In this document: positions 1 through 64,000 of the stretch, piece after piece
Position numbering within the stretch: the first letter of the stretch is position 1
How the letters are laid out: each line of letters opens with the position of its first letter
Source of the DNA: Blasia pusilla
Lineage: Eukaryota
Length of the DNA stretch: 64,000 nt
Direction: 5' to 3'
Assembly (NCBI GenBank): GCA_050084515.1
Contig: CM114271.1
Span: 18,414,001 to 18,478,000, forward strand
Position numbers and translations under genes: made by a program
The notes under the pieces: model-generated
Seen by the model: only the letters and a program-made list of their open reading frames with translations
Databases searched by the model: none
What the model was told of the DNA's origin: nothing

Positions 1-1637
1 AGCCAATCTGGCTTATGGGACCCCTTTCACATATGTGAAATTGACATCGCATCCGACGACCACCTTCATATCTAGTTTTAGGATTCTCACTTAGGAGATT
101 TTTTTGTTTTTTTTTCCTTCCTTTTTGAAGGCTTGGAATTTTATCCAGATTTTTAACCCGGGTTTGTTTTTTCTTTGTGAGGGCTTGGAATTTTATCCAG
201 ATTTTTAACGCGGGAGTATAGTCAAGGCACACATATGAAAGGCACACACGGAATTCTCTCTCTCAAACATGGACCATCCATGCCCTAGATAGGGCACGCC
301 ACTGCCCCGGGTTGAGATGGTTGTTGGTTCCATGCGAGCAATTATGAAATGTGAACGATCCTAAGACCAACTGCGAAATATGAAGGCATGAGTTGAGATG
401 GGCACTTAGCCATAAGATGCATGCAACATGACGCAAGTGACCAAGGTCAGATTGATGAATGAAGAAAAGTAGGAAACTTTGAGATCCACCCAAGTCATGT
501 TTGGGTCTAATTAGCCAATGCAAAGTTGGAAGTCACGATCCATGTTTGGGTTGAGGCAAAAGTTATGGCCCTAGGTGGATATTTAAGATGGAAGAAGAGA
601 TTAGAGGACTCTAGCTATAAGTACTGGTAACGAGGGACACTCTTCCTCCCTCTCTCCTTATTTCTTGGAACAAGATGTGGACCCAATTTTTTGTTTAGCC
701 ATATTTCAGATTGTGAGCGAGGATACCATTTGAGACATATCTTTAGGATATTATCAGCACTTTGGCTTGCATGAGCGAGGGGAAAGGGTAGGTGGCTATA
801 GGTCAAGGGTTAGGGACAAGCCTCCCTATGGGGGCAATATGTACCTTATGAGACTAGACACCCAATGATCTTCTTTGAATCTTCATTTCACGCGAGAGGA
901 GTTAGGTCTCGGCCCCAAACCCAAAGCGAGTCTTCCACTTGCAAGGCTTAAGGAAGTTATCTCTTGGTAACAATAGCAAAGAGAAGTAGAGGAATGACTT
1001 TATGACATTTCCTCTCTTAAATCTCTTAACTTTTTTTAGAAGAACCTTTCCTATCATTGGAGATTTCAATTTCTAAATTAAAAGCATAGATTAAGCTTTA
1101 ATGATGATAATTTATTTTTGATTTAAAGAAAAATTTTGCTATTTTATTTTTACTTCTAAAAATATCCTCATTCTATAAAAGGAAAGAAAGACCCCACTAT
1201 TGAATCATAATTTCATTTTTATTTTATTTTACAAGATTCTTTCCAAAAAGAGTAATCTAATCTCTTTAAATTATCATATAGATGAAATCATGAGGTATGC
1301 TATTCATAAATAGCCACATATAACTTAATGGTCTTCTCTTCTTTAATGGAACATCTCTCATTTCATATTGGAGAATTTTACTATTTTAGGATCACAATTT
1401 TCTCACATAGTAATTTAAAACCACGCTCATCCGGGATCCCCATCCCATTTTGCCTTATTCCCCAATTAGTAGTATAGGTGATATTTTCTCCCTCCATATT
1501 AATGTACCACCATCTTTAACTTTAATTCTTGATTCCAAATTTTCTTTGGGAAATCAAGTCCTCTAAGTCTATGATTGGAGAAGTTAGAAAATCCAATAAA
1601 AAATTCTTGAAATCATATGTCTCTTTCACAAAATTAA

Positions 1638-1976
1638 TCACAAGTTTAGGGGAATAGGAACATTCAATAATCTTCTCCAAAAATTCAAAAAATGGGTGTT
1701 GTTATGACGGAGATGTTGGGAGAAGCAATTCAAAATTTGATCAATCTCATGATGAGTATGTCCAACCATGAGAAACCCAACTTTCACTTTTTTGGAGTAC
1801 CTCTTGTTCCACAAATTTACTAAGATTTGCAAGTAAATACTTACTTTTATTCTCTTGCATAGTGTTATCAAGTGCAAATATAGGATGGGAGAAAGATTAC
1901 CTTCCCATTCTCTAATAATATTATACAAACCCATGACGATGAGATTTATATGATTTTGAATGCTCGGGAAATTCAA
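1638..1976 (-). pseudogene. Decayed DDE transposase fragment, Sola-like (DUF7869-type)
   Basis: The ORF contains FLMVGHTHHEIDQ. A frameshifted reading at ~1840-1890 gives YLHL/DNTMQENKSKY. These match the LxLQxDNxxxENKN and FLxVGHTHxxIDQ motif pair of this transposase group. The surroundings are AT-rich and degenerate. Confidence 0.55.
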
Positions 1977-4607
1977 AAATAATTCATGTACCTACTCTCC
2001 TTGAACACTCCTCTCATGCGTCACGGAATCTTGCATTCAATAGGTCACGCCAATAGGAAATTCCTCTTTGGCTACTCCTTATGGCCCTCAAATCAACTAA
2101 CATTTAGATAGCTTGGAATAGTTTCTAGATTTATGCTCATGGGTTTGTCTAGATCTTAAGTGCACTAGAATTATCTTGTCACAAGCTTTGCAACGCTATC
2201 TTATTCATTCCAAATGCATTTTGGGTCTCGTTCTCAAAAGCCAAGAAACCCAAAGGGTCACTCAAGTGACATTGCAGTCCCCTTGGTGCCAAACTCTTGT
2301 GGGACTTGAACAAGTCAGTCTCGCTCGAGTAGAAGTCAAGCGGGACTTGACAAGCGTTCAAGTTTTGCTTGACTTCTGGTCTTGTTATGCTACGTCCAGA
2401 CCTTCATCATTTGAGATTTCCCTCAAGCTTCCCATATTGCTTCTCCAACGTATGTCTCATTAATGAGACTCTAAAGCACTTCCATCTTAGTATGAGACCA
2501 CTAGAGTTATGATGTCCCATGGTGGCGCGAGTTTGGTAATGAGGGTTGCGACCAAAACCCTGCCGATTAACTTCTAGTTGAAGATAAGGCATTCAACCAT
2601 ATGTACCAATATGAAAAACTTCTTGTCCATATTCTTGGGCACGTGAATAAAATGCAAAAATTTAGTTTTTTTATCCATCCCATCGATAACAACTCCAACA
2701 CACTATTTGATGAAGTGAAAAAAAATCTTGCGATGTTTAGCAACTTCCTCCCTCTCTTTCATTTATTGATTTTAGTATCTAGTCAAAGCCAACATATATG
2801 TATTTTTCTATGCAACAATATATGAATCTGTCACATCCTTGTTCTCGATCTCTAGCTCATAACTTAGATTGACTGATCATAATTCTCCTCTTCCCAATTA
2901 TGTCCAACAACTTTCCATACATTTGGTTTCAATTTGGTAAGCTTATGAGTTACAATGATTGCATTTATCAAATTCTAAAATGTGTAAAAAAAAATGTTTG
3001 GTCTCACAATGAACCATTGTATAATTGATAAGGGTTGGGAATCTTCGAACTGAGTAGTGTGACATTATTATTGGAAGAGTTGAGTGTGAAGGACCAAAGC
3101 ATACTTTTTTTTTAATGTAATATTTCTTTATCATACTTTATCCACAGATAAAGTATGGCTAAGTATAAAGTTTGATAGAGTATGATGTCATGCTTTATTC
3201 GCAGATTAACATTTCCTAAATCTTGAAGTAGTTTGATGCGTTGGATTTGAGTGTTTCCCCAAGAAAATAATGTCTTCAGACCACGTTTGCACATAGTTAG
3301 ATCAATCATTGTGTACAAAAACTACGATTTTTGTTCCACCAAGAAGTACATACAACTCCTCAAAAAAATATTTGTTCGTCCTCTACCATCCAAAAGAAGT
3401 CTTCTCTCATGTCTTTTAATTTTTTTCTTTCGAAGTTCTTAGATACACCATTGACTCTAGAAAAAAAAATTACTTCTAGAAATCTATAAAATCACTTGAG
3501 AACATATACATCTTTTCAAAATCACATTGGATTTCTCTTAGTGAAGTTTAGTTCTCACTTCATCTTTTCGATTGAAATATCTAGAGTGAAAGCCAAAATA
3601 AAATCATTCCCCTTAAAGTCTTCTTCTATGACTAGGGACTTTGACCTTCTTAAACTAGAAATCTCGCCTTTGTCAAAATCATCTCCAATATCAACAGCAT
3701 GTCCTGTTTCACCAAAGTATCATACCAAGATGATAGTTTGAATTTTTTCTCACCATCATTGAAGAGTCCACATTTTTTGAAATTGTGAAACAATATACAT
3801 TGTTGGCATTATCAACCATGTTTCTAGCTAATAAACTATCTAATACCGTAGTAACCAAGGAAGAATATGGAGATGGAGGATCCAAAAATTCCATAGAATT
3901 TTCCCTTAGCCAACTACAGGTACTATTGTAGAAAATCCACTATCATTCTCAACTTTACTCACCTTTTCTGGGTAAATAATTCATCTCGTAGTCAAAATTC
4001 GTGAACAAAATTTATAAAACTTGCTTGGTAGCATCTTTGAAAGACATTGGCTAGAATTAAAACTTTCTGATCTCAACCTAAAACTTATCACTCATAGGTG
4101 TGTCCATCTAAGAAGCGTATGCCTCCTTCCAAAATCTTTCTTGACCCACCTCTTATGAGTGACTGGTTGTAGAATAATTGGGGTTGAGGGCTCTATGGTG
4201 TAGGCTGATGATCACGCCTCCCTCCAAACTTCCCTCCTCTATTCAAAAAAATTATCTATCTTTAAAATGAATTTTTTCAGGGATGTCAAAAATAATTCCA
4301 CACTTGAGGCTCCATTTGCGTGACATAAAAAATAGTTGGGTATTATTTTTTTGGAAAATCCCAAAAATTGTTAAAGTTGGATTTACAACTTGTAGAATCC
4401 ATCAAAGAAAGGGTAGTTATCTCCACATAATACCATATAATTTAAAGACAAGTTCCTTTCTACACTCTATGCGACGTGTGCAAAATGATGTTTTGCATTG
4501 GGTTTGGTATTTATATGTATGATTTAACTTTATGACATGTGGTTAGTCATCATTTTTCCTATTTTTCCTTACATTAATTTAAGAGTAAGCCCTATGCATT
4601 TTCTAAT

Positions 4608-4775
4608 CTATATTATTATTGGAGAGTGCCTTCTTGATTGAAAATATGTGGCAACTGGCAGCAAAAAAATGTTTCCCATACTACATGCAGTAAGAAAAAA
4701 AAAAGAATTTTGTGTGGCATGGTTGGTCCCTTCAGTCCTGTGTATGCCATGGGCTATAGCCGTTATACAGTAGTT
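4608..4775 (+). mobile_element. Possible non-autonomous Helitron-like fragment (5' end)
   Basis: Begins A|TCTATATTATTAT-GGAGAGTGC, and a closely similar start recurs at ~43873. A TC start after A is typical of Helitrons. The 3' hairpin/CTRR end is only degenerate. Confidence 0.3.
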
Positions 4776-5471
4776 ACATTATAAAATATGGTTATCTCTA
4801 AATTCACTAGTTCAAACTTTATTTCCAACCAAAGTAAAGTCTTTCCGGAGTTTGTAAAGGTTTGAGGGTTAAGAAGTATCCTATGACCGATCACTTTCCC
4901 TCTACATTATATTTGGAGTTTTGTAAGGCCGGGAAGTTCAGAAGTATCCTATACATGTTTACTTTTCTCTTACAATTAGAATACTTTTGGGCCCTAACAT
5001 TTTGAAGTATTTATGATCTCTCTCGTTGTGTCTTCAATATAATTTTTTTTTCCAATTGTCTATTGCAATGAACCACTCATCAGGATTAACAATTAATATG
5101 TTATTAAATTTTGAGATGAAACATTTTATCTTGTTTGTCTTTGAACCACATAGAGTATAACTCTCTTGTTGATAAATCGCAGGGCAATCCAATTAGCTAC
5201 AATCGTTAAGAGGTTATTATGATCCAACTCAATTTGATTAGCTATTATAGTCATGGAATCTAACCCCATCTAACTAAATGGTTTCTATTATTTTGATCAT
5301 GTGGAATTACAACTTTCAACTCATACTTTCGTAGATATATATCATCACAATGATCAAAGTTAGGACCAAATTTAAATTTTCACATCGTTAAAAGAAATTG
5401 GGTCTAATGATTATACTCACCATATCACCAATTGCAATAGTTTGGATAGACACATTTAAAGATGTTCACTT

Positions 5472-8083
5472 TCAGGCGCATACACATCGCTACACAATCA
5501 AGGTTGTATGTGGATAACTTCTGTGTCCACAAACATATCCATGTCCGTGGACTTACGCCCATCCTATGGAAGGAGTTGTCCATATGGGCCCCATCTTCCC
5601 CTTGTTTTTCATTTCCTCCACTTGCCTTTGTGTTCCATACTCTCCCATTTCTTCCTCCCTCCATCTCCACTCCCTCCCCCATTATTTCCTCACTTACCCT
5701 TGCCCTACCTCCTTTCATGAACTATAAGTATGGATCCCATCTCTTGCAATCCATGTCCATCTTAGGAACGGACTTGCCAATTTTGTGTAACTATGAGCAA
5801 AATCAAAATCGTTGGTCATATCCACAACTTACAACACCAACATTCCCAACATCCGTGTAGATCCACACACATAAAAAAATAAACTCATGCATAAACATCG
5901 AGACCGCACAACAATATTTGAGAAAAAATAGCTCACACAACCAACTCCACTCACGAATCTACATCAGCATATCAAGCCACATCCTACCTCCCCAATGAGC
6001 TAGCACCCTAGTTCATAGTACTTCCTAAACACATAAGAAAGAGAGGTGCTCCAAGGGCCCAACATGAGAAAGATGACGTCAGAACGTCATTTCTCCCCCT
6101 CTTATATCGTTTGGAAGAGCCAAAAGGTTCTTCCCCAAAAAATAGCCTTTCCAACGGTGACCTACATGGACTAGTAACCGAGTCAATAGATCACCTCGTT
6201 GACAAAGACCAAAACATGAATTTTTTTGAGAAATAATGTTCTCGACGCAACACACGTATTTTCAACCTCATCTGACACATCCAAACAAAGTTACAAGCAA
6301 AAACCCCATTAACCCTCTTTGCCATCAACGCAATATAACTCTATATGCTGGCTTAGTAAGATGTAACACTTGTCATGCGCATACATATCCATACAAAATC
6401 CACATTGTTGGTCACATCATACAACACAACACTAATCTTCCCAACACATGGATATATCTATCTACATACAAAAATGAACTCATGCATGTACATCGAGACC
6501 GCACAATTGTCCCCATAGCTAGCAGGTGGATCTCCCTAACTTTAGATAGCACACATCACAACTACCCTACACGACGTACTACCCTACCCACATCTAGGAA
6601 ATAACCATCGTCTCGCAGGAATAGCATCAAGGGAGGGGGGTCAGATCCAAAATATGTCAACCTCTAAAACAACCATCACGCACCAACATGGTGGTTGTAC
6701 ACCTCGCAGATCCCACACAACATACATCTCAAGCGTGCAAATACCACTACCAAAGTTTGAATTCACTATCTTATCCATCTTTGAAAGATAACATGGTGCA
6801 TTGTTACAAACATGATCCTTCCAAACCATATCATGTCGTCCCTTCAACATGAGGACTCGAATCGATAATATCTCAATGACCTCACGCACATGCAAAATTG
6901 GGCCTTGTAGTGACATCTAGCGTCCTGGATGTCGACCCTTGTAAATACACATAATCTATAGGAACCTCCTAATCTATGATGATAAGATCCTCGACAAAAG
7001 ATCACTTACCTTAATATATCTAAGTTATATAACTAAGTTCTCAAATGCCATGGACATAACTCTATGAAAAATCTCCATCCTCTAAGAATATGGTTGTATC
7101 CACACATCCATGTCCTCAAGATTCAACACCTCTGCCTTGTCATATCCAATAGCTACATGTAAATTCGGCTCTCTCCCATAGAGCAAAAAGAACAATGAGA
7201 ATGATGCCAAGAATGCATGCTGATTGAAGCGATACCTCATATCCAACCATGGCAACTGTAGGTTCCACTCCCTCAAATGTACTTCTCCATGTGTACTACT
7301 CTCTCTGCCTATCCATCCGCTTCATGATGATCTGAAGATGTTGTCTGATGATCTTTTAGTGCCTCTCACACAAGGCCTAAAACTCTCCCTTGAACACGGT
7401 ACCCTTGTTATTCAACACCTCTACTAGTGCACCAAAACGACTAAGCTCACTATCTAGAAATGCATAAGCCACTCCCTCTTTGGCCTTGTCCGATAATGCC
7501 ACCAACTCTATCCACTTGGAGAAATGCTCAACCATGACCAACACGTAGCTATAATGACACCCTATGAATGGCAACGGTCCCACAAAGTCTACACTCCAGC
7601 GATAACCTAATCCCATAACTGGAAAAGGATGTAACAGTGGAGTGGGAGCATTGAAGGATGCTCGCACATAGTCACATACTAGAGATCTAGCTACAAATTG
7701 ATGAACCTCTAGATGCATGTTGCCCAACCAATACTAAACTTGGAGTAAGCTTTAAGTATGCTTTACTTCAAAATGTCCCAACTCCTCATAGGCATGTCCC
7801 ACTACATTTGCTCATTGGGAAGCATGAGGCACCATCCGTATCCTACTTTCCCCCCGTACTCGTAAAATATGTGTTCCCTCCTACTTAAACCTCTTGACAC
7901 TCTATAGAATCCGATCCCACTCCCTAACACTCACTACGATCGCTACGGCGCCAATACATAGCAACTCCACAACCTGCACATCGTCATGAATATCACAACT
8001 ACCCATCACCTCCTCACTGAACCCCAAATCGAGAGACTTATCATCTAACCCCACCATTGGAGTCACCACCTATTGTTGACATC
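5472..8083 (-). mobile_element. 3' part of a Gypsy element of the DNMT/PHD family: integrase, degenerate PHD and A-B-A terminal repeats
   Basis: ORFs 7377-7727 (WSVDFVGPLP...MVEHFSKWIELVAL), 7082-7276 and 6641-6916 match integrase 40912-42018. Block A lies at 6371-6505, block B at ~5910-6368 (reverse complement of 33727-34190). A second A copy lies at ~5830-5910, with its end at ~5472-5500. Confidence 0.85.
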
Positions 8084-11000
8084 TGTCGTGCGAATACACA
8101 TTGTTGCCAACATACATCGATTGTCATGAACACACATGTCTAAGATCCATGTACCTATGAATCCTAACATCTCTACGTATGAATGATTGGACAATCCCAA
8201 TGTAAAGTTGAATACAAATTGTGAACTATGATGAAATACGTAATGAACCGTGCTTCATCCAAACACCGATATTCACAATCCGGATACACAGTGTTGGAAA
8301 AGTCAGAGATACTGTACACAAGGACTCCCAAAATGTGTGTGATCTTCCTTATTGATCACTCCTAGAGAGAATCCACGCTAAGTACATGCAAGCTCCATTG
8401 TATAACAGATCCCAACATGGGTCTGCAATCCTAAGGAAGATGAGCTCCAAATGAGCTTCATCCGAGGTATATCCCCCCGGGACATCTCCATGAGTGGCTT
8501 GTATACATAAGTCACCTCAAGTCATAGCAGGTCTCTACCAACTTATAGTACATAGAGTACTAACTCCCTAACAACTACACATGTGGTCCCCTCATGTGAC
8601 CAACTACCAACTAACCCATGACCCTATAGGTCCAAGTGGAGCCATACATGGCTGGGAAGGTCAACCTCTCCAAGGTTTCCACTCCTCATAAAGGGAAGGG
8701 TGACCTTCACTTGTAGGTCATCTCCTAAGAGCAAGTCATATATGACCTCTCAAAATGGGGAAGTAAAAGACCCTTCTAAGGCTTGATACTATCTCGCCCT
8801 ACTCCTCATCTACCATGATAGTTGTTGTGCGAATACACATCGCTGGCAACATACATCAGCTATCATGTACACACATGTCTAACATCCATCTACCTATGAA
8901 TCCTAACATCTCTACACATGAACGACTAGACAACCCCAACTGCCCCCCTAGCCGGTGGTTAGGTCCCTCTAACTCTAGATAGCCTACAAAACAAGTTTAA
9001 ATGTTATGCACCTTTTAGGTGCTAAGATCGGGAGGTTGGGTGCTATGTCCCCCCATTGTTAGTCACCTTTCTACAATCCATAACATCAAGAGTCATCTTG
9101 TAATCTACCTACCTATCACACCTATATACATCTGGGACAAAGCCAATGTCCCTGAGGAACCAAGTCAAGAGGCAGCGTCAAACATGACATATGCCATCCT
9201 CGAGAACACCCATCACATACTACCATCGTGGTTGCGCCTCTGGCAGACCCACACAACATGCACCTCAAGCATGTAGGAACAACTTCTAAGCTTGGATCAA
9301 TCCTTCCATGTACGTTTGAAAGATGACATGATACACAACAACGCACATGATCTTTCCAAACAGTATCATCACGACCCTATTAAACAAGGACTCTTGAAGG
9401 TAAAATCTCTTGCACTTGCATAATAGTGTGACCCGCCGTCACGTCCAATATTTTTGGCGATGTCAACTATAGGTAGACATAATTGCCATGATAGAATTTC
9501 CGAATCCCTAGAAGATAGCCTGCTCCACGTGTAGTCGCGTATCTTAGAGTATCGCGATGCTCAACAATAGCCAAGGCATATCTATTCAAAAGAGCTCAAC
9601 CCACTGAGATCAAGCTCGCACCCATACATCTCGATTGTCAAGGTCAAGTACCTCAACCACATCTCATCAAATGGACAATGGTAACTCTGGATCTCTCCCT
9701 TAGAGGAAGAAAAATGGTGAAAATGATGCCAAGGATGCCTGCGGACTGAAGCAGTAACCCATTGCCAAGCACGGCAACTGTAGGTCCCAATCTTCCAAGC
9801 GTCCTCTCTGTAGTCCATACTTGCGCAATCCTCTCTTCACCGTCTACACAACTCTCTGTGCCAAACTATCTACTAGTGGATGATCTCGAGAAGTCGTACG
9901 ATGATCTATCAATGCCTCATCACACAAGGCCTGCAAGTCACCCCTAAACTCAGTACCCTGGTTTGTCAACACATGTGCTGGTGCGCCAGAATGCCTAAGC
10001 ACTCTATCAAGAAATGCAGAAGCCGCTGCCTCGCTTGACCTATTCGGAAACACTACCTACTCAATCCACTTGGAGAAGTGCTCCACCATGACCATCATGT
10101 ACCGACTATGGCGTCACATCAATGATTAAGGCCTTAAAAAGTCTAAACTCCAACGATACCCTAATCCCATGATCGATCAAGGATGCAAATATGGTGTCGG
10201 AGCATTGAACGATGCTTGCACCCTATCACATACAATGCATCTGGCTACAAAGTGGTGAACATTAGTCTGCATACCACGCCACAAAAAGTGAATCTAAATC
10301 AAGCTATACATACGCCTGACTCCAAAATTACCTAACTCCTAGTGAGCATGTCTTACTACGCATGCTCGCTGCAAAGGATGCGGCACCATTCGCACTCATC
10401 CATCCTCCCAAACTTGAAGCACATGCGTCCCCTCCGACATGGACCTCCAATTGGCTCACTATAGGACTCAATCCCGCTCTCTAGCTCCCAACGTGCTTGC
10501 TAAGACACCAATGCGTAGGTATTCCAAGACCATCTCATCGTCGTGGATGTCTCTAGTCCCTCTCGACTCCTCACTAGCATCTAGATGTTAGGAGTCACCA
10601 TCCAGCATCCCTCATGGAGTGGATGCCTCTTGCTGACCTGACATAGCCAACAGACACAAATACGCAGATGCGTGTCAACATGGCACCATCTCCTCATCAT
10701 TCTCACCATGCCACCACGCTCTAGTTGCATGGTTTTGGCTCGTGCATGGGTTAGAGCTAAACCCGTCCGCATCCTGATTAATATATTTAGATGTCATGGG
10801 CGATGGACAACGTCAAAATTGCACTCATAGAAAAAGAGTGACCATCTAGCAAGCTTCCTTGTAAGGTTGTCAGACTCCATCAACCATCTGAGTGGATGAT
10901 GATTGGAGATGAGCGTGAAAGGGTTCCTCAACAAATAACATCTAAAATCAGCCACTGCTTACACAACAATTAAGCACTCCCCCTCAAAGGAATATATTGT

Positions 11001-12610
11001 ACTCCGCCTCCACAGCATTGTTCAAGCGGCTTGCATATTCCACAAGGATCTCCTTCCCCTCATTATGTCTCTAAGTGAGCACCGCTCCTAACCCCAACAT
11101 ACTCCAGTCCGTATGTAACTCGAATGGACAACCATGCATGGGTCTTCTCAAAATGGGCAAGGACGTCAACCTGTCCTTGAGCTCCTGAAATGCTTGCTCA
11201 TGATCATCTCCCCCAAACCACTCGTGGTCCAATCTAGTCGGCCAAGTCTAAACTCTTACTCTGAATCAAGCCTCGCTCCATGTCGGAATACTTGTAGGGT
11301 CGTCGGAAGATAGGAGTATCACTATCCAACTCGATCCGAATACCTGGACCCTTCAATGTACCCAAGTCATGCAAAATATATGCAAAACAATCCTTGAATC
11401 TCCATAGGAACTGCAACACTTGTCTCCTCTCCGCTCTTGTCAAGCTAGGACCAATAACCGGCTTCCATGTCTCTCTTGTGAGCTTTGGAGAAGAGGAGGG
11501 TAGTAGTTGCTAACTAGCAACATCTCGACCAACAACATCAACTCTTGACTCAGAAAACAACTCTCTAAGCACTCCACTATGTCCTGCATGAGCGAAATGA
11601 ACTCCCATCTCTCTGTGCTCTCGTGACATATCCCATGAAGTCCATGGATGCCTCTCCATCACCATCGCTCCCCCAACCTATATCTCACCCATCTCGGTTG
11701 ACGCTACATTGCAAAGTGGACGTGATGTCACAAACGCCTCTCGCATCCATCTCAGCTTAGCAAAACAGCGACTGTACATCCAAGTAAGACAATTCATGTC
11801 CATAGCATGACCCAATACCTATTTGCGAGATGCCCCCTGCCATCATAGGCACCGCCGTCGTACATGTAGAGAATCCCATAGCTTGCTCTTGCTTGTCAAT
11901 GTTGGGCTCCACCAGTGTAACAGCTTGCTCATCCCATATTATGCCCGGTCCTCCCTGACGAAAAGCATGAATGACGGAAAACTCACCAATGTATGCAATG
12001 TTGCCCTCTACTGGCCCACCCGATTGGCAAGTGCCAAGTATGGTACATCATCACAAGTAACAACCTGAGATCACCGCCCTAGATCCAAGCTTGCATCCAC
12101 TATAAGCAGAGATGGTCTTTAGACTCCATCATAAGCCGGCCTCAACAACTCCGATGGTAAAAGGTTTGTCCACCACAATTGTGGACGGTGTGCGAGAGAT
12201 CCAACAATCGCCGCATCCAACATCACCATCGGTCCTATCCACGACCGCACCTGATGTTCACTTGCCATCACTCGCCTTGAGTGTCATCTAACAATAAGAC
12301 GTTCTCCAAAATGTAGGCTGGAGAATATCTCTGGGTAGTTTGTAAGTGTCAAAGAACTCGCAACATCTCCTAAAACATGGCCGACCTTGAGTCTTGCAAA
12401 CCAAGTCCCCGACCCGTCAAAGAATGACCCTCACATGGCCACCCTGCCACCACCAAGTGTATTGGATGAACCCTATCCAGATCTGGCGCACCTTACAATG
12501 AAATGTCGGCTGACAATACATGTTGATATCCCCTGATTGTTGACACTCGCAATAACTGAGGATAGTGCTTAACTAGTCTTGACTTTACGTGCACTCTCAT
12601 CCCTCTCAAC
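8084..12610 (-). mobile_element. Second Gypsy copy of the DNMT/PHD family: DNMT, RT (largely deleted), RNase H, integrase, PHD and A-B-A end
   Basis: PHD at 9122-9346 (CMLC...CDGC...WHMSC...WLCPRC) and integrase at ~9350-10400. RNase H at ~10720-11160 (FQLHTDWS...YASR...EGECL). RT start at 11234-11443 and DNMT at ~11780-12610. A repeats at 8084-8200 and 8823-8940. Confidence 0.88.
11780..12610 (-). pseudogene. C5 DNA cytosine methyltransferase domain (DNMT3-like) in retrotransposon pol, copy 2
   Basis: The minus strand reads HLVVAGWPCEGHS (motif IV, ~12421-12460), YILENV (motif VI, ~12300-12316) and LDAAIVGSLAHRPQLWWTNL (motif VIII, ~12160-12220). A degenerate motif IX/X region follows. Stops and frameshifts are present. 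Confidence 0.85.
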
Positions 12611-12689
12611 ATCAGCTACCCCATGGACCGTCCATGTGGCATGCCCATCTCAAAGAAGTTTTCGGCTAATCATACTCAACTTCTCAATT

Positions 12690-14280
12690 GCAACTGTCGA
12701 CTCTTAAAATGAAAAACTCTGCAGCTCATCAAGGAGGGAAGTCTGGTGGAGCAGGGCAGTGATCCTGCCCGTGGAATCTTTACGCGTATCTAATGATGAA
12801 GGAGTGTATTCCACATCCTTAGTGAATCCTCCGGAAGATCCCGACGCCCCCCGCTTTCGCTTGTCGTGAGTTTGCTATCTGCTTGTTGGTGTGCGAGTTA
12901 CTTCAGACTCCACATGTGGTTTTTTCCTTGGCTCGCTTGTCTGCCCCTCTCATCTAGAATATTCTGCCTCTGAATGCCTCAAACCCTTTGCCTTGGCGGT
13001 CAAGCCCGTTGTCGTGTTGAGATCCTTTCTTCGAGCAAGGGCGGGCCTTCTAGCTGCGGTAGATGTTGTCGATGCAAGGTGAACTCTCTAATAAGTTCTC
13101 CTTTTTCAATACAAAATTATGATGTACACTCTACATTCTCTCACGACAGGTATCACAAATGGAAGTGCCGAGGCGATCACTTCTTCGTAACATCGGACCC
13201 CTAAATTCCTAACTATAAAATCCCTATAAACTATTTTACGCTTGTACACGAGGAAGATAGCACAACTAGTGTTAAACCCTGCTTGAGAAGGCCTATTGAC
13301 ATCCATGGATCGATAAATAAGGACATACAAAGTACAATCCTATGTCCTTCCATATGTGACAATAAGAAGAATCACCGGAGTTGGAGATTGTATGATATGG
13401 CATGAACGCCTCCCCAAAGTGATAAACTAAATAGCGAGTGAACCAGTGCCTATCTACAAAGAGTACCTTGACATGGTAAGGATTGAGGAAAGGAAAGTCG
13501 GGCACAGCTCGTGCTCCACCCCTATCCATGCTTGACACACATTCTCTACTCTCCTCAAGAATGAGTTTTGGCGGAGTTATTCTCCCAAGAGGGGTAATCC
13601 ACTCTCATTGGGGAAGTAACAAGCCAAAACATCCGCTATTTTAGTATGACTAAACTCCTCTACGGTGACAAACCTCTCATCCCCACACACACACACCACA
13701 CTCTAGAAATCTCTCTAAGAATAGACCATGGTCAAGTTACTCTCCCAAGAGGGGTGATCCACTCTCATTGGAAGAGCAAGCAACCCCAAAGACATACACT
13801 CAAGAGAGACACGAGAGACTCAAGATGTGGAATAGAAGGTGATGAACCCTTGAAGGTCCCTCCTCTTTATATACTCACAAGGGATCCACAAGAGTACGAA
13901 ATAGAGCTTATCTTATCTTGTGCCACATGGCTTCCTCTCAAGGCTTAGCCAATCACATTTTGACACAAGTAGATTTCCTCTTATCTCTTCCAAAATATCC
14001 TCTTTTACCCACATGATATTTTCCAAATTACCCCAACTAACCTAGCCACCAACCAAGACTACTTTTGCTTTTCATTAAAGCAACTACTTTACTTTTATAA
14101 AGTCATCTTTTATTTATTACCTTCTTTTCCTAAAGTTGGGCCCGCATAAAAGAGGCACCATAAAAAGGTTTAAACATAAGAATCTCCTTTTTCTAAGCCA
14201 ATTTACTTAATACTAATGAAACTCTATCTAACACTTAATGATGAAGGAGTTTACACACTGGTTGATTTTACTATACGACA
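12690..14280 (-). mobile_element. 5' LTR plus leader of a second Gypsy family (truncated)
   Basis: ~13000-14280 is a direct repeat of ~23080-24368. The putative LTR is 13355-14280 (TGTCGT...GTCACA on -), followed by TA-TGGAAGGAC, which is PBS-like. The left boundary is approximate. Confidence 0.7.
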
Positions 14281-14289
14281 CCGTAGTCT

Positions 14290-17200
14290 ATTTATCCTTG
14301 GCGGTCACTACCTTGGACACCAACTCAGCTGTCTTGATTGCTTATTTCTCCGCATCTCCTTAAAAAAATTCTTCAACCTTTACAAAGTTTGGGATGTCGT
14401 CCGTGCTAGCTTCAAATGCATGATACACAACACCCAGGTTCTTGTCGGTCATTTCTTTGGGGTCATTGAAGTCCAACTAGATTGGACAATTCAACACTTC
14501 CCACTCTGACATATCCTGCCCCATCTCCATGTCGTATATGGATAATACTTCTCCATCAGAAGGAGAAGCCCACAGCTTGCATGCTGCTGGGTATTTGCGC
14601 CAAGTCCGTGTATTCACATTGTAGATCAGGTATTTGTATACCATGCGCTGGGAAACTCATTGCTGGGATGTCTCGGCCGCCTGTTCTTAGAAAAATCCCG
14701 GTTTCTAGCGTCAATTTCCTCGTCGAGATCTATCTGAGGGAGGATGTGATTCTTGAATATAGTTTGAAAGCCTGGGATTTTTGCCTGCCTATTGCGGATG
14801 TCATCCACCCACAACTCATAATCCTCATCAGCCTCTAGATTGGCCTCCTCTGGAACAGGCTCAATCTTTTTGAGCTCCGCTTGAAGACTATGGATCATCT
14901 CCTTCCGAAACAGACGAAGTGCATCCCACAAAGACCATTCTCTCAACCAATGAGAGATCGCAGGGTTTGATACCCCGAGAGGATGATGTGCCCCCCATTT
15001 TTGTGCCTCAGTCCCCTCGAGACTGATTTTCATCAATCGGATCCGCCTAAATTTGGATATACCTGAAAGTGCAAACCTGTCGACGCGGTCTAGAGACACC
15101 TCTTCCCCAATTCGACCCTGTGAGTCTTCGTTCCTCTTCTTCTGGCATTTAATGACTGCCTTCAACACCTTGTACAAGCCGTGGCCAAGATCAGGGTTGA
15201 GGATGGCAATGTACTGCTACATCTTGCTCGTAGTGTACTTGGTGGTTGTTGACATAGCATCCAAAATAAGCTTTTCTCTCTTTGATGCCGAAAAGTTTTC
15301 CCTCCGCTCCAACTCCAGTGTGGCACTTTTCTTGGTTGCATGAAATTTTGACCAACAAAAAATCGTGACTATTGCATTTTGGGAGATGTATGTATTCACC
15401 CAAGTCTTCTCGTTGATCTGCACATCCTTCGTGAACAACTTATCTACTAAGTCTTGCTCGAGGAATCCTTTGTACTCCTCCGGGTGCTTGGTTAGCATCT
15501 TCTTGACTCTATCGCAATCTTGGATCCGATGATGGGTCACGTTCCCCACCGAGAAAATCCTGCAAATCATGAGGACAAAGTGAGAAATATTCTCCAATGC
15601 AATCCGCCGGTTTCCGTCAAGATGCACACAAGATGACAAACAAGATCATATGCTGATTCACTACAACCCGTCGGACTCTGACATGTTGCGAAAATATCCA
15701 AGAGAAAGCCCCTATGAGAGGTTCAATATAGTTTTTGCCACCCACAGGACTTCGAAAAGTTGCAGAACTCTATGCAAATGGCAGCAATGTGCCACATGTC
15801 AGACTCAGACAGGTTGCGAGTTCGATAGGCCGATAGACATTGATGGAGGAATATCATCCTTTATTCTCCCCATCCTTGTCCTCTTTGCAACTTGTCAGAC
15901 TCCGGAGGGTTGTTGGAAATTTGTTGAACCTATCGATCTCGCAACCGGTCAGAGTCCGACGGGTTGCACATTGCTGCCATCTACATAGAGTTGTGCATCT
16001 TTTTGGAGTGGATCTCGCAACCCCTAGGAGTCCAGCGGGTTGCAAGGAGGCCCAGGATGCTGAAAATATAGGATCAAATTCCACCAAATTAGCTAACACA
16101 AATGCATTTGCAACGAGTCGGTCTCTTACCGGTTACTTAGAAATGTTTCACCTTATGCAAACCGTCGGAGATCGATGGGTTGCATAATGGGCTTCAATGG
16201 CTAATTTCAAATACCACCTTGCAGCCCGTCAGCTTCCGAAGGGTTGCAAAACACATGTATCATCCAAGAAAGTGACTACGAAATTTTCTTGTGGCAACCC
16301 GTCGATCTCCGACGGGTTGCCACACAATGGAGCGACATGTGCCAAAATATCTAAAGGAAACCCTTATGAGTCCAATAGGTTGCTATACGGTGTCCTAAAA
16401 TGCCCATGGAAGATCCGACAGGTTGTCGCTATTTTGTCCTATGATTTTGAATAAAGACTACTAAGCTTAATTGGGCAACCCGTCGGACTCCGACGGGTTG
16501 CAACAAGCTAAAAATTTACTTACCTATTCATTGAGTGTATCGCCATCTCCACCATGGCCATGTGATACGGAAAGGGACGGAGGATGACTTCCCTCATGCA
16601 AAAATGCGCCTCCAATGAATTTGGGCGCTCCCCTGCAAATTGGGTTCATGCCCTGAACCTGTGGTTCACATCCCAGATGAAGAAATTTAGGTTCATCATC
16701 TAGCTGAATTCAATTCCTTTGACAACTCTTTTGAACTTCGTGTCTCTCATTCTCCAGAACATGTCCAACTTTTCGAGGTCTTTTTCCGTCACGAGAGACT
16801 GCGTTCCATGTTCATCATAAGGCTGAACGTAGAATGGCGGGAAGTTTTCGACGTAAGATGTTGTGGAAACCGACTGCTCTACTTTGCAATATCCTTGTCC
16901 GACTGAATTTTCCGAACGTACTCCATGGTCCAAAGTTGACAAAGAGGAATTCTTGGGGACTTCAGGCCGTCCACCACCGCCATCTACTTTACAACCTCAA
17001 AAAATTTCGAGATGGTTAATAAGCTGCAATTTGCTTCGGACGTGATTACCAAAGCTTAGTAAGCTATGTTGATAACTCCTTACCCTCTCAAAAATTGGGT
17101 CAGAGTCGAGGCTGGCCAGCCGCTGTGGAACAAGAGGAGGCAACTCATCCACGTACAAGAAGTCAAATCTTCCACCGGGCTCAATGAAGACCAGGACTCT

Positions 17201-17820
17201 TCTCCCGCTTCCTTAGAGATGTCCACAATTTCCACACTTGGTGGCCTCATTGACTCCTCGTCCTTCTCTTGAACATCTTTGATCTCTTCAGACGTTTTCA
17301 AGTTTATGCTGTCGCCAGACCTCAACTGGCATGCATCCTCCATCTTAACGATGTCCGTAGGTCGAACGAGGCTTATCTTACTCCATGCCGATAGCCTTCT
17401 CCCTCTGCGCTTTCACCAATTCTTCCCTCTCTTCTCGTATGCAATCCTTTTTTTCATTTCCTTTGATGCCTCCGCCTAGGTGTTTCGCTTTGCAAGTTCC
17501 TCCATCGCAAGCTTAGCCTCCACCTCTTGCCTACGCATTTCAGCTTCCCTCTCTTGTCCTCTATTTCTTGTTGCCTTACGTCCGCCGCCGAGCGAGGGCC
17601 AAGAGAAGGCAGAACATGCATCCAGATGGACTTTGGAGTAACGCTCCCAACCTTCGATGCTAGTGTTTTCTTCCTCGTCAATGTGATTGTGAAAGAAGTA
17701 AAGCTCTACACTCCGCAAACAGGAAAGCAATCGATTTCAGTGTCGTTACTCGAAGCGTCGTTACTCAGAGCGGGGTTACCTTTTAGCAAAGCGCCTTTTG
17801 GAGTAATCGTCATGTTTGCT
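14290..17820 (-). pseudogene. Decayed accessory ORF of the MULE-like DNA transposon (unknown function)
   Basis: Consecutive broken minus-strand ORFs (14626-15177, 15217-15639, 16700-16942, 17080-17343, 17476-17730) with a charged coiled-coil-like stretch. They run divergent from the transposase and are interleaved with the same 27-bp palindromes. Confidence 0.4.
15660..16501. repeat. Cluster 1 of the 27-bp palindrome GCAACCCGTCGGA-N-TCCGACGGGTTGC
   Basis: About ten variants, e.g. at 15941, 16017, 16157, 16221 and 16294. A perfect copy lies at 16475-16501. Confidence 0.9.
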
Positions 17821-17979
17821 CGAAACGTTGTTACTGAAATTGCATAATGGATAGGAAAGAGAAATGATCATAATCTAAGCCTTATACAATTTTTTAGCCG
17901 TTGAGCTGACCGTTGGATTTTGGGAACGGTTGGTCCAAGGGTGACGTCTGGCCGGTGAGGTGCTTGGCACGTGGGAACC

Positions 17980-18640
17980 GTGCAACTTGTCAGAGTTGGA
18001 TGGGTTGCACAGTACGAGGGTGCAACGATTCCTGCGTCTTAAGAATACAATGCGAGGTCACTCTGCAACCGGTCGGACTCCGATGGGTTCCACGATGAGC
18101 ATTGATCTTGCCCAGTTCCTGCAACCCGTCGGACCACCACGGGTTGGATAGGGTCCATCTAGCCTCGGTCCCGTGCAACCCGTCGCAGTCACAAGGAGCA
18201 TTCATCTTGCCCAATTCCTACAACCCTTTGGACCAGGTTGGGTTGCATGGGGTCCATCTAGCATGAGTCCCATGCAACCCGTCGCACTCCCACGGGTTTG
18301 GTGGGGACCATTCAGCCTAATTCGTGTAACCCATTGGAGTCCAACGAGTTGCATGGAACCCACGTTGCCTAACTTATGCAAGGTCGGGGAGTCCGATGGG
18401 TTAGCGTGTGGGGGGACCCGGGGGACAAGGGTTCTGGGTCCGTTTATTTTGCAATCCGTCGGACTCTGACAGGTTGTAGGCCCCTGGCAGATCTTTCCCG
18501 TGGAATATGACTTAATTCAAGTCGTCGAACTACGTTTAGGGTTAGGGTTCATTCCGTTGTCATCCCTTCTTATTTCCAATCCATTGGACTCTGACGAGTT
18601 GGAGTTTCCCTTGAGTCTACCTTCCAACCCGTCCGGCTCT
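17980..18640. repeat. Cluster 2 of the same 27-bp palindrome
   Basis: Repeated gcaacccgtcgg...gggttg variants at ~17982, 18065, 18121, 18175, 18274 and 18451. Confidence 0.85.
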
Positions 18641-18840
18641 CATGCCTTTCCCACTAGTCATCCACCAATATCTCCAAATATTCCTTTTTGGAAGGTCCAG
18701 TCACCTCGCGATGGTTCAACCTAACTACCAACTGCATGTCAGACATATTCTGTCAAAATTTAAACAGACACTGTTCACTATAAATTCAACATTCCCATTC
18801 TTATTCCTCTGTCTAGGCAATTATTCTCGGTCTCACCTAG

Positions 18841-20750
18841 ATGGAAATTTATGTGAAGCTCACATGTGGCAGTCATCTAGCAGGCCTTCCTAAATCGGAG
18901 ATAATTCGAGCCCAACCCGGTGACATTCATGTAGTTGTTGATGAACATTTCCTTTCACTCCAATTTCTTCTCCACATTGGAACCATCTTCGTATCCAAGG
19001 ATGTCAAGGTTGATGGAACATATGATGTCATAGGTGAAACAGTCCAACCGGAAATTGGAAGCTCCAGAGTGTGGAACCTCTCATCCTACTCCAATGGACA
19101 ATTCAAAGTTTATGGCCTACGCGTGATCACCATTGCGACTCATGAAGACGGTCCGAAACCTTCAAGTGCTCCATGCTTCACGTTTGGCACGGGTGCTTCG
19201 GCCAATCTTGCATTGACTCCAATTTCAAAAGCTCCAAATGCCACAGTTGAGATTGTGGATATCCAAGATGTCGTCGATCTCACACGATTTGTTGGAAACA
19301 TGTCTAATCCAACATCTGCTTACTCATTCTTGCTTGGAGTTTTGGGAAATTGGTTGCTTTCTTCGCTTCCCTTGAAAAAGTTCAAGCACATTATCGTAGA
19401 CGAGCTGTCAGCAACGTATGATGGAAACTGCATTTTTGAGTTGCCTCCACTTGTCTGTGTTGCTCAGAAGAAAGATGGAGGCCGCTTGAAGGGTATTGAC
19501 CAAAAATGGGACTGTCTCCGATGGTGTACACTGCAGCGAAAGCGCTTCAATCCCAGGTGGTCCTTGGACTGTGTCTCATTGCCAATGTGTTGGAGCCTTA
19601 GAGTGCAGAAGCCTAGGATGCCCCTTCCTTGAGAGGAATGGAGTCGTGAATAATTCCCAATTTCCTCCAAAAAATTCCAAAACTCCTTACGCCCTGGGTA
19701 CGACCATACTATCGGGTGGCCATCGATGTCCGCATTGTCAAACCTCCCCTTTCTGTGTTAGAGCGTGTCTGGCTCACATATTTTTCATAGTGCACGACTA
19801 TAGTTCTACATCCTAGTACACAAGGCTGGAAATTCATGTTGGGTATCACACTTATCTTGTCACGGGTGAAATCTAGAGACACATCAAGCAGGATGTGGCA
19901 AAGAAAGTGGCCAAGGTGTACAAAAACTCTCCATGATCAAAGCCCAGGGTGATCAAATTGACAACTGCATCACAAATTTGTAAACAATTTCTGGGTATTC
20001 CTCGCCAAGGGGAGATCACGGCAACTGAGGACAAGCAACTGTGGGAAAACCTTGCATTCTTGGCTGATCCATAAAGCTTCAGCAAATTATTGCGTCAAAT
20101 ACGAATACTTGATGGAAAGACCGCAGAGATGGATGCCATTGCAAGGATCAAGGCCAACAAACACTTTCCATTCATCCAGAGATGGCAGTTCATGGGCCAA
20201 GGAGGCGAGGGATCTAGAGCTTATGTCCTCAAAATGCCTACTACAGGCCCGTCAAGCGGCCAGGATCTTATTGAAAAAATTAGGGAGGGAGAAGATCTAT
20301 TTGGGAGCTGGTTAAGCTTTGATATTTGCTACACGGTGTTAAATGGATGGTTGACCATGGGGTCACATGTTTACGACCATGTGGAGAAGGATTTCAAAAC
20401 CTTTTTTTTTTTGTGAGGTGAAAGCAGAAGATGTTGGCAGCTTGAAGATGTGTTGGTTACTCTTGCTAGAGGTGGTGATGGAAAAAAAAAGACCTCCTTC
20501 TGAAATATATGGCTTCATGGCGGACAATGCCCAACCGGGATGGATTGCAATCATGGAAGTATCCTTGGGGGGAGGTTCAACCGAAAAGGGAAAGATCGAA
20601 TGCTTTCCATTGGCAATAGTCTGTGACTCGCTACACAAAATCTTGGATCAAGGAGACTAAGTGAACATATCATGTAGCTATAGTTCAACGTTGCAAGGAT
20701 AGCAAAACCTTGAAATAAGCCATGGAGTGCCAGGAAGAGCTTCATGTGTA
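18841..20750 (+). pseudogene. MULE (Mutator-like) transposase, N-terminal part and DDE core, frameshifted
   Basis: A Cys/His-rich region (ORF 19496-19816) is followed by WLSFDICYTVLNGWLTMGSHVYD and FMADNAQPGWIAI, resembling the first two acidic motifs of the MULE domain. A SWIM finger lies downstream at 25791-26100. Confidence 0.65.
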
Positions 20751-20759
20751 GCGGAAGAC

Positions 20760-23700
20760 TCTTTCTTTTCTTTGCATCCCCATATTCTTGCTCTATAGGA
20801 GTGCAAGCTAAAAATCTGAAAACTCCTTCTCTACCTTCAAAGGACCATCTCTCAACTTCTCCCTCTTCCTTTCATGACCTACTCATACAATAAGGAATTG
20901 AACCGGTCTTGTTCCATCCTTATTTCAAATACAGGCATAATAAGACCCATCATCCATGACTTTGGTCTCCAGTCTAGATGCTGTGATGTAAGGTTGCCCA
21001 AGAATCATAGGATAAGTAGCTCCATTCTGAACAAAGAAATTTTGCTTAATCAACGCATCTCTGATACGAGTTTTGACGTATGGACAAGCACCGTAGAGTT
21101 CACCTTTTTGGTTGTTAGCCGCTCGTAGAACCCATCCATGCCCTGTATCAATTGGCCACATCCCTTTGTCGTATACACTTCGCGACATGATGTTGATCTC
21201 CGAATCATGATCAACGAGAGCCAGATCTGACTCTTGAAGAGAGCCAAGTCAAACTGTAGCCTCCGTCGTTGCACTTGCCCAATATGACCGAGAATAGTGT
21301 CCACCATTGTGCCTTTCTTCACCTTGTTCTGTCAAGGCTTCTCCTACTCTCGCCTCTTCTTCCCTCTTCTTCCCGTAAGTCAAGCTTTAGTCCAAAAACT
21401 TGGCAAAGCTCTTCATCTTCTTCTTCTGTGATGTCCGTATCCAAAGCCCTCACCATCACCATATCTGCAGTCATCTGCCTCTTCCTTTTGATCAAATCTA
21501 TCATCAACTCATGAAAGTCACATTTGGTTATTCCCAAGAATCTCCTTTAAATTCGTTCTTGTCCCTATATTAGACAGCAACTTGTATGTAGGAGTCTTAC
21601 CCTTGGTCTTTTGAGAAGACCTCAATTCTTTCTCCTTCATTCCACCTTCTTTCATTTAAGAATCCATCATAGATTCAGATGTAGAAGTACCTTCTTCTCT
21701 TGATGGTTGCGCCTTTGGTTACCCTTTCCTTCTTGCGGTCCTCGCTCTTCTTGCAGCTTCCTCGGGATCAACACCATCATTGTTGCGCCTCCTCTTCTCC
21801 TCCACACAAGCATCTTGCAAACTCACATGTTTCTCTTGTGCTAGGTATGCTTTAACACACCCAGCTTCCACTGGATCATCCCATCCAGTCACATGATGGA
21901 TAGTCTCTGCCCCTCGTATCATCACTTCTCGAGGAAATTGTAATGATTCACTTTTATATACAGATACAATAGGCGCTTCTATTTTTACTGCAAAGGTATC
22001 AGAATCTAATACCCTAGTGGCAACTCCTACTTGACTTCTCACTAAGCCTTCCATTCCTTCTCAACCAAAGTTGGTATTCAACGGCATGTCAGTCTACGTT
22101 GAATGAATCTTCCCATCTTTGAAGTTTACAATTCCATTATTAAGAGCTTCAGAAAACTCCTCACATTCTCGACGTTTATGCTCAACACTATCTCACAAAG
22201 TTCCTACTTGTCGAAGGAGCACCAACACTAGGATTCCTATCAAGTTTATGCTCACCCATTTCTACTCTCAATTCTCTCAAACCTTTCACCAACTCATCTA
22301 TAGCAGAATCTTCAAGTTTTGTTGAAACGAGCTTAGGCAATGGATTCGAAATTGATACCTCCGACTTGAATAGTGCGGTTCTACCTCTACTTCGGTTTTG
22401 CTTTGTAAGGATAACAACATCTTCTTCCACTTTCTTCCAATAAGTGCTGACCTCTCCTTCTTAGGTCTTGTCCACCAACATTATGAAAAGCTTGTCCTCC
22501 TAATTCTCGTCAGCCGCCTCAAGGAATAACTCAGTTTTCCTCAAGTCTAGAGTTGCTCTTTCGGAAGAAGAAAGTTAAAAAACACCGCTTCTCAAACTTA
22601 CGCAATAATTCATTTGGAGTCATTTCCTTCCCTAGACGTTGCCCTATCTATTCTAAAAAACTCCTCTTAGTCACCCTATCCACATCATCATCGAAAAATT
22701 TTCCTTTCAGCAACTGCTCATACTCCTCCCACAAGGTTGGATTTTCTGCTCTCAACTTCTTTACTTGACTACGAATCTCTGGTATTAGAGCTAACTCAAA
22801 ACTTGACACCATGTCACCTTTGGATACAAGGTTTACCTCCATCTCATAGACGTTCTCTCAAACATATTTGGTGATGTTCCTCCCATAAAATCTCCCCAAC
22901 TTCTTTACAATCGCTTGAAGAGCCCTTGTTGATCTTTGCTCTCCTATGTGAACTCCTCCTCGTTGGGAGAAGATCCTCTGCTCCCTTAGTTCCCATTGAT
23001 GAAGTACTACCAAAAGTAGTCATCTTGATAAGATTCCAACTTGAAAATACAATCTACCGCCTCAAAGATCTCTCAGTGGAAGCACCATTTGTCGTATCGA
23101 GAGCCTTTCTTCGAGTAAGGGAAGGCCTTCTAGCTGCGGAAGACGTGGTCGATGCAAGGTGAACTCTCTAAGAAGTTCTCCTTTCTCAATACAAGATTAT
23201 TATGTATACTCTCCATTCCTCATGATAGGTATCACAGATGGAAGTGCCGAGACGATCACTTCTTCGTAACATCGGACCCCGATATTCTTAACTATAAAAT
23301 CCTTATAAACTACTTTACGCTTGTACACGAGGAAGATAGCGCAATTAATGTTGAACCCTACTTGAGCAGGCCTATTGACGTCCATGAATCGCTATATAAG
23401 GACAAACAAAGTACAATTCCATGTCCTTCCATATGTGACGATAGGAAGAATCACCGGTATTGGAGATTTTATGATCTGGTTCATGAACGCCTCCCCAAAA
23501 TGATAAATTAAATAACGAGTGAACCAGTGCCTATCTAGAAAGAGTATCTTGATATGGTGTGGATTGAGGAGAGAAAAGTCATGCACTACTTGTGCTCCAC
23601 CCCTATCCATGTTTGACAGATAATTTCTATTCTCCTCAAGAATGGGCTTTGGCGGAGTTATTATCCCAAGAGGGGTAATCCACTCTCATAAGCAAAGTAA

Positions 23701-24368
23701 CAAGCCAAAACATTCACTATTTTAGTATGACTAAACTCCTATAAGATTATAAACCTCTCATCTCCATACACACACACACCACACTCTAGAAACCTCTCGG
23801 AGAATAGACCATGCTCAAGTTACTCTCCCAAGAAGGTGATCCACTCTCATTGGAAGAAAAAACCATCCTAAAGCCATACACTCAAGAGTGACATGAGAGA
23901 CTCAAGATGTGCAATAGAAGGTGATGAACCCTTGAAGGTCCCTCCTCTTTACATACTCACAAGTAATCCACAAGAGTACAAAATAGAGCTAATCTTATCT
24001 TGTGCCACATGGCTTCCTCTCAAGGCTTATCCAATCACATTTTGACACGAGTAGATTTCCTCTTATCTCTTCCAAAATATCCTCTTTTATCCATTTGATA
24101 TTTTCCAAATTACCCCAACTAACCTAGCCACCAACCAAGCCTACTTTTTCTTTTCATTAAATCACCATCCTCACTACTTCACTTTATAAAGTTATCTTTT
24201 ATTTATTACCTCTTTTCTTAAAGTTGGGCCCGCATAAAAGAGGCACCATAAAGAGATTTAAACATGAGAATTTCCTTTTCCTGAGTTAATTTATTTAATA
24301 CTAATAAAACTCTATCTAACACTTAACGAGGAAGGATTTTACACACTGGCTGATTTTACTATATGACA
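20760..24368 (-). mobile_element. Truncated Gypsy element (5' LTR, gag, aspartic protease) inserted in the MULE-like element
   Basis: LTR at 23434-24368 and gag-like ORFs at 22648-22842, 22188-22430 and 21719-22054. Protease LVDHDSEIN...MILGQPYI at ~20925-21220. Confidence 0.75.
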
Positions 24369-24610
24369 CCGTCGGAATCCGACGGGTTGCTATTTTGGTC
24401 AGAAAAAAGTTCACCATGCAATACGCCTGAATCCGACGGTTTGCAATTTTTTCTGAAAATTTTTCATCGTCCAACCCGTCAGAATATGACGGGTTGTTAT
24501 TTTTTTTTGAAAAAATTTCACAATGCAACACGTCGGAATCCGACAGGTTGCAAGTTCCTTAAAGCAAGATAAATTAATCTTGCAACCCGTCCAATTTTGA
24601 CGGGTTGCAA
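24369..24610. repeat. Cluster 3 of the 27-bp palindrome
   Basis: ccgtcggaatccgacgggttgc at 24369, with further variants to 24608. One more copy lies at ~26302-26328. Confidence 0.85.
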
Positions 24611-25790
24611 GCATTGAAGACTTAGGCGTTCCCTCCATCAATTGATAAGTTTTGTGTCGAGGGACTGAACATTCACGAAAATGGCTTCTGCCCCAACGCA
24701 AGCGGATCCGAGAGTGTCCATTCCTCTTGGAGGTCATCACAAACATGTCAAAAAATATCTCTCGTTGAGGCATGCCAACAAGACCAGCCAAGAGCAATGC
24801 TACAATCTCCAGCCTCCCACATCTTCATCAGAAAAGGCGTAACCAAGGGAAAGGTCCCTTAGAATTACGAGCTCTATGTTAGAGCTGTTGTTAGATCTGG
24901 GGATGAGAAATTGTATGTGGAAGCTTTCAATCGCTGTATAGTTGGAACTCCTATCCAGAAAAAAATCCGTGGGCGTGTTTCAAGACGTCTCATACAGATG
25001 GTAGTAGAGCAGTCTGAACGAGACTCCTGGAGATCAATAAGTATATTGACTTCAGGAAAGTCAAGCGTCAGCATCAAGGGAAGAATTCGGTGATTGATTT
25101 GAATGATGAAATTTCCCCGCCCATGTATTCGGAGACACGAGACTGCTCCCAAATTTGAGTTGAAGAACCTTCTGCAAAATCAGTGAATATTTTATTACAA
25201 AATCCCTCTGTAGTTGGAATTTCCCACCATACAGTCTCAGGGGTAGTTCAACAGTATAGGATTCTGGTCGTTAAGGTTGATTGCAACCTCAAGCGGTGGC
25301 ATATTTCTCAACGCAACCTTGGACGTGGACACACTTGCAGAGCAGGATCGGATGGCACTAGGAGAGCATGTGGCATTTTTTTGAATAAGAACTGTATAAG
25401 GACAAGACGACCACTACCAGGTTTTTGGGGGTTGAAAACCTTTGATTAATCTATCAGAAACGGGGATCAATTGAAGTACTTCTTATGCCCTAATGAATCG
25501 TGCGCTTTCCAAAAGTCTTATTTGGCTACCATTGGAGCTCTAGGGAACACCCCCACAATTAGGCCCATTGCTGCATGTACCAATTGCACCCAAGAGGAAA
25601 TGGACAATCTTACAAGTGCCGATTTCATAAGGAGGAGTTGGGAGCATGTTTGCATTACATAAACTTTCGTATTTTGGATTCAACCCAAGATTGATTTCAA
25701 CATGTACCCAGAGAAGGTGGATGATCTCAATCCACTATTTCTTTTCTAGTCAAGAAATGGGGTGAAGAGAAACAGAATGTGTAAGCAACG

Positions 25791-26100
25791 GTGGAGAGAG
25801 CAAAGCGAATCGCATCAGCTCAGGAGGCAAACAAGGAAATCATCGCTACAAAAGATGTTCATCGTGGCAATGGAATAGGAAGGATGTATTGGGTCAGGAA
25901 CAACACTGTGAACTCTGGTGTGACAAGGGTGTATGTGGTACACATCTGTTGCTTTCCCACATGTTCTTGTGATGACTTTGTCCAAAGAGAGACAACAAGG
26001 AAAAGGTATTTTCCTTATAAGCACATATACTATGTGTTGCTTGTTGTCTTAAGAGTCGGAGGGAGGAGTAGGAATCCACCAACCAATTTTGTCCCTCAAA
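25791..26100 (+). pseudogene. SWIM zinc-finger region of the MULE-like element
   Basis: YVVHICCFPTCSCDDF...FPYKHIYYVLL matches the SWIM CxC...CxH pattern, with the last Cys changed to Tyr. Confidence 0.7.
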
Positions 26101-26518
26101 GAAATACAAAGTATTTTAAACAAACTACTTTGAAGATGCAAATGGAGTCTAACATTGTAGTTTCAACTGCGAGAATGTTCATTATGAGCTTGAAGTCAAT
26201 TCAAAATGATAGATTTGTTTTGGACCTTGGATGGAAAAAGTGATTTGTTCCGCATTATTGATTCCAATGATTTTTTCAGTTTTTCTTTTATTATGCAACT
26301 TGCAACATGTCAGATTCAGACGGGTTGCCAGAATGGGGAAGAGGAAAAATTAATCTATGGAATGACTAAGCAAAGAGAACAAAAGTGCAAAAATATTCAC
26401 AAAACAAAACTTCCTCTCTTCAACCCAACGATTGAAGAGAGGAAGATTGAAACTCTTTAACACTTTTTTATTTCATGTGCATCGCGAGGGCACCTTACTA
26501 GTGTGAACAAAGTATCAG

Positions 26519-26750
26519 GAAACTCTCTTAAAAAAAGTATCTCTTTGGGTTGAAGGTAGTTTCCTCTCTCCTCTCTCCTCTCTCCTCTCTCCTCTCTTCC
26601 TCTCCTCTTACCGCGCCTTTCCTGGAGACCAAAATAGGGTTCAAATCAGAGGAAACTCTCTTAAAAAAAAGTATCTCTTTGGGTTGAAGGTAGTTTCCTC
26701 TCTCCTCTCTTCCTATCCTCTTACCGCGCCTCTCTTGGAGACCAAAATAG
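26519..26750. repeat. Tandem duplication (~100-120 bp units) with CT-rich core
   Basis: ggaaactctcttaaaaaaagtatctctttgggttgaagg...ggagaccaaaatag occurs at ~26519 and ~26651. Confidence 0.85.
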
Positions 26751-26990
26751 TCTCCACACCTTGATCGCCGCCTCATGGAGAATGCAAACCTCGTGATAAT
26801 CATCCATGGGAGGGCCCTTAGGATGGGGAAAAGGTCCCTTCGAATCTCTGCCGGATTCGCATCCTTTGTGCATCACACCAACTATCAAACTCCTCCATAA
26901 AATCATCCAACTTGATGGTTCCTACCATGCTTGAGAACTATCAGGATCCCCTCATTGACCCATAGATATTGCGATCATCGATGTCCTACA
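26740..26990 (-). pseudogene. gag N-terminal fragment of the DNMT/PHD Gypsy family
   Basis: PPMDDYHEVCILHEAAIKVWRLFWSP matches PPMDDYMEFRSLYSVEIDAWRMYWAP at ~35905-35985. Confidence 0.7.
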
Positions 26991-27320
26991 ATAAGGGTAT
27001 GGCCATACTTGCGACACTCCGTGACCTCTCGGGTAACTGAGAATCCGTGGACATCACCTCTAGAGTAACTACCAATGGCTAATGAGGTGGTTCCTCATGT
27101 GGAAACCCTCGATATGTGGTATCACTCCGTGTAAGTCCTCCACCACTTCTACCACTACCACGCTCCCCAGAACTCTGCCTGGTATTTCTAGATTCCCACT
27201 TGTATTTGTGACATGGATGACAAGAAGGTGACTAAGGATGGGGCTACATGAGCACCTGGCCTTTTTGCTCTTAGCGTGCGAGAGATGTAAGTCATGGTAG
27301 CTAGGGATAGATGAACACTA

Positions 27321-27936
27321 GCTAGGGGGATGATTGGAGATATTTTGGTACTTCTCATCTCGTTGTGTGGATTCCATGAGTAAACATGGGATCGTGCGTG
27401 TTTGTGTGTATGTTTGGTGACAACAATATATGTTGTGTAATGATGTGTATGCACAAGACGATTGTCACGTTTATTAGGATAGATCAATGAGATCTAGTAG
27501 AGCGCCTTTGGACATAGTGTAGGAAAACCTAATGAGATCAAGGGTGACGTGCTGAGACCACCAGTAACCTGAGAGAGCAGGATTCCCCTTCGTTTCGGCT
27601 CATTTGGAGCCATATAGAGAAACTTACTATTTTGGGTAAGTTTCCATTTATACTGTAGTTGAATTTACACTTTGGGAATTTGCCCTTGATCTGCTACAAT
27701 AGGTCAAGTGACAAGGAGGTGACCTGCAAGCATAGGTTACCGTGGAGAGGGCTTGGGAGAGGGAAGGGGGTATACCTCCAAGAAAGAGAGTTTGAGAGCT
27801 CATTCTCTCTTGGAGATATTTTGGTACTTCTCATCTCGTTGTGTGGATTTCATGAGTTAGCATGGGATCGTGTATGTTTGTGTGTATGTTCGACGACAAT
27901 GATCTATGTTGTGTAGTAATGTGTATGCGGACGACA
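27321..27936 (+). mobile_element. Terminal purine tract-A-B-A structure of a related element
   Basis: gctaggggga is followed by A (27335-27460), the spacer AT, B starting TGTCACG at 27463, and a second A (~27811-27936) ending GACGACA. Confidence 0.75.
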
Positions 27937-28459
27937 GAGTATATGGGGCCTAAGAATTGTTGAAATCAAAGTCGGATGTTTAGAATTGAGAAAGCTGTGC
28001 AATGCAATATATTTGACAAGATTTGAAGAGGGGGGGGGGGCTTCTCAATCTTGGTGGAATTGCTGAAGAGTGGAGCAATTGTGACTCAGATTTTAGGGAC
28101 GGAGTTCCTAAGACAATTATGGTGAGGAAATCCGTGTCAATCGTGACCTAATTGAGTGTGGGCAAGTCAGCGAGTGTGTGGGCACTTCGTTTCCGATTTT
28201 GAGTGATGCTTGATTCTAGAGCAAATCATATGAATGTTGAGCATGAGGAAAATCAAGCAAAAAGTGAAAGTAAGGAGGGCACAATGATGCTCGATTATGC
28301 TGTATTTTGTGAGATCTTAATTCGCCATTGGAACGATTGCGAAAATTGAGTCCGACGGTGAAAATGAGACGGGGAACGGAGCTCATTTGAGGAAGATTCC
28401 AAAGATTCTATGAGATGATTGGATCAGCGGTGTGGAAAGCAGCGCTAGAGTTATTGTGC

Positions 28460-29480
28460 GAGGCATCAAAACTTAAGTTTTGATAGCCCTTATGTCGAAA
28501 GGTGAAAGGAGGATCTTCTCACTCTATCGGAACTCAAGTTTTGATTCCCCTTGTTGGTGAATGTGGCTCAAGGCAAAGAAGAGGCTATGTGGTGTAGCTT
28601 TCCCTCGATCAGTAAGAGGTTGGAAAGTTTTGGGTGCCGCTAGTGTGGAGGAACTAGTGCCACTAGTTTGGATCCTTTATTGGAGTGTAGCTAGGACTGC
28701 TATCCATGGAGTTAGTGGAGTTGAGTGAGGTATGGAACTTACGTTCCAATTCAGGAAGAGCCCTCCCCTGAGGTAGTGGGAATTACTGCACGTGCCAGTT
28801 TCCCCGCATACGGCTCAAATGACAAAGAGGAAGTACAGGGCGCGGCACGACATGGCTCGGCAAGGACGACAAGGAGATGCAAAAGATATTTGGAACTCAG
28901 GTTCCAATTTGAGCATAGTTGAGCCAAGGCGTGGTTGCACTGCGTGTGGTCATCTCAACGGTGTAGGAGAGATTGGCACGGCTGGAGTGACAAGGAGGAT
29001 TTGGAACTCAAGTTCCAATTCTATCTCAATTGGAGAATAGTGGAGCATTTGAAGTGTAGTTGACTTCTATGGCGTGGCACAGGCGGCGTAGAATAGTGAA
29101 GTGAAGTGAGGAGGCAATTGGAACTTCAGTTCCAATTCCGCTCTTTACTTGTGGGTCTTCTCTACCAAGAGGAGGAGAGGATAGGAAGGAGGTAATCGAA
29201 ACTCTAGTTCCCATTCCGCTCCTCAGTTGTGTTGGGTTCTCTCTAGAGGGAGGGGGAGAGGATAGTGAAGGCAATCAAAACTCAAGTTTTGATCCTCTTT
29301 GCCGCAGCCCAAGACGTGAGGTCGAGATATTCTGCAGCATGATATTTAGAGGAAGGAGAGAAGAATTGAAACTCAAGTTCCGATTTCGCGGATTCTCAAT
29401 TGGGGCGCGGTTCTTCTTCAAGTGCGGTGATCGATAGGAAGGAGGAAGAATCAAAACTCTAGTTCCTATTCCGCGGCTTC
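28460..29480. repeat. Dispersed palindromic motif AATTGGAACT-NN-AGTTCCAATT (about 10 variants)
   Basis: Copies at ~28509, 28735, 28891, 29002, 29116, 29198, 29277, 29368 and 29453. Confidence 0.75.
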
Positions 29481-30098
29481 TTCAAGTGAGTGCGGCTCCT
29501 TCTATTAGGTGCAGAGGAGCGCGGTGTGTGAAATAGAGAGAGGGAGGAGTTAGCAATTGGAATTGGAGGCTTCAAGGCGAGAGAGGTGTTGAAGTACGAG
29601 TGGGTGTGAGAGGCGTGGAAGGTGCGAGGCGCCAACAAGCCAACTTTCTGGTGGCGTGAGGACTTGGCAAGCTGGTCGTGATCCTGTTCAAGATAACTTC
29701 CTAGTCACCAATCCCAGTTCTATTCCTCCAAAGTGTGCTTAATCGAAGAGTTCTTTTTCATGTTGTGTTACCAACACATCGACAAGGAGGTGATGCCTAG
29801 CTGTTGCACACTCGGGAATTTACTCGCTTACCTTGATGCTTATGGAGATTTTTGAGGGTAATTTTTGGGTGACACACATATTTTTAGTTCTTTTTTTAGT
29901 GCACGACACTACCGTGACTATTGTAGAGAACTTGGTAGGACGGATGTATACCACACTAGTCAAAATTGGCTTAGTGTGCAGGCTATTTTCCGTGTGTAGG
30001 CTATTTTCCAAGTGTTGATCTCAAGTGAGATAGGTGGGTGTGTGTCCATAGTTTGGGCATTTTCTAATGTAGAGCTAATGGCTCGGGAGTGAGTAATA

Positions 30099-30290
30099 TT
30101 AGTTTGCACGTTTCACGTTATATATAGTTGGGAGGATGCCCCAACTATATATAGTTGGGGCATATCCATTGTCTCCAAGGAACCCTAGTAAAAGGTGGTG
30201 CAAACATGCCATATGCCATCCTCTCAAACATCCATCACATACTAGCATAGCGATTGCACAACGGAACCACACAACATACATCGCAATCCT
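30099..30290 (-). pseudogene. Isolated PHD-finger fragment of the Gypsy family
   Basis: MLVCDGCLRGWHMACL matches the PHD at 41878-42015. Confidence 0.75.
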
Positions 30291-30469
30291 ACAAGAACTA
30301 CTGCTAAGCTCGGATCAACTGTACCGCGAATGTTCAGAAGATGACATGGATGACAAGAATGCAACTAACGATAGAGCCACCTCCAAGAGATAGAGCTTGA
30401 GAGCTCATTCTCTATTTGTAAATTGATCAAACCTCTCACAACAACAAAATCTCACATGGTGTGCATAGT

Positions 30470-30690
<221 letters not shown>

Positions 30691-30769
30691 CAAGAGAGAG
30701 AAAGAGAGCAAGGAGGACCATAGTTCCGCCGCCTCATGCGAAGAGGTTCAACAAAGAAAGAATAAGCTT

Positions 30770-31116
30770 TCAAGCTCTTTCTCTTCGATGTATACCCCCT
30801 TCCTTCTCCCAAGCCCTCTCCACAATAACCTATACTTGCAGGTCATCTCCTTGGCCCTTGACCTACTACAGCAGGTCAAGGGTCATATTTGACTTTCCAC
30901 TTCCCAAAGTGGAAAGTCAACTATACCAAAAATGGTATCTTACTCTAAATAGTAAGTTCCTCAATATGGCTCCAAATGAGCCGAAACGAAGGGGAAACCT
31001 ACTCTCTTAGGTTACTCGTGGCCTCAACAAGTCATCCTAGACCTCCTGAGTCTGTCCTTTGGTATCTTCAAAGGCACTCTACTAGATCTTGTCGATCTAT
31101 CCTAACAGACGTGACA
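30770..31116 (-). repeat. Block B copy of the 27.5 kb subfamily
   Basis: Reverse complement of 27463-27800; starts TGTCACGTCTGTTAGGATAGATC at 31116. Confidence 0.8.
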
Positions 31117-31473
31117 ACTCCCACATGGTCAAGATACACTAGCTTGGAGTTCTTGCAAACGCCACAACACCACAATTATGCTCCACACAAGAAATTGAGT
31201 CCCATTTTCTCTTCTATTGAGAACGAGTGTGCATCTTCTTGAGGATATAAAGTTGAATCCAAATTGTAAACTCTAAGGAAATGTGCAATCAACCGTGCTT
31301 CTTCCAAACAACCATATTCATAAATCGGATATACACTATTGCAACAGTAAGAGAAAGTGTACACAAGGACTCCCAAAATGTGTGTGATCTTACACTCCTA
31401 GCCCACTCTTCAAGAGAGAATCCAGGCTTAATACATGCAAGCTGCATTGTAAGACAGATTCCAACACAGTCTG

Positions 31474-32492
31474 GTATAGTAAAATCATCCACTCTGTAAA
31501 CTCCTCTCCCATTAAGTGTTAAAGAGAGTTTTACTAGTATTAAATAAATTAGCTTAGGAAAATAAATTTTACATGTTTAAACCTCTTCAGGGTGGCTCAT
31601 TTGTGCGAGCCCAACTTTAGAAAAAGAGGTAATAAATAAGACATGGGAGTATAAAAGTAAGTAGTAGGGTAGGTGTATTAATGAAAGAAAAGCAAAACTA
31701 GTCTTGGTTGGTGGCAAGGGTAGTCAGGGTAGTTTAGAAGATATGAAATAAGTTGATGAGGATATTTTGAAAGAGATAACGTATAATCTACTTGTGTCAA
31801 AATGGGATTGGCTAAGCCTTGAGAGGAAGACATGTGGCACAAGATAAGATTAGCCTTATTTTGTATTCTTGGCGATCCCTTGAGAATATATAAAGAGATG
31901 ATTTTTTTAAATGTTCATCATCTTCCACTTCATTTCTTTAGTCTCCCTTATTGCTCTTGAGTGGATGAAGCCCATCTTGGATATATGGAAATTGGCTTGT
32001 TTGGTCTTCCAACGAGTGTGGATTATCCATCTTGGATGGATGGAAATTAGCTTGTTTGGTCTCCCAATGAGTGTGGATTACCCATCTTGGGAGAATCACT
32101 TGGTTGAGTTCTATTCTTCGAGAGTTTCAAGAGTCTGATATGAAATGGTTATTAAGGGAGAGAAGTAGTCTTAGGGGAGTTTTATCATGGTAGGGATAGT
32201 AGATGGTTCTGGCTTGTTCTTTTTCCAATGAGAGTGGATCATCCTTCTTGGGATAGCAACTCCGCCAAAACTCATTCTTTAGGAGAGTAGAGGATGTCCG
32301 TTAAGTATGGATAGATGTGGAGCACGAGTCGTACATGATTTTCCTTTCCTTAATCCATATCACGTTTTCGTATAGTAAAATCACCCACTTTGCAAACTCC
32401 TCTCTCATTAAGTGTTAGTGAGAGTTTTATTAGTATTAAATAAATTGACTTAGAAAAATAATTTTTTCATGTTTAAACCTCTTTATGGTGCA
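31474..32492 (+). mobile_element. Decayed LTR of the second Gypsy family, with its start repeated in tandem
   Basis: Reverse complement of ~13460-14280. The gtatagtaaaatca...ctcctctc..attaagtgtt start occurs at 31474 and again at ~32370. Confidence 0.7.
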
Positions 32493-35400
32493 AAAGAGTG
32501 GGTTATCACACGCCGCTTCTACCGTTGTTGAGAAGGTCAAGAAGAAGGTAATATACCACATCCTAAAGTATGCTTTAATATGAACACTTTCACATACTTT
32601 TTCTCTCTCTCACTAAAACTCGTTTGGTGTAGATAAAGATAAGATTTATCATACTCATGCAAGCATTAGTGAGAAAGGCAAGTGACAGTTATAAATTCCC
32701 AAGGTGAATCTCTCTACCAATTCTTGTTTTCATTTTATGATATATTTATTTCATTTTTTCTTGCTGAAATATGGATACAAAAATTATGTAAACCTCGCTA
32801 AAAAGAAGTGGAGATTGTGAGAATAAGTTGCATAATTTATTATTGTACATCCTATTTGTTGTATAGGTGAAGCAATAATAGACATACATGTTCCACCAGA
32901 ACTGAAGAAGAAGGTTAAGATAGCCAACGAATTGGTTGGGAGTGTGGGTAGTATGTCAAAGTGTGATCTAAAAGTGCTGAACACCAAGAAGCAAAGGGTA
33001 AATATTAAAGCTTTGCTCCATTTGCAAGTAGAGTTTATGTGTTCTTTGTGGACATGTGACAACACTATGCATGCATGTGTGTTTCCTTTTTCATTTTCAT
33101 GTACCCAACTAGGTGAGGCTTGGGGGTTTGGGGTTTAGGACCATAAGCCTCACCCAACCAGGTGAGGCTTGTGGGCTTTTCAAGGAAGTTATCTATAGAT
33201 GGATGGAGCTTCACCAAGATAATGAATGTGGTTATAATAGTTAATCAACTATTGGAATGTTTTTATGGTGGCATTTAATCAATTATTTTGGATTGGCATG
33301 TGTAGTGATATTTGGGAGATGTGTATCCATGGGAAGGATATTGGTCTTGGATTGGTCAAGGTGGACCTAAAGGATACAATGTATTCTGACTACAACTATG
33401 GGAGCCGAACACAATGGATGAACATGCTCAACTCACACTAGGAGATGCGATAAGGACTTCTATCATTTGGCTAGAGTTAAATGAAAAAAAGCTTGCTTAT
33501 TAGATATTCTGATTTTGATAACTTTTCAGAGCTTTGGAGATGGCACAATGACTTCTTCAAGCCATTCTTTTATCTTATTTCCACAGTTTTCATTCAATCT
33601 CTATTTTGCTAATTTCCATATTGAGAAGATTGTGACTCTTATCTATAAGGACTCCTTAGGTTGGGATTTTATTGTACACAACGGAGCTATGAATCTACAT
33701 ATATGTCATCTTCACGATTGTGATTGTGTCACATCTGAGTAGCCGATAAGCCGAGATCTATCGTGGATAGGCGTAGGATCCAGCGGACTATCTTGAGTGT
33801 AACTTTGTCCCACAGTGTCGGATGAGGTTGAGGATAGATCCATTGTGTCAGGAACGTTGTTTCTGACAACTTTCATGTTGAGGTCTTTCACAGCCGGATG
33901 ACTTGTTGACCAGGTCACCCGCCCCTGGTAACCTGTGCGCGCAAATTACCAAGGGGAGGGCTATTTTTAGGGGAAGAGCCTTTTGGCTCTTCCCAACCCT
34001 ATATAAGAGAGGAAGATGGCTTTCTTAAGCCATCTTTCTCATGTTAGGCCCTTGGAGCACCTCCCTTGTATGTGTGTGAGATAGGACTAGGGTGCTAGCG
34101 TCCGGATTCCTTGACAGCACAGGGTGGACGAGGCTCGATATGCCGATGTAGATTGAGGAGTGGAGTTTTAGGCCAGGTGTGCTGTTCTTACTACTCTTTA
34201 TTTTTACATGAGAAAGATGGCAGGGGGCTAGTGGGAATTCGTTGTTTGCAGGAAGGCAAGCGAGTTGCCTTCGTCGAGAGCCCCTCGAGACGCGTGTGTT
34301 GCGGGTGTTTGTCATTTTTCTGTTTGGAAGGCCGTGGGCGGAAGCGCTGTCCTTTTTTCTTATATTTTTGTGGTGCAGATTGATGGGGACAAGAAAGAGG
34401 TGTAAGAGTTGCAGTTGCGGACGGGCAGTATAACATTGTCTACTAGCCGGAATGTCGGGATTTTGTAGGAAGGAGAGTTAGGGCTTGCAACCGCCGAGGG
34501 GCTCTGAAGTAAAGGGCGGCTAGGTCGTGAAGGCTAGGGTTAGGGCGACGAGCGTGTACGGGCGGCAGACGGGTGGTGACGAGCGGCAACGAGCGCTCAC
34601 GAGCGCGGGCAGGCGGCGACAGGCGCTGACGGGCGGCGACAGGCACGGACGGCGCGCGCGCCCCCTGCAGGTAGGCCACGGTGGTCGTGGGCCACCTCTC
34701 CTCCCGTTTAGGGCCAAGGTCCCAAGGTGCGGGCCAAGGTTCCCCCCATTTAGGTAACGTGGTGGCAGGGAGGATGTCGATGTGGTGAGTGACCGATATA
34801 GTTGGACAACGGACGTGGATGATGTTGAGCTACGTGGTTGAAAGTTCGGATGTGGTCGGGCAAGGCCGGATGTGGTCAGGGTCATGTTCACGTGGTCGGA
34901 CAGGGCGTACGTGGTAGGAGTGGAGCCCGACCAGGGTGTGTCAGGTTACATGCCGCGTGTGGGGATGGACGGAGAGGTTTGCATGGCATGATGTTTTTGG
35001 GGCGCGACACGGCATTGCGAGAGTTTACGATGGAGGGGCAGTGCGCATGATGCCGACGGGTTGTCTGCATCTGTTGACGGGAGGATCGACGTGTTGGTAA
35101 GAGGAGAGTGTTGTGTTGCGGAGGTTGTCATATCATATGGAGGAGTGCATGTTGACGGTGCAGCAGGTTGGAGGGCGTGATCACGTTACCCTTTTGAGTC
35201 CCTTTTCCCGCACTTGTCATGTGTGATTGAGAGTGTTGGGTATCGGGTAGTAGCTGGTGCTAGGTGGGTGCAGTGATGGTGACGAGTGTAGATTCTGTTC
35301 ATGTGTAGCATGTTGGTGGATATACGGCGGTTGTCGAGTAGGGGTCGCATGTATGACCCGAGAGAGTGTTGCTAGGTTAGATGAGTCAGTTGGGAGGCTC

Positions 35401-35739
35401 ACGGTGAGCCCGAGTGTTGAGTATGCGTGAGGCCGGGTGTGTCATCACGGGATTGAAGTTAGCATAGGTGAGCTAGTGAGGAGTGTGGAAGACTCTCGAT
35501 GAGTCTGAGTGCTTGAGCAGGTGAGACAGGGTTGTCATCACGGCATTCTTCCAGGGATCAGAAGAACGGGGTAGTGCGAGCAGTAGTAATGGTGTGACAC
35601 GGAGTGGAGTGAGATACCGAGGGGTTACCAGTGAGGAGCTACCTCGACATCCATCCGTGGCAGGATCGTCATCACTAGACATTGGGTCGGGTGACGAGAT
35701 CGCAGACAGAGACAGTAGTACTTGGCAGGAGATGGACAA

Positions 35740-37320
35740 CATGGGCCATCGGGGCATGCGTCGTTTCTTGGGTGCAGTGGGCACCATAGACTAAGATGAT
35801 TTTATCTAGGAGTTCGACACGTGGTGCGACTTCCAGGAGATACCGACCCCGACGCGGTTCAACCCTTTCATGTCATGGAAGGGGTTGTTCCAGCACTTGG
35901 AGGATCCTCCGATGGATGACTACATGGAGTTTCGATCACTATATTCAGTAGAGATTGATGCCTGGAGGATGTATTGGGCTCCAGTGTATGTGTCCACTAG
36001 TGGTCGCGAGGCATATGATGGGATTGTGAGAGGAGGGAGACCCACACCATGAGCCCGAAGACTAGATGGAGAGGAGGGCAGTGACACAGGCGATGTGGCA
36101 GAGACCTCTAGTGGTAGAGGGCAACCCAGCTTCAGCCCCACAGTGGAGTTCTTCCGACAGTTGGGGAAGAGCTACCAGGGCGTACGCACCGACAAGCTGA
36201 AGAGTCTGCAGGATTTTCAGCGACGATCGGGTGAGAGTCTGAGACAGGAATTCACATGCATGAGGAGGCTGATTATTGCTACGTTTGGAGTGACTGAGAC
36301 GCAGTCACTGTAGTATTGGTAGGGGGTTCTGGATCAAGAACTACGGAGGAGAGTCCAAGATGAGGTGCTGATTCACACAACGAAGCCCACATTGAAGGTG
36401 GTCTTTGAGTTTTCTGAGCGTATTGAGCTCAACATGAGTGAGGAGCAAGTAGTGACCGCTGGATTTCTCGAGAGTCGACGGGTCCACGAGCGACGGTCAC
36501 CCCACAGGTGCCACAGCAATCACTAGTACCACGGGAGCGGGCCAGTGTGCCCACAGAGCAGGGCGGGTATCGTGAGCCTATGAGGCAACAACCCGTACCT
36601 ATATATGTTGCCCAGCAGGGAACGATGTGGTCTTGTTGGACGTGTGGAGGGGCCCCTAGGCATAGAGACTGCCCACAGCATGGGAGAGGACCACTAGTGC
36701 CTTTGATTGCTCAGGAGCCATAGAGGATGGCCCCACCACAGATATGGTCATACTAGGGATAGATGTTTTGACCTTCGCCGAGGGGCACGTCCAGAGGTAG
36801 GCCGAGAGCATGGGGGCGGTCGTCCTGCAGGAGGTCGGGGAGTTCTTCCTGGACGTGGTGGTAGAGGACCACCACCAGCCATAGGAGATGGAGTAGGAGC
36901 ACCAGAGCCGGCACTTCTCTGCCTAGAGAGCAGGGCGGGTACCGTGAGCCTATGAGGCAACGACCCGCACCTACATATGTTGCCCAATAGGGACCGACGT
37001 GGTCTTGTTGGACGTTTGGAGGGGCCCATAGGCAGAGAGACTGCCCATAGCATGGGAGAGGACCACCAACGCCTCTGATTGCTCAGGAGCCACAAAGGAT
37101 GGCCCCACCACAGCACCAGTGTGACCATTGCCACAGATATGGTCACACTAGGGATAGATGTTTTGACCTTCGCCGAGGGGCACGTCGTCGGAGGTAGGCC
37201 GAGGCCTGGGCGTCGTCTGCGGGCAGAGGTCGGGAGTTCTTCCTGGACGTGGTGGTAGAGGACCACCACTAGCCAGAGGAGATGGAGGAGGAGCACCAGA
37301 GCCGGCACTTCTCTCACGCA
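35740..37320 (+). pseudogene. gag with zinc knuckles
   Basis: LKSLQDFQRRSGESLRQEF is a retrotransposon gag motif. Knuckle-like motifs CWTCGG...HRDCP and CDHCHRYGHTRDRC are present. There are many stops. Confidence 0.8.
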
Positions 37321-37718
37321 TCGATCAGTTGGAGTAGAGGATTGTTGCCATGACGATGATGCAGCTTAGGGAAGGCACGCAGCTGCGAGCAGCTAGTGTG
37401 ACTCCAGCTTCTACCTCTTACCCTGACCCGGGTGAGGATCTTGCTAGTATGGGATTTATGTGTAGTGCAGCCCAGGTTGAGGCAGTTGCAGTGGTGACTC
37501 AGGGTGTTGCAAGAGGCACCGAGCCATCGAGAGGTGGAGTTGAGATTGACCCACCAGAGGGGACCGATGGGCAGCAGGCCAGGGTTCCATAGCCATTCAC
37601 ATTGTCAGAGGCACTACACACACCATCGATGGTGCCTCGACGACCAGCAGTGCCTACAGCTCAGGCACCTATGTCGACGTCACGAGGAGTTGGAGTGACA
37701 ACTCCTATGCCGGCTTGA

Positions 37719-38440
37719 GTGGAGTTAGTGTCAACCATAGTGTTGGAGGTGGCCACCAGAGTGAGTCAGACTCCACTATTTTCCGCCATAGAGTTGGCGA
37801 CGTTGGGAGTTGGACCAGCTGAGGTGTTCTGGTTGGCCGCCACGTTGGGTGAGCATGGAGAGATGACTGCTTCTTGTTCAGAGGAAGTTGAGGAGGTGGT
37901 GGACTTGCCCTCAAAGCCCGTGCTCGGGATGTTCCCCACCGAGTTATGGCATGCGGCGGCGACGAAGTTGGTAGATAGGCCAGCTCGAACGGCCATAGAG
38001 CGAGCAGTGGTGATACTTGGAGTAGTGTTATTGGATAACCGAGCTGGAGTATTTTTCTTGGTTAGTCCGACAGGGACAGTATACCACCCGCAGCGCGTCC
38101 TATTTGCCTCGGGAGCGCAACCCTTGATGTTAGGGAAGGCGGCGTGTTTAGCGTCGGGGTTACGGAAGGCCGACATTAAGCCTTGTCCCTTCCAGATACG
38201 GACCTCGATTGGGGGCGTGTCACCCACGTTGTATATGACTCGACAAGAGATAGTTGTCAGAGTCCAGCCAGAGCATGAGACGGATAGTGCTATGGTGCGC
38301 ACATGTGCGATTACGACACTTGTTGAGTCGTACCATGTGTTGGTGGGGAGTACAGTGTTATATCCCCTAGGATTCATCCTTGACTTCTAGGAGGAGACCG
38401 TTGCTTATCGGCCAGAATGGCAGTCAGGTGACGGCCCGAT
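37719..38440 (+). pseudogene. Retropepsin-type aspartic protease (catalytic Asp lost)
   Basis: RVLFASGAQPLMLG corresponds to the usual LLDSGA motif; VLVGSTVL is the second motif. Confidence 0.7.
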
Positions 38441-38820
38441 GAGTTAGCTACCCGTGCAATTTGCACGACAAGGTGGTCGATCACGAGGCGAGTCTGTGAC
38501 CACGTTGGCGGCTTTCACAGGTAGTGTTAGTTGGCCAGGAGAGTTGTTGGAGGGGAACGCACATGCGGAGATTGTCCCAGTAGCGGATAGTCCCACGGAG
38601 AGACAGGCCATGGCGGGTGTCTCTTCCCATGTTGGCAAGACCTCTTCACCATTGTGGGGTACGACTCGAGAGCTACAGAGGAGTGTCGACGACCTCGTGA
38701 GGCAGGCATGGAGTCATGCTTTGATCTTGAAGCAGCGAGAGTCACGTGGCAATCGGGCTCTTGGCGTGGAGACATTGACTGGATACCACACCCATTGTGT
38801 GGCAGTGCCCAGAGGAGGGT

Positions 38821-39700
38821 GTTAGGGTGTTAGATCTCTTTGGAGGGATTAGCACCGGATTGGCGGGCATACGGGTGCATCAGTACCTTTATGTGGAGAG
38901 AGATGAGACCGCGCTGCGAGTATCATTACGTCACTTGGCGAGATTGGTCCAGAGGTATCTTGAGTTGTTGCCGGTATCTGCAGTACGGGGATATCAGCAT
39001 ACACTACCCGCCAACATCTCTTTGGTGGGGGCGCAGGATCTTGATAGAGTTGGCACCATTCATTTGGTGATTGCTAGATGGCCATGTTAGGGTCATTCAT
39101 CAAGCTGGTCGAGGATTTTGATTGCGGGATCCGAAGTCAAGAATTTTTTGGGAGATGTTGCGAGTAGTACGACACTTGCAGGAGAGTCAGACATGTTCTC
39201 TAACGTACATCTTGGAGAACGTGCCGTTGTTGGAAGACACTCGTGCACGTGTGATGACAAGTGTGTATCAGGTGAGGTCCTGGTTGGGACCTGCTGTGTT
39301 ATTAGATGCGGTGAGAGTTGGATCACGTGCATACGATGGAGTCCATAGAGCACCACATCTCACAGTGGATGCTATTTTGGACTCAGGGCGTCGATCTCAG
39401 GTGGTGACATGGGATGATAGACCACCGTTGGCCATGGCCAATAAGGTGGGGGAGTTGAGGGCAGCCTTACCTACGTTGGTGAGCTTCCCAGCATCCCATG
39501 CCTTTTGTCACAGAGGGCCAGGCATGATTTGGGATGAGGTGACCGGAGCATTGGAGGAGCCTACAGCAGATGAGCACGAGCGCGCCATGGGGTTCGCTAC
39601 TGGTACTACGGCGGTGCCAGGGATGATTGAGGCATCCCGGAGACAAGTATTGGGGAAGGCGATGGACCTTAACTCTCTCACATGGAAAGTCAACCTACGT
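38821..39700 (+). pseudogene. C5 DNA cytosine methyltransferase domain (DNMT3-like), copy 1
   Basis: Motif I VRVLDLFGGISTGL, motif II YLYVE, motif IV HLVIARWPC*GHS, motif VI YILENVP, motif IX EHERAMGF and motif X RRQVLGKAMD occur in canonical order. Confidence 0.92.
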
Positions 39701-40089
39701 ATGGCTGAGCAGAGACGGATGCGAGTGTCATCCATGCCGTCACGTCCACGAGTTGGACCATTGCCTATAGGGTTTGTACATGCATTGGTTGGGGGCAAGA
39801 CGAGGAGAGATAGGCATCCATGGACTTCCATGGACGTTGTTCGAGCAGAGAGTGCGAAGGCGGCTCGGATAGCACATATTCATTTTTTGGATGCGGAGCA
39901 TGGTGTAGGAGGTCAGAGTGGAGTGGTTGTTGCGGAGGTGGCTAGGGTTGCTACATAGCAACCAAAGCCGGAGGTTGCGTCCTCTCCGAGTGAGGTCACG
40001 ATGGAGACTTGGGAGCCTATGATAGGTCTCAAGTTGATAGGAGGAGAGCGACGGCGAGTTCATAGGTTTTTGATAGGGCATGTCAATTT

Positions 40090-40795
40090 TTTTCCTTCAG
40101 TATGAGAGACTTGGGTACACTAAAGGGTCCCGGGATACGGATTGAGTTGGCTAGTGATACGCCGATCTTTCGTCGACCCTACAGGTATTCTGATATGGAG
40201 CGAGCCTTGATTCAGAGCAGGAGTTAGGACTTGTTGGAGGCAGGACTTGTGGAGTTATGACATGGGGAGTATGCATTTGCCACAGTCATGCCGGCAAAGA
40301 AGGATATGTATGGCAATTGGACGGATAGGCGGATGTGTGGAGATTACCGTCCTATCAACCAACAGACGAGGTCAGATCGATACGCCATGCCTACTCCTGA
40401 GGAGATCTTTGATGGGGTAGGGCATGCAAAGATCTTCAGTACTTTAGATCTCCGTGCTGGCTATCATCAGCTTCCTATCAGGTTGGAGGACAGGGAGAAG
40501 ACAGCATTCTAGGGGATAGATCGGTTCGGGAGAGATTGCTTGTATCAGTGGAGGTTCTTACCATTTGGATTGAAGAACACGCCTGCAGAGTTTCAGAGAG
40601 TGATGGATAGGATTCTGGCTGGCTTGGATTTTGTACGATGTTACATAAATGATATTCTTATCTTCGGTTCCACGGTTGAGGAGCATGAGCGACAGTTGGA
40701 GGAGATGTTTCGGCGATTGCAGTTACATGGACTGAAGTTACATCCAGGCAAGTGCAGATTCTTTCAGGAGCAGATTGAGTACTTGGGACACACCA
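40090..40795 (+). pseudogene. Gypsy reverse transcriptase
   Basis: RMCGDYRPIN, FSTLDLRAGYHQ, LPFGLKNTPAEFQR, YINDILIF (YxDD changed to YIND) and KCRF...YLGH. Confidence 0.95.
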
Positions 40796-40977
40796 TGGTT
40801 GAACGCCTAACCTATACATAGGTTAATACTGGGATAAATTGAGATACACGTGTGTCCCGTCTGCTGAACGCCTAACCTATACACAGGTAATGACTCAAGT
40901 GGTGGGGTTGGATGATGAGTCTTTCGATCCGGAGGTTAGTGAGGAGGCGACATGTGGTCGTGATATCCATGACGACA

Positions 40978-42018
40978 TGGGACTTTGCGGGACCTTTGCC
41001 ATTGACGGGGCATCATCATAGGTACGTGTTGGTCATGGTGGAGCATTTCTCCAAGTGGATAGATTTGGTGGCACTACCAGACAAGGCGAGCGAGGGAACA
41101 GCTAATGCATTTCTAGATCATGTGCTTATTCACTTTGGTGCACCGACGGAGGTGTTGACTGACCAGGGTACTGAGTTCAGGGGAGGGTTTCAGGCCTTGT
41201 GTGATCAGGCGCTGATAGATCATCGCACCACGTCCAGAGATCATCCTGAGGCGGATGGGTTGGCACATAGAGTGGTACAGACGGTGAAGAGAGGATTGCG
41301 CAAGTATGGCTTGCAGCGGGGACACTTGAGGGAGTGGGACCTACAGTTGCCATGGTTGGCTATGGGTTATCGCTTAAGGCAGCAGGCATCCTTGGCGTCA
41401 GTTTCACTGTACTTTTTGCTCTTTGGGAGAGAGCCAGATGCACCTGCAGCGATTCGACGTGACATGGCGGAGATGTTAGATCTTGATGATCCAGATGTTT
41501 TGGTACAAGCATGTTCTCAGAGGGCAGAAGTTTTTCATAGAGTTATGCCTATGGCCTTTGAGAACTTAGCTATTGCCCAGCATAGAGATACATTGAAGTA
41601 CACGACCATTCGTGGAGGAGGTTATCGTCCAGGGATTAGGAGGTTTCATCCTGGAGATTACGCGTATTTACAGCAGGCGGCACCCACGACGCTAGATGTC
41701 ACTACAGAGCGCATGATCCTACGTGTGCGCGAGGTATTACCGACCGGAGTCCTCATGTTGGAGGGATGGGATGGGATGGTTTGGAAGGATCATGTGCGCA
41801 ATTGTGCGCCATGTCATCTTCCGAACGTAGATGTGACGGTGGATCCGAGCTTGGCAGTGGTACCTGCAAGCTTGAGGTGTATGTTGTGCGGATCTGCGAG
41901 GGGTGCAGCCACCATGTTGGTATGTGATGGTTGTTCTCGAGGGTGGCATATGTCATGTCTGACCCCCCCTCTTGATGTGGTTCCCACGGGACGATGGATG
42001 TGTCCGAGATGTGTATAG
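40978..42018 (+). pseudogene. Integrase core plus C-terminal PHD finger
   Basis: DFAGPLP, VEHFSKW, LTDQGTEF, HPEADGLAHR (usual E lost) and LLFGREP. A C4HC3 PHD lies at 41878-42015. Confidence 0.93.
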
Positions 42019-42649
42019 GGTAGTAGGTCATGTCAGAGAGATGTGATATTTTCTATCTGGAGTTGGGGGGATCCAACTACCAGCTAGGGGGGCGGTTGTG
42101 TGATCTCCATATATATGTATGAGTTGATTTTTGTACATGTGTGGATCGACCCGTGTGTGGGGAAGATTGGTGTTATGTGGTGTAGATGTGACCAGCAATG
42201 TATGTTGTGTAGCGATATGTATGCGCACGACAATTGTGACTATTGCATCCTGAACGTCTCACTCACTCTCTGTTGTTGGGAGATTTTAGAGTCAACAAAG
42301 ACTAATATAACTAGAATGTAATATGCTGCAATAATAAAACGTCAATATTATGATGAAAAAAATAATAACTTACAATAATTATAGTGTGAGTTCTTTTCAA
42401 TAGAACTAACTTAGTCATTTATATGACTAAGCCAATCCAGAAAATAACCAAATTAGTAATTGCATGTGACTCATCCAATCGTTAATATAACTAGTGCAGT
42501 GACCATTATACCAATACAGTCATTTAAATAACTCATGTCTCTACTCATTTGTAATAACTGAGCTAGTTATTTATGATAATGAGCAATGACACAACCAGTC
42601 GCAACTTGACTCATATAGTCATTTTGAATGACTCTATAAGTTGGATTCA

Positions 42650-42822
42650 TAGTACCCATAGCAAACCCCATGGCGTGCTCACGCTCATCAGGAGTAGGCT
42701 CGTTCCAAGGCTCGGGTTTCCTCATCCCATTTCATGGGTACTCCTTCTTGACGAAAAGCATGGGATGTTGGGAAGCTCACCAATGTAGGTAAGGTTGCCC
42801 TCAACTCCTCCACCCTATTAGC
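42650..42822 (-). pseudogene. Third fragment of the retrotransposon DNMT (motif IX region)
   Basis: ANRVEELRATLPTLVSFPTSHAF...ERERAMGFAMGT matches 39436-39610. Confidence 0.8.
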
Positions 42823-43019
42823 TATCGTCTTCGGTGTAGGGTTGAACACAGACAAAGTCCGTCTCCGTAGACATATGCATGTCCATGTCCGCGGACTTAT
42901 GCCCCTCCCTAGGACGAACATGTCTGTGCAGGCTCGGGAACCCGCAGCCCGCACCCGAGACAGCCCCCAAAACCTTCCAAGCCCATAGTAGGCACTCGGG
43001 TTGGCCGAACCCGCACCGG

Positions 43020-43270
43020 TTTTGTGGCCCTCAATAGATCATTCACAAGCTCATCACCATCGTCTCCTTTGTGATTCACAAGTTCTTTCATCGCTGCTCC
43101 CACCTCAACCAAGGAGAACGAATCGTTATATGGGTTACCCAACTCAACCTCATCATCTACCTTCTCCCGTTGTATCTTAACAAACTCTCTCGAAGTTCTC
43201 CTCTTCAAGCGATGTCCGAGGGGACTTCTTGCCTAACTCCTTGTAATTGTCTTCCAACACATGTCAGATC
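43020..43270 (-). pseudogene. Possible LINE ORF2 fragment
   Basis: FSLVEVGAAMKELVNHKGDDGDEL resembles the pre-RT ITxxEVxxAxxxLxxxKAxGxDG motif of non-LTR elements. Confidence 0.45.
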
Positions 43271-46034
43271 TGTTTAGCAGTGGTCACCATTCCACCGTCT
43301 TTTATCTTCAGGGCCTTTACGTCATTTTTGTCCTGGCCTTGTTCAATTTCTGCACTTCCATCCATACTTTTTTCTAATTCTCATTGAAATTGTCATTGAT
43401 GGATGAGTATGTCGCTTGGTTCAATTTCTTCTTGTGCGCAAGCGACATATTCTGCCCACAAAGATGCATTGTCCTTGGCCATGGCACATGCCACATAAGC
43501 TTCCCTTCGTTTGGCAATGGCTGCCTTGAGTTCCAAGGTCCACCATTGGACGCTTCTGCTGCATATTATCAATTTCCTTCCAACAACAATCTCGGCGGCA
43601 TCTGTCATTCCATGCCCCCACCATGCCATCACCACGAGAGAAAGAGATTGATTGAATGAATGAATTCCTAATGTAACAAGATTATTCATTTTCATGGTTG
43701 CTCTTTAAGAGAACTTTATGATGAAATTTTTGTATAAGACGTCATAGAAGAATCCAAAATTTGGCCGTAAATTTATATCTACGTTTATTCTACAGAAATA
43801 TGATTCATTAATGTCATATAATATTCCAAATATTCCAAAATGTGGGAATGTGCAAAGTTGAAATCCCAATATCTATATTATTATGGGAGAGTGCTTTCTT
43901 GATTTGCAAACACCTTTCTAATTGACATGTGGCAAGCGAGCAACAAGAAATTATTTTTCCTTATACGGAAAGCAAGAAAATATTTCCATTCTATTGGCAA
44001 AATAAAATAAATTCCTGCCAACAAGATTAGTACCTTCACTCTTATGCATGGCACATGTTGTCCACTGGTATACTCTTCCTTCGACAACGTCTTCTTCATT
44101 AGAAAGCTTTCTACAACTTGTGTGGATGGAAAGAACATGGAGGTGAGAAACACCTTTTCCACATCATTGTATTCATGCATCCATAGCCCTTGGAGATTGA
44201 AGAGACATCCCAAATAGGGTGGGTGAATACTCCATTGTGTCTCTACGGTAGGCGAAGTATTCACCCACCCTCCATGGTATTGTGTACGGCGAGGCTTACT
44301 ATCTTGAACGAGAGAGAAGGGATTGAGTTAGCAAACGCTTGCACGAAGAGGGCGTGGGAAGTGCTTTCCAGATAGTGTAGCAAGCCGTGAGGGTATGATG
44401 GCACATCTTGCAGGAGTTGAAAGATGAAAGGATGTTAGAATCTAGAAATCTGGTTGATGGGACCAACAAAAAACCACTCTAACCAGACGGAAGACAAGAA
44501 GAGAAGAGAGTTCTGGAGCCGATCACAACAGGCGTCTCCAACAAACTTCTGAATTCGACACATAGTCATTGTTCGCACTAGATCGAAAACGAAAGGTGAA
44601 TGATGGATGCACTCGCCACGCAGCCATTGGCGGATATCGTTGAATACGAGGGTTGGAGCTTCATGACTGTCAGCTGCAATACTGAGATCCGGTAGAGTTG
44701 TAAGTTGCTCTTAGGGGCTCTGTGAGGCAGTTTGGTTTCTGCTCAGTGATCGAAAGTGGCACCTTACCTGTACGTTCAGAAAAGAAAAGGAGCGTAGTGA
44801 GAAACTGTAGATTCATAGTCCAGGAATTGAAAGTACTATTAGGGGTAGTTCTTTCCTCCTTGAATGCTCCATTAGAAGTCAGAAACACGCTCCAGTCAAC
44901 ACATTACACGTTAGTGAGAAACTGTGAGTTTCAGTTCGGGAATTGAAGGTACAGTTAGGTCTATATCTTTCCCGCGTCGATGCACCAATTATAAGTCGAG
45001 TGAGGAAAAGATGCAAGTCAACACGTCAGTGCACGCTGCGCAGGAGCTCACCCCTTCGATTTTCCTGATGTGAAAGGATCCTGTCAGCTCCTTTACCATC
45101 CAGTGCAGTCACGGGGCCGGGCTTATCAGGGTACATCCTGGACGACCTAGTAACATGTCATAGTAAGGAAAGAAACGGGAACAGTATATTCAAAGGTCCA
45201 AGATCCGTCTAGGGAACCGCCGCGGTGATGTTGTACCGAATACTGACTGCATCGCGCCCAGCCACGAACTTGAATGACACTGGTTTCCCCCATGGACCAA
45301 CTTCCAGAGACAATCGTGGAGCGATGGACAGAATGACTGACTGAGTTTCGCTCTGCGCAGCGCACAGCGCACAGGAGCACCTAAAATAGCGTACAACGAT
45401 AAGATGACCAGCGGAGTTACGTCAACAGATTTCCAGGCGTTAAGTCAACCTGCCGCGGTCTGGCAAGAAAGTAGTTATCTGGTCAAGCTTGCGAAGGGAT
45501 AAGCGCCAGCATGGACACCGGAATGATTCCTTACAGCAGCATCCATGTGCGTTAGTCAATGAAGAGGGCCAGAGAAATCTTTTCCAACCTGGAAACCCAG
45601 TGACCCCAGACAGAACCGTAGTTACTAGCTCTGCAGGAGGAAGTGGAGGGGCTGCGCTGACGAACGGACTGATGTATCAGACATAAGGTTTTTGTTCCTC
45701 CCAAGATGCAGCCACTGTACTGTTCGGATGCAGGGGAGCGAGCGAGCAGCACGAACATGGCAGTGTAGTCGTCCGGAGTGGCGCTACCGACAAGGCGAAT
45801 AAGTCAAACCTGCGATGCATTTTCCTCTACGAAGAACGCAGTGCGCGTCGCGCACTGCGAGACGGAGATCAGCCACAGAGTTCGTACCTACAAGAACTAA
45901 TACAGGGCTCATTTCCGGCCCAAGTAAATTACAAAGAGTAATAAAGAAAGTTTCGGGAGACTGGAACAGCCGTGTTTGCAACGAACGCAGGACGAAAATG
46001 ATCACGTCAGATGAACCAGCATGAGAATGGATGG

Positions 46035-48673
46035 TTACAAAGGGACCTCTCGTATTTCCAATTCCAAATCGGTTGTATTATCATCCAAATTTACCGTGTC
46101 CAATTCCATGGTGGTTCTCTCTGTATGCATGGGAAGAACCACCAGTTCTGCTCTATGTAGCTCCTGTAACTGGTAGAGTACGTGCGACATCCGGGGTCGC
46201 ATTGAGGGCACATGCTGCGTGCATGTGTAGGCCAGCTCCACCACCTTCTTCACCTGTGAGTAATTTGGAACGGTTCCTATGAAAATGTCTAAGAGTTCTG
46301 TCCATGCTTCCGCCTGGAACAATGGTGTAGCCCATTCGAAAATCGTCGGAGTCTCTGAAGACTCCCCCTCAGCTGCTACAGTGGGCTTACGCCCCGTAAC
46401 TAGCTCCAAAAGCAAAACGCCGAAACTGAAAATGTCGCTCCTGGTGGTGAGTTCATTGCGATATACAAACTCCGGAGCCAAGTAACCATGGGTTCCAACA
46501 ATCACAGTTGGCTCGTGGGTCGCCTCACGTAAAGCCATATTGACAAGCCCCACACCTACGAGGTGGGGATTAAATTGGTTGTCTAAGAGAATCGCACTAG
46601 CTCGCACATTCCGGTGCACCACATTAGGCTTCACTTTGTCGTGTAAGTACCTGTTAGCCAGCAACACCCGCACACGCTTAGAACGGACACGCGGCCTTCT
46701 GATCTAAGTTTTCAAGCTGGCGTAGGCGGCACCTGAATGCTCAGAAACCCTAAGCAGCTGACAGGCAGGGCTCAAGTCGAAGAGGGTAGAAAGACAAAAC
46801 GCCAAGCTCAGATATGGAGACAATCAGGAAGCCGTACAAGAGAAATCCACAAGAGGAGAGGAGAGGAGAGCGGAGGCGCAGCTCTTCGAACGTAAAAACG
46901 AAGTCAGGAGGGCGGGAAACACTCACGCTAGACTATGCGCAACACCGGTAGCAATTTGCATACGCGTGTCCCAATCGAGGGGGCGTGCGCCACTGGGCAA
47001 ATCATGAAGCCATTTTTCCAAGGACCCATTCGATATGAATTCATATACTATGTAGCCCTCGCCGCGATAAAAGCAGCAGCCCTTCATAGCTACCAAGTTC
47101 TCGTGCCTCAAACGTCCAATCTTCCTCATCTCGGCCATGAAATCCTTCTCCCCCTGAACTCCAGATCTCCTTACTTTCCTAATCGCCACGGGAGAGCCAC
47201 CCGGCAGGATACCCTTGAAAGTATTACTATCTTCTGCAGCTCCAAGTTTGTTCTCCAGCGAGAAACCGTCTGTGAAGGCCTCTAATTCCGCGTATGAGTA
47301 CACTCTCCAGAGAGGAGTTAACGGTGTGGTCGCCAGGAACGTGCGATCTCGCCTGCGCCGGCGCCTTCTCTTCGTCCGTCTGTAGGCGAGAAGCCATATC
47401 GTAACTCCTAAAGTTGTCGTTAGAATGACAGAGCTGACCACCGACAGTATGATGATATACTCCTTGTGCGATGACCTGCTCTCACATGACTCGCCTGGAG
47501 CCAAGCGCACGGCTTTAGTAGGTGGGTATAACAAAGTCAATACAGTTACGGAGGGTTATACGAAAACGAAAATTAAGTGGCAAAATTCTGCAGTCCATAG
47601 TCGGGTGGGACCACAGGGGTTTTCTTCGGGGCAGACTGAAGGAGCAAATTTTAGGTGTCTACCCACAACACGTGCATGCAAAAATCCAGGAAAAGCCCAC
47701 AAAAGCCCACCACTGCTGCACATAATCGGATTGATACAAGGAAACCGCCAAGACTTGAGAAATTGAAGCTGGAATTTTATGCCTCCTGAGTGGGACGAGT
47801 ATTATGTGGGATCTAACCTTGGTCGAGACTACAAATAAGAGGATGCCCGGTATCACAGCTCTCCCAAACGAGCGAAGCATTCACAAGCAGCGCACACCAC
47901 CTGACGTTACTGTAGCCAGGGCAGCTCAGATCCGAGCAATTGCTTTGAGGTGCCACTAGTGGAGGGAAAAGTGATCCGTTCCATCGCACGTGACAGTCAA
48001 TCCAATTTGGCTGGAGATAACCGCTACTAGATCCTTGTGCCGATGCTCCTAACCAGCAACCTCCTGGTCCACTGCTATCGCAGAGCGCTTCGAGAAACTG
48101 AACCTCGGTCGTCGACGCGACAGAAGCTAGATGACCACCCTCCGCCGTGCAAGTGTTTTCGGACTCGTTCCAAGTGCTGAAGGTGTTCATCAAGGTGAAA
48201 CAGCGTTGTTCAACCGGTCCGTCTTGCCAGCCACTCGGGCAATGGCCTGCAGATTCCCAACGCACCCCCAATCAATGGTTTCCTTCTCCTTTTCCATCTG
48301 TGCCAAGGGAGGCACCGCTTTGTGCTCCTGTTTGCAAGATATGTTCTCCCTGAGACACAGACGTAAGCTACCTCGATATAAATCGGAAGTAGAACTAACA
48401 TCAATGTGCAGCCATACGCAATACGCTGAACGCCTAAGTTCATTGCTTCTCAGAGTGCGTGTTGGGTGAAAAGTTCACCCGGACGAATGCACTTTGCTCG
48501 GTAACCTCCGTAGAAGTCGAGAGAAAATATTAGTAGGGAAAACTGGAAGCAGGCCAACCTTACGCTAAGAAGATGCGGAGCACGTGCTTACCACATTGAA
48601 TTGTACTGAGACAGCTCAAAATGCACAAGACCACCAGCTCGTACTTTAGTGTGCACCACAAGCATACCCTCAT
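46035..48673 (-). CDS. C-type lectin receptor-like kinase (At1g52310-like), about 564 aa, 4 coding exons
   Basis: Exons 48673-48592 (signal peptide), 48246-47818 (CTLD: CPSGW, WNESENTC, HLAS, WLG), 47494-46927 (TM, basic stretch, kinase N-lobe) and 46650-46035 (GTHGYLAPE, SDIFSFG). All introns are GT-AG and phase-compatible. The first exon is the least certain. Confidence 0.9.
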
Positions 48674-51600
48674 GCCCTGCCTGTGGATATCAACACCTTG
48701 CGTTAACATCAGAGGAAACAGGAGAGAACCAACATAATCGACAGGGATCGAAACAGATGAAGAGAGGTGGAAATCAGAGCTTACCTCCACGGCATAGTCC
48801 ACTGGAGTCATGTCACAGATGTACGCTCATGCGCTCGCTACGAGGTCCTCATCGGCACCGAATCGTGTTCCGCTCAGCAGTGGCCCTGCACGAGGAATTT
48901 ATCAGACACAGTGAGTACTCACCAGTCAACCCGAGAGCGGAGAGCTGCCTCGCACAAGTGATACAGCAAGGCACTGCGACCGCTCTTGCGGCGCCCACGC
49001 ACGACTAGACGACGTACTTTGCGGCAATACGGCGAAGGATCAGCTACGCCTTTGACTTGGGAATGTTGCAACCGAGAATCCGCGCACGAAGTGACAAAGC
49101 AGGATATGCATCGAGTGGTTCCAGAAACATGCGCAGACTGCGACTGAGCTGAATCCGTCTCAACGCGTAGAAAATAAAACGATAAGATGGCAGAGAACTG
49201 GCGAGGGGGGAAACAACACGATTCGACGGGCCACAACAGAGGTCAAAGGGAGTGAGAGACGTCACAGCTAGACGAGGAGGTCAAAAGGACCTAGGGAGCA
49301 TGTGGATGACAACCAGAGATCGGGGAGCTGAGATGCAACGAGTGCGCGCACTGACGTACCATCAGACGTGAAAAAAGTAGGCTGATGTTCGAAGAGCAAC
49401 CGCCACGACGAAACATGGGAGCAGAGCGGTTGGTCGACTGAGCAGACCGAGACCCAGAGTGAGACCGCGGCTAAGATTTTGGAAATGGGAACGCAGGCCG
49501 AGCGAGGCAGCCGCGCGCGCACGCGATGAGACGGAGGGTTGTGGAAGGAAGCGAAGGTCTGAACCCCCGGGGGACCACCACCACCGCCACGGCCGACAGC
49601 AGAGCAGCAGTGCAAGCCGCCCGCCCGGCTGAGCAGAAACTCGCGAGCGGAGTCGAACGGAGCTCACACTGGAGACAGGTTTATTCCCGTTCCGTCTAAA
49701 TATGTCAATGAACCGTTACTCCAGTTTGAATCGAGCTCCACCCTCTCCCGCATCTCGACCTCCTATGGGGTTGTGGCAGTGGATGCTGGAGCTGGGGAAG
49801 GGTCAGCCTAGGAAAGCGAGAGTACGGCGAGGCGAGGCGAGGCGAGGCGAGCCAGGTGAGTGAAAGGCAATTGGAGGGGAGTAGGAGGATTATGATTGTG
49901 GCCGGTTGGGAAGGAGGGAGGGAGGGAGGGAAGGAAGGAAGGGGGGGGAAGTTTGAACAGGGTGGGGGGGGGCACGCGCAGCAGGCAAAGCGACTGCGAG
50001 TCAGCAGTGTGGCCCGCTGGCGAAAAGCCGCGTTGGCAGGGGCGACATAAAGAGCGAGGGAGTGAAAGGGATGACTTGACGTGCCCCAGCGTGGCATTTA
50101 CGGCTGACCACCGGGGCGAGCGATGGCAGATGGGAGCGACCGAGGGTTATAGAATTGCTGGACGGAGCGCTTCATTCATACATTCATTGATGATATGGTC
50201 TACATACGCCAAGTCGTGTCGAAGGGTGTCGTCGGATCTGACGCCTTTTCCTTGCGATGCTTCGCTTGCAATGGCTGCGGTGGGCCCTGTTCACTTCGTA
50301 TCCGAGATACGCTAGACCAGCGCTCGTCTCCTGCAGCCTGCTCGATGCCGGAGCGCTCCTCCGGTTTGTGGGGTGATATCAGCAGTCGAGCGCAGCTCAC
50401 AGCCTGGTAATGCGAGCGCCTGTGAGATAATGAGGCCTCATAAACGCAAAGTGTATGCATCACCCGACCTCGACGAGCATTTATGTGCTGCTCTTTTAAA
50501 TTCGCCCTTTCTTCATAATTTCTCGACTACGCAATCAAAAGCACGCCCTCTTCTTTCCAGCGCTTCGATAGCCTTTTACGAGCTCGCAGCCCCATCCTAC
50601 TGTGTGGCGGGGCACCTGGTGGTCCATCTGCCAGTCCTTCGCAGGAAAGCTGTGTCGCGATCTCCTCTACCAGCTATATCTTCGGTTGTGTGAACAGACT
50701 CTTTTCGCGGAGGGAGGGCGGTGCAGCGAACCCTCACCCCATCAAACTATATTTCATCGACAGATGCCATTTGCTGTTTTCCGGCGGTGATTGTAAAGTA
50801 GCGCAAGAATAGATAACGTGATGACTGTCGCCCTCCGCTCCCTTCGTTTCTATGTGATTTCCCTGCGACGTTAACCAAAATCCCGAATTCGTCCGCGGGA
50901 CCTCATTGTTGCTTTTGGAGTGAATGCCACGGGATGTACTTACAGGACAAAGAAAGATTTATCGACGCGAAGGTGCGCTCGTCTTGGCTTCTCTTCACTG
51001 GACTTCACCGCATATCGTCTCACGAGTGTCTGCAGAATGTGTTTGTGATGATGGCTATTGCAACGTCTGCGTTTGAATTTTAAGTTGCTCCTACCTTCGC
51101 TCTCTTCTCGGCTAGCGTTCGGCTGGAAAGGACCGAAGGCGGAATCCGGGAGTCGGAACATACAGGAGCTCGGTGCACCCAGTATGGTACATGGAACCGA
51201 CTCGCAGTGCACCGGTAGAGCTCGGATCCCTCCTCAGCTTCAGCGGCAGTTCAGCCACGGAAACCCTCGTGCTCTCATAATGCGTGGCCGCAGCCAAAGC
51301 ATTTCATGGGAACATACACACCATTAGACCACCCACCACCGTTTGCGTTCGTTTCGGTGTCGACACATAAAGTGGTTCTGGTACCTCTCGTACCTCCCGC
51401 GCAGGACGCGGAGTGGAAAATTTGCCTCTCGACGTCGACACGATGATAGTTTCACGTGGCGTGCAGTTCAACTGACCATCACTCTCGCTTTACGGGTTGC
51501 GAGTGATCGAGGTTCAAGCTCCACCCGGCTAGAGTACAGCCGCGGCTCGATCTTAATCATCATTACGGACACCGCGTAGTCTCTCAACCCAGAGATCTCA

Positions 51601-53142
51601 CGTGTACGAGAGACTATGTTAAGCGCCCAGGGGGTCAGGACGGAAAGGGGGGGTTACCGTGTCGCTTTCCTGGGAGTGCGAGACATAATTGAGATGCAAT
51701 CACTCCCAGAAGCTCTTGCAGTAACTTTCGATTTCGCACTAAGTCACGAGAAAGTTGACCGAAATCTATGTCGGATCTATGGCGAAAGAGCCGCTCTGGT
51801 CATACATCTAAGCGGGAGCTACGGAACCGGTTGCTTGAAGCGTACACCCTCAGACTATAAGATCGCATGCCGCGTTCACTAACCCGTGCATCTGATCGAA
51901 GAATCAAAACCAAGATACCTGCGAATTATTAAATTCTCGAGGTGAAGATACGCGGGCAATTGCCCTCAAGAATTCCCTCAATGATGCGGGACTTGGCAGG
52001 GAGACGATCTCCGAGAAAAGACGCGTGCTGCAAAGATTGAGTGAAGTGAGGAATAACCACAGATGTTAATTCAAACAGAGCGAAATGAGTGCCGGGGTAA
52101 AGAGTCGGGAAGATAAAAGGAAAACTCATTAACCTGGGTGCAAATGTCGCGACGTAAATGCAAGACTTTAAATTCCATCCTGTACGGGACGACCACAATC
52201 GATCTCCACGCTTAAAGAGAAGAAACTAAATACATCCAAAACAAAGGATGACATCTATGAGCCAAGTACCACCGACACACGAAGCCGTTTGGCCTCGTGC
52301 TTGCTCCTTGCATTCAACCTGCACCCCTAAAACCGATATCCGAGATTCTGAAACCCCATTTTTTATCTGGTACGCACTAAGTCTCTACACTCCACTGTCC
52401 GAATATTTACCCTCTTCTACGCTCCACTCCGACCACATTCCACGATCGGCGATGACCGGTGCACCGACCACTTCTTTCACCATGACGAGTTCAACGGAGT
52501 TCACTTCGTAAGCTCCGCGCTCAAAAATAACAATGGCGGGCCAGAATCTTCCGAAGCTCCATCATCTTATTTAAAACTTGTTATCCTCAACAATTAGTTC
52601 CATCCAGCTGGCTAGCAAACCGTGGGAGCTTGGAACGTGCTTTCATGCCTAGAAATTAATCTCCCGCGGGTCCCATCGTTAGGCAAATGGGAAGGATGTG
52701 AGACGGAATCGGGAAACTCATACTTTCTGGATATGGGCAGATGCAATAATGACCCGAGACGTCGGACTCGACGACATTTAAGCAGCCATCAGTCTTTGAC
52801 CTCTGCAGTCGAAACGAGTAGAATGCTAGACTAATCAGAAGACCCTCTCTACAACATCCACATGTCTACTTCGGCTGCATTGTCCAAGCACGGAATACAG
52901 TTAATCCAATACCTCAAAATCTTTGTGACAGACGCATAATAATTCCAGGAATAGCACAAAGTACAGTCACCGCTGGTTGGGATAAAATTCACCAGTCAAC
53001 GTTAATTCCATCCACCGTGGCTAATCAGAATTTTAGCCGGTACATTCCACCTCTTGAGACAGCATAAACTGTCATCAGGCAACTAAGCTCTACGATGCCA
53101 AAACTGGAATCCAAATCTCATCAACCTTCCTATGTACAAACC

Positions 53143-56100
53143 TTAACAGTGGCCTTCATCCTCAAGCTCTTCCTCGGCGTCCTCAAACCTTGGATCGTGA
53201 ATTTGCAACTGCAATTAGTGCAAAACGAAACCCCCACAATCAGTGCGTTTAAAATCAGAGTTCTTCATATCCCTATGTAACAATAACAAATTAAAAATTA
53301 AAAAAACATATTTCTACCGGGTGGAACGGGTCATCATCATCATCACGGCCTTCGGGTTGCTCTAATTGAATTAGGCTACAGTACGTACCTGAGAAATATT
53401 GGGGACTTCCGAGGAATCGTTGTCTTCTCCAATTGGCCGTCCCAACACCTCGTTCACATTAAAAAACCACTCACCTTCGCCTTCTTGTTCTGGTATCAAA
53501 GCAGAAGATGAGAACTGGAATATGTCACAAACTATAAACTTCTCTGCCACCTTACTTTACCTCTGAACTCAGACTTCTACAGGGCTTTGTCTCAGTACTC
53601 TCGGATACCATTTCGCAGGTAACTGAGGGAAGGTCAAGTTAATCCTCTAAGCCAAGGCACTGAATATTCAGATTCCAGCTAAGGATTTACGAATTTTTTA
53701 GACTACTACGAATTTTTAGAATTGTGTTCGAGAACTGATCCAGATGACAGATATATTCCCCTTGACACTGGGAAACCTTGAACTGAAGTAAAGCACAAAG
53801 GCGCACATGGGATTACTAAATTCATGGTTACACCATTTGAGCTGGCTCTAACACAGCTCTTCAGAAACAAGAGTTGCAAAACTATTTAAGAACTGGCAAT
53901 GTACTTCAACTATACACAACTAAACAAGCTATATATCCATATCTCCCAATACCGCCAGGTATAGTTTGTTAATGAAGTACAGAGCCTAAACTTTAACTAC
54001 TTCAAGCTCCAAGATCAATCTCACAATGTGAGAAAATCCTAGAGGTTTTGGTACCTCTGCCAGTGATGGTTTGACGTCAGCATTCCATCCCTCATCTTGG
54101 GGTGTCAACCATGGGGATCCTAGAGCAACCTCAATTGGCAATCTTTTCAGCTCCAAAGCAATCTCAAATGAAGAAAACCACCAATGTGAGAAACAGTTTC
54201 AAGAGCATGTGGATTATAGGAGGTTTTGACGTACCCCCATCTGGATCTGGATTCAGCAACGCACAGTCACACAATACCTGGAATATCTGGTCCACTGGTA
54301 TTCAAATCCCCATTTAAGGCCTCAACACCGAATTTTATATCTAACAAGTGAGACTGCAACAAACACAAGTTGTTCCTCCTCTCTCTAAGACGGCAGTCAC
54401 AGTCATGCAGCTGAGAATCCAGTTCAATACTTGGTCTCATGAAAGTAAACCACACAAAAAAACATTGCTGCACAAGCCCCATACATTCTTCCCAGGACTT
54501 AAAATTGCATGTACAGATTCTAATCTGGTGAAAAGTATTATTTTCTCATAGTCCCATTGGATCTCAATCAAATTGAAACCCGAATTGTCATTCAGTTCAG
54601 ATAAGAGGATACAGACATTGGGGTCTCTGGGAACAAGGCGCATCTCCTCTATTTTTGATAGATCCTCCTCCACATGATTTTCAGTCTCCAAAGGATCATT
54701 CAACTCATCATCGGCCTCATCATAATCAGATTCACCATCGACTTCGATCTGGACATATCCCACCACATCACTGAACATATTGCAGCCTCTCAAAGTTGAG
54801 TTTTAAGTCCATATGGGTTGCGTCACCTCTAAGTTGGTCTCATTGTCAAAGACAATATTACACTGCAAAGACTGTAACTCAAAATACTTCAACCCTACGA
54901 ATGAGTGAACTGATTGATCACAGGGACACAAGGAAACCATGGGGACTTTAAATGCAATATTTGCACTACTTAGGTAGGTCAGCTCATGGAAAATAACAGA
55001 AGTAATTTCAACCTGTGTGTAGATGCAAGGGACCGGAAAAGCTTCTACATCTCGAGAAATGGCATGCATTGAGAGTGACAGAAAGCCAACTGCATAACCC
55101 TTCTGAAGATTGTCATCACTTAACCAGATAAGACGTCTGCGTCCGAGGCAAACACATACATTTCACATCAGTTAGAATTTATGTGGAAAAAGACATTCAG
55201 AGGAAAGCTTCGAGAATTTAGCCTCCAATTAACGTCATGAATGATGTGTACTCCAAAAACTGCTGGTAGACGAGTTATAACAAAATAGCACAGTGTGGGG
55301 TCACTTCAGTATTTGTATTACAGTTCGGATAAAAAAGAGCACCAATCCAAACGGATTCTCCATACAAGAGCTTAAAGTCTCACCATGGAGTCGAACCTGC
55401 TACACTTATCTATAGTAATGTACGGTTGAAAATACATGTGGTATAAATCTCAATGTTTGTGAGATTAGAAGAAGATTATGGGCAACACCTACAACGTGAT
55501 CCTTGTAATCTTATGTCCACTGTCTCCTAAGATTCTCAGCTCCAAAATACAGATTCGTACCTCTGTGCTCAACTCAAACCTAAAACACTTATGCATCTCT
55601 GCTTTACTTAAGGTGAGCGATCCAGAAGATTAGCACTGGCTTGTTTTGATTAGTAGGCTGGGCTCGGCTGGTTGAGGGCTTAGAAATTGCCCTTTGCTAG
55701 CTCTGCTGGTAATTGTTTTCTCAATCCTTTTCCTTACACCCACTCTTAGGAACATGGTCTCCATTCTATTCATTTTCATCCTCAAAGTGGGGATATACAA
55801 GTTTAAGATACACCATGTGCCGTTCATTACAGGCAACCTATTCTGAGCATCCAACCCAGATAAGAACTCTCTCGCTCTCGCTCTCTGGGGTACCCGTGGA
55901 CAATAAAAATATTCATTCATTTCTTCTCTCGCTATCTAACGCAAACGCAGATCAGGTGCACATTATCCACCTGATTGTCAAATCTTTGAAATCTGGAGTT
56001 TTTAAAAATAATTCAGTTAAAACCCAACCAGCAGCATCTTTGTAAGACAAATTGAATGGATACAAGCAGGAAAGAACCTCGTAGTGATGTAAAGGGTGCC

Positions 56101-56238
56101 TGGCTGCTCTGCCGCCGATTCTCCCAGAACAATCCCCACACCTGGTGCTACATGTGCTATACTCTCGTCTTCTCCAGCCGTAAGCAAAGGCCCTCCGTCC
56201 GCAGCTCTCTCGAGGACCACAACTAAACCTGCCGCCAT
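53143..56238 (-). CDS. ICLN: Chloride conductance regulatory protein ICln / methylosome subunit pICln
   Basis: Exons 56238-56078, 55136-55013, 54748-54613, 54294-54235, 53489-53389 and 53208-53143. Motifs GTLYITTRRLIWLS, LHAISRD...PCIYTQ, EMRLVP, CDCALLNPDP and RFEDAEEE. All introns are GT-AG and in phase. Confidence 0.92.
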
Positions 56239-58423
56239 GATCTTTCTTCCTCGTTCTTGCAAGCAATTCAAAATCTGCGACTCTGTACGCAAAATTTGCA
56301 GTTCGACTCAACACACTCACTTCTGTCCTCGACTTTAACGATTACTCAAATCAGCTACTACGAATTTCTAGCTCTCGCAAGATTCTCTCCTTGCACAAGA
56401 GCCACACCATTAACATACAAAAGGAAAGAACGCAGCCTGACGCGAAACATTAACAATCTTCGATCGTTTCTAAATGCAGTATAGAGCAATCGCTCCTCTG
56501 ACATCCGTAACAACTATGCCTCCTCGGATTCTCTCCTCTCTATTTGACCACTAAGGAATCGGTACGTACAAGCTCAAACACACAACAGGAGAAGAGGAAG
56601 ATCAATAGACTCAATGAGGCTTTAAAAACACATGTTTGAAATTTCTTTCGTTCAGCGATTCGATAGGGAGAACGTCTTGGAGATAAATCTTCCTCAGAAC
56701 GAAAACACAGAAATAGAAAAACCAAGCCGCATGACTCACTCTAATTACGTGAAAAGATATTCCAACGGCGTACTGCAGCTTCTATGTCAAATCCGCCTTG
56801 AATTCCCGCTTCTTTCTCGCTTCGTTACACTGCTCACAGTGACCACGCGCAATCCTAATGGAAGCAATCGACGGATGCCGGCGGACTGGCAAATGAGTTC
56901 TAGTACAGTCGTACAGTCAGCCGTGGATTCGAAACTGCTCCTGAAAGCCTCATTGTGTCTATAAAGAAGAGGCGCAACCTTTTGTTTCCTCCCTTCTTTT
57001 CCTCATTTCTCGCTCACGCCTCTCCTCACTCCTTACGATCTTGAACCTCATTTTCGTTTTCCGCTCCGGCCACCGGTTGCATGAACTTGCATCTGGTTGC
57101 CTCATAAATTCTCTTAGTGGTTAATTAATGGTTTCCGATTTACACTATGAATACGCTTCACTTTTAAAACATATCATATAATCATAAGGTAGAATGTTCT
57201 CTTGGTTATCGGCCGCGAGTTTTTCTACCCGTTTTCGAACCAGAGGTTTATCACTCTTTCTTGTTCCCCCTAATCTTCTCACGCAAATTTTCTCCACGGT
57301 TTGGAGAATGGCTATTGTGTCTCCCTCCTTTTCTAATGTCCCTCCTCCCCCTCCCTCCATTGCCTCTACTCTTCCTAACTCCCCAACTTCTATGTCCCTA
57401 CTCTCACTACTACAAATGCATTATTTTCCACACTGTTTTGCGGCTAATTTACATACTAATTGGAAGATGAAGTTTTCTGAAGTTGCTCCAATGCGTGACA
57501 CGGATGGAGCAACCTCATAGCACACATGTGAGTGAACTTCTCTCCGAAAATTGGTAAAGAGAGTGAAGTTATTAATCAGGCCGTGCATCGCACCATCCTT
57601 ACTAGTGTGCGATTGTTGCGACTCGATGCTGCTCGGATTTTTGGTACTATGGAGAGCCAAAAAATTGTTTGCCTCTAGGTAGGCACCAAACACGGCTTTT
57701 GATGATATTGTGGCGACGGATAACTTGTGTCGCAATTGGCAATTCACTTCTTCTCTTATCTACTTTTTTTCACAACTACAAATAGGCTCTGAGATGTTCT
57801 TGGTGCACGCCATAAAATAAGCTTGACCAAGGAGGTGCATAAATAAGTGTGCAATAGGTCGGAGTGATAAAAAATCCAAGACTCTTATGAGGGACATCCT
57901 AGTCGGTTCTATGTTGAATTTGCCCACATTGTTGGCACCATATGAGATGCATACAACCTCCCTTGTGCAAAACCTCATAGTAAGGACAGCAGTAGATAAA
58001 CTCATAGTCTAGTCCCATGCTTGTGTGAACCGCCCTAGTTGCGCAAAATCGAACACATGGATGAATGGAAAAAAAATCTCACAAGATAAAAGGGAGTTGA
58101 GATTTAGAGATGTACACAATCCAAAGGATGAACGTAGAATAACACTAAGAGAATGCGTGGGAGGTGGAGATAGAGAGAAGTATACACTTCAAGGATGAAA
58201 AAGAGATTCCCGAAACTATTGACTTACCTGACTCAAAGATTTGCATGGAGTCTCTAGGTCTTAGAATTAGAAGTAAGAAAAAGAAATTATACCTTCGTAG
58301 TATACTATTTGATTAGAGGAATAAATTCCACCTGACTATTAAATAACCAGGAAAACATTTGATAAAGCAAAACCACATCCAACTCTCCACCATTGAGTTT
58401 TAATATACAACAAAGAAAAGATA

Positions 58424-58468
58424 ATGTAGCAATGTGTTGTTTGCTTCGCAAACCACACATTGCTACAT
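58424..58468. repeat. Inverted repeat with 21-bp arms, 3-nt loop and one mismatch
   Basis: atgtagcaatgtgttgtttgc-ttc-gcaaaccacacattgctacat. Confidence 0.85.
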
Positions 58469-59462
58469 GATCATAATATTGTTACATATACTATCATACA
58501 ACTAGTTAATCTGATCTCTCAAACAACTAACTATGTGGTTCTGAAGATGGTAATTGGTGGAAGATTGTTTCTCATGAACATTCTCTATCACATCACAACG
58601 GTAGTTTTGGAAATTTGACTAGATATCTGGCTTTAGATCACATACAATTCCACTTTCATCTGGGAGGTTGGGTATATAGATTTGATCCCCTGGAGTTTTA
58701 CATCATGCACTGCAACCCACGAGCTTAAAAGTCATTTTCCAAAACGAAAACTCTACTAGGTTTGACATTTGGAGGGAGGCAGTGGCATCTCCCCAAATGT
58801 TCCTATATTTGACATAGTCAGAACCTAATCATGGAGTGAACCAAGTTCACGGCTGTGGTACACTATACAATGGGATGGTTTTTGGGGGAGTGGGCGAATG
58901 CATTTTCTCCTTTCACACTCACACAAAAACATTCCGTGAGGTGGCCACAATCAACATCGGCATGAAGGTCTCACATGTCTAGTGTGTGGATCCCAGTATT
59001 TCCTATTTGACTATTACACTGGACAGAGGAAAATGATCCATGGTAATCGTGCTCTGCTGCTTGTTCTCAAATTTTATAATTGGACAGAGGACAGCAATTG
59101 GTTTGTGTCCAGCAAACTGATAGTTTACAACATTGCCACCTTCGGGTGGGTACAGTGGCTTTCTTAACCAAGTAAAACGGGACTTAATGAAACTACATCC
59201 CGAGGTGACTTGCGCAACTTGGTATCACTTACAGATGTACAGCAGCAGGACTTCAGTCATGGACTATCGTTTGCCACTACTTACAGGTGAAAGGAAAAAA
59301 TATTTCCTAAACTTTGGGGGACATACCCTGATTAAGTTTGAACAGAAAGATTCGTAGATTGCTGAAAAGCTCATGATCTTTCAAAATCTTCGCTCGTGAA
59401 TCATCAATTCACTTCCCAATTTCGTTTTCTACCAAACAGACAATGCTCGCTCTGCATGCTTA

Positions 59463-62400
59463 TCAAACGCCGCCACCAGTGGTCTCTGGATTTTGAGAGT
59501 CTGAAGGCAATGGTGGCTCATCCACACTGTGTTGGCCACAGAGCAGTGAACCAGTTTGAAAAGAAGGACCAGTTGAAACAATCTGAGTATCACCAGGATG
59601 TGGAACAAGAGTAGGTGCCCAAATGCTTTTTGCAACACTACTTAAAACAGGTGCTTGCAAGGGATGAGGTTGTGCAAGGTACATATTTTCTCTCAGATGC
59701 GATGGTATGTCTGGGGGAGCAACTACATGTATTTTCCCCACAGACGACCCTGATGCACCGAGTCCAAGAGTCCCACTTCCAGACAAACCATCCACTGCAT
59801 TAACTGAATCTCTATGGAGGGCTTCCCAATGCTGCACAAGTTCCTCAGAAGGGCCAACACCTTGAGCACTTTGACGATCTGCTAGAGCAAAAATGGCATC
59901 CATCACAGCATACGGTACATTTTGATTGTGGCCTCCTTGAGCAGTCAAGGTGGGAACTACTTGGGGTGTGGGTCTTACAAACACTCCGACATTGCCTGAA
60001 TTCATAGGCTGCTGTAAAGACTCATTTCGCCACTCATTCTCCATTCGAAGATGGTCTCTTATCGGATCACAGGCTACCTCTGTAGCATCAGTTCCATGAA
60101 CATTGTCCCTCAGCCCTTCAGTTCTTTGAAGATCCTGAACTCCTCCTGGTTCCATGTGCTCTGTAGTGTGGAGTGAGCCAGTTTCATCCCCATCAACATC
60201 ATGCGCTTCTCGAGTAAGACGGGCTGTCATCTTGGACACTGCTTCCTGCACACTACAAAGTTCCGATTTTGCATCTTCGTTCTTATAAAGGACAACCCCC
60301 TGCAAACCACCCATCATACTGTTCCACAGTTCTAAGTTTCCCACAGAAGCCACAGGCCATGACTGTGAACCTTCTCCTGACAGAGTAGAGCCTCCTGCTC
60401 TGCCAAATGTAGAGGGTGCAATAATAGGATCTTTGCATAATTTGGACATAGTATTGGAAGGCATAGAAACAGGACCTGTAGTGGCAGGAGGTACAGGTTG
60501 CCATAACTTATGTGAGCTAGAAACAGCAGGGTGTCCAGAATTGGACTGAGGTTGAGAAAGAAGGGACTGGCCAAAAAGCTTCACATCACCCAGGCGTAAT
60601 CGCTGTGATTCTGATGGAGTTGCCGCTCGTGTCTGTTGTGGCACCAGCATTTGTGAACCCCTCTGTGATTGCACTTGCAGATCCTCCCGAGGATGGAGTC
60701 CCAGCTTAGGCGCACTCCTCTGTTCTATGATGTCAGAATGTCTTAGCAGGTCGGCATCTGAGAAAGAACTTTGATAAGGGCCCCTCAATAATGCCAAAGC
60801 TTGTGAATGTTGCAACTGCTGTTGTTGGAGTTGATGTTGTTGAGCGAGAGAAGGGTGCTCCTTCTGGAGCTGCTGATGTTGTGCTTGTTGTAACTGCTTC
60901 TGAGCTTGCAACTGCATTTGGTGAGCCAATTGCTCTTGCTGTAGTTGTTGTGCCTGTTGAAGTTGCTGAAGGAGCAACTGCTGCTGCTGCTTTTGCTGCT
61001 GCATGATCTGCTGCTGCTGCTGCTGTTGAAGTAAAACTTGTTGTTGTGAAGGGTGATGCCCACGGTTACCAAGTCCAACTTGAGGTCGTTGCTGACCTCC
61101 AACTAGTTTGGGCCTCGGGACTAGTTGCTGCTGATGCACAGAAGATGCAAGAGGTAGGGGCTGCTGGGAATGATGGTGCACTAGTTGGGGCTGAATGTGC
61201 TTTGCAACTTGAGCAAGATGCTGCTGTTGTTGCTGCTGAGCATACACCATCTGCTGTAGCTGATGAACCATGTGCTGCGGTTGGTGAAGCACCAACTGAG
61301 AAGCCTGCTGGTGCTGTTGCTGAAGGTGCTGCACTGCTTGCTGCTGCAGCTGTTGAACAACCTGATCCAAGAGTTGCTTCTGACTTGAATTCATCATCTG
61401 TGGAGTAGCCTGCTGCTGCTGTTGCTGCTGCTGTAGGGCAACCTGTGACGACAGAGATTGCTGTTGTGACTGATGGCCAACCATTACTTGAGGATTTTGT
61501 GCAGCCAAGAGCAAAGACTGCTGGGGACTGGGACCAGGAAATGTAGATACAATGCCTGGCTGAAAAAGAGGCAAGACTCCACCAGAAATGGCAGCTGCAG
61601 AGGAATAGTCCTTTACAGAACACATCCTCCGAATGATCTTTTGCATGTCCCTGGCAGTGGAAGAGTCATCACCAGATTGACAAACAATTGGATTGAACTG
61701 TGCGTATCCTAAGCCTTCTGCACCTACTACTGGTGTTCCAATACTTGTGTTGATAGGCATCATAGAATTAGAACCAACGTTTTGAGACACATCTTCACAA
61801 GGAAGTGATACCTTAGTTGGACAAATTTGCCCAACAGATCCAGCATTGCTGCTAGTATCTGACTCCTCAGCTTTGCGCTTCCTATTACAACCACCCCTCG
61901 TACTTAGACTGACTAAGCTGTCTGTTGACAAGAATCCCAACTTGGCCTTCGAATTCTGATAGTAAGTCTTTATTTGTGTCAAAGACTTAGCTGGTAAACT
62001 GTCATGGAGAAGGGTCCAATCTTTACCATGCCGCCTTATAATATCTGCAAATTTTTCTTTCTCCTCTTGAGTCCATGAGGTCGGCTCCCTCCTTGGCTTG
62101 AACTCCCCTGCTGCATTTACCCTAGGTCCTCTCTCCTTAGCATGCCCACTATGGGCCACAGGAGGTGATGTGACAGCAGCAGAAGGAGTTTGTGGCACAG
62201 GCAATGCTGCTCCAGCTAAGAAGGCTCCACCACTCTCAAGAGACACAACTGGTTCTGACTTTACAACAATTGCATGATTATTCAGATCCGCTTCAGCTGC
62301 AACACACGGGCCACTAGGATCAATTGGTACTGGTGTCGCAATCTGATTGCCAAATTCTTGATCAGATTCTGCTCTGGTAGACTTTGGCACCGTGACTACC

Positions 62401-64000
62401 TCCGCCTCTGCCTCATCCTTACTTGTAGTTGAATTCACAACATCCTTGTGTATTTTGCTGATACTGTCTGACACTGGGATATCTTTCATCTGCTCATCTT
62501 TCATTACTTGCTCAGGTTGTTCCTGCACTTCTTGAGCCAACACCACTACACTACTCTCAACCAAAGCTTCCACCTTCATCGCTTGTTCTTTTCCTACTTC
62601 TTTTTCTGACATTTGAGTCACCTTCATATCTGCTTCACCAGTCTTCACTGAAGGCAAGTCCATGAACTCTGCTTCCAAAGCCTTTCCTAACAGCGTTAAG
62701 CCGCTTTCAGCTTCATTTGACTCTTGCACTTCCACACTGCATTGCTCTTCTACTTCAGTGCTCTCCATTTCCTGGACTCCAGAGGCTTCAAGAGAAGGGT
62801 GCTTGGATTCCTCCTCCATAGCCTCATCAACCACCTTCTGAGCTACCTTCACATCACCAGTAGATTCTGGAGACTTCAGAGATATCCCCACACTGACAGC
62901 ATCTGAGACCATAACTTCTTGAGATTGGTCCACCAACTCGTCCAATCTAAAACGCTTGCGTGTTTTACTAAAAAACGTTTTACACTGGGTTTGAGTTTTA
63001 GAACTAACATGGTCTGAGATACTCTTGAAATCCTTTCCATACTTGGCGACAGCATCAGTGAAAAGCTGCCGTTCAGTGTCAGTCCATTGAGATTCAACCT
63101 CCTCCCCTTCACCTTTTGAAGTTGAAGTGTCATGATCCCCAGGTGACGTTCTGACCTCCCGACTTCCACAAGGTTGTTCAGGAATAGCACTCCTAGAAGT
63201 GGACACAACTAAACCAGAAACATTCTTCACAGGTGGCTTTTCTCTGCAAGTTTTTGACGTAGATGGTGTGCTGATGCTGAGACTGCAGGGAGAGATTCCT
63301 GCACTGGAAACATCAGGAAGGCTGACTCCCTTGCTCTCCTTTGGGCACATGGATTTCACTACCACTGGGTCCAAGTTACCAGGATCATAAGTGGTGACAG
63401 GTCGAGATTTATCAACTCCCTTTTGGGATCGGCCCTGTAAGGCCTTCGCACTGTCTCTGGAAGCTGCATAAGCTGCAGCTGCTGCCAAGGTAAGTGCCTG
63501 CACACGTGTAGCATTTACGTCTCTATTCCTGCTGTTGCCAGGAGTAGTAGTAGCCAAGTAGGAAGCATTTGACACAGAGTAATCCCGTCTTTTCTTAAGC
63601 TGTTGCCTCCTCCTAATCTTCTCAAAATCTTCTGACTTCTGATTTCGATAGTAAAACTCTACACAGTCAGCAGTAGTTTTGTGTTCCAGAAAAGAAGCAA
63701 TTTTGCTGAAGTTCTTGTTGTAGATAGCAAACTTTTCCAAAAAAAACTTCTTTTCTTCTGCTGTCCACGGATTGATGGTCCTTCGTTCCTGCTCAAAAGC
63801 AACAGGATCCTCAACTAGCCCATTCCTGCTATCAAACCGCCGAAAGCACCTCTCTTTCTCATCAATGAGCATAGCAGGCATCTTCAAATCCTGCCTGAGC
63901 TGGTAAGTTGGAGCAACTGTCAACATTCTTTTCCTCATTTGCCCATCTTCTTGTCCAGGATCAGATTTCATGGGACCAGTAAGCATAGGCCGAAATCTCA
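59463..64000 (-). CDS. PWR: POWERDRESS/NCoR-like SANT-domain co-repressor, 3' part (5' end outside the window)
   Basis: A >1500-aa open frame runs to the window edge. SANT1 is NPWTAEEK...KTTADCVEFYY and SANT2 is WTDTERQLF...QCKTFFSK. A third SANT reads SWTQEEKEKF...QIKTYYQN. A GDVKLFG motif and a polyQ region follow. Confidence 0.88.
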   Translation of the reverse strand, partial: RFRPMLTGPMKSDPGQEDGQMRKRMLTVAPTYQLRQDLKMPAMLIDEKERCFRRFDSRNGLVEDPVAFEQERRTINPWTAEEKKFFLEKFAIYNKNFSKIASFLEHKTTADCVEFYYRNQKSEDFEKIRRRQQLKKRRDYSVSNASYLATTTPGNSRNRDVNATRVQALTLAAAAAYAASRDSAKALQGRSQKGVDKSRPVTTYDPGNLDPVVVKSMCPKESKGVSLPDVSSAGISPCSLSISTPSTSKTCREKPPVKNVSGLVVSTSRSAIPEQPCGSREVRTSPGDHDTSTSKGEGEEVESQWTDTERQLFTDAVAKYGKDFKSISDHVSSKTQTQCKTFFSKTRKRFRLDELVDQSQEVMVSDAVSVGISLKSPESTGDVKVAQKVVDEAMEEESKHPSLEASGVQEMESTEVEEQCSVEVQESNEAESGLTLLGKALEAEFMDLPSVKTGEADMKVTQMSEKEVGKEQAMKVEALVESSVVVLAQEVQEQPEQVMKDEQMKDIPVSDSISKIHKDVVNSTTSKDEAEAEVVTVPKSTRAESDQEFGNQIATPVPIDPSGPCVAAEADLNNHAIVVKSEPVVSLESGGAFLAGAALPVPQTPSAAVTSPPVAHSGHAKERGPRVNAAGEFKPRREPTSWTQEEKEKFADIIRRHGKDWTLLHDSLPAKSLTQIKTYYQNSKAKLGFLSTDSLVSLSTRGGCNRKRKAEESDTSSNAGSVGQICPTKVSLPCEDVSQNVGSNSMMPINTSIGTPVVGAEGLGYAQFNPIVCQSGDDSSTARDMQKIIRRMCSVKDYSSAAAISGGVLPLFQPGIVSTFPGPSPQQSLLLAAQNPQVMVGHQSQQQSLSSQVALQQQQQQQQATPQMMNSSQKQLLDQVVQQLQQQAVQHLQQQHQQASQLVLHQPQHMVHQLQQMVYAQQQQQQHLAQVAKHIQPQLVHHHSQQPLPLASSVHQQQLVPRPKLVGGQQRPQVGLGNRGHHPSQQQVLLQQQQQQQIMQQQKQQQQLLLQQLQQAQQLQQEQLAHQMQLQAQKQLQQAQHQQLQKEHPSLAQQHQLQQQQLQHSQALALLRGPYQSSFSDADLLRHSDIIEQRSAPKLGLHPREDLQVQSQRGSQMLVPQQTRAATPSESQRLRLGDVKLFGQSLLSQPQSNSGHPAVSSSHKLWQPVPPATTGPVSMPSNTMSKLCKDPIIAPSTFGRAGGSTLSGEGSQSWPVASVGNLELWNSMMGGLQGVVLYKNEDAKSELCSVQEAVSKMTARLTREAHDVDGDETGSLHTTEHMEPGGVQDLQRTEGLRDNVHGTDATEVACDPIRDHLRMENEWRNESLQQPMNSGNVGVFVRPTPQVVPTLTAQGGHNQNVPYAVMDAIFALADRQSAQGVGPSEELVQHWEALHRDSVNAVDGLSGSGTLGLGASGSSVGKIHVVAPPDIPSHLRENMYLAQPHPLQAPVLSSVAKSIWAPTLVPHPGDTQIVSTGPSFQTGSLLCGQHSVDEPPLPSDSQNPETTGGGV

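Follow-up and report, generated by a model that had tools for sequence, protein, structure and literature searches.

Terminal repeats in A-B-A order as the 3' end of a Ty3/gypsy-type retrotransposon whose integrated copies appear to be permuted, end-joined cDNA

Within a 64-kb window (the whole stretch of DNA analysed here), we identified repeats in the order A-B-A that form the 3' terminus of a Ty3/gypsy-type retrotransposon (PR-DNMT-RT-RNaseH-DDE integrase-PHD). The integrated copies of this element are probably permutations of its cDNA: the cDNA ends would be joined, and the integrase would then cut the joined molecule open at a palindrome that lies within the LTR. The observations behind this reading are the layout of the element, its target-site duplications, the conserved TGTCA.../...CGACA ends, the palindrome, a complement at the primer binding site (PBS), a purine tract and a composite joint between the last two repeats, termed j; from these we infer the remainder.

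One such set of repeats, copy V, occupies positions 27321-27936 of the plus strand. It begins with a polypurine tract (PPT), GCTAGGGGG (27321-27329), the plus-strand primer site, which lies 4 nt before A1 (127 nt, 27334-27460). A1 would form the 5' part of U3 in the LTR reconstructed below, and it ends in GACG, where the family consensus is GACA. A 2-nt spacer, AT (27461-27462), completes the CA-NN-TG joint with B2 (347 nt, 27463-27809), which starts with TGTCAC and would hold the rest of U3 with the promoter, plus the R-U5 of the LTR. The terminal A2 (27810-27936) ends in GACA and forms the right end of the element. An ungapped comparison of A1 with A2 over 126 nt gives 87% identity, and blastn gives 89% over 119 nt (E 3e-38). 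The B of copy V is 80% identical to a second B at 31117-30754 on the minus strand, which belongs to copy V2. No pol was detectable upstream of copy V. We take it to be a true 3' end because a conserved non-coding block, read by eye, lies at 27227-27261 (+), in the position between the pol stop and the purine tract; this block (GGTGACTAA.GATGGGGC...GCACC) is also found downstream of integrase-PHD in three subfamilies of related loci and in copy X. The TATA-like motif of copy V lies only about 38 nt before the end of B; R-U5 would be very short here, or the start site would lie elsewhere.

Two further copies in the window, both on the minus strand, share this 3' arrangement. Copy X (8084-8952) consists of a PPT at 8952-8944, A1 at 8939-8823, the spacer AC at 8822-8821, B at 8820-8201 and A2 at 8200-8084, with 85% identity between A1 and A2 over 117 nt and with its pol (RT-RH-IN-PHD, in an order mapped by tblastn) upstream at 12283-9128. 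Copy Y (5798-6519) has a PPT-like tract at 6519-6511, A1 at 6506-6371, the spacer AG at 6370-6369, B at 6368-5912 with a TATA box at 6109-6099, and A2 at 5911-5798; its A1 and A2 are 78% identical over 115 nt, and integrase-PHD lies upstream at 8051-6587. Since the pol DNA of the three A-B-A copies is only 68-74% identical, V, X and Y are independent and come from diverged subfamilies of one family. The preliminary description of this DNA had proposed the order A, 2 nt, B, A after a purine tract, and its three junctions read exactly as claimed: GACG-AT-TGTCAC at 27457-27468, GACA-AG-TGTTAC at 6374-6363 (-) and CAACA-AC-TATCAT at 8827-8815 (-).

The window also holds a copy with a different 3' end, together with two isolated 5' ends. 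Copy Z (33727-42233, plus strand) has B at its 5' end and a single A at its 3' end. Its B1 (33727-34205) starts with TGTCAC, has A on neither side and contains the TATA box CTATATAAGAG at 33999-34009. The remnants of its pol (39101-42015) comprise a DNMT-bearing region at 39101-39712, RT at 40087-40800 and integrase plus PHD at 40981-42015, with deletions of RNase H and of the integrase N-terminus. They are followed by a short-form 3' end (42083-42237, including the duplicated target site), made up of a PPT at 42083-42092 and the single A at 42097-42233, which ends in GACA. The element is flanked by the target-site duplication ATTG, at 33723-33726 on the left and 42234-42237 on the right. On the minus strand, copy V2 (30756-31116) is a V-type B followed by internal sequence instead of A. 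In copy X2 (31245-31466), only the 3' portion of B, of the X type, is left, and what follows it is not A; this 5' end was cut by later insertions, and by eye the sequence after B resembles an X-like primer site.

The coding sequence associated with these repeats is that of a Ty3/gypsy element. The window ORF at 40894-42018 encodes an rve integrase core and then a PHD finger (Pfam), with RT just upstream (40261-40821), and a protein search with this ORF found 125 relatives at E <= 0.001 among 5427 candidates. Of the 125, 120 were listed; these carry RVT_1, RT_RNaseH, Integrase_H2C2, rve and PHD, and 12 of the 120 relatives listed have the C5 cytosine methylase domain PF00145 in addition. Named relatives among the matches listed come from green algae (Tetrabaena, Chlamydomonas eustigma), Klebsormidium, Closterium and bryophytes; they include retrotransposon proteins of K. 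nitens, of which P0086 is 44% identical to the integrase-PHD ORF over 92% of that query. Pfam analysis of four long relatives (P0011, P0017, P0037 and P0077) gave the order PR-DNMT-RT-RNaseH-IN-PHD, with PF00145 above the cut-off in P0011 and P0077; in the related locus L023 this domain scored 18.1 bits, below the cut-off of 22. In the window itself the DNMT domain was undetectable by Pfam, the ORF at 39122-39958 having no Pfam hit; by alignment, however, the part of P0011 that bears the DNMT is matched by 39101-39712 (copy Z) with 34% identity and by 12283-11237 (copy X) with 26%. The Ty3/gypsy pol order of RT, RNase H and DDE (rve) integrase is present in the relatives and, by tblastn, in copy X. 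Among viral contigs, 53 pattern matches were obtained, none of them a relative.

RNA reads from three runs of the same species label, mapped to 5600-9100 at 88% likeness, numbered 324-535 per run. Most fit short conserved parts only, and because 95-97% of them run on into unlike sequence, these reads come from other copies. Predominantly in a single orientation, they extend from the purine tract into A starts of the X and V types, and no transcript starts or ends were reported from the three runs on 5600-9100. The reads show that relatives are transcribed, nothing more.

The full-length anatomy of the family was read from 80 metagenome loci encoding integrase-PHD relatives (48-76% identity), with flanks of up to 10 kb, in which copies of A and B were mapped by blastn. 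Beyond the three diverged copies in the window, A-NN-B-A was found directly after the integrase-PHD gene in 31 of the 80 loci (long form); 24 loci have a single A with at least 700 nt of downstream room (short form), and 25 were unclassifiable. After loci with a common flank were merged, 21 distinct long and 22 distinct short insertion sites remained. At the 5' end, the B upstream of the integrase gene stands alone, with no adjoining A, in all 14 loci that have such a B, and the window copies Z and V2 agree. Two pairs of loci, L005/L027 and L069/L070, are likely duplicates, which reduces the 14 ends to about 12 independent cases. The long form thus has the layout TG-B1-PBS-genes (about 8.3 kb)-PPT-A1-NN-B2-j-A2-CA and the short form TG-B1-PBS-genes-PPT-A-CA.

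One locus counted among the 24 with a single A, L003, is actually A-NN-B followed by an inverted B. Separately, the DNA contigs of run X1 contain short 'skip' joints from A2 to A1, with sides of 20-30 nt, which are too short to separate short forms from mapping ambiguity.

Two identical LTRs, one per end, were found at none of the 14 5' ends and none of the 55 classifiable 3' ends. Conventional LTRs, which the preliminary description had named as an outcome that would count against it, were thus looked for and rejected, the 5' end being B alone. The elements have split direct repeats in the DIRS-type order A1-internal-B1-A2-B2, combine Gypsy domains with this DIRS-like order as KnitGypsy-Dnmt3 does, and carry a PPT before the 3' repeat, a PBS after the 5' repeat and a short target-site duplication.

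These duplications, read by eye, define the unit that was inserted. Perfect 4-bp duplications flank eight of the 12 two-ended elements, both among long forms (L005 AAGG, L023 CATA, L048 ATGT) and among short forms (L001 TACA, L038 TGTG, L056 CCAA, L078 GTAT, window Z ATTG); a further two, L054 and L002, match at three of four positions, and L045 and L063 have none. They directly adjoin the TGTCA... start of B1 on one side and the ...GACA end of the terminal A on the other, and so enclose the whole B...A-B-A or B...A unit, an arrangement that fits DDE-type insertion. Because they surround the whole unit, both nested solo LTRs, the other outcome that would have spoken against the preliminary description, and a later tandem duplication are excluded. 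A tandem TRIM-like array with A as a short LTR was rejected in view of the placement of the duplications and because B follows A at the 3' end only; a chance repeat and an LTR made of B+A with an extra A were rejected as well.

The same data bear on whether the element might integrate as the short form B-genes-A and gain the extra B-A afterwards, by tandem duplication, unequal crossing-over or a nested B-A solo unit. Short forms with perfect duplications do exist (L001, L038, L056, L078 and window Z), as this explanation would have it. Against it, A-NN-B-A with exactly 2 nt recurs at 21 distinct sites, in three subfamilies and in three window copies, and in long forms the 4-bp duplications enclose the whole long unit, not B-A. 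In five full-length long forms, moreover, A1 and A2 are 88-94% identical and B1 and B2 84-92%; the two pairs are about equally diverged and were therefore both identical at insertion. Finally, a short form has no downstream R and would be uncopyable by the PBS/PPT layout that we found. We regard this explanation as highly improbable and already largely refuted.

Comparably slight is the probability that we are dealing with a DIRS/PAT/Ngaro-type element moved by an unseen tyrosine recombinase, with the DDE integrase as a passenger. The repeat order does equal the A1-internal-B1-A2-B2 order of DIRS-type elements (PMC8969392; PMC5890265, Fig. 1e legend). However, the tyrosine recombinase domain PF00589 was absent from the window ORFs, from the locus ORFs and from the domains of the 120 listed relatives, in a scan that took in only some of the degraded ORFs lying within 2.5 kb of the start of the internal region. 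The termini are conserved as TG...CA, and regular 4-bp duplications are found here, whereas they are absent in DIRS elements (PMC8969392). With rve found and PF00589 absent from these scans, the family belongs with DDE-integrase elements, as the preliminary description had proposed, and not with those that use a tyrosine recombinase.

The primer binding site offers a view of how such an element may be copied. The sequence adjoining B1 is a perfect complement of a stretch of B that lies about 25-33 nt downstream of the TATA box and that is the predicted transcript start. The complement measures 17 nt in L005/L027, 15 nt in L054 and L045, 13 nt in L056, 10 nt in L048 and 16 nt in window Z, where the PBS at 34206-34221 (+) pairs with the predicted RNA 5' end, or self-primer, at 34029-34044; in 2000 shuffles of copy Z none reached 16 nt, and the longest shuffled match was 11. 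A complement of 10-17 nt is thus present in seven of 12 5' ends (six of 11 if L005 and L027 are one element). In the other five (L023, L001, L038, L063 and L078) no perfect complement of at least 8 nt was present at this position, and in window copies V2 and X2 the search gave no perfect complement of at least 11 nt, X2 having an imperfect resemblance only. The 5' ends without a perfect complement all belong to decayed copies. By eye, no TGG-initiated site of the tRNA type adjoins B1 in the 5' ends inspected, and the complement has the appearance of a Tf1-type self-priming site. At the other end of the internal region, a G-run adjoins A1 or precedes it by a few nucleotides in 31 of 31 long-form relatives.

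Given the PBS complement and the G-rich tract before A1, we take the LTR of the cDNA to extend from the first nucleotide of A to the last of B. Reverse transcription should then produce an LTR of the form A-NN-B, with A and the leading portion of B as its U3 and the final 120-175 nt of B as its R-U5. Compared with such a cDNA, the genomic copies would be circular permutations, with A missing on the left and an A added after the right LTR.

The two joints within the 3' repeats differ in character. At the A1/B2 joint, exactly 2 nt separate ...GACA from TGTC... in 31 of 31 loci and in four of four cases in the window, and the CA-NN-TG joint is kept in every subfamily, in line with the att-like joint inside the terminal repeat that the preliminary description had proposed. 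Across the 21 distinct sites the spacer is GC in nine, AC in seven, AT in three, AA in one and GT in one. With GC, the commonest form, the joint is the 10-nt palindrome GACAGCTGTC; variants other than GC differ from it by transitions, and since L044 and L059 have a common flank and yet carry AC and GC, respectively, the variation is ordinary mutation after insertion.

Joint j, the B2/A2 junction, is variable, unlike A1/B2. In the second subfamily it consists of the U5 end, a few nucleotides identical to those with which the primer site begins and then the A start, the primer-site nucleotides numbering 0 (one site), 2 (three sites), 3 (five sites) or 5 (two sites); elsewhere, such nucleotides occur only after B1. 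In some copies the A start at j has gained a G or lacks 1 or 5 nt, and among X-like copies one has a 19-nt insert at j and another a single extra nucleotide. In its composition, U5 end plus a few primer-site nucleotides plus U3 start, j looks like an LTR-LTR circle junction. Because the length of primer-site sequence in j partly tracks sublineages, part of the variation may be inherited or determined by sequence instead of arising anew in each cycle.

Taken together, these features can be accommodated in the following scheme. Transcription would begin in B1, and the RNA would end at a poly(A) site in B2. Its 5' end would prime the minus strand, as in Tf1, and the PPT would prime the plus strand, so that the cDNA would carry ordinary A-NN-B LTRs at both ends. 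Joint j would form through the union of the U5 end, which is the end of B together with a few nucleotides of the primer site, and the U3 start, which is the start of A; either the two ends are ligated, giving a 2-LTR circle, or the polymerase switches template from one end to the other. The integrase would ignore the cDNA termini and instead cut the palindromic CA-NN-TG within the LTR, most commonly GACAGCTGTC, with a stagger of 2 nt; this would expose TGTCA.. and ..CGACA ends (CA-3'), to be inserted with a 4-bp duplication. Opening of the joined two-LTR form would yield the long form, the sole form that keeps a 3' R and would be replication-competent. The short form could arise by opening of a one-LTR circle, by cutting of both LTRs of a linear cDNA, or by later recombination between A1 and A2, and without a 3' R it would not be expected to replicate further. 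Short forms differ from their subfamily consensus by a median of 5.3-5.4% and long forms by 5.1%, with no significant difference in age (Mann-Whitney p 0.22 and 0.45), an equality compatible with recombination as well as with direct formation of short forms.

The interpretation given in the preliminary description is on the whole supported. Of its suggestion of a non-standard priming or circular-intermediate route, the part that concerns priming agrees with the predicted Tf1-like self-priming and its PBS complement; the circular or end-joined intermediate we infer from sequence only. A symmetric 2-LTR circle should also give the form B-j-A-NN-B-genes-A, which was found in none of 11 two-ended metagenome elements (five long, six short) and at none of the 14 5' ends. 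Opening would therefore have to be directional, and a simple circle model does not explain this asymmetry of products.

A variant of the scheme would dispense with the covalent circle. Here reverse transcriptase, at the end of the minus strand, would switch to the other cDNA end and copy A again, leaving a linear cDNA with an extended right end; the integrase would then process the outermost CA-NN-TG on each side, that is, the palindrome of the left LTR and the one in the extension. The same joint j would result, with primer-site and PPT-side nucleotides, and the occurrence of B-genes-A-B-A alone, with B-A-B-genes-A in 0 of 11 two-ended elements and 0 of 14 5' ends, would be accounted for more naturally. 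A plain linear cDNA cut at both internal sites would also give the short form, which is seen at 22 sites against 21 for the long form and which, by the medians and tests given above, is no older. On the other hand, the integrase would have to cleave at sites over 100 bp inside the molecule, and Gypsy integrases are not known to do so. Sequence alone cannot separate the template switch from the circle; we consider the switch without a circle rather unlikely, and continue to favour end-joined cDNA opened by the integrase at the internal palindrome.

A broader proposal, which we put forward tentatively, is that this lineage may never integrate its natural cDNA ends, and that its DDE integrase may recognise only the internal palindromic att site and so have to act on cDNA whose ends are joined (circular cDNA). 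On this view, the opening of a joined two-LTR form at an internal site may likewise have left its mark in the split repeats of DIRS, PAT and Ngaro elements. If this were true, the lineage would represent a surviving intermediate that connects LTR retrotransposons with retroelements that integrate as circles.

The anatomy described here provides a concrete and testable route to split direct repeats, by ordinary reverse transcription, joining of cDNA ends and opening by a DDE integrase at an internal palindrome, and it joins three topics that are usually kept apart: the cleavage of retroviral circle junctions, DIRS-type termini and Tf1-type self-priming. The presence of a DNA methyltransferase and a PHD finger in the lineage is relevant to the interaction of transposons with host chromatin. 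Since LTR-finding programs assume two identical terminal repeats, they will miss the lineage in bryophyte and algal genomes or set its boundaries wrongly. The sections consulted of a survey of plant LTR retrotransposon lineages make no mention of a PHD lineage.

Several known systems resemble parts of this anatomy. Tf1/sushi and Tcn1 elements have a primer site adjoining U5 that pairs with the start of their own transcript and not with a tRNA, and the sequence found here pairs with a predicted RNA 5' end; self-priming has been predicted for the Tcn1 and TAR lineages in plants (PMC6317226). Those elements are described with ordinary LTRs, whereas the integrated copy here is permuted. In foamy virus and HIV-1, integrase cleaves palindromic LTR-LTR junctions, so that in retroviral 2-LTR circles a DDE integrase cuts a palindromic CA...TG joint and restores integration-competent ends, as we propose here too (PMC1180852, PMC1905944, PMC4372172). 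In retroviruses, however, the palindrome is the U5-U3 joint, with 4 nt between CA and TG, and its cleavage is a side route; in the present family the palindrome lies inside U3, has 2 nt and is apparently the only att site, and the U5-U3 joint is carried passively into the genome. In copy-out-paste-in transposition of the bacterial IS3/IS30 type, a DDE enzyme acts on abutted ends 2-3 bp apart in a circular or joined intermediate. Those elements are DNA transposons without reverse transcription, and the likeness is one of analogy only.

As to the repeat layout, TOC1 of Chlamydomonas has split direct repeats. It is now regarded as a non-autonomous DIRS element, and the Chlamydomonas v6 paper also reports a PHD-bearing Gypsy element with 'LTR subparts' (PMC9940879). 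Repeats in the order A1-internal-B1-A2-B2 are regarded as characteristic of DIRS-type elements, which use a tyrosine recombinase and lack a target-site duplication (PMC8969392; PMC8557442). PAT-like and Ngaro elements have the same terminal repeat topology as the B-genes-A-B-A found here, but they use a tyrosine recombinase and make no target-site duplication, in contrast to the DDE integrase, 4-bp duplications, PPT and self-priming PBS of the present family (PMC8969392).

The closest counterpart is KnitGypsy-Dnmt3 of Klebsormidium nitens, which has repeats arranged as in a DIRS element and the domains of Gypsy (de Mendoza et al. 2018, PMC5890265, Fig. 4c legend); literature searches on Gypsy elements with split repeats, target-site duplications and a mechanism turned up this 2018 legend alone. 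Both it and the present family combine a Gypsy pol bearing a C5 cytosine methyltransferase (here in the relatives) with DIRS-like repeats, and the portions of that paper which treat KnitGypsy-Dnmt3 give no junction sequences, target-site duplications, primer sites or mechanism (PMC5890265). The window copies differ in being decayed and in residing in a different, bryophyte-like host. The repeat layout was thus already known from Klebsormidium in 2018, and the present family is a further, land-plant-type member of a little-known kind; what is added here is a set of 4-bp target-site duplications, a palindromic att site within the repeat, a predicted self-priming site and a second joint that resembles a circle junction.

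A second element in the window, W, is distinct from the permuted Gypsy-type family and has a conventional layout, with LTRs of 1.27 kb each at 13010-14280 and 23090-24368 that are 89% identical to one another. The permuted family's att half-sites are matched by the termini of these LTRs (TGTCGT...ACGACA), and each outer flank of the element carries CCGT. When PHD-family proteins were used as tblastn queries, no pol was found in the 8.8-kb interior of W; the element may be non-autonomous and employ a related integrase. A W-like fragment at 31466-32491 carries a 130-nt piece at each end of about 770 nt, the two pieces being 86-88% identical. This is a second family with an a-b-a pattern; the remaining 460 nt of the W LTR are missing from the fragment.

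In the permuted family itself, pol appears to include a C5 cytosine DNA methyltransferase region placed between the protease and the reverse transcriptase. In the window this region was recognised only through homology (39101-39712, +, and 12283-11237, -), and it gives a weak PF00145 match in the related metagenome locus L023 (6275-7678); PF00145 exceeds the cut-off in two relative proteins, P0011 and P0077. Copy Z contains a tandem duplication in its GC-rich 5' internal region (36548-37314; unit about 372-394 bp, 85-96% identical). The remnant copy V2 holds an extended (GA)n(GT)n microsatellite (30600-30720), beyond which comes a PHD-finger fragment (30361-30157, -), so V2 is heavily deleted. 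Elsewhere in the window there are two protein-kinase fragments (46035-47555, -) and a 1511-aa open frame with three Myb DNA-binding repeats (59463-63998, -), which extends past the window end and is probably a host gene.

Within block B, an inverted repeat lies immediately downstream of the TATA box in copy Z (34010-34044), in copy V (about 27610-27650) and in the B block of the metagenome locus L005 (155-180). Its first arm approximates the primer site and its second is the predicted self-primer; the repeat may act as a regulatory hairpin.

Towards the 3' end, at least three subfamilies have in common a non-coding block, GGTGACTAA.GATGGGGC...GCACC..GCC, positioned after the pol stop and before the purine tract (27227-27261 and 9075-9040 (-) in the window, and downstream of the integrase gene in the metagenome loci L001-L037). 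In a variant lineage (L019, 1537-1817; L046, 3317-3602), the purine tract, the first copy of A in the 3' repeat (A1) and the first half of the 3' copy of B (B2) are missing; the last 150 nt of B stand almost directly after the integrase gene and are followed by A. The locus L003 (3244-3878) presents A-NN-B and then an inverted partial copy of B that starts at the exact B end, an arrangement that resembles a U5-end snap-back and is possibly an aberrant cDNA end.

Follow-up and report, generated by a model that had tools for sequence, protein, structure and literature searches.

Retroelements that encode a DDE integrase are generally described as inserting a linear cDNA by its ends, circular forms being by-products, and to our knowledge junction cleavage has been reported only as a retroviral side route. 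In the circle route of the IS3 family, abutted ends with a short spacer are opened. Among described retroelements, KnitGypsy-Dnmt3 of Klebsormidium nitens (de Mendoza et al. 2018, PMC5890265) has a Gypsy pol with a Dnmt3-type methyltransferase, and the Fig. 4 legend of that paper assigns to it the repeat structure of DIRS elements (A-coding-B-A-B) with Gypsy domains, giving no mechanism; in the portion of the published text available, neither termini, target-site duplication (TSD), priming mode nor a PHD finger is given. As described in the available parts of the respective reports, Tf1/Sushi-type elements, including plant Tcn1, have a primer-binding site (PBS) complementary to the 5′ end of their own transcript, directly after the 5′ repeat, and no tRNA PBS (PMC7175516, PMC6317226); Ngaro, PAT-like and VIPER elements, which use a tyrosine recombinase, have the repeat order first-internal-second-first-second (PMC6681497); retroviral DDE integrases can cut the internal palindromic CA/TG junction of 2-LTR circles, a side route in which the palindrome arises where the two cDNA ends are joined (PMC1905944, PMC4372172); and Ginger transposons have TG...CA ends, a short TSD and a DDE enzyme related to Gypsy integrase (PMC2836005).

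The element found in a 64,000-nucleotide stretch of Blasia pusilla DNA (the window) is a degraded member of an abundant plant Gypsy family, and is probably related to KnitGypsy-Dnmt3, with which it shares, in a comparison made by description, a C5 methyltransferase inside pol and split direct repeats; A-only and solo forms are found in the family as well. Its IN-PHD protein is 53% identical to an IN-PHD protein of K. nitens (P0050) that carries no assignment to KnitGypsy-Dnmt3. The family resembles the Tf1/Sushi group in its putative self-priming PBS, the pairing being 14–16 nt long versus 11 in Tf1, and differs in having a C-terminal PHD domain and in ending inside the LTR, whereas Tf1/Sushi elements are described as having two full LTRs that end at priming-defined boundaries. 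Unlike Ngaro, PAT-like and VIPER elements, it has a DDE integrase, TG...CA ends and a 4-bp TSD. In contrast to the retroviral case, each LTR here encodes the palindrome internally, with a spacer of 2 nt, and cutting it appears, from the sequences, to be the sole route, and the joint of the cDNA ends stays in the product. IS3 and Ginger elements are DNA transposons without reverse transcriptase, whereas this family has gag, PR, RT, RH, PBS and a polypurine tract (PPT). A literature search, whose coverage excluded most subscription journals and Repbase, returned no paper accounting for the layout.

Structure of the window copy

The copy begins with block B, which probably comprises the 3′ part of U3 plus R-U5, and ends with block A (Table 1). 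At its edges, ATTG is followed by TGTCACATC (33723–33735) and GCACGACA is followed by ATTG (42225–42236), so that the TSD proposed in the earlier note is confirmed in sequence on both sides. The attgtg repeats in the flanks had been taken to weaken this match; the duplication is nevertheless real, since each end falls at a terminus seen throughout the family, and paired family copies (n = 20) have 4-bp TSDs, exact in 15, with one mismatch in 3 and with two in 2. No empty-site joint for this locus was present among the joints listed, and its flanks were found in X1 and X2, none of whose pieces spans the insertion. The proposed homology of the 5′ end to block B of an older relative holds (69% match to the older block at 5943–6295), as does the description of the 3′ end as A only, with its start corrected from 42097 to 42095, directly after the PPT. 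Likewise, there is no A copy after the 5′ B: aligned locally to 33727–35750, A scores 31, which 28 of 300 shuffles reach.

Table 1 Features of the window copy and of an older relative used for comparison
Feature	Position	Strand	Basis or remark
Left TSD, ATTG	33723..33726	+	4-bp TSD is the family rule
Block B, promoter-bearing LTR half	33727..34205	+	Starts TGTC, right half of the putative integrase palindrome
TATA box, TATATAA	34000..34006	+	Sequence
Hairpin, upstream arm pairs with primer sequence	34009..34040	+	Folding, z -3.2
Candidate self-primer, transcript 5′ end	34029..34044	+	Complementarity and fold
Putative self-priming PBS	34206..34221	+	Complementary to 34029–34044; 907 exact B+PBS matches
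gag-like region, CCHC-type knuckles, broken	35730..37370	+	Motifs by eye; no Pfam match
Aspartic-protease-like region, broken	38090..38400	+	D-S-G motif in other copies, by eye
C5 cytosine methyltransferase (Dnmt3-like), broken	38800..39924	+	tblastn to window and relatives
Reverse transcriptase, broken	39959..40797	+	PF00078 in copies L070, L072
Site of ~1.25-kb deletion with short filler	40798..40980	+	Alignment to copy L080
DDE integrase core and C-terminal PHD finger, 374 aa open frame	40894..42018	+	PF00665 5e-11, PF00628 4e-11
PPT, AGCTAGGGGGGCG	42082..42094	+	Same tract in metagenome relatives
Block A, 5′ part of U3	42095..42232	+	Ends GACA, left half of the putative integrase palindrome
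Right TSD, ATTG	42233..42236	+	Sequence
3′ end of older relative, A-ag-B-A	5472..6506	-	Comparator only; second A interrupted by ~300 bp

The domain order of the element is gag-PR-Dnmt3-RT-RH-IN-PHD, and it has the features of Ty3/Gypsy elements: the pol order PR-RT-RH-IN with a DDE integrase, TG...CA termini, a TSD within 4–6 bp, a PBS after the 5′ repeat and a PPT before the 3′ repeat. The Dnmt3-like domain, a C5 methyltransferase within pol that was overlooked at first reading, is interrupted by stops and frameshifts in the window copy and matches PF00145 at 4.7e-9 in copy L070. The deletion removed RNase H and the integrase N-terminus, both known from other copies, and the gag-like region contains a ~390-bp tandem duplication (36548–37314). 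In relatives P0162, P0163, P0167, P0170 and P0172, DNMT, RT, RH, IN and PHD lie in a single frame; their Pfam lists include rve and no tyrosine recombinase. The latter also had no Pfam match in the six frames of L080, a frameshifted copy in which RT and DNMT were missed as well, and Pfam searches gave no chromodomain match.

A self-complementary primer-binding site

The earlier note had seen no PBS, and a tRNA-type PBS does appear to be absent, with no tRNA gene found within the window; the search for self-priming after B that it proposed, however, revealed that the 16 nt directly following B (34206–34221, ACATGAGAAAGATGGC) are the exact reverse complement of 34029–34044, a complementarity with a chance of about 1e-7 in 479 bp. 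The candidate primer sits just past the TATA box, and transcription probably starts at about 34029–34032, inside B; the hairpin at 34009–34040 may shield the copy of the primer that lies at the 3′ end of the RNA. Primer and PBS are complementary in three families though their sequences differ, and comparable hairpins of other sequence occur in two metagenome families. The whole leader folded no better than shuffled sequence (z -1.05), which left this stem as the only informative element. The pairing-extending change at PBS position 15 was found 26 times versus once for the other transversion (counted regardless of common descent), a bias that would follow if primer sequence were copied into the PBS on occasion. 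A-only copies made up 4 of 12 classifiable copies with the G-variant PBS versus 0 of 8 with the C variant (p 0.12), the 3′ end lying outside most of the 40 windows examined. The 1099 RNA reads of run X19, most of them 90–95% alike, gave one start pile-up, at 33837, and none at the predicted 34029–34032; depth was low and the reads came mostly from other copies. In L059, L146 and L034, where B is truncated close to the primer, no template-switch pattern was apparent.

Family layout and the B/A joint

The usual form of the family, with its split direct repeats, is host/TG-B-PBS-internal-PPT-A-gc-B-A-CA/host, flanked by 4-bp TSDs. Exact 5′ ends, counted as exact B+PBS matches in the genome, number 907; exact joints genome-wide are 214 for A-nn-B-A versus 5 for A-nn-B-PBS, and all five of the latter have a PPT upstream and are 3′-end variants. 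The B...A-B-A parent supposed in the earlier note is thus substantiated as the family's common form. The best 30 B matches consist of 15 host/B-PBS, 11 PPT-A-nn-B-A, four solo B-A and no host/A-nn-B-PBS, and two complete terminal direct LTRs occur at none of these 15 family 5′ ends. In 104 of 113 cases the spacer nn reads GC or a sequence derived from it by C>T/G>A change. A total of 495 B-A matches includes the 214 preceded by an intact A end, and 25 of 40 others examined are solo units with TG...CA termini, whose TSD is exact over 4 bp in 16 of 25 and has one mismatch in 7 of 25. The genome count of B...A-only copies that the earlier note called for gave 24 of 99 sampled 3′ ends of the same kind as the window copy's; one such copy (L039) lies inside an older integrase fragment, the halves of which overlap by the TSD. 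Expansions, (A-gc-B)x2-A, are rare (L117, L118) and indicate that unequal exchange between family repeats does occur.

The B/A joint is exact in 63 of 98 cases, and the others have one extra base, retained pieces of PPT or PBS, or one-sided deletions, the same variant classes as those in the available account of HIV 2-LTR junctions (PMC5618025); judged from their sequences, these scars are 2-LTR-junction-like. In the same copies, the B/A joint was altered in 10 of 28 versus 1 of 29 for the PPT/A boundary (p 0.002; p 0.05 without the +T class). The extra T at the joint of L081 is also found in its 5′ B, so that this +T joint is inherited. Three +G joints lie on separate tree branches. A2 tracks the A1 of the same element (0.046 versus 0.054; 0 of 20000 permutations), with concordant subfamily markers. 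The mirror form, B-A-gc-B-PBS-internal-A, is absent: there are three B/A-nn-B matches, none of them followed by a PBS.

Proposed route of integration

We consider it likely, from the arrangement of the sequences, that this is a self-priming Ty3/Gypsy family in which the LTR of reverse transcription and the ends used for integration are decoupled. By its priming sites the LTR is A-gc-B, yet insertions end at the internal palindrome GACA/GC/TGTC. Transcription would begin in B, and the RNA 5′ end would anneal to the PBS after B and prime the minus strand; the complementarity is seen, and priming is suggested by likeness to Tf1. The PPT before A would start the plus strand, yielding, by standard LTR reverse transcription, the cDNA A-gc-B-PBS-internal-PPT-A-gc-B. 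Integrase would then ignore the cDNA ends and cut both strands of the LTR-internal palindrome after CA, the junction GACAGCTGTC being the predicted cleavage site for integrases of the lineage; the staggered cut would leave 2-nt overhangs, as in ordinary 3′ processing, and the TG-B and A-CA halves would be joined to the target with a 4-bp TSD. The termini and TSD are observed in integrated copies, and cleavage by integrase is the probable step behind them. Only the palindrome of the 5′ LTR would be used, possibly because its duplex form exists well before the 3′ palindrome is regenerated; the authentic cDNA termini (end of B, start of A) may be joined by host end-joining, either before integration (2-LTR circle) or after it (break), giving B-internal-A-gc-B/A. 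Since the mirror form is absent, and a symmetric 2-LTR circle predicts it, the model needs this timing assumption. If the palindrome were cut at a one-LTR stage (before displacement, or in a 1-LTR circle), or if the break were closed by A-to-A annealing, B-internal-A would result, as in the window copy.

On balance, we are inclined to extend this to a green-lineage Dnmt3/PHD Gypsy clade whose attachment site has moved to an LTR-internal palindrome, each insertion depending on internal cleavage and on the host to join the cDNA ends, with one-LTR intermediates integrating directly to give B...A copies. If this is true, a natural lineage with such internal ends would open integration from circle-like substrates to direct testing, split direct repeats would have evolved independently of tyrosine recombinases, the layout left unexplained in Klebsormidium would be accounted for, and one-LTR intermediates, which lead nowhere in other LTR elements, would integrate directly. 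With B...A copies lacking a terminal repeat and B1/B2 pairs lacking a TSD, LTR-pair finders should miss or mis-bound such elements.

Origin of the A-only copies and alternative mechanisms

The earlier note had offered either A–A recombination or a circle opened at the A/B junction. Both stand as routes to the observed sequence; opening at A/B would, however, be the insertion route of every family copy and no peculiarity of this one. As both routes yield an identical sequence, the window copy alone does not distinguish them, and it is quite possible that it was inserted as B-internal-A-gc-B-A and that its two A repeats, each of 138 bp and separated by just ~480 bp, later recombined or annealed with loss of gc-B-A; solo B-A units are no less common, and expansions are known. 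Such later loss fits poorly with the A-only share, which is flat across age classes (7/29, 6/29, 5/28), a constant rate being better by a log-likelihood of 3.0, and with two expansions seen versus contractions at 24 of 99. The age clock correlates with A1–A2 divergence (rho 0.52) and not with B1–B2 (12 copies), and A-only copies are scattered across the tree. Since older copies are no richer in A-only ends, we lean modestly towards formation of the window copy at insertion, in a test weakened by the equally trendless share of solo B-A units (8/24, 8/24, 9/23), which could be ordinary recombination products.

Copying in the manner of Ngaro/PAT-like elements, with a transcript through B2-A2 and the minus strand primed at the RNA 3′ end, would make the B/A joint RNA-inherited and the right A-CA end natural, leaving an internal cut necessary at the left only. 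No timing assumption would then be needed to account for the absent mirror form, and this reading agrees with the repeat order reported for Ngaro/PAT/VIPER (PMC6681497) and with the few RNA reads crossing the B/A joint (3+3). We regard it as unlikely, because the joint coincides precisely with the boundaries of PBS and PPT and carries copy-specific remnants of either, the +G joints lie on three separate branches, primer/PBS pairing is retained despite sequence change, and self-primed strong-stop DNA would jump to B2, so that A2 would never be copied.

More improbable is a substrate of free symmetric 2-LTR circles in which either internal palindrome is opened: the B/A joint does resemble a 2-LTR junction, and a palindromic one is described as cleavable by HIV integrase (PMC1905944, PMC4372172), but the mirror product thus predicted is absent among 907 B+PBS ends, counts that largely refute it barring strong selection against mirror copies. 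That the element is an ordinary Gypsy with a B-A LTR, the window copy being damaged, mis-assembled or bounded by a chance TSD, is hardly credible: solo B-A units do resemble normal solo LTRs, attgtg recurs in the flanks and no read or contig bridging the locus was found, but no 5′ end has B-A before the PBS, the PPT always precedes A and not B, A-only copies carry their own TSDs, and the layout recurs in other organisms.

Among 64 metagenome loci, 25 were flagged A-only, 22 were A-nn-B and 17 stayed unassigned, counts not usable as rates owing to duplicates and possible collapse. A contig in A-gt-B-PBS order (L324) was rejected as a circle, as it has a single B and may be a collapsed repeat, and a search of viral contigs for the family gave three weak matches only. 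Metagenome copies with a 4-bp TSD include L299, L300 and L307 (full form) and L313 (A-only), and the palindrome and PPT are retained in metagenome families whose A and B differ.

Termini and architecture of the family

The earlier note had described this Gypsy copy as bounded by ATTG target site duplications (TSDs), with block B at its 5′ end and block A at its 3′ end; in the present analysis B is read as the promoter-bearing half of the long terminal repeat (LTR) and A as the 5′ part of U3. The sequence bears the description out, reading ATTG followed by TGTCACATC from 33723 and GCACGACA followed by ATTG ending at 42236. The 5′ block is, as had been supposed, homologous to an older block B in the window (69%), and block A lies immediately 3′ of the polypurine tract (PPT). 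Since the 3′ end is A and block A aligned with 33727-35750 scores only 31, a value equalled in 28 of 300 shuffles (not significant), the termini are indeed non-redundant.

Coordinates of features in the window
Feature	Position	Strand	Remarks
Gypsy copy with TSDs	33723-42236
Block B of the copy	33727-34205
Complement of the primer binding site (PBS)	34029-34044		~30 nt downstream of TATA box
Block A of the copy	42095-42232
Older block B	5943-6295
Older lineage members (Dnmt3/PHD)	5472-8071 and 8084-12630	minus	one nested inside the other
Related-element scraps (PHD, methyltransferase regions)	30142-30364 and 42650-42836
1.28-kb unit	13009-14284		TGTCGT...ACGACA; CCGT each side
Copy of 1.28-kb unit	23089-24372		89%, 10 kb away
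Copy of 1.28-kb unit	31466-32491		71%, inverted
Host gene pieces	46035-47555 and 59463-63998	minus	protein kinase exons; 1511-aa open stretch, three Myb repeats

The feature is real and is a trait of the family. The best 30 matches to B in the genome comprise 15 of the form host/B-PBS, 11 of PPT-A-nn-B-A (nn being a 2-nt spacer) and 4 solo B-A units, and exact patterns were counted 907 times for B+PBS, 501 for PPT-A, 310 for A-nn-B, 214 for A-nn-B-A, 495 for B-A, 5 for A-nn-B-PBS (PPT upstream in all five) and 3 for B/A-nn-B (followed by a PBS in none). Among 99 elements from the first 100 listed of the 501 PPT-A places, the 3′ end is A/host, as in the window copy, in 24, A-B-A in 64 and B followed by something else in 11, two of the class assignments having been corrected by eye. 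The TSD is an exact 4 bp in 15 of 20 paired ends, with one mismatch in three and two mismatches in two; among nine other A-only copies available at both ends, it is an exact 4 bp in seven, 5 bp long in one and mismatched at a single base in one. The A-only copy L039 lies within an older integrase fragment; the overlap between the two halves of that fragment is the TSD, which provides a built-in empty-site control. A further 40 B-A matches include 25 solos, with the TSD exact in 16 and one mismatch in 7.

Three loci (L116, L117 and L118) are (A-gc-B)x2-A tandem expansions, both B copies of L117 carrying the same internal deletion. At three other loci (L095, L103 and L034) the second B leads into an inverted family copy rather than into A, which may reflect repair products or nested inverted insertions. 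Locus L113 reads A-gt-B-PBS and then repeats the 3′ part of B, together with PBS and short leader, in several tandem units.

Internal palindrome and B/A joint

In standard reverse transcription the LTR extends from PPT to PBS, so that the LTR of the Blasia family is A-nn-B. The spacer is GC, AC, GT or AT in 104 of 113 copies, variants consistent with an original GC in a methylated CAGCTG context; read as GC, it makes the A/B joint the palindrome GACAGCTGTC. All insertions begin at the TG and finish at the CA of this palindrome. Retroviral integrase processing normally leaves 2-nt overhangs, as would cleavage of both strands of GACAGCTGTC just after CA. Among the metagenome relatives (80 loci), a second family differs in A (115 bp) and B (~338 bp), has an identical PPT and palindrome, and shows both end forms with 4-bp TSDs (L299, L300, L307 and L313). 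The CA-TG spacer is longer (3-8 nt) in L119, L052 and L140, possibly as cut-and-repair footprints. The 1.28-kb unit could be a solo LTR, or else a non-autonomous element of Ginger type; on the right it ends like block A, in ACGACA.

The B/A joint unites the PBS-defined end with the PPT-defined start, as the joint of a 2-LTR circle does. It is exact in 63 of 98 unique cases, and in 13 it has a single added base (8 T, 4 G and 1 A); pieces of PPT or PBS leader are retained in L037, L047, L220, L198, L088, L112 and L115, and also in L013, and the other alterations are deletions. Where the A-nn-B joint was the sole criterion for selecting copies, alterations affect 10 of 28 B/A joints versus 1 of 29 PPT/A joints (p 0.002, or 0.05 with the +T class left out). 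Similar kinds of retained PPT, PBS and gag pieces are described for HIV 2-LTR junctions (PMC5618025). The second A (A2) is closer to the first (A1) of its own element than to those of others (0.046 vs 0.054; 0 of 20000 permutations), and the two B copies differ by 0.040 within elements versus 0.057 between them; these findings fit regeneration of A2 and the joint in every cycle, against which stand one +T present also in the same element's 5′ B and the few RNA reads crossing the B/A joint.

Putative self-priming

The absence of a visible PBS claimed earlier needs one correction: the 16 nt 3′ of B match a stretch within B exactly as its reverse complement. Passages of PMC7175516 describe the same PBS/transcript-start arrangement for Tf1 self-priming. 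The primer/PBS pair is AGTTCTTTGAGT/ACTCAAAGAACT in the second metagenome family and GACATTCTTGTCAAGT/ACTTGACAAGAATGTC in a third, the pairing being conserved across the three families with the sequence altered. The counts at PBS position 15, which take no account of kinship, are 26 for G, a change that lengthens the pairing, and one for the other transversion. In all three families a hairpin covers the primer, and transcription would include the upstream arm of this hairpin only in the 3′ copy; we infer that the hairpin could prevent the 3′ primer copy from competing for the PBS.

Proposed mechanism and origin of the window copy

From the termini, TSDs, palindrome, PPT, complementary PBS and joint scars observed in the family, we propose a mechanism whose parts would be self-priming, internal cleavage by integrase and end-joining. 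Integrase would capture the palindrome of the 5′ LTR, which on a hypothetical timing would need ~620 nt of displacement synthesis for its completion, the 3′ palindrome waiting for ~9 kb. Integration would leave a B end and an A start, joined before or after strand transfer; a cut at the one-LTR stage, or closure of the break via A-A annealing, would yield B...A. The second palindrome may occasionally be cut, which L180 (G000:C1:45189555-45191697) fits; there A-ac is joined directly to a second A, with the 2-nt spacer kept and B missing. A palindromic 2-LTR junction is reported to be cleavable by HIV integrase (PMC1905944, PMC4372172), a precedent for the proposed chemistry. A symmetric 2-LTR circle as substrate is not favored, because it predicts the mirror form B-A-gc-B-internal-A about equally often, and this form is absent from the exact-pattern counts; capture of the 5′ LTR palindrome is therefore preferred.

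For the window copy, formation at insertion and later A-A recombination look the same by sequence, and we lean slightly toward formation at insertion. The A-only copies form no clade in the tree, and their share from young to old is 7/29, 6/29 and 5/28 (86 of the 99 copies having enough sequence), a constant rate outperforming a clock by 3.0 log units. This age test is soft, since solos likewise lack an age trend; a correlation with the age proxy holds for A1-A2 divergence (rho 0.52) and not for B1-B2 in 12 copies.

Relation to known elements

Pfam and tblastn gave the domain order gag-like, protease-like, C5 methyltransferase, reverse transcriptase (RT), RNase H, DDE integrase and PHD finger. 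Named relatives of the integrase-PHD region occur in Calypogeia (78%), Marchantia, Sphagnum, Klebsormidium (53%) and Tetrabaena, and five relatives have DNMT-RT-RH-IN-PHD in a single frame, in keeping with a bryophyte host. The element is Ty3/Gypsy by proteins and chemistry, not by possession of two full LTRs. Its repeats are DIRS-like, but a six-frame search of one long copy, of limited sensitivity, found no tyrosine recombinase.

The split-repeat layout had already been noted: the legend for KnitGypsy-Dnmt3 (de Mendoza et al. 2018, PMC5890265) gives a DIRS-type repeat arrangement with Gypsy domains, and the text covered contains no mechanism, termini or priming mode. A plant LTR survey (PMC6317226) lists Tcn1 and TAR as self-priming; the part covered does not mention the layout, and "methyltransferase" is absent from its main text. 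A literature search, with most subscription journals outside its reach, found no account of the mechanism. The proposed combination of an internal attachment site with self-priming would be unexpected to specialists and is directly testable.

The window copy itself is dead: stops and frameshifts are numerous, gag contains a ~390-bp duplication, and RNase H and the integrase N-terminus have been lost in a ~1.25-kb deletion. Both older minus-strand members read PPT-A, 2-nt spacer and B start. In RNA run X19, low-level reads, mostly from one strand and derived from other family members, lie along the whole of 33727-42232, eight of them crossing the A/B joint.

What the first reader, a model, noticed from the sequence alone, without database searches (positions are those of the whole stretch)
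38821..39700. DNMT3-like cytosine methyltransferase embedded between protease and RT of a land-plant Gypsy retrotransposon
Seen: C5-MTase motifs I, II, IV, VI, IX and X occur in order inside the pol region. Copy 2 (11780-12610, -) has the domain directly upstream of RT with the same linker (HPWTS). It keeps GWPCEGHS and AHRPQLWWTNL, the latter deleted in copy 1. A third fragment lies at 42650-42822. The domain is therefore a family trait, not a one-off capture. Known: the motifs parallel DNMT3A (IRVLSLFDGIATG, ENV, AHRARYFWGNL, ERVFGF), and DNMT-bearing retrotransposons have been reported in dinoflagellates and a charophyte alga. Inference: this is an embryophyte lineage of such elements, whose enzyme could methylate its own cDNA or insertion site. 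All copies in this window are broken.
Basis: partly seen in the sequence, partly recalled or inferred. Interest (0 to 1): 0.95.

Follow-up and report, generated by a model that had tools for sequence, protein, structure and literature searches.

The report
Liverwort jumping gene carrying DNA methyltransferase
The window holds dead copies of a liverwort retrotransposon family that carries its own DNMT3-like DNA-methylating enzyme, a kind of element so far described in algae; it also occurs in the model plant Marchantia, where its purpose could be tested.

Summary
Window 38779-39700 (+) is the decayed C5 cytosine methyltransferase domain of a Ty3/Gypsy-type element (copy 1, 33727-42232). It lies after the protease and before RT. 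A second copy (12582-9111, -) and a fragment (42651-42861, -) carry the same domain.

Intact relatives are annotated in Marchantia polymorpha, Calypogeia and Sphagnum. They pass PF00145, and their best solved-structure matches are DNMT3A/B/C. A host gene in the window is 88% identical to one of Marchantia paleacea, so the host is a liverwort.

The domain is a family trait:
- The catalytic motifs are conserved.
- dN/dS on deep pairs is about 0.2, as for RT.
- Family RNA is present in three RNA-seq runs.

New anatomy found here:
- The DNMT ends ORF1 (Gag-PR-DNMT).
- ORF1 is followed by an in-frame UAG-CAR-YYA stop of the leaky tobamovirus type, then RT-RH-IN-PHD.
- The element has split direct repeats (A1-coding-B1-A2-B2), TG...CA ends and 4-bp target duplications.
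- A related DNMT sits between RNase H and integrase in a Scenedesmus element.

The kind is known (KnitGypsy-Dnmt3 of Klebsormidium). I found no printed report for land plants. What the enzyme does remains inferred.

The parts
33727..34205 (+). Repeat A1 of copy 1 (left terminal repeat). It starts TGTCAC and has a TATA box within 33997-34012.
   Evidence: Read joints 42232->33727 and 34205->42095. Homology to the repeat downstream of copy 2b, 5943-6295. TATA pattern found once in the window.
34206..35154 (.). Stretch inside copy 1 with almost no family read depth. It is private to this copy (an insertion or replacement).
   Evidence: Depth is 0-1232 in these bins against about 10^4-10^5 in the neighbouring bins of DNA run X1.
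35732..39955 (+). Remnant of ORF1: Gag (CCHC) - protease - DNMT.
   Evidence: tblastn to Marchantia P0001 residues 1-1246 in three frames.
38779..39700 (+). DNMT3-like C5 cytosine methyltransferase domain of copy 1 (the finding). Breaks: stop at 39088-39090 in motif IV, frameshift between 39091 and 39122, about 19 codons (motif VIII) missing near 39325-39334.
39956..39964 (+). ORF1/ORF2 boundary stop TAG CAA CCA (UAG-CAR-YYA context). The frame continues into RT.
   Evidence: The motif is defined in PMC3542737.
40010..40818 (+). Reverse transcriptase of copy 1, with a frameshift near 40075-40093.
   Evidence: Pfam RVT_1 E 6.9e-21; tblastn to P0011 residues 696-919.
40894..42018 (+). Integrase core (about 40975-41247) and C-terminal PHD finger (about 41878-42012). 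No RNase H match was found between RT and this ORF.
   Evidence: Pfam rve 5e-11 and PHD 4.2e-11. No tblastn match to P0011 residues 920-1190 in copy 1.
42095..42232 (+). Repeat B1 of copy 1. It is preceded by a G-run (GCTAGGGGGGC) and ends CACGACA. A2 and B2 are missing here.
42651..42861 (-). Third DNMT fragment, inverted. It is 80% identical in DNA to copy 1 at 39423-39608.
9111..12582 (-). Copy 2a, truncated at the 5' end inside the DNMT. Parts: DNMT 12582-11546, boundary TAG CAA CTA 11512-11504, RT-RNase H 11509-10797, IN-PHD 10779-9122.
8084..8939 (-). 3' repeats of copy 2a: B1 8939-8823, the two bases AC, A2 about 8820-8201, B2 8200-8084 (ends CACGACA).
   Evidence: 117-bp direct repeat at 85% identity; sequence read.
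5798..8018 (-). Copy 2b, a 3' part only: IN-PHD, then B1 6506-6371, AG, A2 about 6368-5913, B2 5912-5798.
26736..26970 (-). Isolated gag fragment of the family.
   Evidence: tblastn to P0001 residues 3-86.
30142..30349 (-). Isolated PHD-end fragment of the family.
   Evidence: Self-blastn to 41809-42018, inverted, 71% identity.

Best explanation
These are decayed copies of a bryophyte family of Ty3/Gypsy-type retrotransposons that carries a DNMT3-like cytosine-5 DNA methyltransferase as a regular part of its coding capacity.

Shown:
- The order is A1 - Gag(CCHC)-PR-DNMT - in-frame TAG - RT-RNaseH-IN-PHD - B1-A2-B2.
- The DNMT is homologous to intact domains in elements of Marchantia, Calypogeia, Sphagnum and a Scenedesmus element.
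- Its catalytic motifs are conserved, and it evolved under purifying selection about as strong as that on RT.
- Family members are transcribed on the sense strand in the host.
- Related elements end in TG...CA and are flanked by 4-bp target duplications, so they enter the genome by the DDE integrase.

Inferred:
- The conserved UAG-CAR-YYA stop is leaky (odds about 0.6). Gag-PR-DNMT would then be the main product and Gag-PR-DNMT-RT-RH-IN-PHD the minor one. The DNMT would be made in Gag amounts and packaged in the particle.
- There it most likely methylates the element's own newly made DNA before or at integration (odds about 0.4). The new copy would then arrive carrying the host's repeat or self mark.
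- The PHD finger on the integrase reads histone tails to choose the insertion site.

The copies in this window are dead and do nothing. The confidence given (0.85) is for the identity and anatomy; the odds of the inferred steps are those stated above.
For: Identity and anatomy:
- tblastn map and Pfam hits for RT, rve and PHD.
- PF00145 on copy 2 read with X at its stops: 27.2 bits against a cut-off of 22.
- PF00145 on 6 of 7 relatives, and on 4 of 5 and 2 of 2 further relatives.
- Natural continuous ORFs: Marchantia P0001, 1278 aa, Gag-PR-DNMT; L028 ORF1 of 1369 aa, TAG, ORF2 of 1047 aa in the same frame.

DNMT3 type:
- Family profile against PDB sequences: the best methyltransferase is DNMT3A at E 8e-21.
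- Single protein P0062: DNMT3A 1.6e-7, HaeIII 6.8e-6, DRM 5.4e-5, HhaI 3.8e-4; no DNMT1 or CMT among the 50 listed.
- AF2 model (pLDDT 76) against PDB: all 32 rows printed, down to rank 50, are DNMT3A/B/C, E down to 8e-17, TM 0.79-0.83 on catalytic-domain chains.

Conservation:
- In 35 sequences the motif I Gly, the Cys-Gln of PCQ, the Glu-Asn of ENV and the His and Arg of the HRxR motif are at least 90% invariant.
- dN/dS by NG86: window copy 1 against copy 2, 0.35 over 252 codons.
- Deep pairs (dS 1.5-4), medians: DNMT 0.195 (180 pairs), RT 0.183 (35 pairs), PR 0.353 (121 pairs).

Host and range:
- Named hits in Marchantia polymorpha, Calypogeia fissa and two Sphagnum species.
- A kinase exon in the window is 88% identical to Marchantia paleacea.
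- The window copies fall in a 15-row clade (SH-aLRT 100) with those named bryophyte proteins.

Leaky stop:
- TAG CAA CCA at 39956 and TAG CAA CTA at 11512-11504 are 2 of the 3 TAGCARYYA sites in the window, and both lie exactly at the ORF boundary.
- TAG CAG TTA in L028 and L033, TAG CAA CTA in L071, and TAG or TAA CAA CCC or a close variant (L027 CCT, L048 TAG TAA CCC) at one fixed place in 14 loci.
- The motif is defined in PMC3542737.

Expression: three RNA runs lay 643, 701 and 711 reads at 90% likeness or more, mostly with the first mate on the - strand, over the whole element including the DNMT bins.

Repeats and TSD.
Against: - No enzyme activity was measured here. In the only published test of a Gypsy-borne DNMT3, the KnitGypsy-Dnmt3 domain gave no methylation in yeast; the authors call this inconclusive (PMC5890265 section 10).
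- The fragments of copy 1 alone do not reach any Pfam hit.
- Readthrough is inferred from context only. Seven loci of a more distant group have no stop between DNMT and RT, six have TAG CTC, and the 14-locus group ends CCC or CCT, not YYA.
- dS is saturated for the deep pairs, so those ratios are rough. Young pairs (dS 0.02-0.2) give 0.56 for DNMT against 0.41 for RT.
- The loci were fetched with DNMT patterns, so they cannot show how many family members lack the domain.
- Most laid RNA reads are only 90-95% alike (504, 549 and 566 of the laid reads). They come from relatives, and reading them as sense-strand assumes a usual stranded library.
- CpG depletion of the elements (o/e 0.47-0.67) is no stronger than in other non-genic parts of the window (0.42-0.63), so it says nothing specific.
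Confidence: 0.85

Rival explanations
1. The domain is kept for something other than methylating the element's own cDNA. For example, it could mark the chromatin at or around the insertion, tune the element's own silencing so that the host tolerates it, or interfere with host methylation.
For: Purifying selection and conserved catalytic residues fit any catalytic role. The PHD finger on the integrase points to dealings with chromatin. The authors of PMC5890265 list several such roles as open.
Against: Nothing here separates this from self-methylation of cDNA. Placement in the Gag-PR ORF favours a protein that travels with the particle rather than a free nuclear enzyme, but this is only an argument from position.
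Confidence: 0.3
2. The DNMT-like domain no longer methylates DNA. It would serve as a DNA- or RNA-binding or scaffolding module, as DNMT3L does among animal proteins, or it would act on RNA.
For: KnitGypsy-Dnmt3 showed no de novo methylation in yeast (PMC5890265). Some relatives with the DNMT after RNase H have EC or SC in place of PC in motif IV (P0016, P0037, P0047, P0041).
Against: The catalytic Cys, ENV, the Arg-rich motif VIII and the motif I glycines are at least 90% invariant over 35 sequences. The fold matches active DNMT3 catalytic domains over their whole length, TM 0.79-0.83. The yeast result was called inconclusive because human DNMT3B also failed.
Confidence: 0.15
3. The bryophyte elements took their DNMT from a host DNMT3 on their own, independently of the algal Gypsy-DNMT elements.
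For: The DNMT sits at a different place (after PR) than in the Scenedesmus and many metagenome elements, where it lies between RNase H and IN. PMC5890265 documents repeated independent captures.
Against: The DNMT of the bryophyte-type protein P0062 is 41% identical over 355 residues (E 6e-64) to that of the Scenedesmus pol protein, against 19-21% to DNMT3A/B. Both groups share the PHD-bearing integrase. The A-coding-B-A-B repeat layout found here is what PMC5890265 reports for KnitGypsy-Dnmt3. One capture followed by a move within the polyprotein is simpler.
Confidence: 0.1
4. It is a chance juxtaposition: a host DNMT3 pseudogene or a separate insertion that happens to lie inside one retrotransposon copy.
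For: None beyond the fact that copy 1's own fragments miss the Pfam threshold.
Against: The same domain is at the same place in two diverged window copies. It lies in frame in natural ORFs of several species, and in 74 locus copies with at least 250 codons mapped.
Confidence: 0.01

Closest known systems
KnitGypsy-Dnmt3 of Klebsormidium nitens (de Mendoza et al. 2018, PMC5890265; sections 9-11 and figure legends read, supplements closed)
   Same: A non-rearranged DNMT3-type domain inside the coding region of a Gypsy-type element. Purifying selection on the domain (published Ka/Ks below 0.2; here about 0.2-0.35). A DIRS-like repeat layout A-coding-B-A-B combined with Gypsy-type domains.
   Different: The host is a land plant (liverwort; also Marchantia, Calypogeia, Sphagnum), not a charophyte alga. 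I could not compare sequences or domain order, because no K. nitens sequence came up in my searches and the figure and supplements are not held. The stop-separated Gag-PR-DNMT ORF, the PHD finger and the 4-bp TSDs are described here; I do not know whether the K. nitens element has them.
Green-algal Gypsy elements with RT-RNaseH-DNMT-IN-PHD, e.g. 'pol' of Scenedesmus sp. PABB004 (P0101) and many unnamed metagenome proteins
   Same: Homologous DNMT (41% identity to P0062). The same integrase with a C-terminal PHD finger.
   Different: In them the DNMT lies between RNase H and integrase, not between protease and RT.
DNMT3A/3B/3C catalytic domains of animals
   Same: Best sequence and fold matches. 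Same motif order, and a similar motif VIII (AHR.R..W.NL).
   Different: Only 19-21% identity. No PWWP or ADD domains. It is part of a retrotransposon polyprotein.
Split-direct-repeat retrotransposons of the DIRS order (Ngaro/PAT type)
   Same: The A1-coding-B1-A2-B2 repeat layout (layout as given in the legends of PMC5890265).
   Different: Those use a tyrosine recombinase. This family has a DDE integrase (rve, H2C2), TG...CA ends and 4-bp target duplications.
Tobamovirus-type (type I) programmed stop-codon readthrough, UAG-CAR-YYA
   Same: The same nine-base signal at the boundary of a shorter and an extended product, in a plant host.
   Different: It is in a retrotransposon, between Gag-PR-DNMT and RT-RH-IN. 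Readthrough was not measured.
PHD-finger Gypsy elements of Chlamydomonas (Gypsy-7a_cRei; REM1)
   Same: A PHD finger as an accessory domain of the polyprotein (passages in PMC9940879 and PMC6673714).
   Different: No DNMT is mentioned for them in the passages I read. Relatedness was not tested.

Membership tests
C5 cytosine DNA methyltransferase (Pfam PF00145) | Score above Pfam's gathering cut-off | tested here: met
   Copy 2 piece with X at its stops: 27.2 bits against 22. Relatives: 24.7-46.1 bits. Copy 1 fragments alone give no hit.
C5 cytosine DNA methyltransferase (Pfam PF00145) | Motifs I, IV (PC), VI (ENV), VIII, IX, X in the standard order, with the catalytic Cys | tested here: met
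   Alignments A2 and A3. In the window itself motif IV is followed by a stop (copy 1) or reads PCE (copy 2), and motif VIII is deleted in copy 1.
C5 cytosine DNA methyltransferase (Pfam PF00145) | Methyltransferase fold | tested here: met
   AF2 model of relative P0062 (pLDDT 76); Foldseek E 8e-17, TM 0.79-0.83 on catalytic-domain chains.
C5 cytosine DNA methyltransferase (Pfam PF00145) | Methyl transfer to cytosine in DNA | not testable with these tools
   The only published test of a Gypsy-borne domain was inconclusive.
DNMT3 subfamily | Closer to DNMT3 than to DNMT1/CMT, DRM, DNMT2 or bacterial enzymes | tested here: met
   Ranking by E-value and by fold. The margin over M.HaeIII is small for a single sequence (1.6e-7 against 6.8e-6).
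DNMT3 subfamily | Placement inside the DNMT3 clade in a tree with named outgroups | not tested
   No named host DNMT3, DRM or DNMT1 sequences could be fetched. The tree holds element domains only.
Ty3/Gypsy LTR retrotransposon | Gag (CCHC), aspartic protease, then RT-RNaseH-IN in this order, with a DDE integrase | tested here: met
   The best solved relative of the family profile is Ty3 Gag-Pol, E 2e-96. The protease is seen by the DSG motif and one sub-threshold Pfam hit.
Ty3/Gypsy LTR retrotransposon | Two identical long terminal repeats | tested here: not met
   The repeats are split: A1...B1-A2-B2 in L045, L049, L065, L079 and L080 and in window copies 2a and 2b. No B follows A1 in those loci.
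Ty3/Gypsy LTR retrotransposon | TG...CA ends and short target-site duplication | tested here: met
   TGTCAT...CACGACA ends. 4-bp duplications are perfect in 3 of 5 elements examined (GGTC, CCAA, ATAA), have one mismatch in 1, and are absent in 1.
KnitGypsy-Dnmt3-like elements | DNMT3-type domain in a Gypsy polyprotein, with the A-coding-B-A-B repeat layout | tested here: met
   set against the description in PMC5890265.
KnitGypsy-Dnmt3-like elements | Sequence kinship with the K. nitens copies | not testable with these tools
   No K. nitens protein appeared among the 18 + 58 named or unnamed hits. Supplements are closed.
Type I programmed readthrough | UAG followed by CAR-YYA, with the downstream ORF in frame | tested here: met
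   Window 39956-39964 and 11512-11504, L028, L033, L071. The 14-locus group matches five of the six downstream bases (two loci, L027 and L048, depart further).
Type I programmed readthrough | Measured readthrough product | not testable with these tools
   -

The most novel reading that the evidence does not exclude
A single old lineage of Gypsy-type elements runs through green plants, from chlorophyte algae to liverworts and mosses. It has a PHD-bearing DDE integrase, split direct repeats with 4-bp target duplications, and its own DNMT3-like enzyme. In bryophytes the enzyme has moved into the Gag-PR reading frame, ahead of a tobamovirus-type leaky stop. It would then be made in capsid amounts, packaged, and used to methylate the element's own DNA. 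The family is abundant and transcribed in a liverwort and has near-intact copies in Marchantia polymorpha. The unanswered question of why a transposon would carry the silencing enzyme therefore becomes testable in a genetic model plant.
Probability: 0.45. Interest if true: 0.8.

Novelty: new member of a known kind. Interest (0 to 1): 0.62.

Why it matters
Cytosine methylation is the main way plants silence transposons. A transposon that keeps a de novo methyltransferase under selection is therefore a paradox, and it has been documented only in dinoflagellates and one charophyte alga, without a settled function (PMC5890265). This finding puts the same kind of element in land plants, including Marchantia polymorpha. 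I recall, without having checked it here, that this species can be transformed and gene-edited and has published methylomes. The finding also gives concrete handles: a natural Gag-PR-DNMT ORF, a candidate leaky stop, a PHD-integrase and defined ends. It matters for annotation too. One such Marchantia gene model is named a DNA (cytosine-5)-methyltransferase by a database (P0005). Such models can inflate counts of host DNMT3 genes in bryophytes.

Tried and rejected
- Pfam on the raw fragments of copy 1 gave no PF00145 hit, also not with X at the stop (P0096). I rejected this as evidence against the domain, because the frameshift splits the part of the domain that Pfam matches in relatives.
- The first profile search failed because the profile was too long. 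The repeat with alignment A3 still carried integrase columns. Its top 150 are therefore mostly DNMT-IN-PHD proteins, and its totals (86493 at E 0.001 or less; 1328 at 1e-30 or less) include proteins that match only IN or PHD. They are no count of DNMT-bearing elements.
- The search for related loci with A3 found no conserved stretch; A4 worked.
- Cluster look-ups gave no organism names for 19 of the 20 proteins asked about; the exception was the Scenedesmus protein.
- The protein atlas only repeated PF00145, with Streptophyta as the commonest taxon of the top cluster.
- The look-up of sequencing runs listed no RNA holder. Expression rests on the laid raw reads only.
- CpG observed/expected did not set the elements apart from other non-genic DNA.
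- No LTR pair was found in L028, so its ends are unknown.
- The careful tree search did not finish; only the quick tree is reported.
- Literature searches for a land-plant report found none: (six Marchantia gene ids, 0 papers). These cover only the open library, and Supplementary Data 1 of PMC5890265 (the species surveyed) could not be seen.
- I considered a standard LTR model with PPT before B1 and LTR = B+A. I rejected it as the integrated form, because the target duplications flank the left end of A1 and the right end of B2.
Full report
**What is at the coordinates.** Two frames at 38779-39090 and 39122-39958 (+) read in order motif I (VLDLFGGISTGL), motif IV (ARWPC, then a stop, then GHS), ENV (ILENVP), ERAMGF, RRQVLGKAMD and an HPWTS linker. 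Downstream, Pfam finds RT (E 6.9e-21), an integrase core (5e-11) and a PHD finger (4.2e-11). The two raw DNMT fragments give no PF00145 hit.

**Relatives.** The 278-aa fragment finds 18 longer proteins. The best are Marchantia polymorpha gene models (58% identity, E 3e-81), followed by Calypogeia fissa and Sphagnum. Six of seven relatives tested pass PF00145 at 27.7-46.1 bits against a cut-off of 22. One of them (P0011) shows DNMT followed by RT and RNase H. P0001 is a continuous 1278-aa Gag(CCHC)-PR-DNMT protein.

**Map of the window.**
- tblastn with P0001 and P0011 places copy 1 at 35732-42018 (+). It runs gag, PR, DNMT, RT, then IN-PHD, with no RNase H match.
- Copy 2a lies at 12582-10414 (-), with DNMT, RT, RNase H and the start of IN.
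- A DNMT fragment lies at 42651-42861 (-), and a gag fragment at 26970-26736 (-).
- Self-comparison adds IN-PHD of copy 2a down to 9111, a further 3' part (copy 2b, 8018-5798) and a PHD fragment near 30142-30349.
- Read with X at its three stops, the copy 2 piece 12271-12582 (VAGWPCEGHS...ILENV) passes PF00145 at 27.2 bits, E 3.4e-6.
- Copy 2 keeps AHRPQLWWTNL. Copy 1 lacks about 19 codons there.

**What kind of methyltransferase.**
- A profile of 35 family proteins matches Ty3 Gag-Pol best overall (E 2e-96). Among methyltransferases it matches DNMT3A best (8e-21), then 3C and 3B.
- The DNMT-only relative P0062 ranks DNMT3A (1.6e-7), 3C and 3B ahead of M.HaeIII (6.8e-6), tobacco DRM (5.4e-5), M.HhaI (3.8e-4) and DNMT2 (1.7). 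No DNMT1 or CMT is among the 50 sequences listed.
- An AF2 model of P0062 (pLDDT 76.2, high over residues 20-388) finds only DNMT3A/B/C among the 32 rows printed down to rank 50. E goes down to 8e-17, TM is 0.79-0.83 on the catalytic-domain chains, and identity is 19-21%.
- The motif order is not rearranged as it is in DRM.
- I could not place the domain in a tree with named DNMT3, DRM and DNMT1 sequences, because none could be fetched.

**Family trait and selection.**
- A search with the Marchantia domain gave 58 proteins. Across 35 of them the motif I Gly, the Cys-Gln of motif IV, the Glu-Asn of ENV and the His and Arg of motif VIII are at least 90% invariant.
The best 80 were kept as loci.
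- 74 copies have at least 250 DNMT codons mappable, and 4 of these have no stop in the domain. Only 4 of the 80 loci hold an ORF of 500 aa or more, so most of these copies are decayed too.
- Pairwise NG86 gives dN/dS 0.35 for window copy 1 against copy 2 (252 codons; dN 0.41, dS 1.17). RT gives 0.16, but on only 49 shared codons.
- Among loci, deep pairs (dS 1.5-4) have medians of 0.195 for DNMT (180 pairs), 0.183 for RT (35) and 0.353 for PR (121).
- Young pairs (dS 0.02-0.2) give 0.56, 0.41 and 0.77, as expected when neutral decay after insertion is mixed in.
- dS is saturated in the deep class, so these are rough values. The DNMT nevertheless behaves like RT, not like neutral DNA.
- The loci were fetched by DNMT patterns, so they cannot show how often the domain is missing.
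- Along copy 1, the word depth of DNA run X1 in the DNMT bins (5,900-19,900) is within a few-fold of that in the PR bins (7,100-15,300) and the RT bins (28,900-44,000). This is a weak hint that most family copies in that genome carry the domain.

**Host.** The window holds a C-type-lectin receptor kinase gene at 46035-48268 (-). Its kinase exon is 88% identical to a Marchantia paleacea protein and 72% to one of Calypogeia fissa, against 51-64% for the other listed hits, which are other land plants where named. The host is therefore a liverwort close to, but apparently not, that Marchantia species. In a quick tree of 60 DNMT domains, both window copies fall in a 15-row clade (SH-aLRT 100) with the Marchantia, Calypogeia and Sphagnum proteins. 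The search was short, there was no bootstrap, and the tree holds element domains only.

**A stop between DNMT and RT.**
- The intact locus L028 has ORF1 (1369 aa, Gag-PR-DNMT) and ORF2 (1047 aa, RT-RH-IN-PHD) in one frame, separated by a single TAG followed by CAG TTA.
- In window copy 1, ORF1 ends with TAG CAA CCA at 39956-39964 and the frame goes on into RT.
- In copy 2 the RT frame begins right after TAG CAA CTA at 11512-11504.
- These are 2 of only 3 TAGCARYYA sites in the window, where about 3.5 are expected by chance anywhere.
- L033 and L071 also match. A group of 14 loci has TAG or TAA CAA CCC or a close variant (L027 reads CCT, L048 TAG TAA CCC) at one fixed place. Six loci have TAG CTC, and seven of a distant group have no stop.
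- The Marchantia models P0001 and P0005 end about 32 residues after the last aligned DNMT residue; the window ORF ends about 36 residues after it.
- UAG-CAR-YYA is the consensus for efficient readthrough in tobamoviruses and other plant viruses (passage in PMC3542737).
- My inference is that Gag-PR-DNMT is the main product and the RT-RH-IN-PHD extension is made by readthrough. This was not measured.

**Ends of the element.**
- Laid reads join 42232 to 33727 and 34205 to 42095, in both RNA and DNA. This defines a repeat A (33727-34205) and a repeat B (42095-42232), with B-A and A-B junctions in other copies.
- The window shows B1-A2-B2 directly at the 3' ends of copy 2b (6506-5798) and of copy 2a (8939-8084).
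- Five metagenome elements (L045, L049, L065, L079, L080) show the complete A1-coding-B1-A2-B2 layout, with no B after A1.
- They begin TGTCAT and end CACGACA. Their 4-bp duplications are perfect in 3 of 5 (GGTC, CCAA, ATAA), have one mismatch in one, and are absent in one.
- B1 is preceded by a G-run, and B1 and A2 are joined through two bases.
- This is the layout that PMC5890265 reports for KnitGypsy-Dnmt3: repeats as in DIRS, domains as in Gypsy.
- How a DDE-integrase element regenerates such ends is open. One idea fits the layout: cutting a two-repeat circle at one of its two B-A junctions. The short stretches of letters that vary between copies at the A-B joint (table 5c) would fit this. 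It is speculation.

**Expression.** Three RNA-seq runs of the same species label lay 643, 701 and 711 reads at 90% likeness or more over the whole element, including the DNMT bins at depth about 1-6. Nearly all have the first mate on the - strand, which in usual stranded libraries means RNA of the + (sense) strand. Only 9, 5 and 7 reads are 99% alike or more, so the RNA comes from relatives of copy 1.

**Wider range.**
- Many relatives have another order, RT-RNaseH-DNMT-IN-PHD.
- One of them is named: 'pol' of Scenedesmus sp. PABB004. Its DNMT is 41% identical over 355 residues to the bryophyte-type P0062 (E 6e-64), far closer than DNMT3A.
- This suggests that one DNMT lineage travels with a PHD-integrase Gypsy lineage across green plants, at two positions in the polyprotein.
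- PHD fingers in Chlamydomonas Gypsy elements are in print (passages in PMC9940879 and PMC6673714).

**What is known and what is new.** DNMT-bearing retrotransposons are published for Symbiodinium and Klebsormidium (PMC5890265: abstract, sections 9-11 and legends read). [quoted passage not shown] Searches for a land-plant report found none. The library covers open papers only, and the supplements, which may list the species surveyed, are closed. I file the finding as a new member of a known kind. The Gag-PR-DNMT ORF with its candidate leaky stop, the TSD-flanked split repeats and the second domain order are added anatomy; whether they are new relative to K. nitens I cannot judge.

**Function.** The enzyme's role is inferred, not shown. 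The conserved catalytic residues, the selection and the placement in the Gag-PR frame favour an active enzyme that travels with the particle and methylates the element's own DNA (my odds about 0.4). Other catalytic roles on chromatin get about 0.3, and a non-catalytic or RNA-directed role about 0.15. The only published assay of a Gypsy-borne domain was negative but inconclusive.

Noticed in passing
window 46035-48268 (-): Host gene for a C-type-lectin receptor-like kinase (At1g52310 type), with kinase and Lectin_C exons. The kinase exon is 88% identical to a Marchantia paleacea protein.
   Followed up: partly
window 36548-37314 (+): Tandem duplication of about 372-394 bp inside the gag (CCHC region) of copy 1: 36548-36920 against 36920-37314, 85% identity.
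   Followed up: no
window 33600-33726 (+): Just upstream of A1 of copy 1 lies a weak likeness to repeat B, ending in a CACGA...TTGTGATTG stretch. Copy 1 may therefore have sat behind another B, either in a tandem or by recombination. It was not found by blastn and was seen only in an alignment.
   Followed up: partly
window 13009-14284 vs 23089-24372; also 31466-32491: Another repeat family unrelated to the finding (89% identity over 1.3 kb, with further copies at 71-84%). Its nature is unknown.
   Followed up: no
L028 976-8226 (+): A seemingly intact element of a sister clade: 1369-aa Gag-PR-DNMT, TAG CAG TTA, 1047-aa RT-RH-IN-PHD. No terminal repeats are held on its 9.3-kb contig.
   Followed up: partly
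P0101 (Scenedesmus sp. PABB004 'pol', 3225 aa): A chlorophyte Gypsy polyprotein with the order RT-RNaseH-DNMT-IN-PHD. I found no printed report of DNMT-bearing Gypsy elements in chlorophytes in the searches made.
   Followed up: partly
window 34205/42095 joint (table 5c): Copies differ by 1-11 extra letters exactly at the A-to-B junction, while the B-to-A junction has a fixed two-base spacer in the copies read. The cause is unexplained.
   Followed up: no
P0005 (Marchantia Mp_8g17980) and P0015 (Sphagnum): Database names call these retrotransposon ORFs 'DNA (cytosine-5-)-methyltransferase'. Such models could be counted as host DNMT genes.
   Followed up: no

Follow-up and report, generated by a model that had tools for sequence, protein, structure and literature searches.

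A PHD finger at the integrase C-terminus of a decayed retrotransposon, probably of the Gypsy-DNMT3 kind, in Blasia pusilla

The stretch of Blasia pusilla DNA analysed here (64 kb, below called the window, with positions counted from its first letter) encodes a PHD finger at 41878-42015 on the forward strand. It shares a single stop-to-stop open reading frame of 374 aa (40894-42018, +) with an integrase core (rve): Pfam places PF00665 at residues 28-118 (E 5e-11, 43.2 bits, cut-off 32.6) and PF00628 at residues 329-373 (E 4.2e-11, 43.1 bits, gathering cut-off 24). Residues 329-374 correspond exactly to 41878-42015 and are followed by a TAG at 42016-42018. The zinc ligands are spaced C-x2-C-x11-C-x2-C-x4-H-x2-C-x15-C-x2-C, i.e., in the canonical C4HC3 manner, and the His is preceded by G-W (G-W-H). 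An earlier note on this DNA, made from the letters alone, had claimed a complete C4HC3 PHD in frame with the integrase, situated where chromoviruses carry a chromodomain; the profile search bears out both points, and no Chromo family was found in the 374-aa ORF by a Pfam scan at E up to 0.1. The stretch 41878-42015 is predicted to adopt the PHD fold: in an AF2 model (mean pLDDT 86.7, predicted without zinc), five strands precede the PHD, which follows the C-terminal beta module of the integrase, and the PHD part of the model superposes at 0.7-1.2 A (Foldseek) on the PHDs of DPF3b, MOZ, BAZ2A, UHRF1 and BHC80. The surrounding element, copy A, comprises the following features.

33798-34167, +, 5' repeat A1, left end of the copy as far as detectable (blastn)
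35720-37575, +, gag-like region (tentative), decayed, with an internal tandem duplication (tblastn)
37575-38699, +, protease-containing stretch (tblastn)
38767-39730, +, DNMT3-like C5 cytosine methyltransferase domain, broken (tblastn to relatives)
39956-39964, +, conserved stop in the leaky-stop context TAG CAA CCA, between DNMT and reverse transcriptase (sequence read)
40087-40800, +, reverse transcriptase, decayed (PF00078; tblastn)
40801-40980, +, deletion junction, RNase H and integrase zinc-binding domain gone (spacing compared with relatives)
40981-41877, +, integrase catalytic core with a beta-rich module at its C-terminus, sharing the frame of the PHD (PF00665, E 5e-11)
41878-42015, +, PHD finger (PF00628, E 4.2e-11; PDB matches to E 2e-16; AF2 model)
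42095-42194, +, 3' repeat B1 (blastn)

The repeat A1 is 69% identical over 381 nt (blastn) to the repeat A2 at the 3' end of a further copy in the window (copy C, 6295-5943), and near this left end, at about 34 kb, the G+C content climbs from 0.39 to 0.55. The region 35720-37575 may represent gag, an assignment that is weak because the three ORFs scanned in it (35810-36049, 36053-36310 and 36442-36720) gave no Pfam family; it matches residues 64-320 of ORF1 in the intact-looking family locus L004 at 25% identity (tblastn, E 9e-8), and two of its parts (36548-36920 and 36920-37314) are tandem duplicates with 85% identity. The protease-containing stretch matches residues 532-909 of the same L004 ORF1 at 32% identity (tblastn); within and just beyond it, residues 985-1225 of P0132 match 37980-38690 at 33%, and residues 1-156 of the Marchantia relic P0006 match 38310-38780.

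Concerning the methyltransferase, Pfam gave no match on two DNMT fragments of the window, and the domain was identified via relatives, by tblastn matches to the DNMT parts of P0013, P0065, P0107, P0121, P0122 and P0309. Its motif I reads DLFGGISTG; in motif IV, W-P-C is followed by a TAG (39088-39090) where relatives possess Q or V, and a frameshift precedes 39122. In the PDB, the DNMT domain from the intact relative P0013 is best matched by DNMT3B, DNMT3A and DNMT3C (E about 1e-6). Together with the relic at 38767-39730 this agrees with the earlier proposal that the element encodes a DNA-methylation writer besides the PHD, the writer being DNMT3-like. The reverse transcriptase is recognized on two ORF pieces (PF00078, E 6.9e-21 and 3e-4) and is 49% identical to residues 473-715 of P0013 (tblastn); its YxDD reads YIND, and a stop lies inside it at 40510-40512. 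Between its end (around 40800) and the beginning of the integrase core (40981) there are 180 nt, as against 450-500 residues in relatives, and short direct repeats (40800-40830 and 40865-40895) are found at this junction. The integrase shares 80% of its residues with P0316 and 78% with P0318 of Calypogeia fissa, its catalytic Glu being replaced by His (ADGLAHR, versus ADGLAER in relatives). At the 3' end, B1 is 77% identical to 5912-5813 (blastn), a pattern as in related loci; the expected repeats A2 and B2 are absent 3' of copy A, where homology stops at about 42240, and no pair of plain LTRs, as expected for a Ty3/gypsy element, is found around the copy.

With the 46-aa PHD as tblastn query, three recurrences are detected in the window. 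The first (9262-9125, -) shows 83% identity (E 1e-23) and retains the complete C4HC3 pattern in one frame, the second (6713-6590, -) is readable only across a frameshift, and the third (30263-30148, -) is spread over frames, with its last Cys pair decayed to CPNY. The recurrences reported earlier thus hold as a complete finger for 9125-9262, the other two being frameshifted relics. They belong to three of the following four copies.

9125-12612, -, copy B (tblastn, translations, pattern search)
11684-12612, -, DNMT of copy B (tblastn)
11505-11512, -, conserved stop context of copy B (pattern search)
10732-11238, -, RNase H of copy B (tblastn)
9523-10569, -, integrase of copy B (tblastn)
9125-9262, -, complete PHD of copy B (tblastn, translation)
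5831-8071, -, copy C (repeat family D14, tblastn, translations, blastn)
7380-8066, -, integrase zinc domain and core of copy C
6590-6713, -, frameshifted PHD relic of copy C
6426-6506, 5943-6295 and 5831-5911, -, 3' split direct repeats B, A and B of copy C
30148-30445, -, copy D, frameshifted remains of an integrase C-terminus with its PHD (tblastn, translation)
42651-42861, -, copy E, an inverted DNMT fragment just past the 3' end of copy A (tblastn)

Copy B has lost the core of its reverse transcriptase and contains many stops, and copy E forms an inverted repeat with 39423-39608 (80-83% complementary). All five copies of the family in the window are dead, since even copy A is devoid of RNase H and the zinc domain, carries His for the catalytic Glu and has a broken DNMT. 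The relics cluster in 5-43 kb, a distribution which, within one window, fits targeted insertion and selection against insertions into genes equally. A pair of direct repeats (13.0-14.4 kb and 23.1-24.4 kb), considered as a source of an outgroup integrase, contains no retroelement domain; the trees are therefore unrooted and were drawn with midpoint rooting.

The family order is gag-PR-DNMT3, an in-frame stop, and RT-RNaseH-INT-PHD, with split direct repeats on either side. Relatives, and likewise copies A and B combined, show the Pol order PR-RT-RNaseH-INT, including a DDE integrase, and split direct repeats of the type A1...B1-A2-B2 occur in four of ten related loci and in copy C. The stop homologous to that at 39956-39964 is kept in all 24 related loci in which DNMT and RT share a frame. 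The DNMT-RT junction exhibits a conserved UAG-CAR-YY leaky-stop context; the motif UAG_CAR_YYA is described in PMC3542737.

Liverworts, a moss, Coleochaete and Closterium all have relatives, and several chlorophytes possess them with the domains arranged in another order. Named relatives are those of Calypogeia fissa (78%), Marchantia polymorpha (68-75%), Coleochaete scutata (67%), Sphagnum fallax (60%) and Klebsormidium nitens (47%), the closest being the two liverworts, Calypogeia and Marchantia. The INT-PHD protein P0325 of K. nitens has its closest clade member in P0022 (84-87% identity), which belongs to the clade of the window copy. P0325, a partial model without DNMT, is the one protein by which a possible kinship to the published K. 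nitens elements is judged here. The chlorophyte order is RT-RH-DNMT-INT-PHD, a single ORF holding the DNMT immediately before INT-PHD (for example in P0065, P0107 and P0121). Among the nearest relatives without PHD and DNMT, the Atlas clusters contain only generic animal Gypsy elements and are silent on a chromovirus ancestry.

The joint occurrence of PHD and DNMT, proposed in the earlier note as a check, is found in 27 of the 27 loci in which both can be judged; likewise, the PHD is present in 25/25 DNMT-side representatives whose sequence extends 190 aa or more beyond the integrase core. Taken singly, the PHD occurs in 61 of the 62 loci with enough downstream DNA, and a DNMT precedes RT in 35 of 36 related loci, the exceptions among the related loci being L002 (without DNMT) and L075 (without PHD). 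Precomputed Pfam annotation under-calls the divergent DNMT (15 of 120 rows) and was not used for these counts; a dedicated profile search found the DNMT in many more family proteins. The matches listed for the DNMT region of P0013 include four homologues, all with PF00628, a sample too small to count. Neither module needs the other, because nested clades keep the DNMT without a PHD (P0263 of Closterium; P0309 and P0154; P0314 and its cluster mates) or the PHD without a DNMT in the reading frame (P0068, P0046, P0054).

As a module of the whole family, the PHD is subject to purifying selection: all eight ligands are kept in 140 of 146 family PHD matches, and the pooled pN/pS is 0.40 in nine copies. 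The constraint is weaker than that on the integrase core, for which the pooled value in the same nine copies is 0.27; over 47 copies, the median for the PHD is 0.59.

The element is probably a member of the published Gypsy-DNMT3 lineage. This name for the streptophyte elements comes from a 2026 preprint (10.64898/2026.05.21.726589), and KnitGypsy-Dnmt3 was described by de Mendoza et al. 2018 (PMC5890265, legend of Fig. 4c) as having 'repeats as in DIRS, domains as in Gypsy'. These features recur here: a DNMT3-type methyltransferase lies within the Gypsy coding region, DIRS-like split repeats accompany Gypsy-type domains, and the host is a streptophyte. There are, however, differences. The main text and legends of PMC5890265 mention a PHD zero times, and they put the acquisition of DNMT3 'in the K. 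nitens lineage', whereas the relatives found here extend to liverworts, a moss, Coleochaete, Closterium and chlorophytes.

Despite a general similarity in position, the element also differs from chromoviruses (for their clades see PMC6317226), in which a chromodomain follows the integrase (Gao et al. 2008, as cited in PMC6673714). In both, a small histone-reader domain would be attached to the integrase C-terminus, with chromatin-guided integration as the proposed role; here it is a PHD, and its likely ligand is not H3K9me but the unmodified tail of H3. The algal Chlamyvir clade was considered as PHD-bearing kin and set aside, as its published descriptions give chromodomains and no PHD. REM1 (Gypsy-7a_cRei) of Chlamydomonas reinhardtii (Perez-Alegre et al. 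2005) is likewise a Gypsy element of the green lineage with a PHD finger in its polyprotein; in the legend in PMC9940879, by which it is compared here, GAG, PROT, RT, RH, PHD and INT are listed, i.e., no methyltransferase is given and the PHD is named before INT. The arthropod CopiaMBD elements (PMC6673714) also combine a retrotransposon with an epigenetic reader, though with an MBD and in other hosts, and the EpiLTRs, as described in a 2026 preprint, possess 6mA and 5mC methyltransferases (DAM, DNMT4-like) and Chromo, such that reader, writers and hosts all differ.

A further comparison concerns animal DNMT3A, DNMT3B and DNMT3L, in which, as possibly here, a reader of the H3K4me0 type is associated with a writer of the DNMT3 class. 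The reader of the present family is a canonical single PHD instead of an ADD and is attached to the integrase, and in the clade of the window copy a stop codon and three enzymes separate it from the DNMT. The earlier idea of a reader/writer pair resembling DNMT3-ADD accordingly stands in so far as PHD and DNMT occur in one family; it does not stand as to the kind of domain, an ordinary PHD, nor as to a fusion, since in the clade of the window copy the conserved stop and RT-RH-INT lie between the two, which are thus not a single DNMT3-like reader-writer polypeptide.

As to the ligand, the Trp two residues before the His that belongs to an H3K4me3 cage is absent, as the earlier note had said for the window PHD (which has G), and this extends to the family (Trp in 0/140; G in 130, A in 8, P in 1 and L in 1). 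An aromatic residue directly precedes the His in 131 of 140 family PHDs, and Asp follows the third Cys in 132 of 140, including the window PHD. The best 60 PDB matches include CHD4, PHF12, DPF2/3, KDM5A/B PHD1, PHF21A (BHC80), ATXR5, KAT6A/B, BAZ2A/B, AIRE, UHRF1/2 and ORC1B; neither ING, BPTF or TAF3 nor any ADD-bearing chain is seen among these 60. Among them, the readers of unmodified H3 (KDM5A/B PHD1, PHF21A/BHC80, AIRE PHD1, CHD4, BAZ2A/B, ATXR5 and UHRF1) are the best matches (E 2e-16 to 3e-10), the predicted structure differing from theirs by an rmsd of 0.7-1.9 A over 45-53 columns; the cage Trp is found on neither side, and the motif C-D-x-C-x-x-G-[WY]-H...P-P-L-x-x-x-P-x-G-x-W-x-C-P-x-C is common to both. 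Foldseek yields 0.7-1.2 A to complexes with unmodified H3 according to their titles (4q6f, 5t8r, 3zvy, 3t6r) and to BHC80 (2puy). In sequence and predicted fold, the PHD is thus closest to PHDs solved with the unmodified N-terminal tail of H3.

Readers of K4me0 (BHC80, AIRE, KDM5) usually hold acidic K4-contact residues in the first loop. In this respect the window PHD differs from them, as its loop 1 (GSARGAAT) contains no acidic residue and those of its closest relatives contain 0-1; members of the streptophyte clade (n=35) have 1.26 on average, those of the chlorophyte clade (n=75) 2.48. The stretch before the first Cys (SLRC) has no acidic residue either, such that the usual K4me0 contact cannot be assigned in the window PHD. 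Moreover, structural neighbours of the UHRF1 type read R2 rather than K4 according to their PDB entry titles, and 'unmodified H3 tail' is therefore a safer designation than 'H3K4me0', which the family PHD may read.

The reading that we prefer, with a probability of roughly 0.6, is that the feature is the PHD tail of the integrase in a decayed Ty3/gypsy element of the Gypsy-DNMT3 lineage, in which the PHD would guide integration and the DNMT3 would act separately. In active elements, the PHD would tether the complex of integrase and cDNA to nucleosomes with an H3K4-unmethylated tail, so that new copies would insert at a distance from active promoters, in the way that the chromodomain guides chromoviruses via H3K9me. 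The DNMT3 precedes the leaky stop and is presumably translated together with Gag and protease, such that it would be more abundant than INT-PHD; it would work on the cDNA or on the freshly inserted copy as a protein of its own rather than within a fused reader-writer. Possibly, though this is put forward tentatively, the DNMT3 writer and the H3-tail-reading PHD constitute an ancient and near-constant cooperating pair of a single Gypsy lineage across chlorophytes and streptophytes. Such an epigenetic kit of the transposon would place the copy in K4-unmethylated chromatin through the PHD and methylate it through the abundant DNMT, the element hiding in silent chromatin of its own making; in the chlorophyte form, DNMT-INT-PHD might even exist as a single mature protein and so be a true convergent analogue of DNMT3-ADD.

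That the PHD works chiefly for the DNMT3 of the element rather than for integration, recruiting or licensing methylation on H3K4-unmethylated nucleosomes as an analogue of the ADD, such that a new copy or its surroundings would be methylated only in already silent chromatin, appears rather unlikely. The constant company of the two domains (27/27 loci, 25/25 proteins) and the chlorophyte arrangement, in which a single ORF has the DNMT immediately before INT-PHD, speak for such a service, and a need for partner domains would fit the finding that the isolated DNMT domain of KnitGypsy-Dnmt3 produced no methylation in yeast, a result which its authors call inconclusive (PMC5890265, section 10). In the clade of the window copy, however, the conserved stop, RT, RNase H and integrase are situated between DNMT and PHD, the PHD is not an ADD, and lineages exist with either domain and without the other.

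It is quite improbable that the PHD binds another ligand, such as H3R2, H3K9me3 (as reported for CHD4 PHD2), acylated K14 (as for DPF) or a non-histone host protein, and has a role in nuclear import, intasome assembly or host-factor tethering. Judging by entry titles, UHRF1 in structures with PAF15 and Stella peptides is indeed among its neighbours, as are DPF fingers in structures with H3K14 acyl marks, and the acidic first loop has been lost in the subclade of the window copy; yet acyl reading of the DPF type requires a tandem finger, whereas a single one is present here, and the Asp after the third Cys (132/140) and the P-x-G-x-W-x-C tail are held in common with the aligned tail binders. 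That the sequence is a host exon from the gene of a PHD protein, or an integrase that has been domesticated, can practically be dismissed, for although Marchantia models named 'PHD-type domain' (Mp_7g09570, Mp_2g13720, Mp_1g18210 and others) match at 68-75%, the PHD frame is continuous with the integrase core, RT and DNMT relics lie upstream in family order amid many stops, a terminal repeat of the family follows downstream, four further copies exist in the window, and P0006 (Mp_7g09570) is itself a deletion relic with protease, DNMT and integrase pieces.

The window copy is a fossil, and the family behind it is more useful: a retrotransposon lineage with a DNA-methylation writer and a putative histone-tail reader, which seems to extend far beyond the one alga of its publication and includes intact-looking copies such as L004. 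Several gene models of Marchantia annotated merely as 'PHD-type domain' proteins are relics of this family. If the PHD guides integration, as preferred here, it would constitute a second, independent route to chromatin-targeted insertion beside the chromodomain, and it would help to make sense of a transposon that retains a gene for the mark by which transposons are themselves silenced.

The stop-to-stop frame 40894-42018 (+) encodes 374 residues and contains, according to Pfam, both an integrase core (PF00665, residues 28-118; E 5e-11, 43.2 bits, cut-off 32.6) and a PHD finger (PF00628, residues 329-373; E 4.2e-11, 43.1 bits, cut-off 24). The finger occupies exactly the final 46 residues of the frame (41878-42015), directly before a TAG, with all eight zinc ligands kept and G-W-H up to the ligand His. 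The earlier note, which had described a complete C4HC3 finger in frame with integrase, is confirmed in this observation, also at the level of the profile; its interpretation, that the finger replaces a chromodomain, may read H3K4me0 and is paired with a C5 cytosine methyltransferase domain (DNMT), is supported in part. Further fingers had been reported at three places, and tblastn with the 46-residue query recovers all of them, but only that at 9262-9125 (-) is whole and in one frame (83% identity, E 1e-23). The other two are relics, one split by a frameshift (6713-6590, -), the other spread over frames with its last Cys pair decayed (30263-30148, -).

Concerning the kind of finger, PHD fingers that read K4me3 carry a cage Trp two residues before the His, while BHC80, AIRE and KDM5 PHD1 are readers of K4me0. 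Of 146 family proteins that match the PHD profile, 140 keep the full C4HC3 pattern, and the lack of this Trp, claimed previously for the window, extends to all 140 (G 130, A 8, P 1, L 1, Trp 0). The residue directly before the His is W in 85, Y in 41 and F in 5 of them, and an Asp follows the third Cys in 132. The best 60 matches among solved structures include CHD4, PHF12, DPF2/DPF3, PHD1 of KDM5A/B/D and Lid, PHF21A (BHC80), KMT2C/D, ATXR5, KAT6A/B, BAZ2A/B, AIRE, WSTF, CHD5, UHRF1/2, ORC1B, PHF10, EHD3, Cph2 and RCO1; ING, BPTF and TAF3 were not seen among these 60. In an AF2 model, the last 122 residues (mean pLDDT 86.7) are predicted to form the finger preceded by a module of five strands, and Foldseek places the modelled finger close to DPF3b (5szb, 5i3l; rmsd 0.7-0.9 A), UHRF1 with unmodified H3 (3zvy; 0.8 A), MOZ (4lk9; 1.0 A), BHC80 (2puy; 1.0 A), BAZ2A with unmodified H3 (4q6f, 5t8r; 1.2 A) and ATXR5 with H3 (5vab; 1.9 A). 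The first loop is non-acidic in the window finger (GSARGAAT) and likewise in close relatives. Acidic residues in this loop average 1.26 among streptophyte clade members (n=35) and 2.48 among those of the chlorophyte clade (n=75). Because of this non-acidic loop, an unmodified H3 tail is better supported as the predicted ligand class of the window finger than K4me0 specifically. Over the same nine stop-free copies, the PHD finger has a pooled pN/pS of 0.40 and the integrase core one of 0.27; across 47 PHD copies, the median is 0.59.

The layout of the main element (copy A) was mapped on the plus strand by tblastn with relatives; the remaining relics of the window (copies B to E) lie on the minus strand:

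35720-37575, plus: gag-like stretch of copy A, weak match
37575-38699, plus: protease-containing stretch of copy A
38767-39730, plus: C5 methyltransferase relic of copy A
40087-40800, plus: reverse transcriptase (RT) of copy A
from 40981, plus: integrase core (INT) of copy A, PHD finger at its end
9125-12612, minus: copy B, with DNMT, RNase H (RH), integrase and PHD finger, without RT core, many stops
5831-8071, minus: copy C
30148-30445, minus: copy D
42651-42861, minus: copy E

Copy A is dead by several separate lesions. Motif IV of its DNMT reads W-P-C-TAG (39088-39090) and is followed by a frameshift, its RT has YIND instead of the YIDD of relatives, His replaces the catalytic Glu of the integrase, and deletion has removed RNase H together with the zinc-binding domain of the integrase, leaving only 180 nt between RT and integrase core versus 450-500 residues in relatives. 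The PCQ motif of the DNMT (39088-39090, read directly) has changed from CAG to TAG and the YxDD of RT (40650-40670, deduced from the translation YIND) from GAT to AAT, each by a single transition of the type that deamination of methylated C leaves. The gag-like region holds a tandem duplication (36548-37314, around 372-394 nt, 85% identical) that contains a Cys/His knuckle-like stretch.

Mutual DNA identity of the window copies is 67-75% over longer aligned stretches, and the copies are therefore old. All five relics fall within the 38 kb rich in TEs; the genic 20 kb (44-64 kb), where a C-type-lectin receptor kinase is encoded (Lectin_C E 6e-6, Pkinase E 3e-18), contains none. This clustering fits targeted insertion and selection equally, and a single window cannot separate the two. 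Stretches resembling host genes are found at 46035-48271 (-) and 59463-63998 (-), a receptor-like kinase bearing a C-type lectin domain in one case and a glutamine-rich open frame of 1511 aa running off the window end in the other. Two direct repeats (13009-14372 and 23089-24372; around 1.36 kb, 87-93% identical, 10.08 kb apart) enclose around 8.7 kb in which long ORFs are few and those tried have no Pfam match; they may represent another, non-autonomous LTR element. At 18091-18288, a 99-nt unit is present in two tandem copies (82% identical).

Relatives were collected by INT-PHD searches among longer proteins (best 120 of 191 matches listed) and among proteins of similar length (best 120 of 314 listed). 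Among the matches listed, identity to the window INT-PHD is 78% in Calypogeia fissa (P0318), 68-75% in Marchantia polymorpha (P0006, P0355 and others), 67% in Coleochaete scutata (P0003), 60% in Sphagnum fallax (P0341), 47% in Klebsormidium nitens (P0325), and 42-51% for four of the listed proteins from the chlorophytes Tetrabaena socialis, Hariotina reticulata, Chromochloris zofingiensis and Haematococcus lacustris, which have several; Closterium species appear among the DNMT-side matches. Judged by homology, a liverwort is the most likely source of the window. The DNMT of the intact relative P0013 finds DNMT3B, 3A and 3C as its best solved structures (E around 1e-6). The Marchantia polymorpha models P0006, P0355, P0357, P0366, P0372, P0386 and P0390, which are annotated only as 'PHD-type domain' or 'hypothetical protein', represent relics of the same family, with protease, DNMT and integrase pieces joined in P0006, and are likely transposon fragments carried into annotation.

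Domain probes and profiles built from the matches revealed two domain orders. DNMT-RT-RH-INT-PHD (type A) is found in the window copies, P0013, P0014, P0083 and P0154/P0309, and RT-RH-DNMT-INT-PHD (type B) in 97 of the 270 proteins collected at that stage. In an unrooted FastTree of INT to PHD (141 rows), one starred clade (96) comprises 34 rows, namely the type A rows and the 30 whose ORF merely begins a little upstream of RT, while the rows outside it are type B or unclassifiable; a quick unrooted IQ-TREE without PHD columns (81 rows) agrees. As far as hosts are named, type A is confined to streptophytes and type B to chlorophytes. Chlorophyte relatives such as P0065, P0107, P0121 and P0305 carry the type B order in a single ORF, with DNMT directly before integrase, and many such proteins continue for 150-250 residues beyond the finger; the precomputed Pfam list gives a G-patch family (PF01585) in P0089.

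The pairing of finger and DNMT was surveyed from two sides. In a phmmer search with the window DNMT fragment (E up to 0.001, 708 representatives), 150 of the 708 were listed, among which all 25 proteins reaching at least 190 residues beyond the integrase core have a PHD finger. The DNA side comprised 80 metagenome loci related to P0271, which shares a cluster with P0001 (74% identical to the window copy). Of 36 loci with sufficient DNA upstream, 35 have DNMT ahead of RT (all but L002); a finger follows integrase in 61 of 62 loci (exception L075), and both occur together in 27 of 27 where both could be judged. The proposed co-occurrence holds to this extent, but the pair is not obligatory, each module being found alone in nested lineages. 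DNMT without a finger is kept in P0309/P0154, in P0314 and the proteins clustered with it (P0310, P0311, P0313), and in Closterium P0263, which stops 151 residues beyond the integrase core and was scored as cut in the IQ-TREE set; in that unrooted tree without PHD columns the PHD-less proteins group in one starred clade (99) that lies within type A. A finger without DNMT in frame occurs in P0068, P0046 and P0054, nested in type B, and the tail of P0070 is divergent and only Cys/His-rich. Two tails of the PHD-less streptophyte sub-lineage share a short basic motif, VYQRR+, near the end.

A plain LTR pair was not found in the window element. Four of ten related loci (L037, L080, L035, L010) possess split direct repeats of the form A1 ... 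B1-A2-B2, with A of about 320-340 nt, B of about 115 nt and an element length of around 9.3 kb in L037; they match the DIRS-like element repeats described in 2018 (PMC5890265). Copy C ends in B-A-B at its 3' end (5831-6506, -), and copy A retains only A1 (33798-34167) and B1 (42095-42194).

Among 29 loci with a near-complete DNMT match at most 900 nt upstream of RT, DNMT and RT share a frame in 24, and in all 24 a stop (20 TAG, 4 TAA) lies 99-107 codons before the RT probe, directly followed by CAR-YY; in nine it is the sole stop there. The intact-looking L004 has ORFs 976-5082 and 5086-8226 in one frame. Copy A keeps TAG CAA CCA (39956-39964, +) and copy B TAGCAACT (11505-11512, -). The motif is not enriched across the window (13 found, 14 expected), and it is its homologous position, not its frequency, that carries the weight. 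UAG_CAR_YYA is given in a passage of PMC3542737 as the tobamovirus-type leaky-stop signal. Since the stop sits in this context, readthrough of the Gag-PR-DNMT frame (PR, protease) is the probable route to RT-RH-INT-PHD in this family.

A DNMT3-type methyltransferase inside a Gypsy element is shared with KnitGypsy-Dnmt3 of Klebsormidium nitens (PMC5890265; PMC12344493 has 'LTR Copia and DIRS' for this report, where the original says 'Gypsy'), and a 2026 preprint names the streptophyte group 'Gypsy-DNMT3'. Passages of PMC6673714 and bioRxiv 2021.11.30.470311 call PHD and chromodomains carried by retrotransposons widespread, a Chlamydomonas Gypsy element is drawn with a PHD in PMC9940879 (figure legend), and EpiLTRs, which carry a Chromo domain along with two methyltransferases, are reported in the same 2026 preprint. 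A full-text literature search returned no description of the Gypsy-DNMT3 finger, its pairing with DNMT, the presence in chlorophytes or the leaky-stop context; 'PHD' does not occur in the text of PMC5890265, whose figures or supplements may show one. The window copy is thus a new, dead member of an already known group, which the family-level picture extends modestly.

The analysis shows identity, architecture, family-wide presence, a non-cage class by sequence and by fold, and decay of the copies in the window. Beyond this, the finger might tether the integration complex to H3 tails unmethylated at K4, by analogy with the chromodomains of chromoviruses and H3K9me (Gao et al. 2008, cited in a passage of PMC6673714). 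The DNMT would work separately, on cDNA or the newly made copy; this is among the hypotheses discussed in 2018 for retrotransposon DNMTs in general (PMC5890265). The isolated Klebsormidium domain gave no methylation in yeast, a result its authors judged inconclusive (PMC5890265). If the stop is read through, Gag-PR-DNMT would predominate over RT-RH-INT-PHD as the minor product, such that in the window's clade writer and reader would be unfused and produced in unequal amounts.
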